Shown piece after piece: positions 1 through 64,000 of a stretch of 64,000 bases of DNA. Within the stretch, counting starts at the first letter, position 1. Each line of letters starts with the position of its first letter. The translations under genes were made by a program, and so were the position numbers. Source of the stretch: Trichoplax sp. H2. Its lineage: Eukaryota. Under the pieces are notes generated by a model. That model saw only the letters and a program-made list of their open reading frames with translations. It had not been told where the DNA came from and made no database searches. The DNA lies in assembly GCA_003344405.1 (NCBI GenBank), contig NOWV01000190.1:1-64000 (forward strand), given 5' to 3'.

Positions 1-1174
1 CTATAGAAATTGATTAAAACATATGAAATATGGCAGTGATTCGTACGTTAGTACGTTAAGTAATGCATTTATTAAGAATGATTAAAATTGGTACAACACA
101 ATATGAAACAGTGCAGATTAGCCAAACTCTACTAGCACCTTTTTAATATTGTTCATTTTTGGTGTTTAGCATATGAATTAATAACTAGCATCTTTTTATA
201 TCTAAAATAGTGTTCTCGCTTAGATGATAGTCATTACTCACATTGGCTAAATTTCGGCGATAGGCTACGTCCTTGTATTGCATGATACAAAAGCGCTCAA
301 CTAGGGTATCATAATTAGGTTTAGCAATCCCTTAGGTTTTCAAGCGATTAACTCTGAATCTGAGTTATTAAAATAAAAGAATTTCTAATTCTACTTCATG
401 TAAGGCTTACTTTGTATTAATTGGATACTTTGAACATACCCTATTGCTGTAACTAGCTGAATTCACTAGGAAAGATTACGAAAGCAGGTGAAATTGCTTC
501 ATACAAAATATCTGTTACAATATACTAAACGTTCAACTGCAGACATTTAGCACGATAATTATTCAAAGTCAAGTTCAAGAATGATTTGCTATTAGCTGGT
601 TACGCTGAAGAATGAACCTTTTTCAAATATTATCAGGTCTGATGATTACTTTGCAGGAAAAGTCCTTGCCGAACCGAAGCTTGACTGGCCATTTTTAAAA
701 CTGATGCATGCTTAAGTTATGCCTTGAGCAAGCACTGCTTAACTTCTGTTTTCACAACATTTATGCTAAATTCTTTAATTGTAATTTATACTATATTCAG
801 TTAGAAATCTACGAAAACTAAATTTGAGTAGTCCTTGCCTTAAACCTTTAATCCAAACCAATTAGGAAGAAGAACAAAAACATACTTGTTTATATTTTAA
901 GGAAATAGCAAGAGTAGTGTCAACTATCTACGATGTTGTATAGGTAGAGCAGATTGCATTAAGCAGTGACATATGCAAACCTAAGGCAGTGATCTCAGCT
1001 AGTTATATATTAGTAAAGTAATGAGCGCTGATAGCTGATGGATAGTTCAAAAGCTATTGATGATCCTTTCACTAATTTTAATTTTGTGCATGCATAGGCA
1101 CGTCGTAGGAGCTTTAAATATGATCTCAAGCTAAGGTAAACAACTCGGTGGAGCGAATCAATTTTATAGCTGTT

Positions 1175-1616
1175 TGTCACGGTACGAACTACCGTAAAGA
1201 AATAGCTATCTAGATTTGGTTAATATAATATAGTAATAATATATTACAACTAGTTACTTACAATAGGAATTACTCTAATTATAAATGTGTTACAGTAAAT
1301 TTAATGCTGTGCTGCAATGTGATCTGAAATAATTCAGTGAATGGACATATTGTAGTCCGACTAAGAAAAATTAGTTAGTAGATGTTCTAACCTAAGTGTT
1401 TTTATATGATGACTCATGAATGTTAGCTGCTGTAGAAGGGTATATAAGCCCGTCAGATAGTTGAATAAAGTAATTCTCAATTGTCTAGTTGAGTTTAACG
1501 TAGAATCGAAGGTGTCTAAATTCTTGTGAGGTAGTTAAGGGATACTGAATCCCGGAGACTGTAGTAATTTAGAGATTTGTTTTACGTTATCCTTGTCACG
1601 AAGCTGGTTTGTGACA
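1175..1616 (+). mobile_element. Solo-LTR-like insertion, family B (442 bp)
   Basis: Termini TGTCAC...GTGACA; perfect 5-bp TSD CTGTT (1170-1174 / 1617-1621); internal GGTATATAAG then GAATAAAG; the paralogous segment at ~30681 (ttatagctgttgta) shows the empty site. Confidence 0.85.
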
Positions 1617-2409
1617 CTGTTGTATAACAGTTATCCTAAACAGTAATATGGCTTAAAATAATTCTTTATCAGCAATTAGTAAAGCAACGCAGATAATTTT
1701 AAATCAAAAATAGGATACCACAGTATATGCCATGTCAAGCGTGAATATTATACCATTCAACTTAGAATACGGAGATACAATTTAATAAAGACAATAAGTA
1801 AAGTCTTACTTTGATCATTGTGATAAAGGATTTGATAAATCGGCTATGTAGCTGTCCATTTAAAAGTCATTCGAGATAATTTACTTGAATTCATGGTATA
1901 GAAGTAGATTCTATATTGAACGAGGTAATTTAATTTCCGTGTAGCAAGTGAAGAGGTTAACAAATTGAAGCTTAAGAAATCTCTGAGCTTAAGTAGCTCA
2001 ATTGTTGTGCACGATCTCGATTGGAGTACCATCCCTAACCTTAATATAACCCGTCAGTGTCTAATGACAGCTTGATTAATAACGAATCTTAGTGTAACGA
2101 ATATGTAATATTAATCGCCTATATTAATGCTAACTTATACATTACTTTTATCACAACTGAATCTACTTTCTAACGTCGTATTATTTGATATCTTCTCTGA
2201 TAATTGTTATATAATATACTGCGCTTATCATATAAATCAGGAATGCATGAAACTCTCGCAATTACCTACAATTAGCGTACTAAAATAGACTGCAGAATAC
2301 CTTCTACTGGATAGCAAGTTTACCTACGGATTATGTCTCATTAAAGCTAATTAATATCATTATTTGTGACTCATTTCCAGTCTTGATAATCAGCTTATTG
2401 ATCTTTATG

Positions 2410-3192
2410 ATCTACCAGGATACTGCGCCAAATTTTTTTAGAAACGGTGATTACAAATACTTATAAGTAGTTCAAAGCATTTGAAGTACTAGCTAGACAT
2501 TGTATAGCTACGACAGTTCTTAGCATAGAAGCGCTAATATCTATCACAGAGGTTGCGATGATCATAAATGCTGCAGTAATGGAGGAAAGGTCTGCTAGCT
2601 CTGTACGATCTCTTTCTCAGTTTATACGTTGACAAAATTTTGGCCTTCTTGCATAAAATTGATTAATTATAAAACTATGCACACTAAAATTGCCCTTTGT
2701 TAGCGGTTACTCGTGTCACATGAATAACATTCCCAAGATACTGAAATACTTAATTTATTACAATGTCTACTAATTGTCGAAACAGTAAATCATTAAGATA
2801 CTGATTGAATCATGATTACAATTGATATGAGTAAAATAATAGCCGGACAACTATTAATTTAATCTCTTAAACTAAACACTAGAGCAGGTCATGTGTGTAC
2901 TTGCAACGATTGCCAACTTTAAATTTTTGGCAATAGATATACTTTATACCACTTGGTTGAACCTTGTTTTAGAATCGAGGTAGCAATCATAAGCGACCAC
3001 CTAATTTTATGAATAATATTGACAATTAATCTACGAAGAGGTTGCTGTCGATTTCGCTTCTTGAGAGTAATTATGCAGACAGCGATGCTGAAGATAATGA
3101 CAAGTTAACTTAAATATGCAACGGAGATGGTTAATGCATACAGTAATAGTTCGATTACGCAATGTTACGTTTCTCAAGTATTTTTGATACAT
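2410..3192 (-). pseudogene. Degraded class A GPCR pseudogene of the local family
   Basis: Minus-strand translation gives VIIFSIAVCIITLKKRNRQQPLRRLIVNII (matches TM1-ICL1-TM2 LQQPLNRLIAN of neighbours), a decayed TM3 (STHMTCSSV*FKRLKLIV) and TM7-like CLASTSNALN; many stops and frameshifts; ends approximate. Confidence 0.65.
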
Positions 3193-4275
3193 AGCGTTTC
3201 TAGAAATCCAGTGATAGCATAAAATAAATAGTTTTTACGAAAGTTAGTAAGTAAATTTGAATTATTTTTGCTTAAAAAGTGAATTTCAATTACCCACGAT
3301 GAATTTTCATGGACGATGCTTGTTTAATTACTGCAATACCAAAACAAGCAAAAAGTTCTGATTTTAAGAATTTGCTAAAGTATGATAACAGTATCTTCAA
3401 CCATACATTATTCTTGCAAAGTAACTAAGGAACTCATTACAGTCAAGACATAAATATACAAATTTTATTGAATGTACTTCCATTTATTTTTATTTTATTA
3501 TTCGTTAAAATTAGCATTCATATATTAATCAGAAGAATATGGGATTATCGATATTTATCCGATAAATATTGTTATGCTATGTCTAAGAGGTAATGGAATT
3601 AGCCAATAATCTTGAGCTCAGGTATTTAACTCATTGTCATTGAACTCTAAAGTAGAAATTTTATTTCTGTAATTGTTTCCTAAACGCTCATATCTTATAA
3701 GATGTCCATAGTCAGGATCTGTATTCAATAAATAAGACTATATAAATACAATTATGTGAATTCATTTTGAAATAAAACGAAAAAGGAATATTATGATATA
3801 AATTAGATTAATAGATAACGTCTACCAATAAGATATAGCGTTCAGTTAATTAAAATTTTAGTTAATCAGTGTAAGAAGTAACAATATTAAGAACTAATTT
3901 CATATTAATAAAAAGGTAAATTAGATGTATCTTATATATTTCTATTGTTTTTTTCTTTGCGATGTTATGAACTTTTAATTACCGATGAAGTTAAAAGGAA
4001 CTTCACATCAGCGACAGCAAATTGCCTTTCCTTTATATTTGCTATCCATTGCATTAGGGTATTCAATATGAAACCATATGTCTATCAATTTAATACCTCA
4101 AAGGAGTTAAGCAACTCCAAGATAAAATGAAAGTCACCGGAGGTATGATTAATTTTAAATCATTCAAATCGATCTAGTATTAAGACTTACAGACTAATTC
4201 TATTATTGATGATACCATTTTAACAAGTTGTTAACTAATTTTAGCGATGAACTTTATTATTGGTTATTCTAACGT

Positions 4276-5280
4276 TTAAGTAGCGGTAAACTTAAAAGAA
4301 ATTCTCAATCTGCGAGTCAACAATTTAAATTCATTTTTAAAATTGATGCTAGCAAAGTTATATAAAATAGGATTTAATATACCTGGCATAAACATCATTA
4401 CGGTAGTTACACGAAATAACATAGAAAACTTAGAAAGCAGTTTATGAGTAAAATTTGGATCCAAAGTTTTTTGAAACGAAATCCAGACGTAACTAAAAGC
4501 ATAGGGTATAGTGCCACAAGCGGAAAGAGTCGTGATAAGTAATATTGAAATTATGCTTAAATTACGTTTTTTAATGGTTTTCAACGCCTGTAATTTGTAT
4601 CTCGAGTCTTCGATTGGAATATTTATATTACGCAACTTAATAATGATGCATGTATAACATATAAAGATGATCAGTAAGGGTAATAATGAATTTAATACAG
4701 CAAAAAATGCTGACAAGACTAAACTAGTATCTAAATGAGTTTGAGAAAGTAACCCAGAACAGTCAATTAAGTCTCGGCGATCATAATCGGTAACAAAAAT
4801 AAATATCGTTGCACAGACTAGTGCATAGAACCAGATGGCAACAATAATAAAGTTCATTTTATTCCTATGAATCGGTCCAGTAAGTGGATGAATAATGCCT
4901 CGATATCTTTCTATTCCAATAACAGCTAATGTCATCATAGAATTCGACATAGCTACTGCTGCAATAAAATTGGTAATGCCACATAAAATCTTGACGTTCT
5001 TACGCAGTAACTGCCTAATATCTAAGGAATAATTATAATCGATAGTGAAGATAATCATAATGCATCTTAAAGTCGATGAACAGCCATAAAGAATATCAGC
5101 AAGCGCTAAATTTGCGATTAAAAGATGAAAAGGTTGTCGAAGTCGAGCACTGTTTGATACGAGAGAGCAAACAACGATATTGAAGATTATACTAATAATA
5201 CTGATAAGCAAAACGCATAAAACCAAGTCGAAATTTTTGCTAAAGATATTATTACTGGTCGAATTCGAGAAAATTGCCAT
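4276..5280 (-). CDS. Single-exon rhodopsin-like (class A) GPCR, orphan
   Basis: 7 hydrophobic segments, NLALAD (TM2), IERY (TM3), ECL2 Cys, NPILY (TM7); ATG at 5280 (MAIFSNSTS) preferred over the upstream TTG of the ORF track. Confidence 0.93.
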   Translation of the reverse strand: MAIFSNSTSNNIFSKNFDLVLCVLLISIISIIFNIVVCSLVSNSARLRQPFHLLIANLALADILYGCSSTLRCIMIIFTIDYNYSLDIRQLLRKNVKILCGITNFIAAVAMSNSMMTLAVIGIERYRGIIHPLTGPIHRNKMNFIIVAIWFYALVCATIFIFVTDYDRRDLIDCSGLLSQTHLDTSLVLSAFFAVLNSLLPLLIIFICYTCIIIKLRNINIPIEDSRYKLQALKTIKKRNLSIISILLITTLSACGTIPYAFSYVWISFQKTLDPNFTHKLLSKFSMLFRVTTVMMFMPGILNPILYNFASINFKNEFKLLTRRLRISFKFTAT

Positions 5281-6372
5281 ATTTGGTAGTTGCAATAGTA
5301 TCAAATCAATATCTATCTTGACAGATATTTATAAGTTTGATAGATTAACATGAAATATATCAATTTAAGGCTTGAGATAATAAATATACTGTCGTACAAT
5401 TATTTAAATTCCTAATCATGCTTTATTTTTTGTATATTCAATAGATAATTAATTAGTTAGTCATCAATCATAGTATATCCAAGTCTAAAAATAACATCTT
5501 AGTCAATAAAATTATGATAGCATTAACTTTATCATGCACACCTCAATCTTCTATAGCTTAAAGATAAATAATTTATCACTACATTATTCGTAGTAATTGT
5601 CGACTGGCACATAAAACATTGAATACAGGTGTATGTCTTTTTTATACTAGTTGCATTTTGTAAATCATGAAAGACTCCTGTAAAATTATGGTACTAATTA
5701 TAGTTTATTCTTCCTAATGATAGAAATCGTGAACAATTATGCTTTAAATTAACAGATTTTATTGAAGTAATTGACATTTCGGGTTACAGTCAATATGTCA
5801 AGTTTGATTTTGCATCTGTATAGCGCTAAATAGCAAGGTTAATGAACCATTTAATCTAATATCATTAATTCACAGCTGCATTTAATTAATTTCAATATAA
5901 AGCTCATGTAAGCTTTAACGATTAATCAACATTTATTTAACTTAACAAAGTTTGATCAATGAAATTAAGTTAACCATGGGCTCCAAATATTTCCTAAGTA
6001 AGAAAAAAGGGAACTTTTGCTATTAATAATTGTCAAAAGTTAAAAAAATATCGATTAGTCTATATTTTATTGTAACTTCTGTCGAATCCAAATTTATTTA
6101 CATGACCAGATAATTTATAACCAACGGGTCTATCGTCTGTTCTTGTTTGCATTTTTAATTCTACATAATGTTAAATTTAATCATCGAGCGTACTTTATAA
6201 TTCTCTTCAAAATGGCATAAATAATCTTAGCCGTTAAAAATTAGGCAAATTCAGTATTTCTGAGACATATATTTTAAAATAAATATAAGTTAGAGATACG
6301 GGTAAAATCATTAAGAAAGTAGTTTCATGTTGCCGAGGGTAAATTCTAATGGAAATCAACTACATCAAGAGA

Positions 6373-8103
6373 TCAATCTCTTAATGCTGAGAAAAATTTC
6401 AAATTACAATATATTGAGATTAAGACGTTTTTGTACAATTTATATACGATAAGATTCAATTTTAAAAAAGCTGTTTCTAGCAATTTTAGAATCACATTTA
6501 AATTTAAAATAGATTTTAAGAAGGTTCTCTCAAAATCTGCGCTTGCACAATTATACGGTACTGGATTTATTGAGCATGGTATAAACATAATGTAGGTCGT
6601 TACGTACAGTAGGCTATTGAACTAAATTGCGCATTGTATAAAGTTTGGTTCTAGAAGATAACGACAAGAAATCTAAATTCAGCAAACAGAGAATGGAATA
6701 ATTGTACAAACGGACATTATCATTATTATAAGCAGTGATATTATACAATTTCTTCGTCATTTTATTAATTTCATGACTTCAAGTTTATAATAAGAATCAT
6801 CAAGAAGCGGATTAATTCTATATAATGTTAGTATGACCCTTACATAGCAAAATAGCATTACAAGAGACGGTATTAAAACTGCTAAAATACCAAAAATCAC
6901 TGCTAAATAAGTTCCGTTAAAGCATGAATTGTGATGAGAACAATAGAGAAACCAATATTCTGATAGCTATCAGTGGAGCACATAACAATTATAATTCCTG
7001 AACAAGCAAGAGTATAGATCCAAATACCAATATGATTTATCCAAATTTTACTTTCACTAACAGGCACAGATAGCGGATGTATAATTACATGATACCTTTT
7101 AAATGAGATACTAAACAAGGTAATCTTAGAATTAGATGTAGACACCACATGAATATAACTGTTTACTATTTCAAATTCCTGATAATCTTGACTGCCTACA
7201 ATAAGGGTTTCTTACGCATTTTCGATAGTACTAACAGCAGGTATTGTATGAATTCTAGTTGTTAAACAGTTTGAGATATCTGTGATTGCTAAATCAGCAA
7301 TCATTATATATGGTGGCTGCTGAAGATCTTTATTAGAAAACATCAAATAGCACATAATTACATTAAGTAAAATACCTACAGAACCGAAACTGACCATGAC
7401 TACTACTGAAAACGTATGCAAAGATTCATTTACGGGATGTGACAGTGTTATGCACTGTATTAGAGTAGAAATATCTATGTTAGGATAATTCTGTTAGCCT
7501 GTCCTTATTTAGTTAACTTCTAATTTGGATATACTGTGTTTTAATATAGCACTGACTTTTTATGACAGTGACACTTATACACATACTGAAATTAATAGTT
7601 ATAATAGGGAATGCAAATCATCTACTTACAGTTCAAATCATTGTGATTTTAATTTACTTATGGTAGATCGTAAATTATCAAGGAAATGTTCCGTGATAGG
7701 ACATATCGTAATCTGACTATTCTGTATTAGTCATTATATGTCTATGTTGGTAAATACTGTTGTCTGCATTAAGGGAGCAGTAGCTAAAATTAATGTCTAA
7801 TTCAGTAAATGATTCTAATGTTAATTGTATTAACTATGACTCATGAACTATTGAGGAATAGTTCTGTATATAAATGCAGCATATCGTGAGATAAAGTGAA
7901 ATCTCAAACATAGTATTTAACGTAAAATACGAGGCGTCTAAGTCTTTATGTAGTCTGCTAGTAGAGCAAAAGTGTTTGTGATAGTGCAGATATCGTTCCT
8001 TGATACGTGGTTCAAGGAATTGACTTATTGATCGTATATTACGTTATCTTGTTGCAAAGCTGTTTTGTGACACGAGAAGATTCGCATCCATTAGATTAAA
8101 CGT
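6373..8103 (-). pseudogene. GPCR pseudogene (paralog of 9626-10630), interrupted near codon 10 by a solo LTR
   Basis: ORF pieces 7212-7421 (NKDLQQPPYIMIADLAITD), 6903-7148 (SFKRYHVIIHPL) and 6373-6588 (INPVPYNCAS) lie in different frames; N-terminal codons resume after the insertion at 8073; start codon changed ATG>ACG (8101-8103). Confidence 0.9.
7438..8072 (+). mobile_element. Solo-LTR-like insertion, family A copy 1 (~635 bp)
   Basis: TGTGACA...TGTGACA; TSD CGGGA/CGAGA (1 mismatch); near-identical to 14320-14954 and 29917-30548; internal TATATAAA. Confidence 0.9.
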
Positions 8104-9625
8104 TTTGCGAACTTGACGATAAACCAATTCACCAAAGCAAGTATCTTCAATTTAGTTTAATGAATTTGAATTCAAACCATAAATGATGTATTAATGGAGA
8201 TCAATTGACCTTCTATCGCATAGTTTTGTAAGCTTGCAGAGATAATTTGTAAAGGTTCATATATGCAACGATATATTATACTGCAGATTTCTAATAATAT
8301 AAATATATTGCAGTAACAGATCGTTTAAGTTAACTGAACTGAAGTTGAACTGAATCAAATTTTAATGCATTCTGTAATAGCCAACTATGATGAAAAATTT
8401 AGAAAGACTATCGGCCTTTCTAAGGAAATCAGTATAAATTTTAATTCCTTTCTTTTAGCATACAAATAGATCTATTCCTATAGCTTATTGTATTAAAAAA
8501 TCCGTGAGAGTATCGATTTAAACCCAAAGTAACTACATATGGCATGCCTTCTAAATTTTTTGCCATTAATTAGTCCTATGTGGTAAAGACTTGCTATTCA
8601 TAATTATTATTATACTATTCGCTATTCGTTTCTCGTTGTTGATAATAACCTTACCTTAGGGCTATTATATAAACTATTCGACAGATACGCGCATAGTAGT
8701 TCTAGTTTATAAAATTATCAGTGCCTGCCCAACTGTTTTAGGATATCTGTTCGGGCTAAGCAAGATCCTTACTCATTTACCCAATATAGGCAAAGGGATA
8801 GGCAAATAATGAGACTGCGTCAAAGTAAATATTGCCCTAGTTAAAGAGGCTAATACAAAGCTTTGAATTTTTATCACATTCTAAAATTCTCTGGTAATTT
8901 GCTGGTAGAATTAGGAATTTAATGCTGATAAGTATTGACGGGATGTAGATGTAGTTTAGAAATCTTTTAAACTTTATAATCAATACTTTCGTGTTTAAAA
9001 ATATGTAAAACAAACTTTTCAGTTTATTTAGACTGACTATTAATTAAGCAGTTACAGACGTAAATGATAAGTGTGAACGCTTTTTTTAATTCTTTGACTG
9101 AAATATTATATTAGCGATATTTTTACCCTAGAATTGAATATAGTAACTGTTATTACATTAAGTAAGCTCAAATTTAGGATTTTATGTTTAGTAAAAAATT
9201 GGTTTTACTTGGATTCAAATATAACATTAATTGTCTTAATGCTAACTAAAGCTCTTGAATTCGTCAAAATATGTCTCTTAGATAGCTAGCTTAAACGAAC
9301 AAGGAGAATTGCCGCATGATGGTGTTTACAATTGGTTTCAAAGTCAAATAATTTTATGATATTACCTTTGACTACATTGCCATATTGTCATATGCGTCCC
9401 AAAATAAAGCGAATTAAATATTCCATGTACATATACGAGCTTTAAAATGGAACATAGCATACGTAAGGGTATAACCAGTAAGCGAGTGGTTTAATTTAAG
9501 GTACATGTATTTAATTCTAATAAGATTTGGCTGTTCCTAGTAATAACTCTCTTAATACAGAATAAAATTTTAAACTTTAATGCGCTCAGATGAAGATATT
9601 TTAATGATTCTAGACACGATAAGTC

Positions 9626-10630
9626 TTACTTTATACAGCTATTTCTGACAGTTTTAGTGTACATATTTAAAATTAAGTTTAAGAAGACTCTCCTAAAACT
9701 GGCACTTGCAAAATTATACAGTATAGGATTTACGATACCTGGTATAAACATAATGTAGGAGGTTGTGTAAAGCAGATTATTAAACTGAATAAAACTTTCA
9801 TAAGCAAATTTAGATTCTTGGAGATAAAGACTAGAAATCCAAATCCAACTAACAAGGAATGGAATAAATGAACAAGCAGACAATATCGTCATAATTAATA
9901 ACGATGCTATACAAATTTTTCGTCGTTTTATCGATTTCATGATTTTAAGTTTATAATAAGAATCATCAAGAGGCGGATTATTTCTACATAGTTTAAGTAT
10001 GATCCTAACATAGCAAAATAATATTACTAGAGACGGTAATGAAACTGAAAAAATCGTAAAGACTAATACTAAAATAAAAGCCGTTAAAGCATCGCTCGGA
10101 ATAAGAACAATAGAAAAACCTGCAATCTGATATGTATCGGTAGCACGCAAGATTGTCACTATTCCTGAGCAAATGAGAGCATAGATCCAAATACCAATAA
10201 TATAAATCCAAATTTTACGTTTACTAACTGATACAGATAGCGGACTTACAATCCCACGATATCTTTCAAACGATATAAAAGACAAGGTAATCATTGAATT
10301 GGACGCAGAAAAGCTTGAAATAAAACTGGATGCAAGACCAAATTTCAGATAATCTTGCTTGCCTGAACTATAGCTTTCTTCTTGATTATCTGTAATACTT
10401 ATCGCTAGTATCGCACCTACATTTACTGCTAAGCAGTATAAAATATCTGTTATTGCTAAATTAGCAATCATAATATGTAGTGGCTGTTGAAGATCTTTGC
10501 TGGAAATCACCATATAGCATATAATTATGTTAAATAAAATGCCAATAGAACCGAGACTGAGTGTGGCCACTACTGAAAGCACATTCAATGACTCATTTAA
10601 GGGAAGACTTGAATTCGTTAGATTAAACAT
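9626..10630 (-). CDS. Single-exon class A GPCR, orphan (lacks TM3/ECL2 cysteines)
   Basis: 334 aa; NLAITD, FERY, NPILY; N-terminal N-glycosylation sequons. Confidence 0.93.
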   Translation of the reverse strand: MFNLTNSSLPLNESLNVLSVVATLSLGSIGILFNIIICYMVISSKDLQQPLHIMIANLAITDILYCLAVNVGAILAISITDNQEESYSSGKQDYLKFGLASSFISSFSASNSMITLSFISFERYRGIVSPLSVSVSKRKIWIYIIGIWIYALICSGIVTILRATDTYQIAGFSIVLIPSDALTAFILVLVFTIFSVSLPSLVILFCYVRIILKLCRNNPPLDDSYYKLKIMKSIKRRKICIASLLIMTILSACSFIPFLVSWIWISSLYLQESKFAYESFIQFNNLLYTTSYIMFIPGIVNPILYNFASASFRRVFLNLILNMYTKTVRNSCIK

Positions 10631-11715
10631 TTTGTGAAGTTGATGATAAGCTATTTCACAAATACACGAAACTTACATTCAGATTGATCAATTTAAATAA
10701 AATTATAAATGATTAGATAGACGATGATCAATCGAGGCTACTGTTGTACAATTACTCGAACTTTTAGAGACGATTGATAAAGTTAGTAATTTAATTTTGG
10801 ACTTCTGATAAAAACAAATAATTAGCAGATACAAATACAAATTGTTTAAAGTTGAGTCGTACTAAAATTTAATTTACTCTTATACTATGAAGCTATCTCT
10901 GCGCAAATACGCAGAGAGGTTGCCTGCCATTCTATGAAAATTAAGATAAGTTTTAATTAATTTCTATTGGCCTCGCTCAACCATCTTAAGGAGTCTTTTT
11001 AACTTTAGCAAGATCCATGATAATTTTCAAAATAAAGGTTGATGATATTGCTTAATGTAACTTGAGTAAATACCCTATAATTCAATGAGACTAATATGAA
11101 GCTCACATCTTTTTTAATTCTGTTGATTTATCGGGGAAATTTACAGGCTTTAAGGTATAAGTTGCTCGATACTTTGAAGAAGTGGTGGAACGTAATTGTA
11201 ATTTCTAAATCTATTTTACTTTATAACCAAACGCAAAATGTTTCAGCATATATTATATGAATTTTTTAATTTATTAATGATGTAAAATAAGACAGATTTT
11301 ATTAAATCTGGTCAAAGTTGCAGTGTTAAATGACGTTAAGGTTAGGACTTCTTTTAAAAAATAGATTGTTTACACTTCGATATTGTATCGGCAACGAAAA
11401 TGTCTTAGAAGTAAAGTTCGATTCTGGTAAATGAATTCTGAAAATATTATTGTCAGGATAGCCAATCCTAATTTTAGCCCTAGTAGAAAGGATACAATGC
11501 CGCCAATGCCAACTAAGGACAGTTTGTGACGATATATCGATACTGCCATTACACCCATACACTCCTTTTGATACTTACTGTTACAAAAAGTCTAATATAG
11601 CCATGTTACCTTATATTATCGCGTAGTTGTGAATTGTTGTTATACTATCAGCTTTATTCACGTTTTTAAACTTTTAGCCTTCATTTTCTAATAACCAAGG
11701 GACATAGTTTAACAT

Positions 11716-12717
11716 CTACCTATAAATTATTAGACTGCTAAAATATATTCTTACTCTTTTAAGCATCATTTTAATTTCCTTTTTAAAGTTATCACTTGCA
11801 AAATTATACAATATTGGGTTCAGGATTGCTGGCAACAACATCAAGATTGTGAAAAGTTGAAAAAAGTACCAAGTCCCTTCGGGTACTTTCCAATGAAATT
11901 GTGAATCTTGCAGTTTTTGGAAAAATAGCCAAACATACGATATAATGAACGGGCAAGACGCAGTTGAAGATATCACAGTGATGATCAAAAGCCAAATAAT
12001 CGACCTGTATCTTTTACGAATGGACTTCCTGATTCTTGTTTTATAACTGGAATCATCCATAGGAATAGTTTTTCGACATAACTTTACTAGGATGCAAACA
12101 TAGCAAGTAAGAATGATGCTTAAAGGTATGAAACAGCCTATGGTAGCAAATACAGTTATTATTACTGTATCGACTACGACAGAACCAGAAGACAGCGATC
12201 CTGAACAATCGATAACATCATGGTGCTCGTAAGAGTTAAAGACCAAAAATATGGATGCCGCAGCTACAGTGTAAACCCAAAGGCTTAAAATAATAAATTT
12301 CAACTTGTGCTCAATAAAGGAAAATTTTAGCGGAAAAACTATTGCACGAAATCTTTCCATGCCAATTAGGGATAACGTTATAATAGAACTAGCTGAAGAA
12401 GTAACTCCTAAAAAATTGGCAATATTACATATGATAGTAATACTGGTAATGGATAATTCAAGAAAAAGCTTGGGATTATGAGACGATATTACGACCAAAA
12501 TGCAGTTGTAAATAGATACCATGCAATACATCATATCACCTATAGCTAGATTGGCGATCAAACAATTTATCGGCTGCTGTAGATATTTTTTAGTAAAAAT
12601 TAGCACACATACCGTCGTATTGAAGAAAATTCCTATAATACTAAGTACTGCGAGTGTTCCAAGAACAGGATAGCTCTGTAGTTTTAGGGCTGATGCCATT
12701 AAATCAGTTGCATTCAT
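11716..12717 (-). CDS. Single-exon class A GPCR, orphan
   Basis: 333 aa; NLAIGD, ICN (C3.25), MERF, IDCSG, NPILY. Confidence 0.93.
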   Translation of the reverse strand: MNATDLMASALKLQSYPVLGTLAVLSIIGIFFNTTVCVLIFTKKYLQQPINCLIANLAIGDMMYCMVSIYNCILVVISSHNPKLFLELSITSITIICNIANFLGVTSSASSIITLSLIGMERFRAIVFPLKFSFIEHKLKFIILSLWVYTVAAASIFLVFNSYEHHDVIDCSGSLSSGSVVVDTVIITVFATIGCFIPLSIILTCYVCILVKLCRKTIPMDDSSYKTRIRKSIRKRYRSIIWLLIITVISSTASCPFIISYVWLFFQKLQDSQFHWKVPEGTWYFFQLFTILMLLPAILNPILYNFASDNFKKEIKMMLKRVRIYFSSLIIYR

Positions 12718-14319
12718 ATTAATTGATTAAAAAGGCTTATTAAGATTTCTTGGTGAAAATATTTTAGTCTAACGCGAAATAGAATTAACTGTACGTAAAA
12801 AGTAAGTATAATCAATTACGGCTTCTATTTCATATAGTCTTCTTATAAATGATGATAGCACTATTGAAACCAAAATTATATTTCAAAATGTATAATAATT
12901 AGCTTTAATGTCTAATATGAACCATTTGAATGGAATCGTTTCCAAGGATTAAAAATTACTCAAATTGTCAATAAGTGTGCACCGATAATTAGTGGAATAT
13001 CGTGATTGGATATTAAATTAAAAAAAACTAAGCATTGTGAATAATGTAGCGGTAAATGATCGAATCAGGATCATTAGATATCACAAGTCAATACAATAGT
13101 ATTTCTAACATAAATTTATTATCTGAATTACCAACAATCAAATGTTATAGTTAAATAATTGCTAGTAAGCGATTAATAGACTATCTATCTAATTCTATGT
13201 CAGGAATTTATCGTTATTTAAATAATTTTTATGTAGTTACTTTTCAAGATATACTATGGTTTAGGCATATTATAATCGTTCCCAAAAAGACTATATTACG
13301 ATATGCTAGGATAAATGAACATGAGAAAAGATCTGTTGTGGAAATTAATCTATCGAGTTGTAACTGTACAATATGGATGATACGATAAGAAATTTTAACA
13401 GTTGAGATACATTGCAGCTATAAAAAACAATTAATTACGTTCAATAAGACAAGAGTTAATTGCTATTTAAAAATCTTATTAAATGACACTGGCTTAATGC
13501 ACTTAGTTTCAGGAAAATTTTCATTTTCTGATATCCGAAGAATCAACTAATACATAATTTTGTATCGTGATAGAAATTTGCTTTCAAGACTGTTGAGAAA
13601 AAAGTTTTCGATATTTTTTAGTGACAATAGCAGACTCATAGCTTGAAACTTCATTATTAATTACGTAAGAAAAATCTTCTAAATAAAGTTTAGCTAAGAA
13701 ATTGGCTAGTACTAGCTTAGTAGAATGGTGTTAAACTGAATTGTAATAGCCATTAGTTAATAGAAATCATTTTCATTGACCATATAGTTTCTTGTAGGAT
13801 AAAAGATAGACTAGCAAGGATAATATTAGCTCAGAAATGTGCAGTAGGAGGGTAGTTTTAATCTATGACAAGCTATTAGCTAGACTTACTAGATTAAAGG
13901 GAAAAATAACACTTATTTCATTTTATACTCATAATATAACTCATACCTTAAATCTGCCATGCCAGCATTACAACAATTAAATTTACTCATTCTGTAGTGG
14001 AAGAGAATTATAGTATTATAATTTCATATTCTATCACTAATCTATGCACATTGATTGATTTTATAGTGTCACCCTTTTAGTAATCATAATTTAGTGGTAG
14101 TCATGTTAAAAGCTTTAATGTCTCAAAATTAAATCAAATGCCACCCTGTATTATTCATCCATTCTTTCCAAAGAGAAAAATAACAATATTATATCAGAGT
14201 ATCCGGAGTGGCCTTAAACTGTGCTTTAGTAGCTATTTGTTAATGCGAATTTATTAACGTTGGCTCAAGAGTTGTCGTAAGGATAAAATATAGAGTAGTG
14301 ACGATAATATCAGCATAGC

Positions 14320-14954
14320 TGTGACAGTGTTAAATACTGTATTACAGTAGAAATATCTATGTTAGGATAATTCTTGTTAGCCTATCCTGATTTAGTTAAC
14401 CTCTAATTTGGATATACTGTGCTTTAATATAGCACTGACTTTTTATGACAGTGACACATATACACATACTGAAACTAATAGTTATAATAGGGAATGCAAA
14501 TCATCTACTTACAGTTCCAATCATTGTGATTGTAATGTACTTATGGTAGATCGTAAATTATCATGGAAATGTTCCGTGATAGGACATATCGTAATCTGAC
14601 TATTCTGTATTAGTCATTATATGTCTATGTTGGTAAATACTGTTGTCTGCATTAAGGGAGCAGTAGCTAAAATTAATATCTAATTCAGTAAATGATTCTA
14701 ATGTTAATTGTATTAACTATGACTCATGAACTATTGAGGATTAGTAGATAAATAAATGCAGTATATCGTACAATAAAGTGAATTCTCAAGCTTAGTGTTT
14801 AACGTAAAATACGAGGCGTCTAAGTCTTTATGTAGTCTGCTAGTAGAGCAAAAGTGTTTGTAATAGTGCAGATATCGTTCCTTGATACGTGGTTCAAGGA
14901 ATTGACTTATTGATCGTATATTGCGTTATCTTGTTGCAAAGCTGTTTTGTGAGA
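14320..14954 (+). mobile_element. Solo-LTR-like insertion, family A copy 2
   Basis: TGTGACA...TGTGAGA; perfect TSD ATAGC (14315-14319 / 14955-14959). Confidence 0.9.
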
Positions 14955-15589
14955 ATAGCAACAAGCAGTAAAAGGATAATTCTAATCTATAGCTTACTGC
15001 CATGAAGATTTACTAGATCAAAGGCAAAAAAGGATACCTATTTCATTTCAGACTTCACTTCAATTATGTTTATTTCCGCTGAGGTAAAAGCAAATTAAAG
15101 AAAAATAGATTTACATTCTACTACCCGGCTATGCATACTGATTTTACAACAGTACTCGTTCAAATAAACGTAGTTTGGTGCTAGTTGTGATATTTGTGCT
15201 AAGAAAACTGACACCTCAAAAATGAATCGAATGCTTTCCTGTGACAGGCTTCTATTTATTCAAAAGAGACGAAATACAATATTGTATTATATCATACGAA
15301 AAATTGGAAAAGATTAAATTATGCTGAAAAGATGGTAACTTGCGCAAGAATTAAGGCACAATCTTTAACTGAATCTACGATAAAGTCTATATGCACTTAA
15401 GAATATATTATTAATTGATCATACGAAATGGCTAAAATTAACGTATTTGAGTGAAGTCGAAAATTTGTTTGCAATAAAGCTTTCGAATAACAAATAAATG
15501 AAAGGTAACTTTTTTACTCTCTAATAACTTTTAAATACAACTATCTTCCCAAGCTATTTTCTCAAAGTCAGCTACATCACAGTATCGAA

Positions 15590-16570
15590 ATAAAACTCTG
15601 ATAGCTAATTTTTACAAATTTTGTATTAAATGCTAGCTTTAGCATGCAATTATAAAAGAATTTTTAGAATTCTACTGTACTACTTGTTGTTATGGAAGTA
15701 AAATTAGCATCTTGGATGACTTTTACTAACAATTGTAGCTCTATTCATAGCCATTTTTAAGAGTCACGAACGCGTTCATCATTAACACGCAATCTTATTC
15801 ATGAGAATTTGTTTACTTCCGCATTATGTTAGCTTGTGAATTTTTGCTTTATCAGGTGAAATTTTTCTATCTAAGCATTGTCATTCCTAATTAATGAACC
15901 AGACTGAATAAAGTTCTGAATAGAAGGTTCCTTAATACACTAATAGCAAAATAAGAGATAATAATGATATAGTATGACCATTGATTGCAGATAAAATGTA
16001 TTCAGTGTTCTCCTACTATTGGGATCTTCAAACTGCTAGGTACAGTAAGGTATGATTTCCTCTTGAAATAAGCGACATTTACTCAATGACTTATACTAAG
16101 CGATTTAAATATTTTATTTATCGTATAGTGGCCATTCTGTTAATGTTTGAAATGCGGATCTGAAAATTCTTCAATTAAAAATAATAGGTTTTACTAAACT
16201 TGGTACTACAGAGCTGTACATGGCTTACCACAATCAAATGATAATAATTTAGCTTATTGGTGTCATTTAGCCAACGCAGTATATTTTCGGCATATTATTA
16301 TATGCATTCAAACCATGTTACAGTAATTTTATACGCGCTTCAGCTCAGATGCTGTTAGAATTATTAGATCAACTAGATTTGTAATAGCAATCTAGTATAC
16401 ATAGTAAAATAAAATCCCCCTTAAACTACAGTGCTTTGTAAATATAGGAAACTAGTACTAGCATTAATATAGTTATAAAGTAAGGATGAACTTAATAGGA
16501 TTGTAGATTTTAATCTTATAATGATTTCAATGATGTTAAGCTATGCTATTTTGATGATAGCTATATACAT
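15590..16570 (-). pseudogene. Possible very old GPCR relic
   Basis: Minus-strand fragments in GPCR order over ~1 kb: TKHCSLRGILFYYVY*IAITNLVDLI (TM2-like), IICRKY (C3.25-like), PYCT (ECL2-like), FFYNCMLKLAFNTKF (TM7/H8-like); heavily decayed. Confidence 0.35.
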
Positions 16571-17724
16571 ATATTTATGTAACGTATCGTCCTAATATAG
16601 ATATTGATCAACTATTAGTCACGTGTTAAAAGTTAATAATAATAATAATAATATAGAAATAATCTTCAAGTAGGGGTAGTTGCTAATGTAAAATTGAAGA
16701 CAATGTATGTTTTCGTCTTTGATCGCTAAATAAATTTCCTCTAAGCTAAGATGGGTTGTTGTGTACTAAATTTCATATGAATATAATGACGAGTAGTTTA
16801 TTATAACTTCGCTATACTAGTAATTTGTTCATATATAACATGAATAGGCTAAGTCATATAATTTATATAGTATTTTAAACAATAATTTCTCAAACTAACG
16901 TTTTGAATTTCGATTCACAATGAGTTTTCTTTAAAAAGTATTAGGATTAGCAAGTACAGTATGCATAATGGTGACATAGTCCAAATAAAATTAACCGTGT
17001 GTATCTCAGTTTTATCATCTTAAATATGTGCTAAACCGATACAGTCAATTCTGTAACCACTGATTCTAATTTCCATTAACCAAATTAGATTGAAAATTGA
17101 TTTTGCGAGCGAAACCTTATAACACCTTGCCTATTTTTCTAGGATTGATTAAACAATCTGTAAGCTTTATATCAATTGCAGCAGAACTAATCAATCCGGC
17201 TTGCAGCTGTTCCTGATTTCAAGAATAAGAATCATCTAACCGGCATAAGCTATTACTTGGTTTAATCAATAACATTTTTACAGTTTTGGGAAGAAACAAT
17301 TATTAAACATTTTAAGCGATTGCAACAGAACTGATTACAGCATCATGAATTTCGAATAAATTCTAATTATAAATCTTTTCCGGTATTCTTAGATTTCAGG
17401 CTAATAAATTATTGATTTGTTGATAAGTTCCCAAATTCCTGTTATAAATTAGCAAATACAGTACATAAATCCATGCAAGGCATCTGTAGTTCAAAATATT
17501 TCAATCATGAGGCCATATCCTATCTATTAATTTACGCGATGGCAAAGAATAAAATTGAGGTAGCTACTGTTTATGTCACAAATATCAAATTAATAGCGTA
17601 AGACTATAAGAGGAACTACAACTTTCTAAGACGACTATCAATATCTATTTAATTTCTTGGAATTATTTGCACTTTCATTAAACTATTTCGCTGTTTGCAT
17701 CAATTATTCAAAATCAATAATACA

Positions 17725-18280
17725 CGATATTCGTATATGTTTAGAAGAACAAAAATGGCTGATTTTTATGCCGTTGAAATCAAATGAACACATATGGTAA
17801 AGTTGCTTTTGGCAAATTGATTGCATCTGATGCTTGTATATGTTTGTATAAAGTATATAAATCCATTTTTATGCCATTTAAATTAACAAACATCCCTGGT
17901 GAAATTGTTTTTTGATGAATCGATAGCGCCCAATACTTGTAAGCTTTTACAAGAAGTAAGTAAATAGATTTAATGCCATTTAAATCCCAGCCAAAAATTC
18001 GGTAGTAATATTGCTTTTGTTGGATTGATAGCGCTTGATTCTCGCATATGTTTGTAAGGAGTAAATAGTTTAATTTTTATTTCATTTAAATCAAACAAAC
18101 ATCGTGGTAAGTTGCTATTAGTAAATTGATAGTATTCAAAACTCTTACACGTTTGTAAAAAGTAAATGGTTTGATCTTTATACCATTTAAATCAACAAAC
18201 TTTGGTAATAAAGTTATATTGGAGATCGTCATAATTCAATCTTATGAACATCTCTTAAAAGTGAAATTGATAGATTTAAA
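17725..18280. repeat. Imperfect tandem repeat, ~103-bp unit, ~5 copies
   Basis: Recurring tttttatgccatttaaatc-like core at ~17763, 17866, 17968, 18075, 18176, plus recurring gcatatgtttgtaa and ttgatagcg motifs. Confidence 0.8.
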
Positions 18281-18304
18281 TTTTTAAGAGCTTATCATAG
18301 CAAG

Positions 18305-19354
18305 CTATTTTCTGGAAGTGGAGTCCGTTTTCTTACTTTCTGGCCAGATTTTTCTCCGAAAAATCGGTAATCCTATCGATTTCAACAAATTTTTCATTTC
18401 TTTTCGATAACTGTTACTAGCAATATTATATAAGATTGGATTAAGAATACAAGGCAGTATCAGCAGAATGATAAAAGACTGAAATAGCGACCAAAATTGA
18501 TATGGAAGAGTTTTGTGCAATTGAGGATTGAGAAGTTTACTGTATGTAATCCATAGGAAAAGTGTTGAAAAAGGGCAAAAGGATAAGGCCGACAAGATCG
18601 TCATAACCAGCAATGTTACTACGCAAGCATTTTTTTTATGCTCAATTCTTGCCATGTGAATTTTGTAGTCTGATTCATCCATTGGAATAGTTTTCCTACA
18701 TAATTTGATAGCAATAGTAACATAACAGCAAATGATGATCACGATTGGGATAAAAATTGATATAGTGGCAAATATCGTAGTTAAAGCTGCATTACGAACA
18801 GTTCCTCTCGAGGAAAATGCTCCAGTACAATCCAGAACTTCGTAGGTGGTATAATCACGACCAACGACTAAAATTAATGCTGTAGTCACTGATATAGTCC
18901 AGATTACCGGGAAAAAAAACTTTATATGTTGTTTACTTAACGGTGATTTAAGTGGATAAATAATAGCACGATATCGTTCGATTCCAATCACGGCTAAGGT
19001 TATCATTGAGCTAGATACCCCTAATATGCCTGTAAATGCTAACGTATTACATACCAAGGTTATGGTAGAAAAAGACAGATTGGAATAAAATTGCGGATTG
19101 CTAGCAACAACCGCTGGATAGGTAAATTTAAAGCTAAGTAATATGCAGTGTATCATATCTGATATAGCCAAGTTAGCAATCAAACGATTTATTGGTTGTT
19201 GTAGATTCTTTTTGGTAAAAATGGTTACACACAGTGTGATGTTAAGAATCAAACCGATGATACACAGGCTAATAACCACAACAGAAAGTCGAAAATCGAA
19301 CCAACTAGTTAGCGTTTTATTTCTGAATACAGAATGATTCATTTTAAAGTGCAT
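18305..19354 (-). CDS. Single-exon class A GPCR, orphan
   Basis: 349 aa; NLAISD, IERY, LDCTG, NPILY. Confidence 0.93.
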   Translation of the reverse strand: MHFKMNHSVFRNKTLTSWFDFRLSVVVISLCIIGLILNITLCVTIFTKKNLQQPINRLIANLAISDMIHCILLSFKFTYPAVVASNPQFYSNLSFSTITLVCNTLAFTGILGVSSSMITLAVIGIERYRAIIYPLKSPLSKQHIKFFFPVIWTISVTTALILVVGRDYTTYEVLDCTGAFSSRGTVRNAALTTIFATISIFIPIVIIICCYVTIAIKLCRKTIPMDESDYKIHMARIEHKKNACVVTLLVMTILSALSFCPFSTLFLWITYSKLLNPQLHKTLPYQFWSLFQSFIILLILPCILNPILYNIASNSYRKEMKNLLKSIGLPIFRRKIWPESKKTDSTSRK

Positions 19355-20963
19355 ACTCGGTACTACTTCAAGACACCTAAAGATAGACTCAAAATGGCAA
19401 TAAGAAGGAAAATAATAAGCAATAAAATGGCGAAATCTTAAATAGTGATGTTTGAATCAATGCATAACAGGAGATTTACTCCCAAATTGGACGAACCGAA
19501 CGCCAAAATAAAGGAATTAGTCAGACGTTAGTGAAAAACTTATAGTTGGGGCTTTGTAAATTAGCAAAAATTCAATCAAATTTTACCAAAATTAAATCCA
19601 GCAAATACAATATATAGCACTGTATAAACTGACAGGTCTGCTGTTGTTTATTAATCTGTAATGTCAAATCTCCAGTTAGATAAGTCAAATCAAAATAACT
19701 GAAAAATTTAGAAATTTTTCTTGTGCGGAGCTAATACTAACTTTATTTGTAAGGAGGAGAAAATCTTTCGGCTAGCCAACACCCACTCGCAATTTTGGAT
19801 CATTAATTGAAATACTGTAATAAATTTTTGTAATAAGTGATTTCTTTAGTACTTTATCTTGACTCAGAATAGATCAATACCTGCTGATAATTTCATAAAA
19901 TTACTTTGAAGCAATAAAACGAACGTCGATAGGCACTTATTTAAACCTTACTATAAGTTTAGCTTTCTTAATAAATGATCAGCTAAACTTTTCTTTAAAC
20001 ATTATTCTTAAAGAAGAGAAGAAAAGAAGAATTTGCGTTTAAAAGGATCTTTGTTTCCGCTTATATGCTGCAATAAAGCTCGATGTCTGCCTAATGTAAA
20101 TTTATTTAATTACTGTATTATAGTAAGTGGTAAATAAAAATATCTGACTAATTCATTGATTAATTTACTGGATCCTTATTATCATCTCGTCAATAAATCG
20201 TTTACTTTTGGAATCCTAAATTACTTATAGGTACAATACTCGCATCAATAGCTGTCACATACAATTACTCATTTAGTTGACAGATTGGCATCGATAGTGT
20301 AAAACTTCTTTATTCCAAGTAAAAAATACATGCTAATGAGACATGCAACTATAATGAAACAAATTCCTTTTATCAGATCTCATGAATACTCGTACAATTT
20401 ATTTATTTGTTATAGCAAGGATGAGTCTCTTCGCGTGACTGCAGTTAATAATGTAAACTAAAAATAAGAACCGAATTATCTGGGTACTGAAATTTTGGTA
20501 ATTTACTTCTTTAGATCATTTTCATTAATTGTCTATCTAATTGATGGCTGTACAGATATATTTTGAATAGAAGACAAACTATTGATCACGGTCAAATGTA
20601 AAAAATGTTTAATAATGATTTTTTGAGGAAGTTGACTTGCTAATTATAAAAATGGCAGTTTTATGCGAGCGTGTAAGAATATCTATAGGATAACATATGT
20701 AAACTATTAAGAAAACTTTATTTTAAGTTAAATGAAAAAGAAGACTATAATAGAATTCATAATGCTGAATAATAGTTAGCTAAGTAATTTCATTAGCCGC
20801 CATAATAAACGAAAAAATCTACGTAACTCTCTTCATATTATTATTCATGCTTTTATATATAGTTCATCGTATGCTATAGTAAATAGAACAGTAGATGAGA
20901 ATAAAGTTAATCTATCATAAATCAATCATGCTTTGCAAAACGAAAGTTTTCGCAATATATATT

Positions 20964-21306
20964 TGTCACACACCACTAGTGACAAAGTAGTCTACACACA
21001 CCAATCCTTGCGCAGAACGCCACTTCCTGACTTAAAGAGGCTAGATTAGCTATATCGCCAAATAATTCAGTTCCAACGACCGAATACTATAGTATACAGT
21101 AAATATAGCGTCATAGATAGTGTAGACGAGGTAGTCAGAGATTTACTACCATTTATTACTGAAGGAATCTTGACACCCAAGATTATAGTCTTTACAATTC
21201 AATAGCAATTGATAAACTAGTTGACTATCTAACCAACTAACTAACTAAAAAGGGATCTTCAGGTGCCAGCCTTTTATAGTCTCGTCAGAAACTTCTCATT
21301 GTAACA
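20964..21306 (-). mobile_element. Solo-LTR-like insertion, family D (343 bp)
   Basis: TGTCACA...TGTAACA on +; perfect TSD ATATT (20959-20963 / 21307-21311); CTATAAAAGG TATA-like box on the minus strand. Confidence 0.8.
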
Positions 21307-24300
21307 ATATTCAATACAATCACTGGAGCTAACTGATACTGCAGGCTAGAAGTTCTACTTATAGCATGTTCACTAAGCTTGCACTAGAACAAATTTAGTT
21401 CTAAAATTATTTAAAATCGAAGCAAAACTTTTCACTTTATTAAATATATCGGCTGTATCCAATTAAACCAATTGATATTAAAATCTACTATTATGGTCTG
21501 GCTGAATGATTTAGGCTAGCCATTTTTCTGGAATAAACCATCAGTAGGCCAAAGTAAGTAAATTTTATTCTAAATCTAATATCAGTTTTAACAAAAAATC
21601 ACATTTTGTAAGTATGTAATGAAATGTTCATCAAAATTTGAAGACTACGTCTTATCTTGGGAAGCCTGAGAAGAAGGCTACCGTAAATTCTTAGAACTAT
21701 TTTTAGTAATTAGCGGAATTACTGCGGTTAAGAATCCTAATACATATAGAAACTAATTTTGGGGGAAATCGAAGGAAGGAGTTACTTAGTTAATATTATA
21801 CAGAAAAGACCCAGAATTTTCTCTCTGTTATAAGAAAACATTTTGTGTATAACCGTAAACTAACGACTTCGCGGAACTACACTGTAGCTTATTCATACTC
21901 GATGAGTGCGTAGCATCTATTATTTTTCAATTTAAAATATAATGAAATTCTGTTTATGTGCAACAGCCGGACCGCCAAGTGTACAAATAACTTTATGATA
22001 CTGTCGATATCCTTATACGATTTGTACAAAAATTTTTTGAATACTCCATGAAAAAGACTAATAAACGAAGCAAATAAGAAATTAAATAAAAGTTAATATT
22101 AAGACCAAGTACTTCAATAATTTGATGAGGAAAGTACATTTGTGCCTTATTGCAAAATCAGTTACAAGTAAATATCACCTAATACAAATGGACAATATCA
22201 CGGTTAATTATATTGAAATGATTGTGTTCTGCTAGTAGCAACTGCATTCTAAACTGTATAACATTAATTTACGAAATATCTGTTAGTTTATATGTTTTAT
22301 CACTTCTTAACGGAATAGACAACAGTTGTCATTCAGTTTTGTTAGAATTATCACGCAATACAAGCCGTTAGATGTTTAAGCTTTTTAAAAGTAAAATAAT
22401 CCGCTAGTTTTTTACAGGATCTGAAATTATACTTGTGGTGTATTTGGGATCGTACTGTAAATGTAATCTACTTTTAAATATAGGCATATCTACAGTCTAT
22501 TTGCTCTACATTAAAATATCGCTTGCTTTTATTTAGTTATCATATTCCTCACAATTTTCTGCAATCATCTGCTATTCTGTAACCTGTTACGGAATATGTT
22601 ATATCTAATTCTATAACCCTGTCGTCTGCATGTGTTCTAATTCAATAGCTATAAATACCGGCATTTTCTACAGTAGAATTATCAAATCCTTAGTATTTCA
22701 CACGCTACTTCACGATACCTTGCATGCTGATCTGCACTGGCCTTCACACTGTACCTTAATTTCTATTTCTACAATACAGTAAGCAATTTCTTAGACTCTT
22801 TGCACAATACTCTCTATGGCGACTGAACTTGCATCATCTGACTCATCGAACCCTCTATCACAGTTAATACTAAGGAATCGGTTATATTCAAAAGTTTAAC
22901 GAGCTTAAGAGCTCTTTAGCGGCTTTTGCAAGTATGGATTTTAGCCAAATTAATATGGCCATATTTATGGAGATAGATATCTATCATTTAATTTTGAATA
23001 TGCAGATTATATTATTATCCACTGTTACGGTTTAAGATATTATTAACAATGTGATAATGTTATTGAAGTAGAAGTAGACGGTTACGTTTAGATAATGGTA
23101 AATATTATGATCTGTTAAGATTGTGATGTTCAATCGTTAATGGACTTCCATTAGCGATTGTGTAGGAGTGAGTTGCTCTTAGAAAGACACCTACTTACAA
23201 CGACGATAGTTATATTATGCGAACACATAATTTTACACACGCATATAAATTTTATTTAATACTTAATAATTTACTTTAGCCTTGCCGTACCATAATGCCC
23301 TGCTCTGTATTAATGTCAGCCGATCCGATAATTAATTCGAGTTCTTTTATGAATATGTCTTAGGTAAATCTGCTTACTCATCGTTCGAATTTAAAAAATT
23401 TTACTTTAACAAAACATGTTTCGAAAATTATTTTTTATTCAATAAAGATAATGCAAAGAACAAATACGAGTACAACATTGAATTAGTTGCTATAGGAATA
23501 GCGCAAATATTTGTCATCTCAGTAAGTATATTTCTCGCTTTACTAGACCCCAAATACTTTCTTACCTAGCAAATGCATCAATTATGATAATTATCCTTCA
23601 TGTCGAAGCAGCTGTGTTTATTTAGATTCCAATAAAAAGTTTTATCATATTTTTCTCTAGAATTTTTGTTAATGATTTTGCTTTTTTACTTTATCAAATA
23701 AAAAGTGTTGAATAATATTATTGCTTAGCTCTATACAAATTTCTTACTCTTACTAAAAATTAATGAATCCAACTAAATGAAATAAATGTATCATTTTATT
23801 TATTTCTTCTAAATTTAACTTATAACGATAAAATACCAATAACAATAATAGATTAACCAATTAAGAAATGAATACACCGTCAGCATTTATTTTATTTTCG
23901 TCAGCTGAGTTTTTAAAATTAGATTCAATAAAAAATGAAAGGCTTGGAATGATGATTAGATTGTACGGTATACAGTACGGAATTAAATGAACTTATTATA
24001 CGTTCAAGTATATATTAGCTACAATAGTGAAGAAGAAGCGTGAAACTATGTTACTTTTGTTTATCAAAATGTGACATTGTATAAATTTTTATGCTCGCAT
24101 CTCTGCTATTGCTGTGATTGATTTCTTATTGGGGATGTATTATTAAAGCTTAAATTTCTTTTCGCTAAGTTTATTGCATAGAGTTCTAGTCTATAATTTT
24201 TATATAGTGTATATTTGTAAGCGTATTAAAAATAGAATTATAAAAATACTGCGCATCTTGTTTCAGTTCCTAAAAGGAAACCAAATCCTTTCCAATATTT

Positions 24301-25573
24301 ATATGAACAAAACTATAAATGATTAAATTTTATCTCATGAATTTGCAAAGTTCACATTTCTCTACTTAAATGATGTATAGTATAAACATATAGATATTAG
24401 CTGTTAACATTACACACCAGTCCGTTAGTGAATTAATATAGACTATGCATCCTATACAGAATTTGATTTTCTGTCATGAGATAACGGAAATTATATACTT
24501 AATGTTAAAATACGAAAGCCCTATTAAAGTAATTTCAAGCTCCAATTTAGTGTTTAATGATATCGAAGATGAATAGTAACAAATTATAATAAAAATCTAT
24601 TAAAAGGCATAAAAATGTTGAATGATAGATTTTAATTTGGTGATACTTAATATAAAGACTTTATTCGCCCACACAATTTCCAGTCAATTACCTCCATTTC
24701 CAAATTAATCTTCAGATTTCAATATCCATACTATTTCATATTTATTTAAGAATATCAATGTAGGTTCCATAAAGTTAACCCTTATATCTTTTACTGTTAA
24801 AATTAGTTATCACAATCTAAAATTTTTACAATCTTAAGGTAATATGTGACAATAGACTAAAAATATATAATCTGAACTATTTAAAATTTTCCAGGAAAAT
24901 TTTCAGACTATCAGATAGCAGTTACAACCGAAAAATTACCTGAAATATGATTTAATGTCTACCGATCAAATATAATTATCTTATAATTAATTAAGTAATG
25001 TAGATTTACGGAGACATGTAATTAATTTATCGCTATTTTTTCAAGATACCGTTTATAAAGGGCATTTTATGTTTAAATTGATTGAATTTTTTTGATTCAT
25101 AATTACTAAGCAAGTTATCAGTAAATTTTTTTAAGCAAGATTCAAAGTGTTAGAAGCGATTTTAGATGTTATTAAAATGATCTTAATTTTAATACAACAG
25201 ATTCGAACAATCAATGTATTTTGATATTCTGCAACCCATGCATCTTAGTTTTTGCTGGTTGTAACATGCTTCTAAATAAATAATTTATGTTCAAAATGGT
25301 AATGAAAAACTATAACAAATTTAAAGTCGTAAGGAAATTAAAGCGAGTTGTGATCGTCAATGCTACTTGCATAGAAGTGGCATCTAGTCACCTTAATACC
25401 ATAACTATGTTATACGGATGCCTAGTAAATTAGTGAGCACAGGATGAATAATTCGGTTAACTGGATTCAAACTCACATTATATACGACCTAAGCAATAAC
25501 CTAACTTGCTAGTGCGAGCTATTAAACTAATATATAATATAATTATTATTATTCGGTAAAAAGAGTATTCATA

Positions 25574-26141
25574 CGTCAGAGATCAGATTAGTGACAAGGA
25601 TAACGTAAAACAGATCTCTAAAATACTACAGTCTCCAGGATTTAGTATCCCTTAGGTATCTCGCAAGAATTTAGACTCGTTTGCTTCTACATTGAAAGAC
25701 TAGGGAATTTCTATTTTACTCAGCTATTTACCGAGCTTCAATACCTTTCGGTAGCAGCTAGCATGAATGAGTCATCATGAGATTATGAAAATTAATTTGT
25801 GCCAGTACTTCATAGCTAAATTACAACAAAGATATTTATAATCACGGACATGTACCAAATAGTTCCTGATAGCTAGACTACAGTATGTCCATTCGAAGAA
25901 TTATTTATTGTATCACCCATAATTGAGTATCTTCAGGATATTAATCACAAGCGTCACAAGATGTAGGACTATAATCAATATCACTTTCCACAACAGAACT
26001 CTTACTGCAGTGCAGCATTATTTACTGTAAAAATAAAAGCTATCATGTTTCTTACTGTAAGCCATTGATAGTTATCACCATATTAAATGTTATTGCAATA
26101 AATCACTTATTTAATTCTTAACGGTAGTTCATACCGTTACA
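25574..26141 (-). mobile_element. Diverged family B solo-LTR-like copy
   Basis: Reverse complement matches both ends of 1175-1616 (gtgacaaggataacgtaaaacagatctc; acggtagttcataccgttaca); TSD not intact. Confidence 0.75.
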
Positions 26142-26979
26142 ATATATTTATAAAATTTTATGCCTAATCATATGCAGCGATAATTAAAGATAAATTTTGT
26201 CTTAACCTTTATTTCCCTGTGAATATCTAGCTTGAGCTCAAATTGGCTTTACTCAAAATCGAACATGAAGTAAAATAGTACCATTTTATATACCATATTC
26301 GTCTACAGATTTTGAGGAATTTGTTATTTAAAATCCTTACTTGTTACCTTTCTCTTCTCCAAAATTTACTAAATCTACAAGTATTACAGTTAGGAAACAT
26401 AAATACAGTCAAAGGAATTTGTTAGACTAAATTAACAACTACTTGTACTTTATCAAAAAGTATGTGACAACAGCTAGAGATTATTTTAGAAACGATTTAA
26501 AGCTATCCAAATTTTGCTACTTTACTTCCTAAAGTATCCTCTAAGATATACAGAAACATCCTTAATTAAAACAAATTTGCAGAAATAATTCATTAATACG
26601 CCACATGTCCCAAAATCTTCAATATAAGTCAACAATACACTTATGAATCATGTAACCGGGCTAAAAATTGCAGATGAAATGCGGTATGAAATAATAAAGT
26701 TAGCAATTATTCAATATCTTAATTTATTTTAGAATATTTACGAATAGAGAAACTTATGATGTTAGCCGGATCCAATTTAATAAGTAAAAATTTATCATGT
26801 ATAAGTAAAGTTGTTACTGTGATCATAATCTTAGCTATCAGGTATATTACTAGGGCAAAATAAAGTATAGATATAAGATCTTGAATTAGAAAATACTGCT
26901 TCCTTTCTGCTAATATACAGCGACATGAATAAAAAGTTTTACCTTTATCGCTGATAATTATAAGACAATCAAACGGCCG

Positions 26980-28023
26980 TTAATGAGTAGACGATGTACT
27001 TTTTTTGTTAGATAATCGAATTTTCGGTCGATATGAAATGATACCTATGCTAGCTAATAACCTTTTGATTTCTTCCTTAAAAGTTGGGCTAGCAAAGTAG
27101 TACAGGATAGGATTGAAGACGCATGGTTGGATCATAATTAGTGGGAACATTTGAAAGAAAATCCAAAATCGAGACGGATAGAATAAATAAAAGCGTGGGT
27201 CGATTACTTTATGATAAGTCATGAATGCATAAAGGATAATAAATGGGCCAGTTGATATAGCGGATAGGATAGTACTTGAAAGTAATGCCGTTATACTTAA
27301 CTTTTTCTTTTGTATCATTTTCCTAATTTTCACTTTATAGGATGATTCATTAACGGGGATTTTCCTTACACAGAGTTTGGCAATAATCATGGTGTAACAG
27401 ACAGTAATGATAAGCAGTGGGATAATACAGCTGATGATGGCAAATATTATAGTACATATCGCACTGGTGAAAGAAGAACCTTTGGAATATATTCCAGTGC
27501 AATCAACGATTTTGTTTTCTTCGAAATTGGTTGCAAAAACGATTAAAAACGATCCTCCAATTGAAATTGACCAGGAAAACAGTAAATTGGCCACTATTTT
27601 CCGGTTACGATAAGGCGATTTAAAAGGATGCAGTATTGTATGGCATCGTTCCTGTCCAATAAAGGCCAGCGAAAGCAATGAGTTAGACATTGACGCAGCT
27701 GCGAAAAAGTTCAAAAACCGACATACAGTATTTACTGATGTCACCGTTAGGCCATGAAATGCTTGAGGATAGGTTGAGATTACGATAGGAAAGGTATATT
27801 TAAGGCAAATGCTCAAACTATGGGTCAAATCGGATAGAGCAACATTGGCAATCAAACGATTAAGAGGCTGCTGAAGATACTGCTTTGTAAAAATCACTAA
27901 GCATACGGTAAGGTTGAATAAAATACCTAACGAGCAAAGAAAATATAAGGCGACTGAATAAGGTATATGATACCAAACATGTGTAGTGTCATTTTGATTA
28001 CTTTCGTTAAACATGACTTTCAT
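26980..28023 (-). CDS. Single-exon class A GPCR, orphan (ERC variant of the E/DRY motif)
   Basis: 347 aa; NVALSD, VCR, QERCH, VDCTG, NPILY. Confidence 0.92.
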   Translation of the reverse strand: MKVMFNESNQNDTTHVWYHIPYSVALYFLCSLGILFNLTVCLVIFTKQYLQQPLNRLIANVALSDLTHSLSICLKYTFPIVISTYPQAFHGLTVTSVNTVCRFLNFFAAASMSNSLLSLAFIGQERCHTILHPFKSPYRNRKIVANLLFSWSISIGGSFLIVFATNFEENKIVDCTGIYSKGSSFTSAICTIIFAIISCIIPLLIITVCYTMIIAKLCVRKIPVNESSYKVKIRKMIQKKKLSITALLSSTILSAISTGPFIILYAFMTYHKVIDPRFYLFYPSRFWIFFQMFPLIMIQPCVFNPILYYFASPTFKEEIKRLLASIGIISYRPKIRLSNKKSTSSTH

Positions 28024-29071
28024 TTTGACTTGAAAGGTAAGTAAACTAAATTTCAGAATCGTATTGTTTATAGAACTGAATTTTGTAAATGTACTTCAGT
28101 ACCATTTGGTAGGAAAATTATTGAGTTGGCTAATAGTGTACTTTATATAATGATCCTATCAAATTTCTACTTTTAACTTAATCAAGCCCCTTGAAAGTTT
28201 TCATTGAGCAAGTTTTCAAGGCAAGTAACTTATTTATGTAGACAGAAACAGATACTCGACTACCATCAAAAGATTTGTTTCCCTTAATAGAAAACTGATA
28301 ACATTAAAAGCATTATTTTATTATCAATGTTTAGAAAAACAATTAATTCCAGTAATTTGATAAAGACTTATGATATGATAGAGTAATTTTCAATAAAAGG
28401 ACATAATATATTCAATTTACAAAAGTGGATATCAAAGTTCTTTGATACATTCATGACCTTTCTAGATCTTCGTATAATATCATTTTTTGCATTGTTGCAT
28501 AATATAAGATGTTCAGTTATTCAATTTACAATGGCACCAATCAAGTGAAGATACAAGAATTATAATTGACAGAATTGAATACAAGATTTTAATAGAATTG
28601 CACGCTCACAATTCTGAAATAAAGAATAGAGACAAAAATTTCAAATATCATTAAGGGAGAACATTAAGCATTATCTATATTAGCAATGAATTAATCAACT
28701 AACGTTTAGGCATGGTATTTCACAGAAATTAGTGTTTATAATCGCTCTTAAATTAATTTAAGGACATTTACGCAATCTAAGGATCCCAATATTTTCGGCC
28801 CTCGTAGAAAATATCCATATATGGGTTAAGGTGGGCTACTTTAGACGAAGCTATCAGTTTACGTGGTCAAAGAGGTTTTGCGGTAGGTATGAGTAAATAC
28901 AGGCTTTGATTTGAAGAAAAAAATCAAGTTGTCAATTTTAGCTAGTGCTAATTTATAGATTATATAACGTACATAGGCATACGAATGCACCAATACGATG
29001 AAGTATTTCATTCCTCCATAGCTGAAAAGATTTTATAACTGTCTTGTCTGGTATTGCTAATCAGCAGCTTT

Positions 29072-29514
29072 TGTACAGTTACTGACAAATAGTAATCGTA
29101 CCTAAACTAGTCTATCTACTGTTAAGGTTCTCCGACTAACTCCGTAGATCCTCCGTAAGGGAAAAATAACGTATTCCGATACTATAGCAATCGAGTCAAA
29201 CGGTAGGTTTAGGTTAATAAATATATTTATTACTAGCCCGTTTACGTTAGTACCAGTGTGCTCTACGTTAGCCTCAGTGGAATTGAGATTAAAAATTAAT
29301 AATCAAGCTTATTTATAATTTCATATTTCTCATAAATAACCCCGGTGCTAATCTTTCACGTTAAATTATATAATGTGCAATACAGGCTTACTGTAGACAA
29401 GACCGAGTGTTAATTAATTTTTGTTACTAATAAATATGACAGTGTATCATTACAGTTATTCTACTATCGTAAATTACTACTAGTTATACGTAAGGAGCAT
29501 CAAGCTCCGTAACA
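29072..29514 (-). mobile_element. Diverged solo-LTR-like element, family C
   Basis: Minus strand starts TGTTACGGAGCTTGATGCTCC (same as 51028); its distal part matches 53021-53148; left boundary approximate, TSD not seen. Confidence 0.7.
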
Positions 29515-29916
29515 TGAAGCTAATAAATTTAAGTTTCAATAGAGGGAAATCGTAAGTAAAAGGATTGAAATATGCAAGTAGAGCAGGTTATGTTGAAAAT
29601 GAAGTATTTTTGATATGATCAGGTTTGATGATAGGTTTGCAAATAAAGTCCGACCGAATCGAAGCTTGACTAGCCATTTTTAAAACTGTAGCATGTTTAA
29701 GCTTTGCCTTAAGCCTTTAATAAAAAACGATCAAGAAGAAGAAGAAAAGGGTACATCTTTAATTTGTTGAGGGAACAGTAATCGCAGTTCGAACTATCTA
29801 CCGTAAAATGTTACATGGGTAGAAAAGATTGCATTAAGTAGTGACATCTGTAAATTTATGGCAGCCATCTCAGCTAATTATGCATTAGTAAGGTAGTAGC
29901 AACTGACGACTGATGG

Positions 29917-30548
29917 TGTTACAACGTTATATACTGTATTAGAGTAGAAATATCTATGTTAGGATAATTCTTGTTAGCCTATCCTTATTTAGTTAACTTC
30001 TAATTTTGGATATACTGTGTTTTAATATAGCATTGACTTTTTATGACAGTGACACATATACACATACTGAAATTAATAGTTATAATAGGGAATGCAAATC
30101 ATCTACTTACAGTTCAAATCATTATGATCGTAATTTACTTATGGTAGATTGTAAATTATCATGGAAATGTTCCGTGATAGGACATATCGTAATCTGACTA
30201 TTCTGTAATAGTCATTACATGTCTATGTTGGTAAATACTGTTGTCTGCATTAAGGGAGCAGTAGCTAAAATTAATATCTAATTCAGTAAATGATTCTAAT
30301 GTTAATTGTATTAACTATGACTTATGAACTATTGAGGAATAGTATATAAATGCAGTATATCGTACAATAAAGTGAATTCTCAAGCTTAGTGTTTAACGTA
30401 AAATACGAGGCGTCTAAGCCTTTTTGTAGTCTGCTAGTAGAGCAAAAGTGTTTGTAATAGTGCAGATATCGTTCCTTGATACGTGGTTCAAGGAATTGAC
30501 TTATTGATCGTATATTTCGTTATCTTGTTGCAAAACTGTTTTGTGACA
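29917..30548 (+). mobile_element. Solo-LTR-like insertion, family A copy 3
   Basis: TGTTACA...TGTGACA; perfect TSD GATGG (29912-29916 / 30549-30553); empty paralogous site at ~1036 (ctgatggatagttcaa). Confidence 0.9.
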
Positions 30549-31721
30549 GATGGCTAGAATAGTTCAAAATCCATTCAAGATGCTACCACTGATTTTAATT
30601 CCGAACATAGATAGAAAAATCGCAGGAGCTTAAAGTGTGATCTCACCTCAAAGTAAACAGCCAGGAGGTGCTGGTCAATTTTATAGCTGTTGTAAAGCGA
30701 TTATTCTACACTGCGGCATTGACTTGATTAATTATCGTAAGTCTACGATAGGATGTGATACGATATAAGTGATTGACTATGAGCTTATTGCCATTATTAA
30801 TATAAATATCTAAGCAGCTGCTGCTAGGTAATTAATATGGATAATATCAATAGTGAACTCACAATGCAACGTATACTGTACATTAATCATAATCCATTCT
30901 GTGCAGAAACAACAGACAGTAATTAGAAGTTGTTATTATGCAGGCAATTAGATTGTTTTTGATACATGAAGTAGCGAAAAAACTGCTTTTGAAGCTGAGA
31001 GATTATTAGCAGAGCTATACAGGGTAGTTTTAAAAGTTATTTTATCCCCAATTTTTCTTTATTTCTAGTTGAAGATTAATTCTTGGATAACAATCGAATA
31101 AGCAAAACTTCGCATTTGACAAGTATGAAGCTTATTATTGTGAGAAAGTGGCAAAGTATCTGTTAATTTCATCATAGTGTAATCAGCTCTTCGCATAAGC
31201 GATAAGGCCGATTAATAAATGTATTCTCTGATAAATGCAATAAAAGTAACTAAATCATTTGTTATTGCTGATGGTGGCTTTCAATGCTATAATCTATATT
31301 TCATAACCAGATTGCATTATCATCTAGTAGCTATCTAAAAGGATAGTAAGCTATGAGCTTACGCGTGGATCATTTTGAAGGCAAGAATTATCATTTTGAT
31401 AGCCTAACCTCTTCGTCAAGGTTATGATTGATTGTGGGTGATTGTAATATGGTCGTCTATAGCTTATCCTGCTAGACTGCTACAAATAGCAAGAAAGTAA
31501 GTAGGACTATTTACTTCAATTCGCTACAGTGATCAATAAATACTTAGGAAAAACTATGAAGATCACTTTACTCTAAAATGAATTAACTGCTTCGAAATTC
31601 ACAATTAGTCCATTTTAGATACAGGATTGATAATTTTATTCGACTAATCTAATTAGCTTCTGTTCACCTTTAGTATTGACATAGCAATCGTTGAATGTTA
31701 TTTTGCTACTAATCATGTAAA

Positions 31722-31983
31722 TGTTACGTTGTTAAATTGCTATATACGCACCACAAGTTTGGTGATAGGGTATAAAAGGAGGAGCAAATGCTCAAGTCTT
31801 CAGTTCTTGATTTGTTAGTAACCGGCTAATCTATTAATAAAACTATACTAAACCTTTAGAACAGTCTTATCCCTGCGTGAGCGCAAGTAGGGTAGGCCTA
31901 CCGCGCAGTATCTAAGTGTAAAGAAGCTAGGAATAAGTAATCTATTAGTTTAGGATAGTTGTTCGCAAGTTGAGTTTGTGACA
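31722..31983 (+). mobile_element. Possible LTR-like remnant
   Basis: GGGTATAAAAGG, then AATAAA, then the family-like 3' end TTCGCAAGTTGAGTTTGTGACA; 5' boundary uncertain and no TSD found. Confidence 0.45.
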
Positions 31984-33985
31984 CGATATATGTGATATCT
32001 CTTGATAGAGTAAAACACTACTTAAAGTATGCATAGCTTGTCTTAACTGTGGCTATGACCTGGTATTTAAATTAAGTATTAGAAGGCTATTATTGTCACA
32101 GCGTTAGGTTGTAACAGCCTTGTAATTTATTATTTTAAAAAAAAAAATATAAGCAATTGTTAGATTTATGTCTCTAAAATAACTATTAGTGAGAATTGTA
32201 GGAATCTATTATATAAGATAGTTGGCTGATGGTAGAATGCTTGATGCAGTTAATTTTTAAGCATGGAGTTTTAATTTATGCTGCTAAATTCATTAAGGTA
32301 TTTGTTATGATAGAGCTTTAAGAATTACTGTCGTAGGTCAAACTAACTCATAATAAATGTACTTTAAATTAAGAAAACTGATTTGAATATTATTTTTTAC
32401 TATTACTGGCTTTTACCTCCAATACAAGATTTCTACATTAAGTAAAGTACAATAATTACAGTTTGTGGCAACAGATTTTATTAAACATGACTGATAGCAA
32501 ACCAAGTTGCTATCAAGTCACACATATTAAATGTGTTCAGTTTTGCCTGTAATAAATAATTTTTGTACTTAATATACTAATGATTTGGTCTGATTTGGTC
32601 TTTTTAGGTATGTTTGATAGCAAAACATAATGTATACAAGTCATGCTTATAAGTTAAAAATTGCAAGAACTTCCCGCAAATTAAAAGCTTACTCATCGTA
32701 GGTACCATAACATCAGCTCTTTGTACGAATGGATTCATTGCTCTTATAGTTTGAATAAGTGCAAGTACGGTCAGCTATTGAAAAATATTTCTATCCGCTT
32801 TAGAATTAATTTATGTTTGTTTGCAAGCCAGCAGAATAGTATAGAGCTTTTGTATATAAATTTAATCATAATTGAACTGCTCAAACTAAAAGCATTCCAC
32901 GCCTACTATTTTCTTATATCATATGTTAAAGGCATTCCATAGTTACTATTGAGAGTCTAGATAATAGCAAATTAAATAGAAAACCTGTCGATTGTCTAAA
33001 TTCCGAATTAATGTTGCTCTAACCGAATAATACTTGTAATTATTAAAACAATATCTCTCTATTACTAAGTAGTTTAGCCTAGTCAACATTAAAGCAAAGC
33101 AGAACATGACTGTACTCGTCCAGTGATTGTAATGTTGTTGACATTATTGTTTCGTTGATTTTATATAAAAGTTGCACGTGTTTTGCAAACTATTACATTT
33201 CAAATTTAGGTAGAAAAATAACAAAATGTATCAGATTGTCATTTCTAATTTCAGATTGCACCAGTGAGGCTTACTAATAAGAAGTAGTTTAAATTAGCAG
33301 TAGCTCAAGATTTCTCGGATCTGCCCTAGTAAAGTACAGCTTTTACAAATTCTATCCTACGAGTACTGCTATAGATACGAATTCCACGCAATACTGTGTG
33401 ACTACTCCTACGTGAAGCTAAGTAATTGCAAACTATCGGCTTACGAGAACTCTTATTACAGTTATTTTGGCAGCAATTGTTGTAAAGACCTACTTTGGAT
33501 TAGCTCTCGCTAGGATCTCCGGTTAGTAAATACAATTACCTCAATAAAATCAATTACTTTTGCTATTCATTCATCATTAGCCGTACTTAACACAACAAGT
33601 TAGCCATGGCAGATATAAACAATTGTTTAACACAGTAAATTGCTAAATCATATAGTCCTAATTACAGTTGTCTGCTTACTATTACTTGGTACAAGAAATT
33701 AATAGAACATTATTTCGCTACCATACGGCAATGTTTGATTCCCTATCCATTCCATGATTAAACCATAGTCAAATTAGAGTTACAACCTAATTTACCTTGT
33801 GTTTTAGAATTTTGCTATCTTATATAAAGCTAAAATATTCCATTAATGATGATTTCTATAGTTCGCTTTGTTATAATCGGTTACTTAGTCATACCTATTG
33901 CTGAAAGTGATTGCTTGAAAAGTACCTTCGGCGTAATATCTTTGTGATTTTTATAACATTAATAGCTACTGGATTTGACACCTCG

Positions 33986-34341
33986 TTTGAAGATATTCAA
34001 TTACAGATGATACTATATATATATATATAATTCTGTGTATGGACATACTGTAGTCCAACTACCTAGAATCGCTCAGTACATGTCTAAGATTATGAATAAT
34101 TTCTGTATTAATTTAGTTATCCAATATGAACTAAACTGCTATCACTCATGCGTAATAACTGCTGCCGAAGGGTGTTTAAGCCCAGCAGATAACTGAATAA
34201 CAGGATAATGCTATAGTTAGTTAGCGTAGAAGCAAAGGCGTCTAAATTCTTTTGAGGTGGTTAAGGGATACTCAATCCCGAAAATATTGTAATTTAGAGA
34301 GTTATTTTACGTTACCTTTCTCACGAAGCTGGTTTGTGAAA
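33986..34341 (+). mobile_element. 5'-truncated family B LTR-like copy just upstream of PARP copy 1
   Basis: ggacatactgtagtcc...gtctaaattctt...ttttacgttacctttctcacgaagctggtttgtgaa matches 1343-1616. Confidence 0.75.
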
Positions 34342-34620
34342 TGAATTAATAGCTAAAATAAATAATAGTGATAATTCATTAAGAAAAGATAAGGTTTTAC
34401 CACGTCCTAGTACTTAATTAGTTTCAAACATCGAGTCTCAAAAATCGTCAAATGCTTACGGATAGATGTATGCTAGATTCAGTTTTCAACACTTTAAAAA
34501 TATTAAATTTATGTTACTGCTATTTTACTTCTTTAAAAGAAAAATGCTATCTATGATGTAAGTTGTACAGAATATCTGGTTCAAATATTAAGTTTTACTG
34601 ACTTCTAGGGAATACAAAAC

Positions 34621-37600
34621 ATGAAAAGAAAACAAGCTTTACAGAAAAACCCTGATAAGGCTAAAACAGTGAAAAGCTCACAAAGTGCGGATAGCAAATA
34701 TGAGGAATATGAGGTGAGAACGAATCTCAATCAACTACTAAAATTAAATGAGCTAAATTAAAATCACCTTATTAACTTTATTTACACCAATATACGACTT
34801 CTTTCATATTGTAAATCTTTTAAAAAATTGCAAACTGAGCTAGGAGCAAATGATGTTGTTATGGGAAACAAGAAATAAAATAGGGAGTGAATGCACTGAG
34901 GAAATGCTTAGAGTGATGCAATCTCGAAATAATCGTCCAGAGCTATCTGGAAATGGAGTGAGTTTGAAATGAGCATGAATTAAAAGTTAACGATATGCCG
35001 CTATATTATTCACTTAAATTGGATTGCATTTTATGACCTGATCAATAAATATTGATGTTGAAATAGAACTTGGAAAGTTGTGCTGATGGTATCTTATTCG
35101 GAGCATTTAAGCCCTGTCCAATCTGCCATCAGTCAGAAATCCGTTTCAGGTAATTAAAATGCTTTGAACCAGCGTATCGAGAAGTTTACTACAGAAGCAG
35201 AACTTCATAAGAAAGCATTGATGCCAATACCCTACAAAAAGCAGCTTGATTTATCTAAGAGATTTTAAGCTAAATTTTTAAATAGTATGTACTAGTAATA
35301 TATTTTGACATAGGTTTGAGTTAAAGATTGCTTCATTATGAATAGATTGTTAAACTAAAATTAAAAATTTAATATTAGCAAAAAATCCCGTTGCTACAAG
35401 TGCTATAGTTTTATGGGAGGTAAGGTATGCGAATATGTAACAGATAAAGCTGAAAGAACTGCCTGGACAATTCCTGAAGAATTTAAGGCAATATCTCCAT
35501 TTCTGTGAGTAGACGTCGTGAATCGCATGACATTAACTATGCTTTACAAATAAACTTATTCCTCCATTTTCAATGCCTTTTAGATATTCATCTATACCCT
35601 TCTTCTGTATTTAAGTACTAGTAAATCAATTGATGATATGAAGATATCTTTAACTTTTGTACTTTCCTATCAGTGCATGTTTCTGATACTAATTTGTTAC
35701 ATGCAGAGCAAGTTATAGTTACATTCCTCGTGATCGAGTTTACTGCTGGGCTGACACATATAGTCCTCTTCCTGATGAATTGAGATGGCCTACGGTGTGC
35801 AGGTATGACAATAACCAAGTATTAAAGAATATATAAAAATATATATATATACAATGTTTATATGAGATTTCAACAACTACTATCTATATAGACACCATTA
35901 AATTTAATTCCACGTATTTTTACTATTTTTATCAAGTTTTCAGTTATAATTAATTAAAATCTAATTTTAATGACGGTAACTGCTGCCTTATTAAATGTAC
36001 TGTAATGATTTGATTATCTTATTTCAGATCTGATATTTTAAAGATAAGACCATTAGGCAGTATACGTATTACAGCTATCGGCAAGCTTAAAAACAATAAT
36101 GTAAGTCAATTTGAAAGCTAGATTCAATTTTCTTCATTTATGAGTACGTATTTGAGTCTCCTGCAAAGCCAAATGTTATGGTCTTACGTGATGCTAAGGG
36201 TAACATTAAGAAGAAAATAAGTAACTTAGGTGGCATATTTCGCGATCAGATCTCCAAATATATCGATTTATGCATCAGTAACTCAGGTTATCAGAAATAT
36301 CACTTAATTTATTACCTTTACATTAGTAGCATACGGTGTTTGCAATTGGAATCTATCTAAGCTGTAATTATATTTTGCATTCAGAATCACTTAGTAAAGC
36401 TGAAAAACAGAAAATTGATAGTCTGGCTTTGCCTGTTGTTTCGGATAAGTTCCTTGAATTTATTAATGACATCAATTTCGATGAGGCTATGATAAAATAT
36501 GCTATTAGCAATTGCACAATCGATAAGGTTAGTTGTATTAGAATGAATAAAATCATAGATTACGTTTAATTTTCGCTTAATTTGCCTGTAACCAGATATA
36601 CTTATAATATATGAGTATGTCTAATAATCGAATTCGATACTGTATTTATTTTAGATTGCAAGTATTAAAAACAGGAGACAAGGTAAGTTGAATTATTAGC
36701 TATTGATTCACTTCTGGTATTGTTGTCAACTGATACTAATCATGAAATTAATTTTAATTTCTTATAATTACTAATAATATTTGTAGGATACTATTCAACA
36801 AGTATTATTGATTTACGCAAAAACAGCAAAGCGGTTGTAGATCCTTACTCTGGTATTTATATTATAAATGCATAACTAATCACTTGGCCTAAGTACATCT
36901 GTTAGAGCTTCTGGTAGAAATGGCTCTGTATAAAATAATTGTGGCATTTAATAAATTGCTTAGTGAGAAAAAATAATTAGCAAATCAAATTTTATCTAGA
37001 ATTTAAAAGTTTATATTTAATATTTGATAGGCTTGCAAGATGACTATCATGTTATTGAAGATTCAAATGGTATTGTTTACAGCGTAGTGCTTGAAAAGAC
37101 GCCTTGCGAATTTCTTAAATTACAGGCACTAAAGCATAATCAATTGAATCAGTTAGTTTATTTTTTGTATGATCATATACAAATTATATTAGCTGATTAT
37201 TGCTACACTTTGTATTTGTAGATAAATTGCTTTAATTTGATAAAACGGAATTTGTTACATATTATATAGCTGTTGCTTTGTTCGGATTAAAGATTATGTG
37301 GCTGGCATTGGAGAAATAAGAATTGAAATTGAAGTTAGAAAACAATTTTCTTTTACTTAACAGTGACCAAATATAATACGATTGTAATCATTGTGCTCAT
37401 TTGCGGAATAAATTACATAGAGCTTTATGTATTAGTATGTTTATGTTTCCTCGCTAATCATTTTTTAGGATGGCCTTACCGAAATAGAAGCCAAGATGGC
37501 TTTAGATGCTAAGTACTTTCAGAAAACAGGTTTGTACGAATAGCATATTATCACTGTCTCTTAAACAGTTTAGGTTTATTCAATACTAAGTTATTCTTTT

Positions 37601-40600
37601 CATAGGTTATTCATTTATAAATGGGATACAAAGTAAGCGCAAGGCGCAAAAGCTTTATTATCCTATTGGTACTGCGTACATTCCAGATGAGGTCTATAAT
37701 TCATTTATTATTTTAGGCAATCGTGCAGCCGTAAATAGCGCTTTTTACTTATAGATTTTTTATTATACTAATTTTTCCCCTTGAAAAATGATTATTGGTC
37801 GCTGATAATTAGGATAAAGAAGCGATTAAATTAGATAGTATAATATCCGAGGCGCAAACTAGTAAACTATCATATGAGATTCAGAAGTTACTGAAATTAA
37901 TTTTTAACGTTAAGTCCATTGCAGCAATAGCCATGGAATATCAGGTATCAGCTATTACCTAAGATGCAAATTAACGGCTCTTATTAAAGTAACATAGACT
38001 ATATTAGATAATCTAATAGCTATATGTGATATATACCAATCACGAAATTCCAAATTTTAGAAAAATAAGGGCTTTATTGAATCTTATACAAAGATTAACT
38101 ACACACAGCTCTACTCTAGCCGAATACTACTACTAAAGACTTCTATAAGGAACTAACAGAATAATCTAAAGTTGCATGCTTTTATATTTTTCGTAGCATT
38201 CGCAGCTACAGTCCGCGTGGCAACCTTTTACCTTATATTACACATAGTTAAATTAGTCTTAGTAACACTATTCTACTGCGGACCATCATTAATCCAATAT
38301 GGATACGGCTACAGTACTTATGTAGACATTATTCACTCCAGCCAATGTACAATGAATTAACCTTATTCTAATATAAGATTTACTGTTCTATTTTTACCTA
38401 TAGCCTTATTAGTAACTCAACACCTTACTGCATATAGTCATCTGAACTCTAGCATAGAGTCTCTACCACTACAGTCTATAGTTATAGCTACCAAATATCT
38501 CTTAGGATAAATATTTACCGTACATTATACTAAATATGGCTAACAGTCTACAATTACAATGCTAAGTTACATTACACTATATTCATAGATTGATGTAGCG
38601 AAATTACCGTTAAAAAATCTCACGGCTGATAGGATTACAAAGGCAATGCAAATTCTTCATCAGCTCGATGCGGTTAGTTTGTTATAAAAAATTTTTTGTT
38701 TAAATTATCTAATCTCAATATTTGATTACGAAATGAAATTGTTATTAGCTGCAAAGTCAAATAGACCGTGCTACAGAATAATTTGCTAAGCAACATAGAT
38801 ATAATAAATACAATAATTAAGCAATTTATTTTGTTACTTAGCTTTCAAATAAGAGAGGTTTGAAAGATCGAGAAAGACTAGACAAGGTCACGAAATTGAA
38901 GCAGAAGTTTAGTAGTATTCTTCCGAAGGAATTATCAATTGACGGTCATCGCTGGTTTGATGATGTATTTCGCGTAAATGTAAATTATTAAGCTAATTTT
39001 GAAAATTAAATCTATTATACTTTATTATCTAACAGAATAAAATTTTATTTTACAAGCACATTAAATAACGAGTTTAGTAGCATGTCTTCTGAATCTTATA
39101 CATTATTTCCGTAGAACATTAAGTATACTTTTGAGCATATTTCCGACATCCCAGTGGCTTATAATCTGATCAAAAGTATTGAAAATGTTAAAAAAGACCC
39201 TATATACAAATTATACCAGAGCTTAAAGACAGAACTTGAAGTATGGCGTATAAATTTAAGCATAGAAAATTTAATGCTTTACGTTAATAATAATATCGTA
39301 TTAAAATTAAAATGCTACATCATGTAATGGAAACTCTTTAGCTTGTAGAAAAAGAAAGTGAAGAATTCAATATGATTTGTGAATATGGTAGCAAAACTTG
39401 TGAATCACCTAGAGAAGAGTATTATAAATTAAAGATAGAAGAGGTTTATAGATAATAATGTGATTTATGAACTTGAGTTGTAGATATAGATAATTAAGAA
39501 CCTTAAACTATACGAGTGAATAATTGCAGTATGTACAATTCAATACGCAGATATATAAGATCAAGAATCATAAAAGTCACAAAACATACGAAAAATTTTG
39601 CGGGTTGGGTAATCGAATGCTTTTATGGAATGGAAATCGCTTAATTAATTATGGTCGAATATTCAAGCAAGGAATACAACCTATGGCAACATTCGGCTAC
39701 CTAGGCGTGAGTATAAGGCTTAGGATTTAAATTCAACTGTATGTGATATTAAATATTAATTACAGCATATAGAACAGTGCTGCACCTTACTACAACAGAG
39801 CTATAGATTTGATTTAAGAATTAACTATTATACCAAAGTGGCTTATTTATGATTCGAACTTGTGATAAAACAAATTCACAAAATCTTTATACGAAACAAT
39901 CCATAATGTAGTCAATACATATTTCAATTTACAAACTGCAAGATCAGTAGTAGTCAGAAAATCATTTATTGAAATTTTCTAACCGAATCCCTAGATTCTA
40001 AATTAATAACTAACGCTGACATAGTAAATAGACAATTTCTATTCTTTCGTAATAAATGCAACGAATTAAATAGCTTTAAAAAGATAACAGATAGTTGCGG
40101 TATTGATATCAAGTTGATTATTAGTAGTTGAAGTTACTATCGATGTCTTCAAAAATTTTCTACAACAGTCAAAAATTGTTACAGCTGGCTACTTTAAATA
40201 TAGCATGCTAATTGAATATAAATATTTCTATGTAGAGGAAAAGTTGTGATTATGGAAAAGGAGTTTATTTTTCAGGTAAGTAGATTGATATATTCTATTT
40301 CTATAACATTGATTTTTAGAAAATTTTTTAGAAAATTGCATTTTAATCCAAAGATAATTTTATTTTCTTAATATACAGATATGATGTGGAAAGTAAGGAA
40401 ACCGTAATTTATATCAACTAGAAATATTTATATTCCTTCATTTCTTTATGATAAATTTAAATATATACTGTAGATTTAATAATGTAATGATACTCAACAT
40501 TAATATTGATAGGCCGCTCTAGATTGTGAAGCTACTTTTACGAATTCTACCGGATTACTATTACTATGTGAAGTCGCACTCGGTAGAACGTATGTCTATC

Positions 40601-41166
40601 AATAGCACTCATAGCTGATCACATCATAATTATACCTATTTGCTCTACTAACAATATCAAATTTAAAATAATTTAATAAATTAAACTGCTGTTACCGCCA
40701 TTACTCTTGTTCTTTGTTACTATTAGCTCAGAAAATCCGTCTGACGTTAGTAAACCACGCTCAACTGCTGATAGCGTCAAATGTAAGTTATATACATTAA
40801 GCAAAGATTAACCTGAATAAATTTCCTAAATTGCGCTATGGGCTGAAATTAATAAGTTAAATTATTTGTGTATTGCAGCTACAAGTCCGATAGGACCAGA
40901 TCCGTCTGGAAATATAACGCTTGAAAATGACGTAATTGTACCGATAGGAGATATTAACAAAGCTGAATACTTTGGGGAAACAAATCAGTATCCTGACACA
41001 CTTTAATTAATTTACGTAATAGATAAAAGACAATTATTATGCATTACAAATTGTCATTTTCCTTGATGATATTATTAATAGATATGTAGTATACAATCCT
41101 GGCCAGGTAAAGCTCAATTATGTTGTACAAGTAAAATTCGATTGGGTCGATATTTTAGAAGATTGA
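34621..41166 (+). CDS. Multi-exon divergent PARP1-like protein (PADR1/Zn3, BRCT, WGR-like, regulatory, ART fold) with degenerate catalytic site
   Basis: Spliced exons read LESCADGILFGAFKPCPIC...CYKC...CEYVT..WTIPEEFK (Zn3), SNLGGIFRDQISKYIDLCISN (BRCT), YHVIEDSNGIVYSVVLEKT (WGR N-part), SKLSYEIQKLLKLIFNVK / IDVAKLPLKNLT (regulatory), NRMLLWNGNR, YGKGVYFSD, GLLLLCEVALG, NQYVVYNPGQVKLNYVVQVKF (ART); stop TGA 41164-41166; ATG 34621 may not be the first exon; not every exon junction verified. Confidence 0.85.
38025..38576 (-). mobile_element. Solo-LTR-like insertion (family F, 552 bp) in a PARP copy 1 intron
   Basis: TGTGAT...ATTACA; perfect TSD CTATA (38020-38024 / 38577-38581); the equivalent intron of copy 2 (~48033-48128) is short and lacks it. 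Confidence 0.8.
40988..41081 (+). other. Putative U12-type (minor spliceosome) intron
   Basis: 5' GTATCCTG, branch site TTTTCCTTGAT ~15 nt before AG, no polypyrimidine tract; equivalent intron at 50327-50429 in copy 2. Confidence 0.7.
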
Positions 41167-44100
41167 ATGTAGTTGTAGACGGCTTAATCAATAGACTAAA
41201 TATTACAATTACTGTTGTAATATCATGATCAGTTTAAAAAATTATAAGTACACTGTAATGACCATTTATAGTACTTTGATAGGATTTTAGGTATTTAGTT
41301 TATACATACTAAACTATAAGAAAAATCTTCGACTTTAGGAATTGAGTAAGTCTTTTATACAACACTATTAGTATCGTAAAGCGCAAGTCTTACAATTTAT
41401 TAATCTATATGGACTAAAGTAGAAGTACTTTTCTAGCACAGCATACTTACACACTTCGAAAATCCTTATCTAGTCAGTTATAAAGCATATTTTTTTAAAT
41501 ACAGTAAAAAATTATTATCAATATATTTGATAATCCAGATGTAATGCACTTAAAGCTATGCCTAGATACAATATGGTAGACAAATAAGATGGAAATAGTA
41601 GAAAAACGTAGGAAAATATATTTGTAGGCATGTTTACCGGTGAATTTATGAGCTTTAAATTAATGATAGCAATAAAGAAAATAACTTTCTTCGTAGCTAT
41701 TTTTTCGAAAGTGAGTGAGGTCTTTGATAAAATAAAAAATTTGTTAAATAAATCTAAAGCTTCTTTTAGCTGTGACTATTTCTTTATATTTTAATTGTCC
41801 GAAGTTTTTTTTGTTGCGAAGCTGGGGTGGTGACAGCTCTGTGATCGATTTTTCTCTAAACTTAAATAATTATTAGATTCATGTATCTGAAGTAAATTAT
41901 TCTTGGCCGGAATTTTAGGAATCTATCATTGGCTAGCAAGCCAATGATAGTTTCAATTTTGTTAAGAATCTTACTTGATGCGAGCGATAGAAAATATACT
42001 ACGGTTTAAATGTAACTATCGTATTTTTAATCGTGCTGCTGAATAAGTTTTAAAAGGTATTTACTATACTGAAGCTGTAATAAATACTGTCAAATGTCAA
42101 ACACTTTTATCAATAAATAACTTCGATTAATATAAGTTTTCAATGTCATTTTTGCATTAGCTGATCTTTTTAAAGGTATATAACTGGGTCATTATTAAAT
42201 ATGTGTCTACTATCTAAAAGCAAAGGTAGATGAATCTGTAGTTAAAGTATATTTCATATAGGCTATTACCTAATCCAGAGCAGTTCTCAAGAATTTAGCT
42301 AACTATGATGGTTTGACTAGGTTGCAGTGACTGGAGGTACTTAGCAGCAATCAACTTTAAACTAGCTATACTTTTAATACAATACTTAAATGCTAACAAT
42401 ATTAAGAACTTTTAATAAGCTCCATGCTAACTAATTATATATATGATGATAGCAGCTCTGAGCAAGGACAGATTTACTACAAATTGTCACAACCCTCACT
42501 TATGGCAAAGATTTTGTAATGAACTCTAGTGCAAGTGCTATCTCTAACTCCGGCTACTTTCCCTTATTTTCAGTCTCTATACATATTTTAAAAGTTGCTT
42601 TAATAGATTTATACAATTACTAAATATGTAAGAGTAAGTCAACATTCTGGAAGTTAAGGTGTTCAAACACTCTTCCTTCATCTATATTCACGCTTTAATT
42701 ATAATATTATAGCCTAGCACACTTTACAGCCTTCCGTAAATTAACATGTAAGAATTTTTATATCACAATTCTACTGCCTAAGCATTAACTAATACATGCC
42801 TATTAAAACTAAATATTATAACACTTGACCTTATGCGGACTATTCTAAAATATTCATTATTTATTAATCAATAATCACTTGGCAAGTAACTCATTACTGT
42901 TACATCCTTGTAGTTGTAATAACTGCAAAAAAGGTTATCAATCGCTAAGTATTTCTATATTCAATGCAATTTGTTTTCGTGCATTGACATGGCGCCAAAA
43001 TTCTTTATAACTTCTTTAAATAAATACAATCATGGTTAAAGTACGCATGCTAAAGTTGTTCCACACCTAATGTTTTCTTATGTCATATGATTACCATTAA
43101 CTAAAATATGGAAAGCCTTCCGATTGTCTAAACTGCAAATTAATTAATGCTGCTCTCAGCGAACAATAGTTGCGGTTACGAAAACAATACCTTCTCCACT
43201 GCTATTTACTTTGGCCTCGTTGATATAAAAGCATAGCAGAACATGAACGTTCTCGTCCCATCATTTTAACAGTGTTAATATTATTATTGGGTTAGGATAC
43301 TCGCACAATCTTTATGACAGTCTTGATATTATTATTTGATTGGGATACTAGATATAAGATTCCACGTGTACTACAAGCACTTATATTCTAATTTGAGATA
43401 GCAGAAGAATAAACTATATTAGATAGTCATTTCAGATTGCAACAGCAAAGCTTATAACTAGAGAAAGTTACAAAAATTACTAATAGTGAGAGTGAATACT
43501 GTAGCAAATCGCTACTCAAATCTGCGTGAGTATACTATAACACTACAAGGTCTATCGTGCCATACTACTGTTTATACTGAAATATTTTACTCATCGTTAG
43601 TAAACAAGAGTACTTGTATTCAAATTAATCGCAAGTCGTCGGTCTTCTAGCAACATTTATTAATTATATATTACCAGTGCACTGGGTAACAGTTTTTTGG
43701 TGGCAATTTTTGGAGAGCTTCTCTAGACTAGATTTTTCTAAGATCTTGGGTGAGTAGACATAATGGTCGTGATAAAAACCACCTATTATTTGTTTATCAT
43801 CTGCTAAACTCGCACAGTTAGCAATAGCAGCAATGATTCAGAATTAAACTACTGTCTGTTACTATTACTATTACTTGGTTGTAGGTTAATAACAAATTCC
43901 ACTGTTATCATGCACTAATTATTGACTTTCTATCCATTTCACGACTTGACCACTTTTACAATAGAACTAAGACCTAGCTAACTTGTGCTGTAGCATTTCG
44001 CTATCATCAATGAGGCTATAACGTCCAATTAGCGATCATTCTATAATTAGTAGAGGTGAAAATCGTACGCGTACACTAAGTGCCGTTTCGCACGAAAAGC

Positions 44101-44577
44101 GATTACTAGAAAATTATTTATAGTGAAGCCCGTGAGATTCCATTACAACGGCAGCCATTAAAGTAGATATTTCGATCGGAAGTAAAGTAAGTAAGTCAAT
44201 AACCGTTTAGAACGGTAGCGATATTATGTCATTTCAAGATCTAGATTTAACCACGTTTCAGTCCTGAAATCGGTCCATACATTGAGGCTGAAAAATTTTC
44301 TGATACCGTACTTAAGGATAAATTTACACTATGCCAGTAGCATTGTCCATTACTTACTCAAGCATGCAGTTTTTTATCTCATTGTAAATCCATAGAACTA
44401 TTCTAAGTTTTACAGTAATTAATTCGTGATACTTCGCTAGGCCTAGTTCTGTAATATTTGATAATTCTACTTTTTACACCATTAAATTATAAAGAGAAAA
44501 ACATGTCTATGACGTGTGTTGTACAGGTTATCTGGCTCAAATTTTCTAGTTTTGCTGACTTCTAGATCTGACCAAAG

Positions 44578-47500
44578 ATGAAAAGAAAACAAGCAGTACA
44601 AAAAAGCCGTAATAAAGCTTAAACAGTCAAAACTTCAGAAAACGTGGATAGTAAATATGCTGAATACGAGGCAAGAAATCATGTCGATCAACTACTTAAG
44701 TTAGATGAGCTGAGTCTTAATCTCTTTAGTAGCTTTATCATTATTAACATATTATCAATCTTTAAATAAACTGCATGCTCAACTAGGAACAAATGATGTT
44801 GTTATGGGAAACAAGAAATAAGTTAAGGACTGAGTGCACTAAAGAAATGCTAAGAGAGATGCAATTTGCAAATTGTCGTACTACTTCATGTGAAGACACA
44901 GTAAGTTCAAAAATTATCATGAATTGATAATTAAGCATATTGAGCTATATCGTCAATGTGGATTCGATTGTATTTATGAACTGAGCATCAGCAATTGACG
45001 TTGAAATAGAACTTAGAAAGTTGTGCTGATGGTATCGTATTTGGTGCATTCAAACCCTGTCCAGTCTGTAAAAGGTCAAACGTCGAATTCAGGTAATGGA
45101 ATGTTTTTACAAACATATTAAGAACTTTACTACCTATACAGGACTTAAGAAGGGAATAATAACGTTATTGTCGTATGAGAATAGCTTTAGCTTTCATCTA
45201 AATGAATTTTAAGTTACTTTTTGTAAAAAGCTTTTCCTAGTAAATCATTTTGAAGCAATTATGAGTAGTAGATTGTTTCATTTCGAATAGATAATTAACT
45301 GTGATCAAAAATTAAATTTTAGCGAAGACACCAATCGCTACCAGTGTCTAACTTGGGTAGGTGATAATCTATGTAAATATGTAACCGATACGCCCAAAAG
45401 AACAGCCTGGACAATTCCTGACGAAATCAAGGCAAAATCTTCATTTCTGTAAGATGCACGACAAACTGTATGACATTTATCATACTTTATAAAAGAACTT
45501 ATGGAATACTTCTTAATAAATCTTGAAATATTACGTCAGTCATTTCTATTTAAATAAACGTCAAATCAAATGTTCGCATAAAGATATCTTTATAATCGTT
45601 ATTTCCTAATCAGTGCATGTTTCTGGTATTAATTGTAGCGCAAACTATCGTTACATTGCTCGTGATCGAATTCATTGCTGGGCCGATAAATCTTGTCCTA
45701 TTCCTTATGAAATGAGATGGAATATGTTGAGCAGGTATGACAAATAATCAGGTTGTAAGAAATACGTAATCTCCGTAAATAATTGTTGTAAAGGATAACT
45801 AAATAACATAATGTTCAAGAAATCATTCTGTCAAGATTTTTACCAAGATATAGCTCACAGATAGTTAGATTCTAATTTTGATAACAGCAGTTACTACCAT
45901 ACTAACTCAACAATTTGATTAACTTTTTGTAGATATTCTATTTTGAAGATAAAGCCATTAGGCAGCCTACGCATTACAGCTGTAGGCAAGCTTAAAAAGA
46001 GTAATGTAATGCAATTTGAGTACTAGATTTATTTATCTTTATTTACAAGTAAGCATTTGTATCGTACAAAGCCGAATTTAATAATATCCTATAATATTTA
46101 GGACAACATCAAGGAAAAAATAAGTAGCTTAGGAGGTATATTTTGTGATCAAATTTCCAAATATATCAATTTATGTATCAGTCAGCCTGGTTAGTAAACT
46201 ATAGCTATCAATAATTTTATTTCCTTTACATTGGCAGCATTAAGTCTGTTATCAGATTGCATCTTAGTTGTGATTGTATTTTGATTTAGAATCACTTAAT
46301 AAAGTCGAAAAACAGAAAATCGATAGTCTGGGCTTGCCATTAGTTTCGGATGAGCTCCTTGAAGTTATTAGAGATGGCAATCTGGATGAAGCTATATTAA
46401 AATATGGTATCAGCAATTGCACAACGGATAAGGCTAGAACTGTTTAATTGAAATAGGATAAAATAATTATATCTGTTTCACGTATGATATTTACTTAATG
46501 TTTCTGTTACTAGATATATTATATGTGTCTAATCATCAAATTTAATATATATTTCAGGTTGCAAATATTAAAAAAAAGAGGCAAGGTAAAATTGAACCTT
46601 TAGCAGCCGATTAATCCACAATACATATTATGAGATTAACTTCTTTTTTCCTTTGCTATCACTTTGTAGGATATTATTCAACAAATATTATTGATTTACG
46701 TGTAAATGGAAATGCAACCGTAGATCCCTATTGTGATATTATTTTTAATGCATAGATTAAATAACTTGGTTAAAAATAGCAGTTACTGATTGGGATAGAA
46801 ATCACTAAAAATCAAATAATCATGATATTTAACGAATTATTGCTACACATCAATAGACAAAATAAATCTACTCACGCCATGCTAAGTAAATTCGCCTCTT
46901 ACTAACTAAAAGGGACAAGATTAACTACCTCATAAAATAGATCAGTTCTAACGACCGAGAACTATAGTATCTTTATAGCGTCACTAAGCCTACGTATCGT
47001 AACAATCGTATAAGGCAAAATTATATTAGATAACTCGATTTATACGTAGGATTTAAATCTGTGAATTAAATATTTGATAGGCTTACAAGATGACTATCAT
47101 GTCATCGAAGATTCGAATAGGAACATTTACAGCATCGTACTTGAAAGGACCCCTTGCGAATTTCTTAAGATGCAGGCGCTAAAGCACAATCAATTGAATC
47201 AGTTGGTTACTCAATTTTTAGATATGATCTAATGCGAATTAAATCAACTCATTATATGACCGATTTTGCTTCCGGCTTCGTTTATGTACATGTCCTTTAC
47301 TGAATTTTATCTAGACATTTTATGTATTTATATTTAATAAAACCAATTATGTTATTTAAATAGCTGTTGTCTTGTCAAGATGAGAGATTATGAGACAGAC
47401 CGAGCTAAAATTAAAATTGAAATTCAAGTTAGAAATCAATCTCCTTCATTTTGTAGTGATAAAATATAATATGCTTGTTACAATTTTTATTCATTTGTAG

Positions 47501-50500
47501 AAAGAATTAAACAAAAACTATGCATCAATATGTTCATGTTTCCGTGTCAATCAATTTTAGGACGGACTTGCGGAAATAGAAGCCAAAATGGCTTTCGATG
47601 CTAAATACTTTAAAAAAACGGGTCTGTGTAGAAAGTGTATTATCTTTATCTTTTAAACAATGTATATTTATCTAATATTGATTCTTCTTTTTATAGGTTA
47701 TTCATTTACAAAAGAGACACGATGTAAGCGTATGGTACAAAAGTTTTATCCTATTGGTACTGCATACATTCCAGATGAGGTTTATAACGTCGTTAATTAT
47801 GGAACTATCGTGTAACCGTATATAGTACTTCAATAGTTATAGATTTCATTGTTGATTTGATTTATTGTAGTGTAAAGTAATATTTAGTTATTTATACATA
47901 GGATTCAGAAGCGATTAAATTAGATAATAAGATATCAGAGGCATTATGTAATAAAGTATGCCCCAAGGTTCAGAACTTACTGAAAGTAATTTTTAATGTC
48001 AAGTCGATTTCAGCCACTATGATGGAGCTTCAGGTATTAATGATCGCTCGAAATGCAAATTAGAAGCTTCTTACTAAACTACGAAAAACTTTATCAGATA
48101 TCAGATAATGTGGTAGCAATATTTATAGGTTGATGGAGCAAAATTGCCTTTGAATAATCTTACGGCTGAAAGAATAATGAAAGCAATAAAAATAATTCAT
48201 CAACTCGAAGCGGTTAGTTGTACTTTAAAAATTAATAATTTAAATTGTCCTGTCTTACGGTTTGGTTATAAAATTATATCGCTAATTGCTAGAAGATAAA
48301 TTAGATTATGCTAAAAAGTAATTTTTCTAAGCAACATAGTTATAGTAGATACAGTAGTCAAATAATTTTTTATACTGCTCAGCTTTCAACTAAAACTGAT
48401 TTAAAAAAGCAAGAAAGACTACGCAAGGTTACAAAGTTGAAGCAGAAATTTTATGGTATTCTTCCTATGGAATTAAGTGTTCATGGTTGTCGTGCGTTCG
48501 ATGACGTATCTGATATACGAGTAAATTTTATAGAGATATTATTATACTGAATTAAGAAACATTAATCCTTTATACGTATTTATTTAGCAGACATAAATTT
48601 AAATTTGCTTGTAAATAGAAAATTAAGATTATTAATGAGCATTTCTTTATCTTATACTTTGTTCTGTAGAAGATAAAAAATACGTTTAAGCATATTTTCG
48701 ACATTTCAGTAGCTTATGATCAGATTCAAAAAGTTGAAAATGTTAAAAAAGATCCAATTTACAAATTATATCAGAGCTTAAACACAGAACTAGAGGTATG
48801 TCATATGAATTTAAGCATAGAGACTTTAATTTTTGTTTTAGTGACTATAATTATATCTCAATTGAATTTACATACTTTATCTTGCATTTAAAACTCTTAA
48901 GCTGGTAGAAAAAGATAGTGAAGAATTTAATATGATTGTAGAATACGGTAGCAAAACCTGTGGAGCACCTAGAGAGCAGTATTACCAATTGAAAATTGAA
49001 GAGGTTGTTGACCTAATAATGTGATTTGTGAATTTGCGTTTTAAATATAGATAATGGAGTAACTCTTGAACAATTTGAGAAAGTAATTGTGTATATATAA
49101 CTTAATGAACAGATATATAAGATAAAGAATCATGAAAGCCACAAAAAGTACGAAAAATTTTACAGGTTGGGTAATCGAATGCTGCTGTGGAAGGGAAATC
49201 GTTTAATTAATTATGGTCGAATATTCAAAAAAGGTATCCAACCAATGGCAGCAATCGGCTACCTAAGCGTAAGTATGAAGCTTAGAATTTAAATTCAAAT
49301 GTATGAGCAAATGAAAATTGATTATAGTAGGCGGAGCAATAGCGTAAAGTATTACGAATTAGCTCTTCGAATAAAACCTGATAACTAAATGTAACGTAGT
49401 AGCGAGAAAAATTTCATTCTAATATAGCATTTAGTGATTTCAACTAATTACAGTAGTGTGTTGATATCAAGTCGATTAGATGAAGCAGCTATCGATGTAT
49501 TTAAAAAATTTTCTAAAATATTCGAAAACGTATTAATTTGCAATTTTAAATAACCATAATTGACATGAATAAACATTTCTATGTAGTGGAAAAATAATAA
49601 TTTAGAAAAAGGAATTGATTTCTCAGGTAGGTAGATATATTTCATTCTCTAAAATGTAGAATTTGTTCATACTATTGCATTCTGAGTGGAAAATATTTTT
49701 ATATTTTGAATATTTGCTGTAGATATGATGTGGAAGGTAATGAAACTCGTAACTTGCCTTCGTTAGAAATAATGACGATTCTCTAACATAAATCCAATCC
49801 AAATGTGTAGACTTAAAGCTTCAATACTCTTAACAAATCTTAATAGGCAGTGCTAGATTGCGAAGCTACTTATACAAATTCTACTGGATTACTATTACTG
49901 TGTGAAGTCGCCCTCGGCAGAACGTATGTCAATCATAAATACTGCAATTATAGTTGATCACGTGATATTTAGGCATATTTGCTCTTCTAGTATTATTGAA
50001 TTTAAAATAATTTAGTAATTCAAACTGTTGTAATCATCATTGCTCCTATTTGTTGCTACTATTAGCTCAGATGACCTGTCGGATGTTAATAAGACACACT
50101 CAACAGCTGATAGTTTTAAATGTAAGCTGCTTAAATTAAGCTAAGATCAACTTGAATAATTTATAGAAATGGTGCTTTGGCTTGCATTTATAAGGTATTG
50201 CTAAATTTATACTGCAGATATCGGTCAGGTAGGACCAGATCTATCTGGAAATATAATACTTGAAAATGAAGTAATTATGCCAGTAGGAGACATTGACAAA
50301 TCTAATTACTATGGGAACACAAACCAGTATCCTGATATACTATATGTTTGATATATAATTATAAAATGATTAAAGACTATTTTTATAGATATTATAAACT
50401 TTCATTTTCTTTGACGATATTGTTAACAGATATATAGTATATAATTCTAGCCAAGTAAAACTCATTTATGTGGTACAAGTCAAATTTGATTTCATCGATG

Positions 50501-50514
50501 TTGTGAAAGATTAA
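44578..50514 (+). pseudogene. Tandem PARP1-like copy 2, probably a pseudogene
   Basis: Exon-by-exon paralog of 34621-41166; in-frame TAA at codon 15 (44620-44622); donor GT>AT at ~46736; two GT>GC donors; catalytic region LLWKG / EKGIDFS / NQYIVY; stop TAA 50512-50514. Confidence 0.78.
46845..47004 (-). mobile_element. Fragment of family D element in a PARP copy 2 intron
   Basis: atcagttctaacgaccgagaactatagtatctttatagcgtca matches 21066-21114; absent from the copy 1 intron; boundaries approximate. Confidence 0.6.
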
Positions 50515-51027
50515 AATTAGTTGTAGTCAATATAATCAATAGAAACATTATTACAATTAGCGCAATAATACCGTGGTTAGTATTAAAATCGAAATTTGTG
50601 CACAATGTAATGTCGATTAAATGCACTTTGATCGAATCTTAGGCAATCAGTATATAATTACTGCAATTCGTAGGAAACCTTCAGTTTTAAGAGTAGAATA
50701 GGCCTTTGTTACAGAAACATCTTAAAGTACAAATCTTATAATTCATTAATTAATATGTATTAAACAGCAGCTACGTCCCAATACGGTGCATTTAATTACT
50801 ATAAAAACCTCTACCTATTCAGTTATATAGCTTATTATAACTAAATGTAGTTGAAGTATTATTAGCATTTTGATCATGTGGATGTTGCTGTTTTTTAATA
50901 CGAAGTCCAAAAACAATACTTTAGACAAGAAATGAGGAAAAAGTAGAATAATAAACAAAAAAATTGGGGGAGTTTTTTTTTTCCTAATAAATTTACGAGC
51001 TCTAAGCTAAGAATAGAAGTTAAGAAT

Positions 51028-51102
51028 TGTTACGGAGCTTGATGCTCTTTGATAGTTATATTATAATAGCTAGTAGTAATCTAAGATAGTAGAATTACTG
51101 TA
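51028..51102 (+). mobile_element. 5' end fragment of family C element at the PARP duplication breakpoint
   Basis: TGTTACGGAGCTTGATGCTC...ctagtagtaatctaagatagtagaattactgtaa is the reverse complement of 29450-29514. Confidence 0.7.
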
Positions 51103-51654
51103 AAAATTATAAATAAAATTGCAAAATACTTTCATGATAAACTTTATAGTAAACCAGTAATAATTATTAAAATTTAACGGTATAGTGCACATGAAGCTTG
51201 CTAAATTTTTATGCTATAGAGTGTTATTGAAGAATTTAGAGTAAGTGATAATTTTTAGCTAAAAGAAACACATTCCACGTCAATAGTATTATTACATTTT
51301 AGTAATAAACTTATTTACCACCATTTAAAATACGAGACCCAAACTAATTGAACTTTTCATGAGTGGAAAACAGTGATAACACGTTGCCTTTCTTTTCTGT
51401 ATGCTACCTTTAACACTAAGATATTCGAGTACAATCTAAAATCAAAATTTTTGTCCATTCAATATCTCAAAAAAGTTTAGCAAATACAAGATAGAATGAA
51501 AGGTATTTAGTATGGTTAACTAATTTTAAATCAGAATTATTCATATCAGGCTAGTATTGAGAAGTAAAGGCATATTTTATAAATAATTTTATCATTTTTT
51601 AAAATCGTCTACCAACTTTTAGGGATAAAAAGTTATTATTGGTTATTTCGACTT

Positions 51655-52661
51655 TTTATTAGCGATAAACTAAAACAAGTTCTAAATCTACGAATCAACA
51701 ATTTAAATTCATCTTTGAAATTGATGCTAGCAAAGTTATATAAAATAGATTCAATATACCAGGGATAAACATTACTACCGTAGTTACACGAAACAACATG
51801 GAATATTTAGAGACTAGCATATTGGTAAAATTTGGATTATAAGACTTTTGAAATGAAATCCAGACATAATTAAGAGCATAGGGTATAATGCCACAAGCAG
51901 AGAGCGTACTGATAATTAATAACGAAATTATACTTGAATTTCGTTTTTTAATAGTTTTTAACGTTTGTAATTTATATCTCGAGTTTTCGATTGGAAGATT
52001 TATATTGTACAATTTAATAATGATGCATGTATAGCATACAACGATGATCGAAGGGGGTAATAAAGAAGTTAATACGGCAAAAATTGCTGATGAAACTAAA
52101 CTGGGATCGAAATGAGTTTGAGAAAGTAATCCAGAGCAGTCAATTAAGTCTCGGTGATCATAATCGGTAACAAAAATGATTATTGTTGCACTTACAAGTG
52201 CAAAGAACCAGATGGCAATAATAATAAAGTTCATTTTATTTCTATTAATTGATCCAGTAAGTGAATGAATAATGCCGCTATATCTTTCTATTCTAATTGC
52301 AGCTAATGTTATCAATAAATTTGATATAGCTACTGCTGCAATAAAAATGGGTAATGCCGCAAAAGGTTCTTGACGTTATTACGCAGTGGTTGCCTTATAT
52401 CGGACAAAAAAATCATAGCTGACAGTGAAGATAATCATAATGCATCTTAAAATCGATGAACAGCCATAAAGAATATCAGCAAGCGCTAAATTTGCGATTA
52501 GAAGGAGAAAAGGTTGTCGAAGTCGTTTACTGTTTGATATGAGTGAGCAAACAACGATATTGAAGATTGTACTAATAATATTGACAAGCAAGACGCATAA
52601 AACCAAGTCGAAATGTTAATTAATGATTTGACCGCTGGTCGAAATTGGAGAAATTTGCCAT
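51655..52661 (-). pseudogene. GPCR pseudogene, close paralog of 4276-5280
   Basis: ORF pieces 52379-52606 and 51695-52315 are highly similar to the 4.3-5.3 kb receptor, with frameshifts after the N-terminus, in ECL1/TM3 and at NPILY. Confidence 0.92.
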
Positions 52662-53020
52662 ACTTGATAGTTGTAAAAGCTCTAACCCTATGTCTACCTT
52701 TGTAGATAATTTATAAGCTTGACAGAGAAGTTTAAAGTGCAAATATATCGATTTAAGGCCTTGGGATAACAAATATACGGTCGCAAAGTTATTTAAATTC
52801 CTAATCATACTTATATTTTTTGTATTATAAATAGATAATTAATCAATTAATCATCACACATGGTATAACCATGTCTAAAAACAACATTGTAGTCAACAAA
52901 ATTGTGCTAGTATTAATTTTATTATGTACTACTCAATCCACGATTTCTTAAAGATAAATAAACATTTATCCTTATCTTACTCATGGTAATCATTAATAGT
53001 ATGTAAAAATATTGAATATA

Positions 53021-53148
53021 GTTTGATTCGATTACAATAGAATAGGAATAAGTTTGTTTTCCCTTACTGAGGATCGCCAGAATTAGTTGGAGAACCATAA
53101 TAGTAGATAGACTAGATTAGTTGCGATCACGAAAGTTGTTTTGTGACA
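53021..53148 (+). mobile_element. 3' end fragment of family C element
   Basis: Matches the reverse complement of ~29095-29222; ends TTTTGTGACA; absent at the paralogous position ~5630. Confidence 0.7.
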
Positions 53149-53999
53149 GTCATTTTTTGTACTAGTTATATTTTGTAAGTTACTATAAGCTCCTACCGAA
53201 TTATAGTACTAATTGTAATTTATTCTTCCTAATGATAAAAATCATCGACAATTGTACTTTACAATAGCAGATTTTATTGGAGTAATTGAATTTTCGGGTT
53301 ACAAGCTATACACCGACATTATGTTTGTAGCTATACAAAGCTAAACAGCTACATTAATGAAACGAGTTAATCTCGTAACTGTAATTTACAGCTGCATTCA
53401 ATTAATTTCAATGTAAAGTTGCCCTGCGAAGCTGTTATGATTAGTCAACATATGTTTAACTTAACAAAATTTAATCAATGAAATCATGCTAATCATGAAC
53501 TCTAAACGTTCTTTAAGTAAGATGAAAAGGAAAATTAGCTACCAATGATTATGAACCTTAAGTATAAATGCTAGTTAGCCCATATTAAACCGTAACTTCT
53601 GCCCAACTCCAAATTTATTTGCATGACCAGATAACTTGCAATCAAGGGGCCTGCCGCCTATTCTTGTTTGCATTTTTAATTATCCATAATGTTAATTGAA
53701 ATCATCATGCGTACTTTATAATTATCAGTAGAATTGCGTAAATATGCTAAGCTGTTGAAGACATATTAATTACGTCATAAAATTAGTCAAATTCAGCATT
53801 TCAGAGGCATACAAGCTAGATTATTTTTAAAATAGAATATACGAATGAGAATAATACAAAGTAAGAGGGTAGTATCAGATTACTTATATTGAATTCTGAT
53901 CAAAAATTAGCTAAATCAAAATATCAATCTCTTAATGCAAAGAAAAAAAAATAATATATTAAGATTAAGACATCTCTTAGCCATTTTTATGCGATACAA

Positions 54000-54811
54000 C
54001 TTATTTTAAGTAGCCCTTTCTGGCATTTATAAGAAGTTAACTTAAATTTGGAATTAACTTGAAGAAGGTTCTCCTAAAATCGGCACTTGAAAAATTATAT
54101 ACAATTTTTTTGTCTTTTCATCGATTTCATGACTTTGACTTTATAGATAGAATTACCAAGTAGCGGACTATTTCTATACAATGTTAATGTGATCTTAACG
54201 TAGCAAAATAACATCCCCCAAAGAAGAAATTAAAACTGCTTAAATGTCAAAATGACTGATAAAATAAATGTTGTTAAGTACAAGTTGAAATAAAATAGTA
54301 GAAAAACCAATAATCTGATAGCTATCGTAAGCAAGCACCATAATCGCATTTCTGAATAAATAAAAGTATAGATCCAAATACCAATAAAATTTATCCAAAT
54401 TTTATCTTTACTAACCGTTACAAATATCGTATATATTATTCTGCGATACCTTACGAATGAGAAAATAGACAAGATAGTAATAAGATTGGATGTAGGCACT
54501 ACAGAAATATAATTGGCTACAATTCCAAAGTTCTGATAATTTTTCTGCCATGAGGGATTCTTTTGCATGATTGTCAGAGCTAACAGGCAGCATTGTATGA
54601 GCACTTGCTGCTAAACAAATCAAAATATCCGTGATTGTTAAACTAGTAATAATAATGTGTAGTAATGGTTGAAGATCATTATTGGAAATCACCAAGTAGC
54701 ACTCAATTATGTCAAATAAAATCCCAATAAAACCGACACTGAGTGTGACCACTACTAAAAACTAATTCAAAATTCATTTATGGAAAAACTTTCATTCATT
54801 AGATTAAATAT
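54000..54811 (-). pseudogene. GPCR pseudogene (9626-type), frameshifted, TM6-TM7 deleted
   Basis: SNNDLQPLLHIIITSLTITD and FVRYRRII in different frames; ATG>ATA at 54809-54811; ~190 bp equivalent to 9720-9910 missing at ~54100. Confidence 0.88.
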
Positions 54812-55142
54812 TTTATATACGTAATGATAAACTATCTCGCCATTACAAGAATCTTAAATTCAGTTTAATCAATTTAAATCAAATTATAAATGATCAACTA
54901 ATGGTGATCAATAGACCTTCGATTGCAAGGTTTCCTAAGCTTGCGGAGATGATCGGTAAAGGTTCATTAATGGAACTATACTTGTTTGTTATACTTCATA
55001 TTTCTTATAAAAATAAATTATTGGCGATTGCATTATCTTTTAAAGTCGTACCAAATAAAATTGCAACCAATTCTGCCATAACCATTCGTAAAGAAAATAT
55101 AGAGAGATTACTTGCTATTCTACATAGACTAGGAAAAGTCTA

Positions 55143-56402
55143 AATGAAGATATCTATCTACTACCTCATAAAAGCAGTAATAGAAATACGAGGTAACTTA
55201 ATGAAAGATAATAGATCATCATATAATGCAGCTGATGCTATAACATTAGTAAATGACGGTTTATCACTTTTTATAAGTGCTCAATACCAAATTAATAATC
55301 ATACTGTTGAAGAAATCATAGATTGGCTCCCATATGCATCTACAATTTTAAATTTAGTCTTGTATAGTGATGATTACAGTAAAAGTATTGCAACTAATAT
55401 GTTATGGTATCGTGATACAGCTACAGGTAAACCAAATATGACAGAGTCATTCCCTGCGAGTATTGCTAGTGACGTTGCTACTGTAAAAGGCAAATAAATT
55501 CGAGATATGAAATCAGTCACAAATACTCAATATAACAGAGGTATTCATGCAAGACAGCTATTAACAACAGGAGATAAAACAGATATCACTTTTAATACCT
55601 CTAAGTTCTATATTTGGATTCTGCAAAGATATTGATACAGTGTTTATAGGTGTGAAAGATACTTTACAATTCGATAGAGCTGTAACAAAAAACTATATTA
55701 TAAAAGATAGTAATGTTGGTGACGGAAATTTTAAAAATATCACATGTTTCAATGTGGATGCCTAAAGTAACTCCATCATCAGAAGTAGCTGACCAATTGG
55801 AGGCCAAACTTGTTAGTGGATACATTAGTAATCTTTACTTTGAGCAAGTTAAAGTTTATATGACACAATACGCAGCTAATCAAACATCTCCTACCTAGAG
55901 AATTACTATACAACCTGGAACAGAATTACCACGTCATATTATCATTGTATTTCAATCTACTGAACGAGAAAATAATCAAAACACGAATATTATGATATTT
56001 GATAATGCAGATGCAAGGCGTATTTCAGCTAGAATTTACTCGATTCAATACCCTGAAAGAGAGATAGAATGCAACTTTCATCCATCCAATAGAAATTACA
56101 GTTGACCTTATATGATGTTTATGGAGGCAATCAATAAATATCAAGATACAGATACTGGTTCACAGTTATCAGCTGAAAATTGGGCAAATTTGTATCCTAT
56201 ATTCCATTTCGATGTATCGAAACATAATGAACGGTTAAAAAATAGTCCAGTAGATATTGAAGTAAAATGGACTTTAGGGGAAAATTTTAAGAGTATGAAT
56301 GATAACAGTAATGATGTCCCATATTATGTTTATGCTGTCGTTTTGACTGATAGATATTTGAAACTACATGGATTAGGAAGAGGAATGAATGTTGCTGTAT
56401 AA
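55143..56402 (+). pseudogene. Polinton-type double jelly-roll major capsid protein, 5'-truncated and disrupted
   Basis: NEDIYLLPHKAVIEIRGNL, ITLVNDGLSLF..QYQINN, YSDDYSKS...LWYRDT, ISHVSMWMPKVTPS, LPRHIIIVFQS, SIQYPER, LYPIFHFDVSKHNERLKNSPVDI, YAVVLTDR; motifs recalled from invertebrate Polinton capsid-like proteins; stops and frameshifts. Confidence 0.75.
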
Positions 56403-56414
56403 GGCTATATTATT

Positions 56415-57154
56415 ATGAAATATTACATAAGCATTAGACTCACCTTAACAACGATTCAGAAGAGTGTTATTACTAAAGCCTATCAACAAAATAAAACAAT
56501 GATTATAAGATTATTACCACATCAATAACATGGGAATGATCAATTAGGATTAACTTTAACGCAATACAATACAGTTGTTAAAGTTAGAAATAACAATTAG
56601 AGTGTTATACTAAAATTAAGCAGAGATCAAGTATCTTAACAAGCAGGTTGGTTAGGTGCTTTAATGGGTTTAATTCGCGCAGCTGTTCCTAAAGTAATAA
56701 AAAATGTGGTACCATAGCTGGCAATGGCTGCAGCTATCGGTGCTATTTCTGGAACTACATATAAAACAACTGGTGGAAGAGGCATTTTATCTAGCAGTAA
56801 TATATATAGGATGCCTTATTCAGAATATGGAGTAAATGTTTAACCATCACAGAAACAGAAACTAGAATCAGCAATAATAGTAAGAGAGGATGTACACTTC
56901 GTTTATCTCATTCCGAATTAACAGGGTCTGGTAAATCATATCTAACATGTCGACAAATTAATAAAATTAATAAAGCTAAACTGAACAACACTGGTTGTGA
57001 TATCAAATTATCTAAAACTCAAGTAGTCAAAAATGGTGGATTTATTGGTGCTTTATTAGCTGGTATTTTACCTGCTGTTATTAGTGGAATAGCTGGGAGA
57101 GGGGTAACATTACCTGGAACTATCTCTAAAAAAATAAAGGATTATAAAAAATAA
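56415..57154 (+). pseudogene. Two tandem paralogous small basic Polinton-type virion proteins ending in GG(F/W)(L/I)GAL plus a hydrophobic helix
   Basis: Read through stops: LTLTQYNTVVKVRNNN*SVILKLSRDQVS*QAGWLGALMGL (56415-56810) and YLTCRQINKINKAKLNNTGCDIKLSKTQVVKNGGFIGALLAGILPAVISGIAGRG (56811-57154); missed by the ORF track. Confidence 0.7.
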
Positions 57155-57237
57155 ATCAATAAAAAAGGCAAATCAATATATATTCCAAAAAGGATGCATA
57201 TTCCAGGGCATTTACAGACTCCTCCATACGTAGGAAG

Positions 57238-57718
57238 ATGGACACAACGATAAAAGTATTAAGTAATATAGCAATTGATCATATCATTCATGAAGAAATA
57301 TAAGATAAAAAACTTTCAGGGTGTTTATTCAAAGGATATGTTGCCATAGTCTATGTTACAAAGTGAGTGTTAAGTAGTAAATTTGCAGGATTATTTTGCA
57401 GGACCAAGAACACATTGGATTTGTTATTATTGTGATCCATCCAGCAATAATGTTGAGTATTTTAATTCATTTAGATTATATCCTCCAAGTGAAATACTAT
57501 CTTATCTAAAAACGGCTAAGAAAGGGATAGTGCATAATCGATCACAAATACAAAACATCAGTTCGATTATGTGGGGATATTATTGTTGTTTCTATTTAAC
57601 AAAATGTAGCTACAATTATAAACCACTTGATATTTTACTAGAGTATGAGCAGAAGCCGACAGTTTTTAATGAACAGTTGATAAAACCATTTGCTAATTTA
57701 TTAAATAATATATTATAA
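57238..57718 (+). pseudogene. Adenain-like (adenovirus-type) maturation cysteine protease, disrupted
   Basis: LSN..FQGVYSKDMLP*...VVNLQD..PRTHWICY...EYFNSF...QIQNISSIMWGYYCCFYL; His retained, catalytic Asp>Asn and Cys>Trp; two in-frame stops. Confidence 0.85.
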
Positions 57719-57720
57719 GT

Positions 57721-58306
57721 GATGTTATCATATTGCATTCGAGAAAGAAATGATATCGATTCTATTCCCGATAGTACGTTACTTGTGGAAACAAAAAATA
57801 ATAGAATAATTATAAAGAGTAAATGTATTTCCCGTGGTTCTATCAAGGCCAGATTTGATAACAGTATTACAGGTTTTGGTAATAAAGATGTCGATTGGTC
57901 TACTCAATTAGCTAATGAACTGCATAAACCAATCAGAAGGAACTTTCCTAAGCGTCGTGTAAGAGTGAATAAAACTGATGATATTTGGTCAGCTGATCTT
58001 GTTGATATGCAGGAATTTACAAAATACAATAAGGGTTACAAATATTTGCTTACTGTAATTGATGTCTTTAGTAAATACGCTTGGAGCGTACCCTGGAAAG
58101 AGAAGATAGGTAACAATACTGCCGAAGCATTCAACAAGATTATTAAATCTAGTCATAGAAAGCCGATCAAGTTATGAGTTGATCAAGGATCCGAGTTTTA
58201 TAATAGAGTTTTTGGTAAGATGTTGAACGCTTATAATATTGAGCGCTATAGTATGTACAATGAAAGAAAATCAGTTGTTATTGGGAGATTTAACAGAACG
58301 TTGAAG
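57721..58306 (+). pseudogene. Polinton-type retroviral-like (rve) integrase, 3'-truncated
   Basis: LANELHKPIRRNFPKRRV...DIWSADLVDM...YKYLLTVIDVFSKYAW...KPIKL*VDQGSEFYN...KSVVIGRFNRTLK; DDE Glu>Gly, TGG>TGA at 58175; nothing after RTLK. Confidence 0.9.
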
Positions 58307-58426
58307 GTTTATTTAAAAATCTAGAAGAAAAAACTAAGACTGTTCGGTACCACAAGTAGTTAACTTATTCTTACTCTGCATATTTAAGAAAAGTAATTAT
58401 AACTGATCAAAAAGAACAGGAAAAAA

Positions 58427-60460
58427 ATGGAGAAGAAGAACTCAATCGTTGAAGAACACAAGGAAGCAATTAAAGCTGCTATTTCAGTATCCCCGAAATA
58501 TCTGGAATTATATCACGATTCCAATTTTACGGACATTAAATTAATTATTGGTGATCGCAGTTTCTTATGCCATCGAATAGTTTTAGCTGCATGTAGTGAA
58601 TATTTTTGCGCTATGTTTACGAGTGATTTTAAAGAAAAGAACGAAGTAGAAGTGAATCTAGTAGAGATTGATCCTGTGATAGCCTCTCTCGTTATCAAGT
58701 ACATTTATGGTCATGAATTAGAATTGACACTAATGGAATTATCGCGTGTTCAGGCGATTTACGCACTAGCTTTGCAATGGACAATCAGGGAATTACAGAA
58801 GCAATGTCATGATTACTTTACTGCCATCATGAATGCTGAAAATTGCTGTCAACTAGCAAGTTTTGCCGATTATTATCATGCAGCAAAATTATGTGATGAA
58901 ATTCTAGTTTATATAAGGGAAAATTTCTTCGAATGTATAAAGGTTAAATCGATCAAAGATCTTTCCTATGATTTACTTATTCAATTAATACAATGTGATT
59001 ATCTTAATGTGACAGATGAAGATTCTCTACTAGAATCTATCAGTATCTGGATTGATTCAGATATATCACAGAAGAAAAGATATCTCATATCTTTGTTAAG
59101 TAACTTACGCTTACCTTATATTTCGCCTGAGTCTTTAATTGCAATAGAAGAAAGATATATTGATGTCATTGAAAATTCGCTTGAATATTTAAATATGCTA
59201 CGACGAGTTAAAAATTACAGTCTCATTCCAGAAAACTATTTCGATAAATCAGCAAAACCCCGCATGTACATTAAAAATGTTGATTATTGCGGCGTTACGT
59301 CCATCCACGTAACCTATGCATACGAGCAACAGGATTGCTTTAATGTATATGGTATCATTAATAAAGAACGTTATCCACTTCAGCGCTTGGATTCCAGTAC
59401 TTTTGATGATACCAGCAATATTAATCAAATCGAGCGTGTACGCTTATTAACCTATGCGGCCGTCTGTGTAGGTCATAAAATCATCGTATTTGGAGGCGTT
59501 AATGAAGGTAGATTGAATTAACTTCTATCAATGTGTGATTATAGCAACAACATAAGATTTAAATTCTCGCTAAATCTAGAGACTAGAATACTATTTTGTA
59601 TAACGATGATGATATTTACCGTATCTACTGTATTGTACATGCCTTGTTCTTGTCGTGGATAATTTTTTTTCGGGAAGATTGTGCGATCGGCTATATTCTG
59701 CCTGCGCGACATTTGAGCTATATCTTTATTTATCATCACAGTAATTCTAGAGTTTTAGAATCTGTACTATTTCTTTTGCTGTCATTCTGTATAATCACCA
59801 TTTATAGATAAATTTAAATAAGCTATCTAAAATGTTTAATTTATTGACGTAGATAAGCAAGCTCTGGACTCTATAGTCGCATTCGATGTCCGAAAAACTG
59901 AATGGACATTTCCTGCGTGGGGTTTTGATTTGCCGGAACCTTTAGCTTACCTTGCAGCCTGCATTTACAAGGATGATATATATATAATGGGTGGCTTAAA
60001 CAAGAATAATCAGTGTTCAAATAAAGTATGGAGACTATGTAGGCAAAACAAGACTTGGGAAGCAGTAGCACCACTCAATACTGCTCGTAAATGCTGTCAA
60101 GTTGTCGTGGTAGAAAATTTTATTTACATTGGTGGCGGTCTAGATGATAACGAGGACTTGATTACGACATTTGAAAGATATAATCCTCTACTTAACACTT
60201 GGAATATTGTTTATGAACTTAAAACTATACATCATTCCATTCGTTTAATTTACGCTCGTAGTAAATTATTTATCTATCACAGTGAAAGTACTTACGACTG
60301 CTACATGCAAAGCGCAGATGGAAAATGGTATAAAGCTTCCGAACGCGAAATTAGTGAATGTAGTCGAGAAATTCACGGTATTGATTACATAACCGATGGT
60401 TATATAGCCATCGACCAAAAGATGAATGGATATGGCTTCTTTATTCCACGTTGTAAATAG
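58427..60460 (+). CDS. BTB-BACK-Kelch (KLHL-like, putative Cullin-3 adaptor); exons 58427-59507 and 59853-60460
   Basis: FTDIKLIIGDRSFLCHRIVLAACSEYFCAMFT (BTB), LNVTDEDSLLESISIWI..LRLPY (BACK), IIVFGG / IYIMGG / IYIGGG..ERYNPLLNTW (Kelch); GT-AG intron 59508-59852 keeps the frame. Confidence 0.88.
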
Positions 60461-62009
60461 GTGTATAACGTCAAACCAGTGAAAGAAATTCCATAAAGTT
60501 ATGTCATGAGGACATAGCCAAGGATACTTATACGCATATGTAATAACTCAGACGTTTATGATGGACAGGATGATGAAGATGATGAGTAATGGGAAGAAGA
60601 TGCCTAAGAAATAATTGATCTCGCTGGTTAGCTGGAATTCCTCTTTCAAGGTTACTTCATAGACTCGATCAACATTCGATTGAATTTCATCAAGTTAATA
60701 TTACACTTAGCCTAACTGTATACAATAGCTAATGTTTAAACAAAGAGCAAAGAAGCAGTGACTTTCATTGATAGATTTGAAGATCCTTTATGTTATAAGA
60801 GAAAGCTTTGTATATGACGGTTATAGAATCAAAGCTGACAGGAATTTATAACAAAAAATAAAAATTACTTTCATGTGTGTAACTGTGAGTGTAAAACATA
60901 GAGTATAAAATTTGTTGTATTAGGATAAATATTTATGATATTATAGTAAATAGGTAGCTATATAAGAAGCACGGAGAGATGCTAAGGATGTCGAATTAGA
61001 GAAATGAATGATGAGTGCCACTTGTTATACTATTTATCATCCTAACTGATCGACATGAATTTCCTGTTATGATATAATAAAGTCTACTTTACCGTTAACT
61101 GTTATTGGAAATTTGTATGAAGAAGATTTAACTAGGAAAATAGTGATTATTACAGCATATTAAGATGATTTATGGCATCTTATACCATTTATAACTGATA
61201 GTTACAAAGTTGTAGAAGTACGATATTTTATGCCTGCGGTCGTAAAGATTCGTAACCGAGATAGTTTTTACGATGAGGAAGTTCAAATCAGTACTGCATA
61301 GTGTAATATGAAAAAGAAGTAATTATATCGTTTTCTAAGATATATTAAAGCGACAGTACAGAGAAAGCTGTCTATCGTTATTAAATTAACCGTAACATAG
61401 CTTAACTTAAGGTAAATTTCACTTTGTTTATTAGAAAAATATTGCAGAATTGCTTAATGAAAGAGATTTAGACACTTCATCATTCGCAGATATCAAAGGA
61501 ACAGAAAATGCCAAAACAGGATAGCTGTTTATAAACTGCGTATGAGTGTGCTATTGGTAGCAACGATGTAGGTTTTAAATGTCTAGCATTAATTCTTGTA
61601 CGGGAATAACTCTACAGTATTTGGAGGAACTGAAATAACAAGTCGTTTTGTAATATTGATAACTCTAGACTACCAGGCTGATAAACTACCTACAATGATT
61701 ATGATAAATTTTACACGATAGAGCTGGTATTAAATCTGAATTACCATTTAATATTACATTAATTATTTAGATGTAGAGTTATGAACTATCACAGTTACAA
61801 ACAGGTATACTCTGAATAAAAATATTTAGTAGATTTTCAGCTGATAATTAATTAATTAAGGGCAACAATTTGACTAACGTTATAAAGGAAGAAAGGGCGT
61901 CCTCTACTGGTTGTATAGTAGCTACGCTAGACTGCTGGATATTCAATGGAGCACATTATTATCATATCGAGTTGCTACTATAATTATGGCCATCAGGAAG
62001 CATCCAGCA

Positions 62010-64000
62010 GATTTTAGATAATACGGATATTAAATTGATTATTGGCGATCGTAGCTTCTTATGCCATCATCGAGTCGTTTTAGCTGCACATAGTGAATAT
62101 TTGTGTACTATGTTTACTAGTAATTTTAAGGAAAAGGACGAAGCAAAAATTAACGTAATTAAGACTGATTATAGCATTGTATCGATCGTTATTAAATAAA
62201 TTTATGGTTATATGCTAAAGTTAACATTAATGAAATTATCGCGAGTTCAGGCAGTCTATACGCTAGCACTAAAATAGGCTATCAAGAAATTGCAGGAGCA
62301 ATGCCATTGCTACTATATCACAATCTTAAACGCTAAAAATTGCTGTCAATTAGCAGCTTTTGCTGATTACTATCATGCACAAGATTCACAGCATGAAATT
62401 CTAGCTTAAGTCACTGACAATTTCTTTAGATGTATCAAGACTAAATCACTTAAGGATCTCTCCTATAATTTACTTGTTAAATTAATACAATGTGAGTATC
62501 TTAATATTACTAATGAAGATCAGATACTTAAATCTCTCAATATTTGGATAGATTCAGATACATCCATGTGAGGTTGATAGATCAAGAATCTTTAAAACTT
62601 TAGAAAATTAAGATTATATTGAACAAAACCTCCTTTACAAAGATACAACGTAATCGATTAGCTGAGGATCTCTAACGAGAAAGAACTATCTTACTATATT
62701 AAACTACTCGCTTATATACTTTTACGTGTTTACAGTCTTTGCACCTTACTTACTACACACTTCAGTATTAGCATCTCAAATACAGAATAGTTTGCACCTT
62801 TCATGTGAAGCTCTAGTGTGAGCACTGTAGCGCTCCTCTTCCAAAGGATTACAGTTACTAAGCTAGCTATATTTAATACTTTAGCTTCTAACGAGAATAT
62901 CTATCACATGTTGAACACAGCACCTACGATAAACATTACTAAATATATCATCAACTTAGAATACAATATTACACTGTCTTACAATCCAGTAGGAAAAATT
63001 GATAATATCTCTCTTATGTCATTTGTGTTTAGTATACATTTTGCCGGAATCTTTAATTTCTATAGATGAAAGATATATGAATGAAATTGAAAATTCGCTT
63101 GAATATTTAAATACGATACGACGAGTTCAACATTACCGACAAAATCATGAAAATTATTTCGATAAATCGACGAAGCCACGCACGCACTATGAAAACATCG
63201 ATTTTGTTGGCGTTATATTAGTCCACGTAGCCGATATTAAAGAAGATTGTTATAATTTACACGGTATAGTAAAATGCAATTGCTATCCTCTTTATAGATT
63301 TGTTTCCAGTACTTCAGATAAAGTTAGAGATTTTACATTATTTGAGTGTGTGCGCTTGATCTATGCAGTTGTTTGTGTTGGTCATAAAGTTGTTGTTTTT
63401 GGAGGCATTAATACAGTTAAACTGAAAAAATTAGTCTATCGATAATCTTTGGCCAGTAGAAAATATGGCCATACAATAATAGTATTTGGCGCCGAATTAG
63501 CTGTAACACTTGTCAAATTTCGACATCAAAATTCTAACTCGTATGCACAGATGTCTATATTTATCTACGATATAAATTTAAACCTAAACTATCTGATATT
63601 TTTTTATCAAATAAATCAATTGCAGTTATTATCATACTACCTATGCAACTTAAACCTCCATAAATTATAATTATGAATTAATATAGTGACCTAAAAGTTT
63701 TGACAAATTTTTGTTACTTCTAATCCTTCACTAATGAATGTTCACTGTTTATAGAGAGATTTCAAATTAATTTTAGTTATATCATGTACTCGTATTCAAT
63801 TTTTAGACGTAGAGAAAGAAGTTCTGAATTCAGTAATTGCATTCGATTTCCGAAAAGCTGAAGGGACAGTTCCAGTGTGGGGTTTTGACTTACCACAACC
63901 CTTAGCTTACCTTGCTGCTTGCATTTACAATGGCGAGATATATATTACGGGTGGCTTAAATGAGGATCGTCAATGTTCCAACAAAGTATGGAAACTATGT
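62010..64000 (+). pseudogene. Tandem BTB-BACK-Kelch pseudogene, runs off the window end
   Basis: Collinear with 58427-60030; several in-frame stops in BTB/BACK, 5' end missing, interrupted by the insertion at 62567-62983; same intron acceptor (gacgtag, 63826-63832). Confidence 0.88.
62567..62983 (-). mobile_element. Solo-LTR-like insertion (family E, 417 bp) in the Kelch pseudogene
   Basis: TGTGAG...CTTACA; perfect TSD ATCCA (62562-62566 / 62984-62988); splits the WIDSD codons that are contiguous in the intact gene (~59048-59075). Confidence 0.85.

Follow-up and report, generated by a model that had tools for sequence, protein, structure and literature searches.

A transcribed PARP1-derived gene of Trichoplax with a dismantled NAD+ site, a probable pseudoenzyme

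Trichoplax sp. H2 carries a PARP1-derived gene, here called copy 1, that is transcribed and spliced and has lost its NAD+ site. The gene is selectively maintained, and its product is probably non-catalytic, a PARP pseudoenzyme; the latter reading follows from the NAD+-site replacements. Copy 1 lies in a window of 64,000 nucleotides, the whole stretch of DNA analysed, which also contains a sister gene (copy 2). An earlier note on this DNA had put copy 1 forward as a candidate PARP pseudoenzyme. Its candidacy is supported here, and the dismantling exceeds the residues first listed.

Gene structure and transcription

The gene corresponds to the public Trichoplax model TRIADDRAFT_61730 (98% identity) and to the first half of P0003, a fused model of Trichoplax sp. 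H2. Its rebuilt structure is as follows.

33267-33521, forward strand: non-coding 5' exon; 3' end firm, 5' end a lower bound
34621-41166, forward strand: coding region, 26 exons, 786 amino acids, stop codon at 41164-41166
34621-34713, 34844-34957, 35067-35149, 35379-35504, 35707-35802, 36028-36100 and 36199-36286, forward strand: exons 1-7
36385-36527, 36655-36682, 36787-36852, 37031-37151, 37270-37333, 37469-37529 and 37606-37691, forward strand: exons 8-14
37813-37944, 38589-38672, 38842-38979, 39115-39240, 39342-39443 and 39551-39706, forward strand: exons 15-20
40236-40275, 40379-40392, 40513-40589, 40727-40782, 40879-40987 and 41082-41166, forward strand: exons 21-26
40379-40392, forward strand: 14-nt micro-exon (..DMMWK, carries K903) with AG/GT flanks
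41167-41720, forward strand: 3' UTR (contig pieces 41082-41720, runs X5 and X10)

All 25 introns are bounded by GT and AG, and the rebuilt 786-aa ORF is intact. RNA contigs from four runs in four studies back this splicing. Among the 15 joints listed, 14 are GT..AG introns of copy 1, each present in all four runs, and contigs of 2817-3196 nt run across the exons, documenting transcription and splicing, not expression level. Together with the ORF they bear out the expectation of a transcribed, spliced gene without stops or frameshifts. The long contigs (2817 and 3196 nt) have 1624 nt upstream of 39342, compared to 1734 nt in the rebuilt model, and seem to begin about 5 nt inside exon 2. The joint of exons 1 and 2, which is not among the joints listed, is placed from gene models, splice sites and bin depth. 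In run X9, bin depth equals 88 x exon bases / 567 in the checked bins (35134 to 41370).

In runs X5 and X10, the 30 letters found beyond a contig end at 34608 are those of window positions 33491-33520. A GT at 33522-33523 and an AG at 34607-34608 are compatible with a joint 33521|34609. The 5' bound of this non-coding exon is set by a loose contig end, which gives it at least 255 letters; ending at 33521, the exon is missed by the interval 34621-41166 that the earlier note gave for the gene. The start codon is placed at 34621 because an in-frame TAG (33501-33503) precedes it and no later ATG intervenes. At the other end, an X9 contig (piece 41082-42099) extends the 3' UTR to 42099. In all four runs, the letters of the micro-exon separate the two sides of joint 40275|40513, and the micro-exon is kept in copy 2 at 49723-49736. 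Mis-splicing as an artefactual source of the substitutions described below is ruled out, since the joints around each changed residue are present in RNA.

Domain architecture

34690-35460, forward strand: PADR1/third zinc finger (Zn3), residues 24-124 (PF21728, E 5.4e-12; PF08063, E 1e-8)
36028-36527, forward strand: BRCT-like region, about residues 170-270; a weak match that aligns to the PARP1 BRCT
36787-37691, forward strand: WGR-derived region, by phmmer alignment to the PARP1 WGR region
37861-39216, forward strand: helical regulatory domain PARP_reg (PF02877), residues 431-566
39357-41163, forward strand: ART (PARP catalytic) domain (PF00644), residues 580-786, triad N-Y-Q

The full model matches human PARP1 (9mi8_A) with a phmmer E of 4.5e-52. 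Its PADR1/Zn3, BRCT-like, WGR-derived, helical and ART parts follow the order of animal PARP1 (human 9mi8_A; oyster P0069). Unlike animal PARP1, copy 1 has no Zn1 or Zn2 and no W-G-R motif, its triad is N-Y-Q and its donor loop is rebuilt. In the alignment the protein begins approximately at the KRK of the human nuclear-localization region. The zf-PARP fingers (PF00645, Zn1/Zn2) have no match in either public model (P0001 and P0003), and a tblastn search with residues 1-315 of the H-Y-E Trichoplax PARP1 (P0005, see below) gave no Zn1/Zn2 match within the window. The in-frame stop upstream of the ATG fits their absence. Copy 1 thus resembles PARP1 minus its first two fingers, which we take to be roughly the 89-kDa caspase fragment.

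In P0001, PF02877 scores 54.9 bits and PF00644 scores 97.9 bits (cut-off 26.7; E 7.1e-28). The corresponding matches in P0003 span profile positions 1-135 of 135 and 1-192 of 199. Zn3 keeps its four Cys (codons at 35115, 35124, 35401 and 35428), and the Trp of its 'EWTKC' motif is gone. The BRCT match is weak, with PF00533 at 19.5 bits in copy 1 against a cut-off of 21.3; PF16589 reaches 27.4 bits (cut-off 27.3) in P0003, within the copy 2 half only. Where other animals have AWGRVG or AWGRIG, copy 1 reads IKDYVAG (K codon 37289-37291), and PF05406 (WGR) is absent from P0001 and P0003 at E<=0.01, the oyster control reaching E 1.2e-18.

The NAD+ site

Active PARPs carry H-Y-E triads if they are polymerases and H-Y-hydrophobic triads if they are mono-transferases. 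The His at 862 of these active types is found in neither copy, the triads being N-Y-Q in copy 1 and K-D-Q in copy 2. Numbering is that usual for human PARP1, to which 9mi8_A adds 20 (chain H882 is H862). The positions below were assigned by alignment and codons.

39629-39637, forward strand: N-G-N replacing H862-G863-S864
40266-40268, forward strand: Tyr 896 (GVYFSD), kept
40513-40524, forward strand: A-A-L-D replacing S904-A905-N906-Y907
40986-40987 and 41082, forward strand: split codon CA|A, Gln replacing E988, across the GT..AG joint 40987|41082

The replacements reported earlier all hold. Exon 39551-39706, which reads ...NRMLLWNGNRLINYGRIFKQGIQ, aligns to PARP1 chains (best E 1.2e-4); LLWHGS has become LLWNGN (H862N, S864N), with AAT as the codon at 39629-39631. 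The alignment to 9mi8_A likewise yields the change from SKSANYC to WKAALDC (S904A, Y907D); over MMWKAALDC, compared with MVSKSANYC of PARP1, N906L is added and K903 is kept. E988Q appears only after splicing, at a joint found in all four RNA runs, and the exon that follows aligns to the PARP2 strand right behind the catalytic Glu. The replaced elements are H862, S864, R878, the APPEAP donor loop, Y889, M890, S904, N906, Y907 and E988. G863, Y896 and the CEVALG strand are kept in the 9mi8_A alignment, as the earlier note had said.

Mutants of human PARP1 indicate what such changes may do. H862 is described in PMC7515702 as conserved in every enzymatically active ADP-ribose transferase. According to the same source, H862D loses poly- and mono-ADP-ribosylation even at 5 mM NAD+, whereas H862A is still active at that concentration. 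E988Q and E988K lower activity more than 40-fold (PMC7726343) and leave mono-transferase activity (PMC7726343, PMC7515702). These engineered proteins share positions with the copy 1 changes, but each carries one substitution only, in an otherwise complete DNA-binding enzyme. H862D, moreover, is trapped on DNA (PMC7515702), whereas copy 1 has no Zn1/Zn2 to be trapped by. By analogy with the human mutants, we think that the copy 1 product would be incapable of poly(ADP-ribose) synthesis, and it is predicted that it most likely does not bind NAD+ productively. A ligand could still bind the rebuilt pocket, judging from the kept G863, Y896, K903 and CEVALG and from a catalytic domain that is as constrained as the others. 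Extrapolation from human residues is less safe in Trichoplax because the H-Y-E PARP1 of this animal differs from other animals at 902, 906 and 907 and has no WGR motif.

Paralogues and phylogeny

In a tree of 25 rows (last 500 residues, LG+G4), 16 rows form an animal PARP1 clade (100/100). Four Trichoplax proteins, including copy 1, make up a single clade inside it (100/100), with a stem of 1.06 and possible long-branch effects. The PARP1 derivation proposed for copy 1 agrees with this nesting.

The earlier note had suggested looking for a separate PARP1 in the genome. One is encoded outside this locus: P0005 (RDD42997.1; H1 model TRIADDRAFT_52697) has the H-Y-E triad and zinc fingers (zf-PARP E 6.5e-23) and is itself atypical. 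It is 35% identical to copy 1, with which it shares a derived D[IM]MW motif and the loss of Y907, of the W-G-R motif and of the Zn3 Trp. It departs from other animals at 902, 906 and 907, reading Q at the last of these. Unlike copy 1, it retains the fingers and H862, S864, R878, Y889, M890, S904 and E988.

A third dead paralogue, P0068 (TRIADDRAFT_61728), has the triad L-Y-K and is 53% identical to copy 1. Its gene is on the same 800-kb H1 scaffold and was not found in the window. The fourth paralogue, P0006/P0008 (RDD36839.1 / TRIADDRAFT_60629), reads H-Y-R with S864F, K903E and Y907R. It has lost the catalytic Glu as copy 1 has, but keeps H862. PF05406 (WGR) was not found in P0005 or P0006 at E<=0.1.

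S864N, S904A, N906L and Y907D are common to the three dead paralogues (copy 1, copy 2 and P0068), in line with the earlier proposal that most of the loss predates the duplication. Residue 862 is N, K and L in the three, as expected of a position that is no longer important. No orthologue outside Trichoplax strains was seen in protein searches, so the depth of copy 1 conservation rests on paralogues. Loss of Y907 is not specific to copy 1, having already occurred in P0005 (Q) and in the fourth paralogue (R).

Selection on copy 1

Purifying selection has kept the copy 1 reading frame. Copies 1 and 2 are separated by a dS of about 0.55-0.6. Whole-gene dN/dS between them is 0.30 (NG86, ML), 0.34 (YN00) or 0.42 (LWL85), values that average both copies and signify moderate constraint only; the ratio near 1 that would have spoken against the earlier note's proposal is not observed. 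By domain, the ratio is 0.26-0.29 in the catalytic, 0.20-0.21 in the WGR-derived, 0.24 in the helical and 0.48-0.49 in the Zn3 part. In 3156 aligned intron bases the two copies show 124 indel events, of which 98 have a length not divisible by three. Exon lengths differ by +9 and -3 bases only; gaps of 1, 1, 3 and 4 bases in the aligned exon pairs are taken to be the net +9 bases of exon 8, broken up by the alignment. No frameshifting exon indel is observed, compared to about 73 expected at the intron rate. Intron identity was dropped as a neutral yardstick. It is 0.77 or 0.73 depending on gap penalty, versus 0.805 or 0.793 for exons, and dN/dS and indel counts were used because this measure is too setting-dependent in 70% A+T DNA.

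All 718 residues of copy 1 that can be compared agree with the H1 model, and copy 2 has seven differences in about 680. Half of the six coding differences between copy 1 and run X12 are synonymous. In relative-rate comparisons, unique changes number 14 in copy 1 and 23 in copy 2 with P0068 as outgroup (356 sites; chi-square 2.19, not significant), and 33 and 52 with P0005 (743 sites; chi-square 4.25). Seven consecutive residues differ between the copies in the loop preceding GKG. Maintenance by selection, as claimed earlier, applies to copy 1 and only in part to copy 2, which has recent disabling lesions.

Decay of copy 2

43964-44186, forward strand: 5' exon in copy 2 transcripts (contig pieces, all four runs)
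44578-50516, forward strand: copy 2, TRIADDRAFT_61731 + 61732, the second half of P0003; exon plan as in copy 1
44620-44622, forward strand: in-frame TAA, codon 15, first coding exon of copy 2
46736-46737, forward strand: exon-10 donor AT (GT in copy 1)

In copy 2, a younger sister gene, Y896 is lost as well, and the gene is now drifting towards a pseudogene. Its K-D-Q triad is read from codons 49191-49193, 49617-49619 and 50325-50326 + 50430. These codons verify the His to K and E to Q changes that had been noted, as codons do the Y907D, and reveal D at 896 in addition. Its frame runs uninterrupted from 44787 to the stop codon. Codon 15 is AAA (Lys) in run X12, the only run with the 44620 T>A change, and the copy 2 transcript of this other strain has a 10-nt deletion. 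One 1292-nt X12 contig links the 43964-44186 exon to 47080-47253, and 829 nt of it separate 44186 from 47080. The exons add up to 826 nt if the first coding exon is left out and to about 931 nt if it is counted, yet X12 differences also fall inside this TAA-bearing exon. Its presence in the copy 2 mRNA is thus tentative, as is the choice of ATG.

Possible roles of the copy 1 product

Copy 1 probably goes back to the duplication of a placozoan PARP1, after which first the two zinc fingers for DNA breaks and then the NAD+ site were lost. The present product most likely acts non-catalytically, as a putative binding or scaffold protein with a predicted nuclear location and predicted partners.

One subset of this non-catalytic explanation, suggested by the earlier note, pairs copy 1 with the H-Y-E PARP1 as its decoy or dominant-negative regulator, damping or redirecting PAR signalling through proposed contacts of its Zn3, BRCT, helical-domain or ART surfaces. 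The two are paralogues in one genome, copy 1 retains protein-contact domains, and its start at the KRK region suggests a compartment shared with P0005. Copy 1 has no Zn1/Zn2 and so is unlikely to be a dominant-negative of the classical kind, which competes for DNA breaks. The interdomain contacts of human PARP1 (Zn3 Trp, W-G-R) are also missing from both proteins, and we offer the decoy only as a tentative possibility.

Copy 1 might instead still be an enzyme, either a weak or re-specialized mono-ADP-ribosyltransferase or another user of NAD+ with a remodelled pocket. The retention of G863, Y896 and K903 is compatible with this idea, as are a catalytic-domain dN/dS not above that of other domains and the residual activities of human E988Q/K and H862A cited above. 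The H-Y-E Trichoplax PARP1 also lacks Y907, and the lineage may hold nicotinamide differently. Yet at least ten NAD+-site positions are altered at once, among them R878, the donor loop, Y889, M890 and S904. The N, K and L at 862 and the divergent loop before GKG point to lost constraint on the site, and PMC7515702 describes His 862 as a residue that every active member of the family conserves. Continued catalysis is accordingly judged improbable.

That copy 1 is a decaying, transcribed pseudogene whose frame is open by chance is rejected as highly improbable: the region is rich in tandem duplications, copy 2 has its nonsense codon, lost GT donor and X12 deletion, and dN/dS exceeds that of typical housekeeping genes, but 786 codons are open over 26 exons despite the divergence from copy 2, frameshifting indels are confined to introns, the H1 protein is identical at the 718 comparable sites, half of the X12 coding differences are synonymous and every splice site is canonical and used in RNA.

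Relation to known inactive PARPs

The non-catalytic reading has precedents. PARP9, PARP13/ZAP-L, the TASOR pseudo-PARP and plant RCD1/SRO proteins have an ART fold that lacks the H-Y-E triad and is used non-catalytically. These proteins are of independent origin, whereas copy 1 derives from PARP1 and keeps its regulatory domains. To our knowledge, none of the known inactive PARP-fold proteins (ZAP, PARP9, TASOR, RCD1) derives from PARP1 itself, and we know of none with the PADR1, BRCT and helical-domain architecture.

A closer parallel is provided by the land-plant Clade 1D PARPs (Arabidopsis PARP3 type), in which C and V replace H and Y, a triad change called 'alone among Clade 1 members' (PMC2964712). 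Like copy 1, they are Clade 1 proteins with an altered triad; they keep the catalytic Glu, whereas copy 1 has lost Glu and His and kept Tyr. Trichoplax proteins are unmentioned in the main text of that paper, and copy 1 would correct its claim of a triad change restricted to land plants within the PARP1 clade. A literature search by accession and word returned nothing on these Trichoplax genes, nor was the triad loss found in print.

In the PARP1 of other animals, coupling between DNA binding and catalysis depends on the W-G-R motif and the Zn3 Trp. It is conceivable, if doubtful, that placozoans rewired PARP1 signalling, with an H-Y-E PARP1 lacking both features and at least three finger-less, NAD+-blind derivatives (N-Y-Q, K-D-Q and L-Y-K) serving as non-catalytic nuclear partners that regulate or read the active enzyme. 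They would then be the first known case of pseudoenzymes that descend from PARP1 itself. A finger-less, triad-less PARP1 under selection in an early-branching animal would reveal NAD+-independent PARP1 functions. The placozoan DNA-damage response is flagged as unusual, the active paralogue also being without the WGR motif.

Public models and an intronic repeat

Public models of the locus are wrong in three ways, and an RNA-supported structure is now available. P0001 skips exon 18 and its 3' end runs into an intron. P0003 (1506 aa) equals copy 1 across residues 1-740, fuses both copies and mis-splices the C-terminal strands of copy 1. Intron 15 of copy 1 contains a repeat.

38025-38515, strand unassigned: repeat inside intron 15 (word depth, loose ends)

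No long ORF is present in this repeat, and no Rfam family matched at gathering score across 33000-51500. Word depth rises to 428-2672 within it, compared to 3-43 in the preceding bin (37402-37968), and many divergent loose contig ends fall at its edge (38024-38028). In the comparison of the two copies the repeat forms an unaligned gap, being missing from the 95-nt intron of copy 2.

The catalytic site of copy 1

Copy 1, the PARP1-derived gene at 34621-41166, had been described in the earlier note as carrying a dismantled PARP1 catalytic site. Alignment confirms this, and a comparison of 12 sequences shows the damage to go further. The reference for human PARP1 is chain 9mi8_A, in which the chain numbers are 20 above the usual numbering followed here. 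Aligned to it, copy 1 has the substitutions H862N, S864N, S904A and Y907D and keeps G863 and Y896, all as claimed; K903 is also kept, and N906 is replaced by leucine. The asparagine codon falls precisely at 39629-39631, and the proposed E988Q is a glutamine codon split over the splice joint between 40987 and 41082. The exon after this codon aligns with the PARP2 strand that follows the catalytic glutamate. In the 12-sequence alignment, R878 is changed to Q, Y889 to C and M890 to D, and the APPEAP donor loop is replaced by one that is two residues longer.

Passages of PMC7515702 describe H862 as hydrogen-bonding the 2'-OH of the adenine ribose and as conserved in every member of the family that is active. 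They report that H862D carries out neither poly- nor mono-ADP-ribosylation, even with 5 mM NAD+, that H862A needs high NAD+ for activity, and that E988K retains some mono-activity. An excerpt of PMC7726343 puts the fall in activity of E988Q/K at more than 40-fold. Because His, Glu, Ser904, Arg878, Tyr889 and the donor loop are lost jointly, it is close to certain by analogy with these mutants that copy 1 has no polymerase activity, and productive NAD+ binding has likely been lost as well.

The other domains are unevenly preserved. Copy 1 proteins give no zf-PARP profile match, and the first 315 residues of P0005 (the zinc-finger PARP1 RDD42997.1) match nothing in the window. The KRKQ at the N-terminus of the copy 1 protein aligns with the KRKQ located immediately before the third finger of P0005. 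Since Zn1 and Zn2 are absent, copy 1 cannot sense breaks in the manner of PARP1. The third finger retains its four cysteines. The WGR profile is unmatched in copy 1 proteins (an oyster PARP1 control matches at 1.2e-18), and the position of the W-G-R motif reads IKDYVAG in the 12-sequence alignment.

Gene structure and transcription

Contigs from four runs, each from a different study (X5, X9, X10 and X12), were placed on 34000-51000. RNA is on record as the source of one run and was presumed for the other three, which must be cDNA because their contigs skip introns. Fourteen of the 15 listed joints, beyond which there are 43 more, are copy 1 introns; each is GT..AG and occurs in all four runs. 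The remaining listed joint (38248 to 38516) is TA..TT, occurs in one run only and lies within a repeat. The contigs define two features of copy 1:

33521, plus strand: 3' end of a non-coding 5' exon, with GT at 33522, AG at 34607 and a contig continuation
40379-40392, plus strand: 14-nt micro-exon, read from the letters between the two sides of the joint 40275 to 40513, with AG/GT flanks

The first rests on a contig end at 34608 that continues into letters matching 33491-33520. By our reading this exon has an in-frame TAG (33501-33503) and no ATG downstream of it, so the protein truly starts at 34621. The long contigs end about 110 nt before exon 1, and the joint of exons 1 and 2 is therefore absent from those listed. 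The 5' exons were modeled by threading the public proteins across GT-AG introns; those in the middle were taken from the splice sites. The resulting model joins 26 coding exons across 25 introns, all GT-AG, into an open frame of 786 amino acids from the ATG at 34621 to the stop at 41164-41166. Thus, the earlier claim that the spliceable exons are open holds for the intact frame, and RNA contigs support the splicing.

Mean X9 depth per 567-base bin was compared with 88 × (model exon bases in bin)/567. The depths match the model in the bins checked from 35134 to 41370; for example, observed values of 36.9, 31.5, 53.8, 5.9 and 61.8 stand against 36.9, 31.5, 53.9, 5.9 and 61.8 expected by our arithmetic. 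The bin depths support placing the start of exon 7 at 36199 and counting exon 18 as part of the transcript.

Exons are short, and G+C is about 30% across the whole window. The exon encoding LLWNGN shares 98% identity with TRIADDRAFT_61730 of Trichoplax adhaerens (one protein passed of two candidates). This protein (P0001, 740 aa) belongs to a 90% cluster of four, with TRIADDRAFT_61731 (P0004, 312 aa), TRIADDRAFT_61732 (P0002, 391 aa) and P0003, a 1506-aa 'Poly [ADP-ribose] polymerase 1' of Trichoplax sp. H2 that is a fusion of the other three. With all four as queries, tblastn locates two plus-strand loci in the window and no others (34621-41115 and 44578-50484). The locus itself is not new, because its genes are already annotated, with errors. 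P0001 skips exon 18, retains a piece of intron ahead of exon 7 and stops inside intron 25. P0003 joins copy 1 to copy 2, the tandem sister gene at 44578-50516, and adds a spurious exon (49428-49496). Copy 2 is divided between P0004 and P0002. Where H1 (T. adhaerens) and H2 models disagree, the window sides with H2.

Paralogues and phylogeny

Relatives were collected by a word-based search, which passed 64 proteins of 5796 candidates, and by a full HMMER search of 1.84 billion representatives, which gave 1695 matches at E<=0.001. The word search, the best 150 of these 1695 matches and cluster names together reveal at least five PARP1-derived genes in Trichoplax.

Trichoplax PARP1-derived genes and their residues at 862-896-988
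P0005 / TRIADDRAFT_52697: outside the window; H-Y-E; zinc fingers
P0006 (RDD36839.1) / P0008 (TRIADDRAFT_60629): outside the window; H-Y-R; third finger degenerate, catalytic Glu lost
P0068 / TRIADDRAFT_61728: outside the window, on the same 800-kb H1 scaffold as the pair; L-Y-K; 53% identical, Glu lost
Copy 1: in the window; N-Y-Q
Copy 2: in the window; K-D-Q

A separate H-Y-E PARP1 with zinc fingers therefore exists elsewhere in the genome. Copy 2 has Lys for His, Y907D and Gln for Glu, as had been noted, and has also lost Y896.

The four full-length Trichoplax proteins make up a single clade (100/100) within the animal PARP1 clade (100/100) in a tree built from 25 proteins. Copies 1 and 2 pair as sisters (100/100), their end branches measuring 0.13 and 0.25. 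The stem is long (1.06), and some long-branch effect may be present. The grouping is consistent with shared derived motifs: D[IM]MW occurs in P0005, P0006 and both copies, and Y907 is lost in all five genes. Copy 1, copy 2 and P0068 have S864N, S904A, N906L and Y907D in common, which places the loss of the site before these three genes separated. Residue 862, now N, K or L, has drifted since; residue 988 is Q, Q or K.

P0005, the only H-Y-E zinc-finger Trichoplax PARP1 among the matches listed, itself has no WGR profile match and no W-G-R motif. Its Zn3 EWTKC motif lacks the Trp, and residues 902, 906 and 907 are W, M and Q. Its DNA-dependent activation may differ from that of other animals.

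Selection on the pair and decay of copy 2

The two copies are 69% identical in protein (518/754 aligned positions), with dN/dS values of 0.30 (NG86, ML), 0.34 (YN00) and 0.42 (LWL85). By domain, the ratio is 0.20-0.21 for the WGR-derived part, 0.24 for the helical domain, 0.26-0.29 for the catalytic domain, 0.34-0.37 for the BRCT-like part and 0.48-0.49 for Zn3. The duplicated unit can be aligned through its introns at about 70-75% identity. Across 3156 aligned bases, the 24 intron pairs contain 124 indel events, of which 98 have lengths not divisible by three. The intron rate predicts about 73 frameshifting indels in the exons; the 26 exon pairs differ in length only by +9 and -3 bases.

Copy 2 has an exon plan identical to that of copy 1 and a frame that, from 44787 on, stays open up to the stop, and carries these lesions:

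44620-44622, plus strand: TAA at codon 15 of the first coding exon, in the window and three runs; X12 reads AAA
46736-46737, plus strand: exon 10 donor AT, in the window and three runs; GT in copy 1
50238-50247, plus strand: 10-nt deletion at 50238 in exon 25, in one X12 contig (286 nt observed, 296 expected)

The lesions of X12 and the window differ, and hence two lineages carry different disabling lesions in copy 2. The TAA-bearing exon may be included in copy 2 mRNA. H1 models show no differences from the window in 718 comparable residues of copy 1 and seven in about 680 of copy 2. Counting only differences away from contig ends, X12 has at least three synonymous and at least three non-synonymous coding differences in copy 1, and at least six and at least 12 in copy 2. 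Over most of its history copy 2 was under selection, and at present it looks dispensable.

Possible role and novelty

The conserved remainder of copy 1 comprises Zn3, the BRCT-like part, the helical domain and the ART fold outside the pocket. This remainder suggests a binding or scaffold role in the nucleus, perhaps linked to P0005; the protein may also be a decoy or dominant-negative. On sequence grounds, the reading of copy 1 as a putative pseudoenzyme is supported, and it can be likened to the known non-catalytic PARP-fold proteins.

Literature searches by accession name and word combinations turned up no account of the genes. PMC2964712 describes the land-plant Clade 1D PARPs as 'alone among Clade 1 members' in having an altered triad, with C and V in the places of H and Y. 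Its main text places Trichoplax only under Clade 3, its alignments being in supplements, and in passages of PMC4245714 Trichoplax comes up only in connection with PARP4 and PARP14-like duplications. What appears to be new is the dead site, the loss of the fingers, the subfamily and the corrected gene structure.

Neighborhood of the pair

Intron 15 of copy 1 contains a repeat of about 490 nt (38025-38515) with many different flanks. RNA word depth there is 428-2672, compared with 3-43 in the preceding bin (37402-37968). The repeat lacks a long ORF, matches no Rfam family, and is probably a non-autonomous mobile element transcribed from many genomic places.

RNA contigs between the copies, at 43072-43748 and upstream of the copy 2 5' exon (43264-43525 minus, 43363-43748 plus), could be extra copy 2 5' exons or a separate transcript.

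The pair lies within a tandem array of single-exon ORFs on the minus strand (4279-28095 and 51698-54761), six or more lying upstream of it and at least two downstream. They resemble seven-transmembrane receptors and have a shared motif (...LIANLA..D...), and their DNA repeats are 74-86% identical at a distance of 47 kb. Farther along the plus strand are several long ORFs of unassigned kind (55144-58174) and two duplicated genes, with ORFs named by eye as BTB-Kelch-like (58403-60457 and ~62068-64000), 74-80% identical in DNA.
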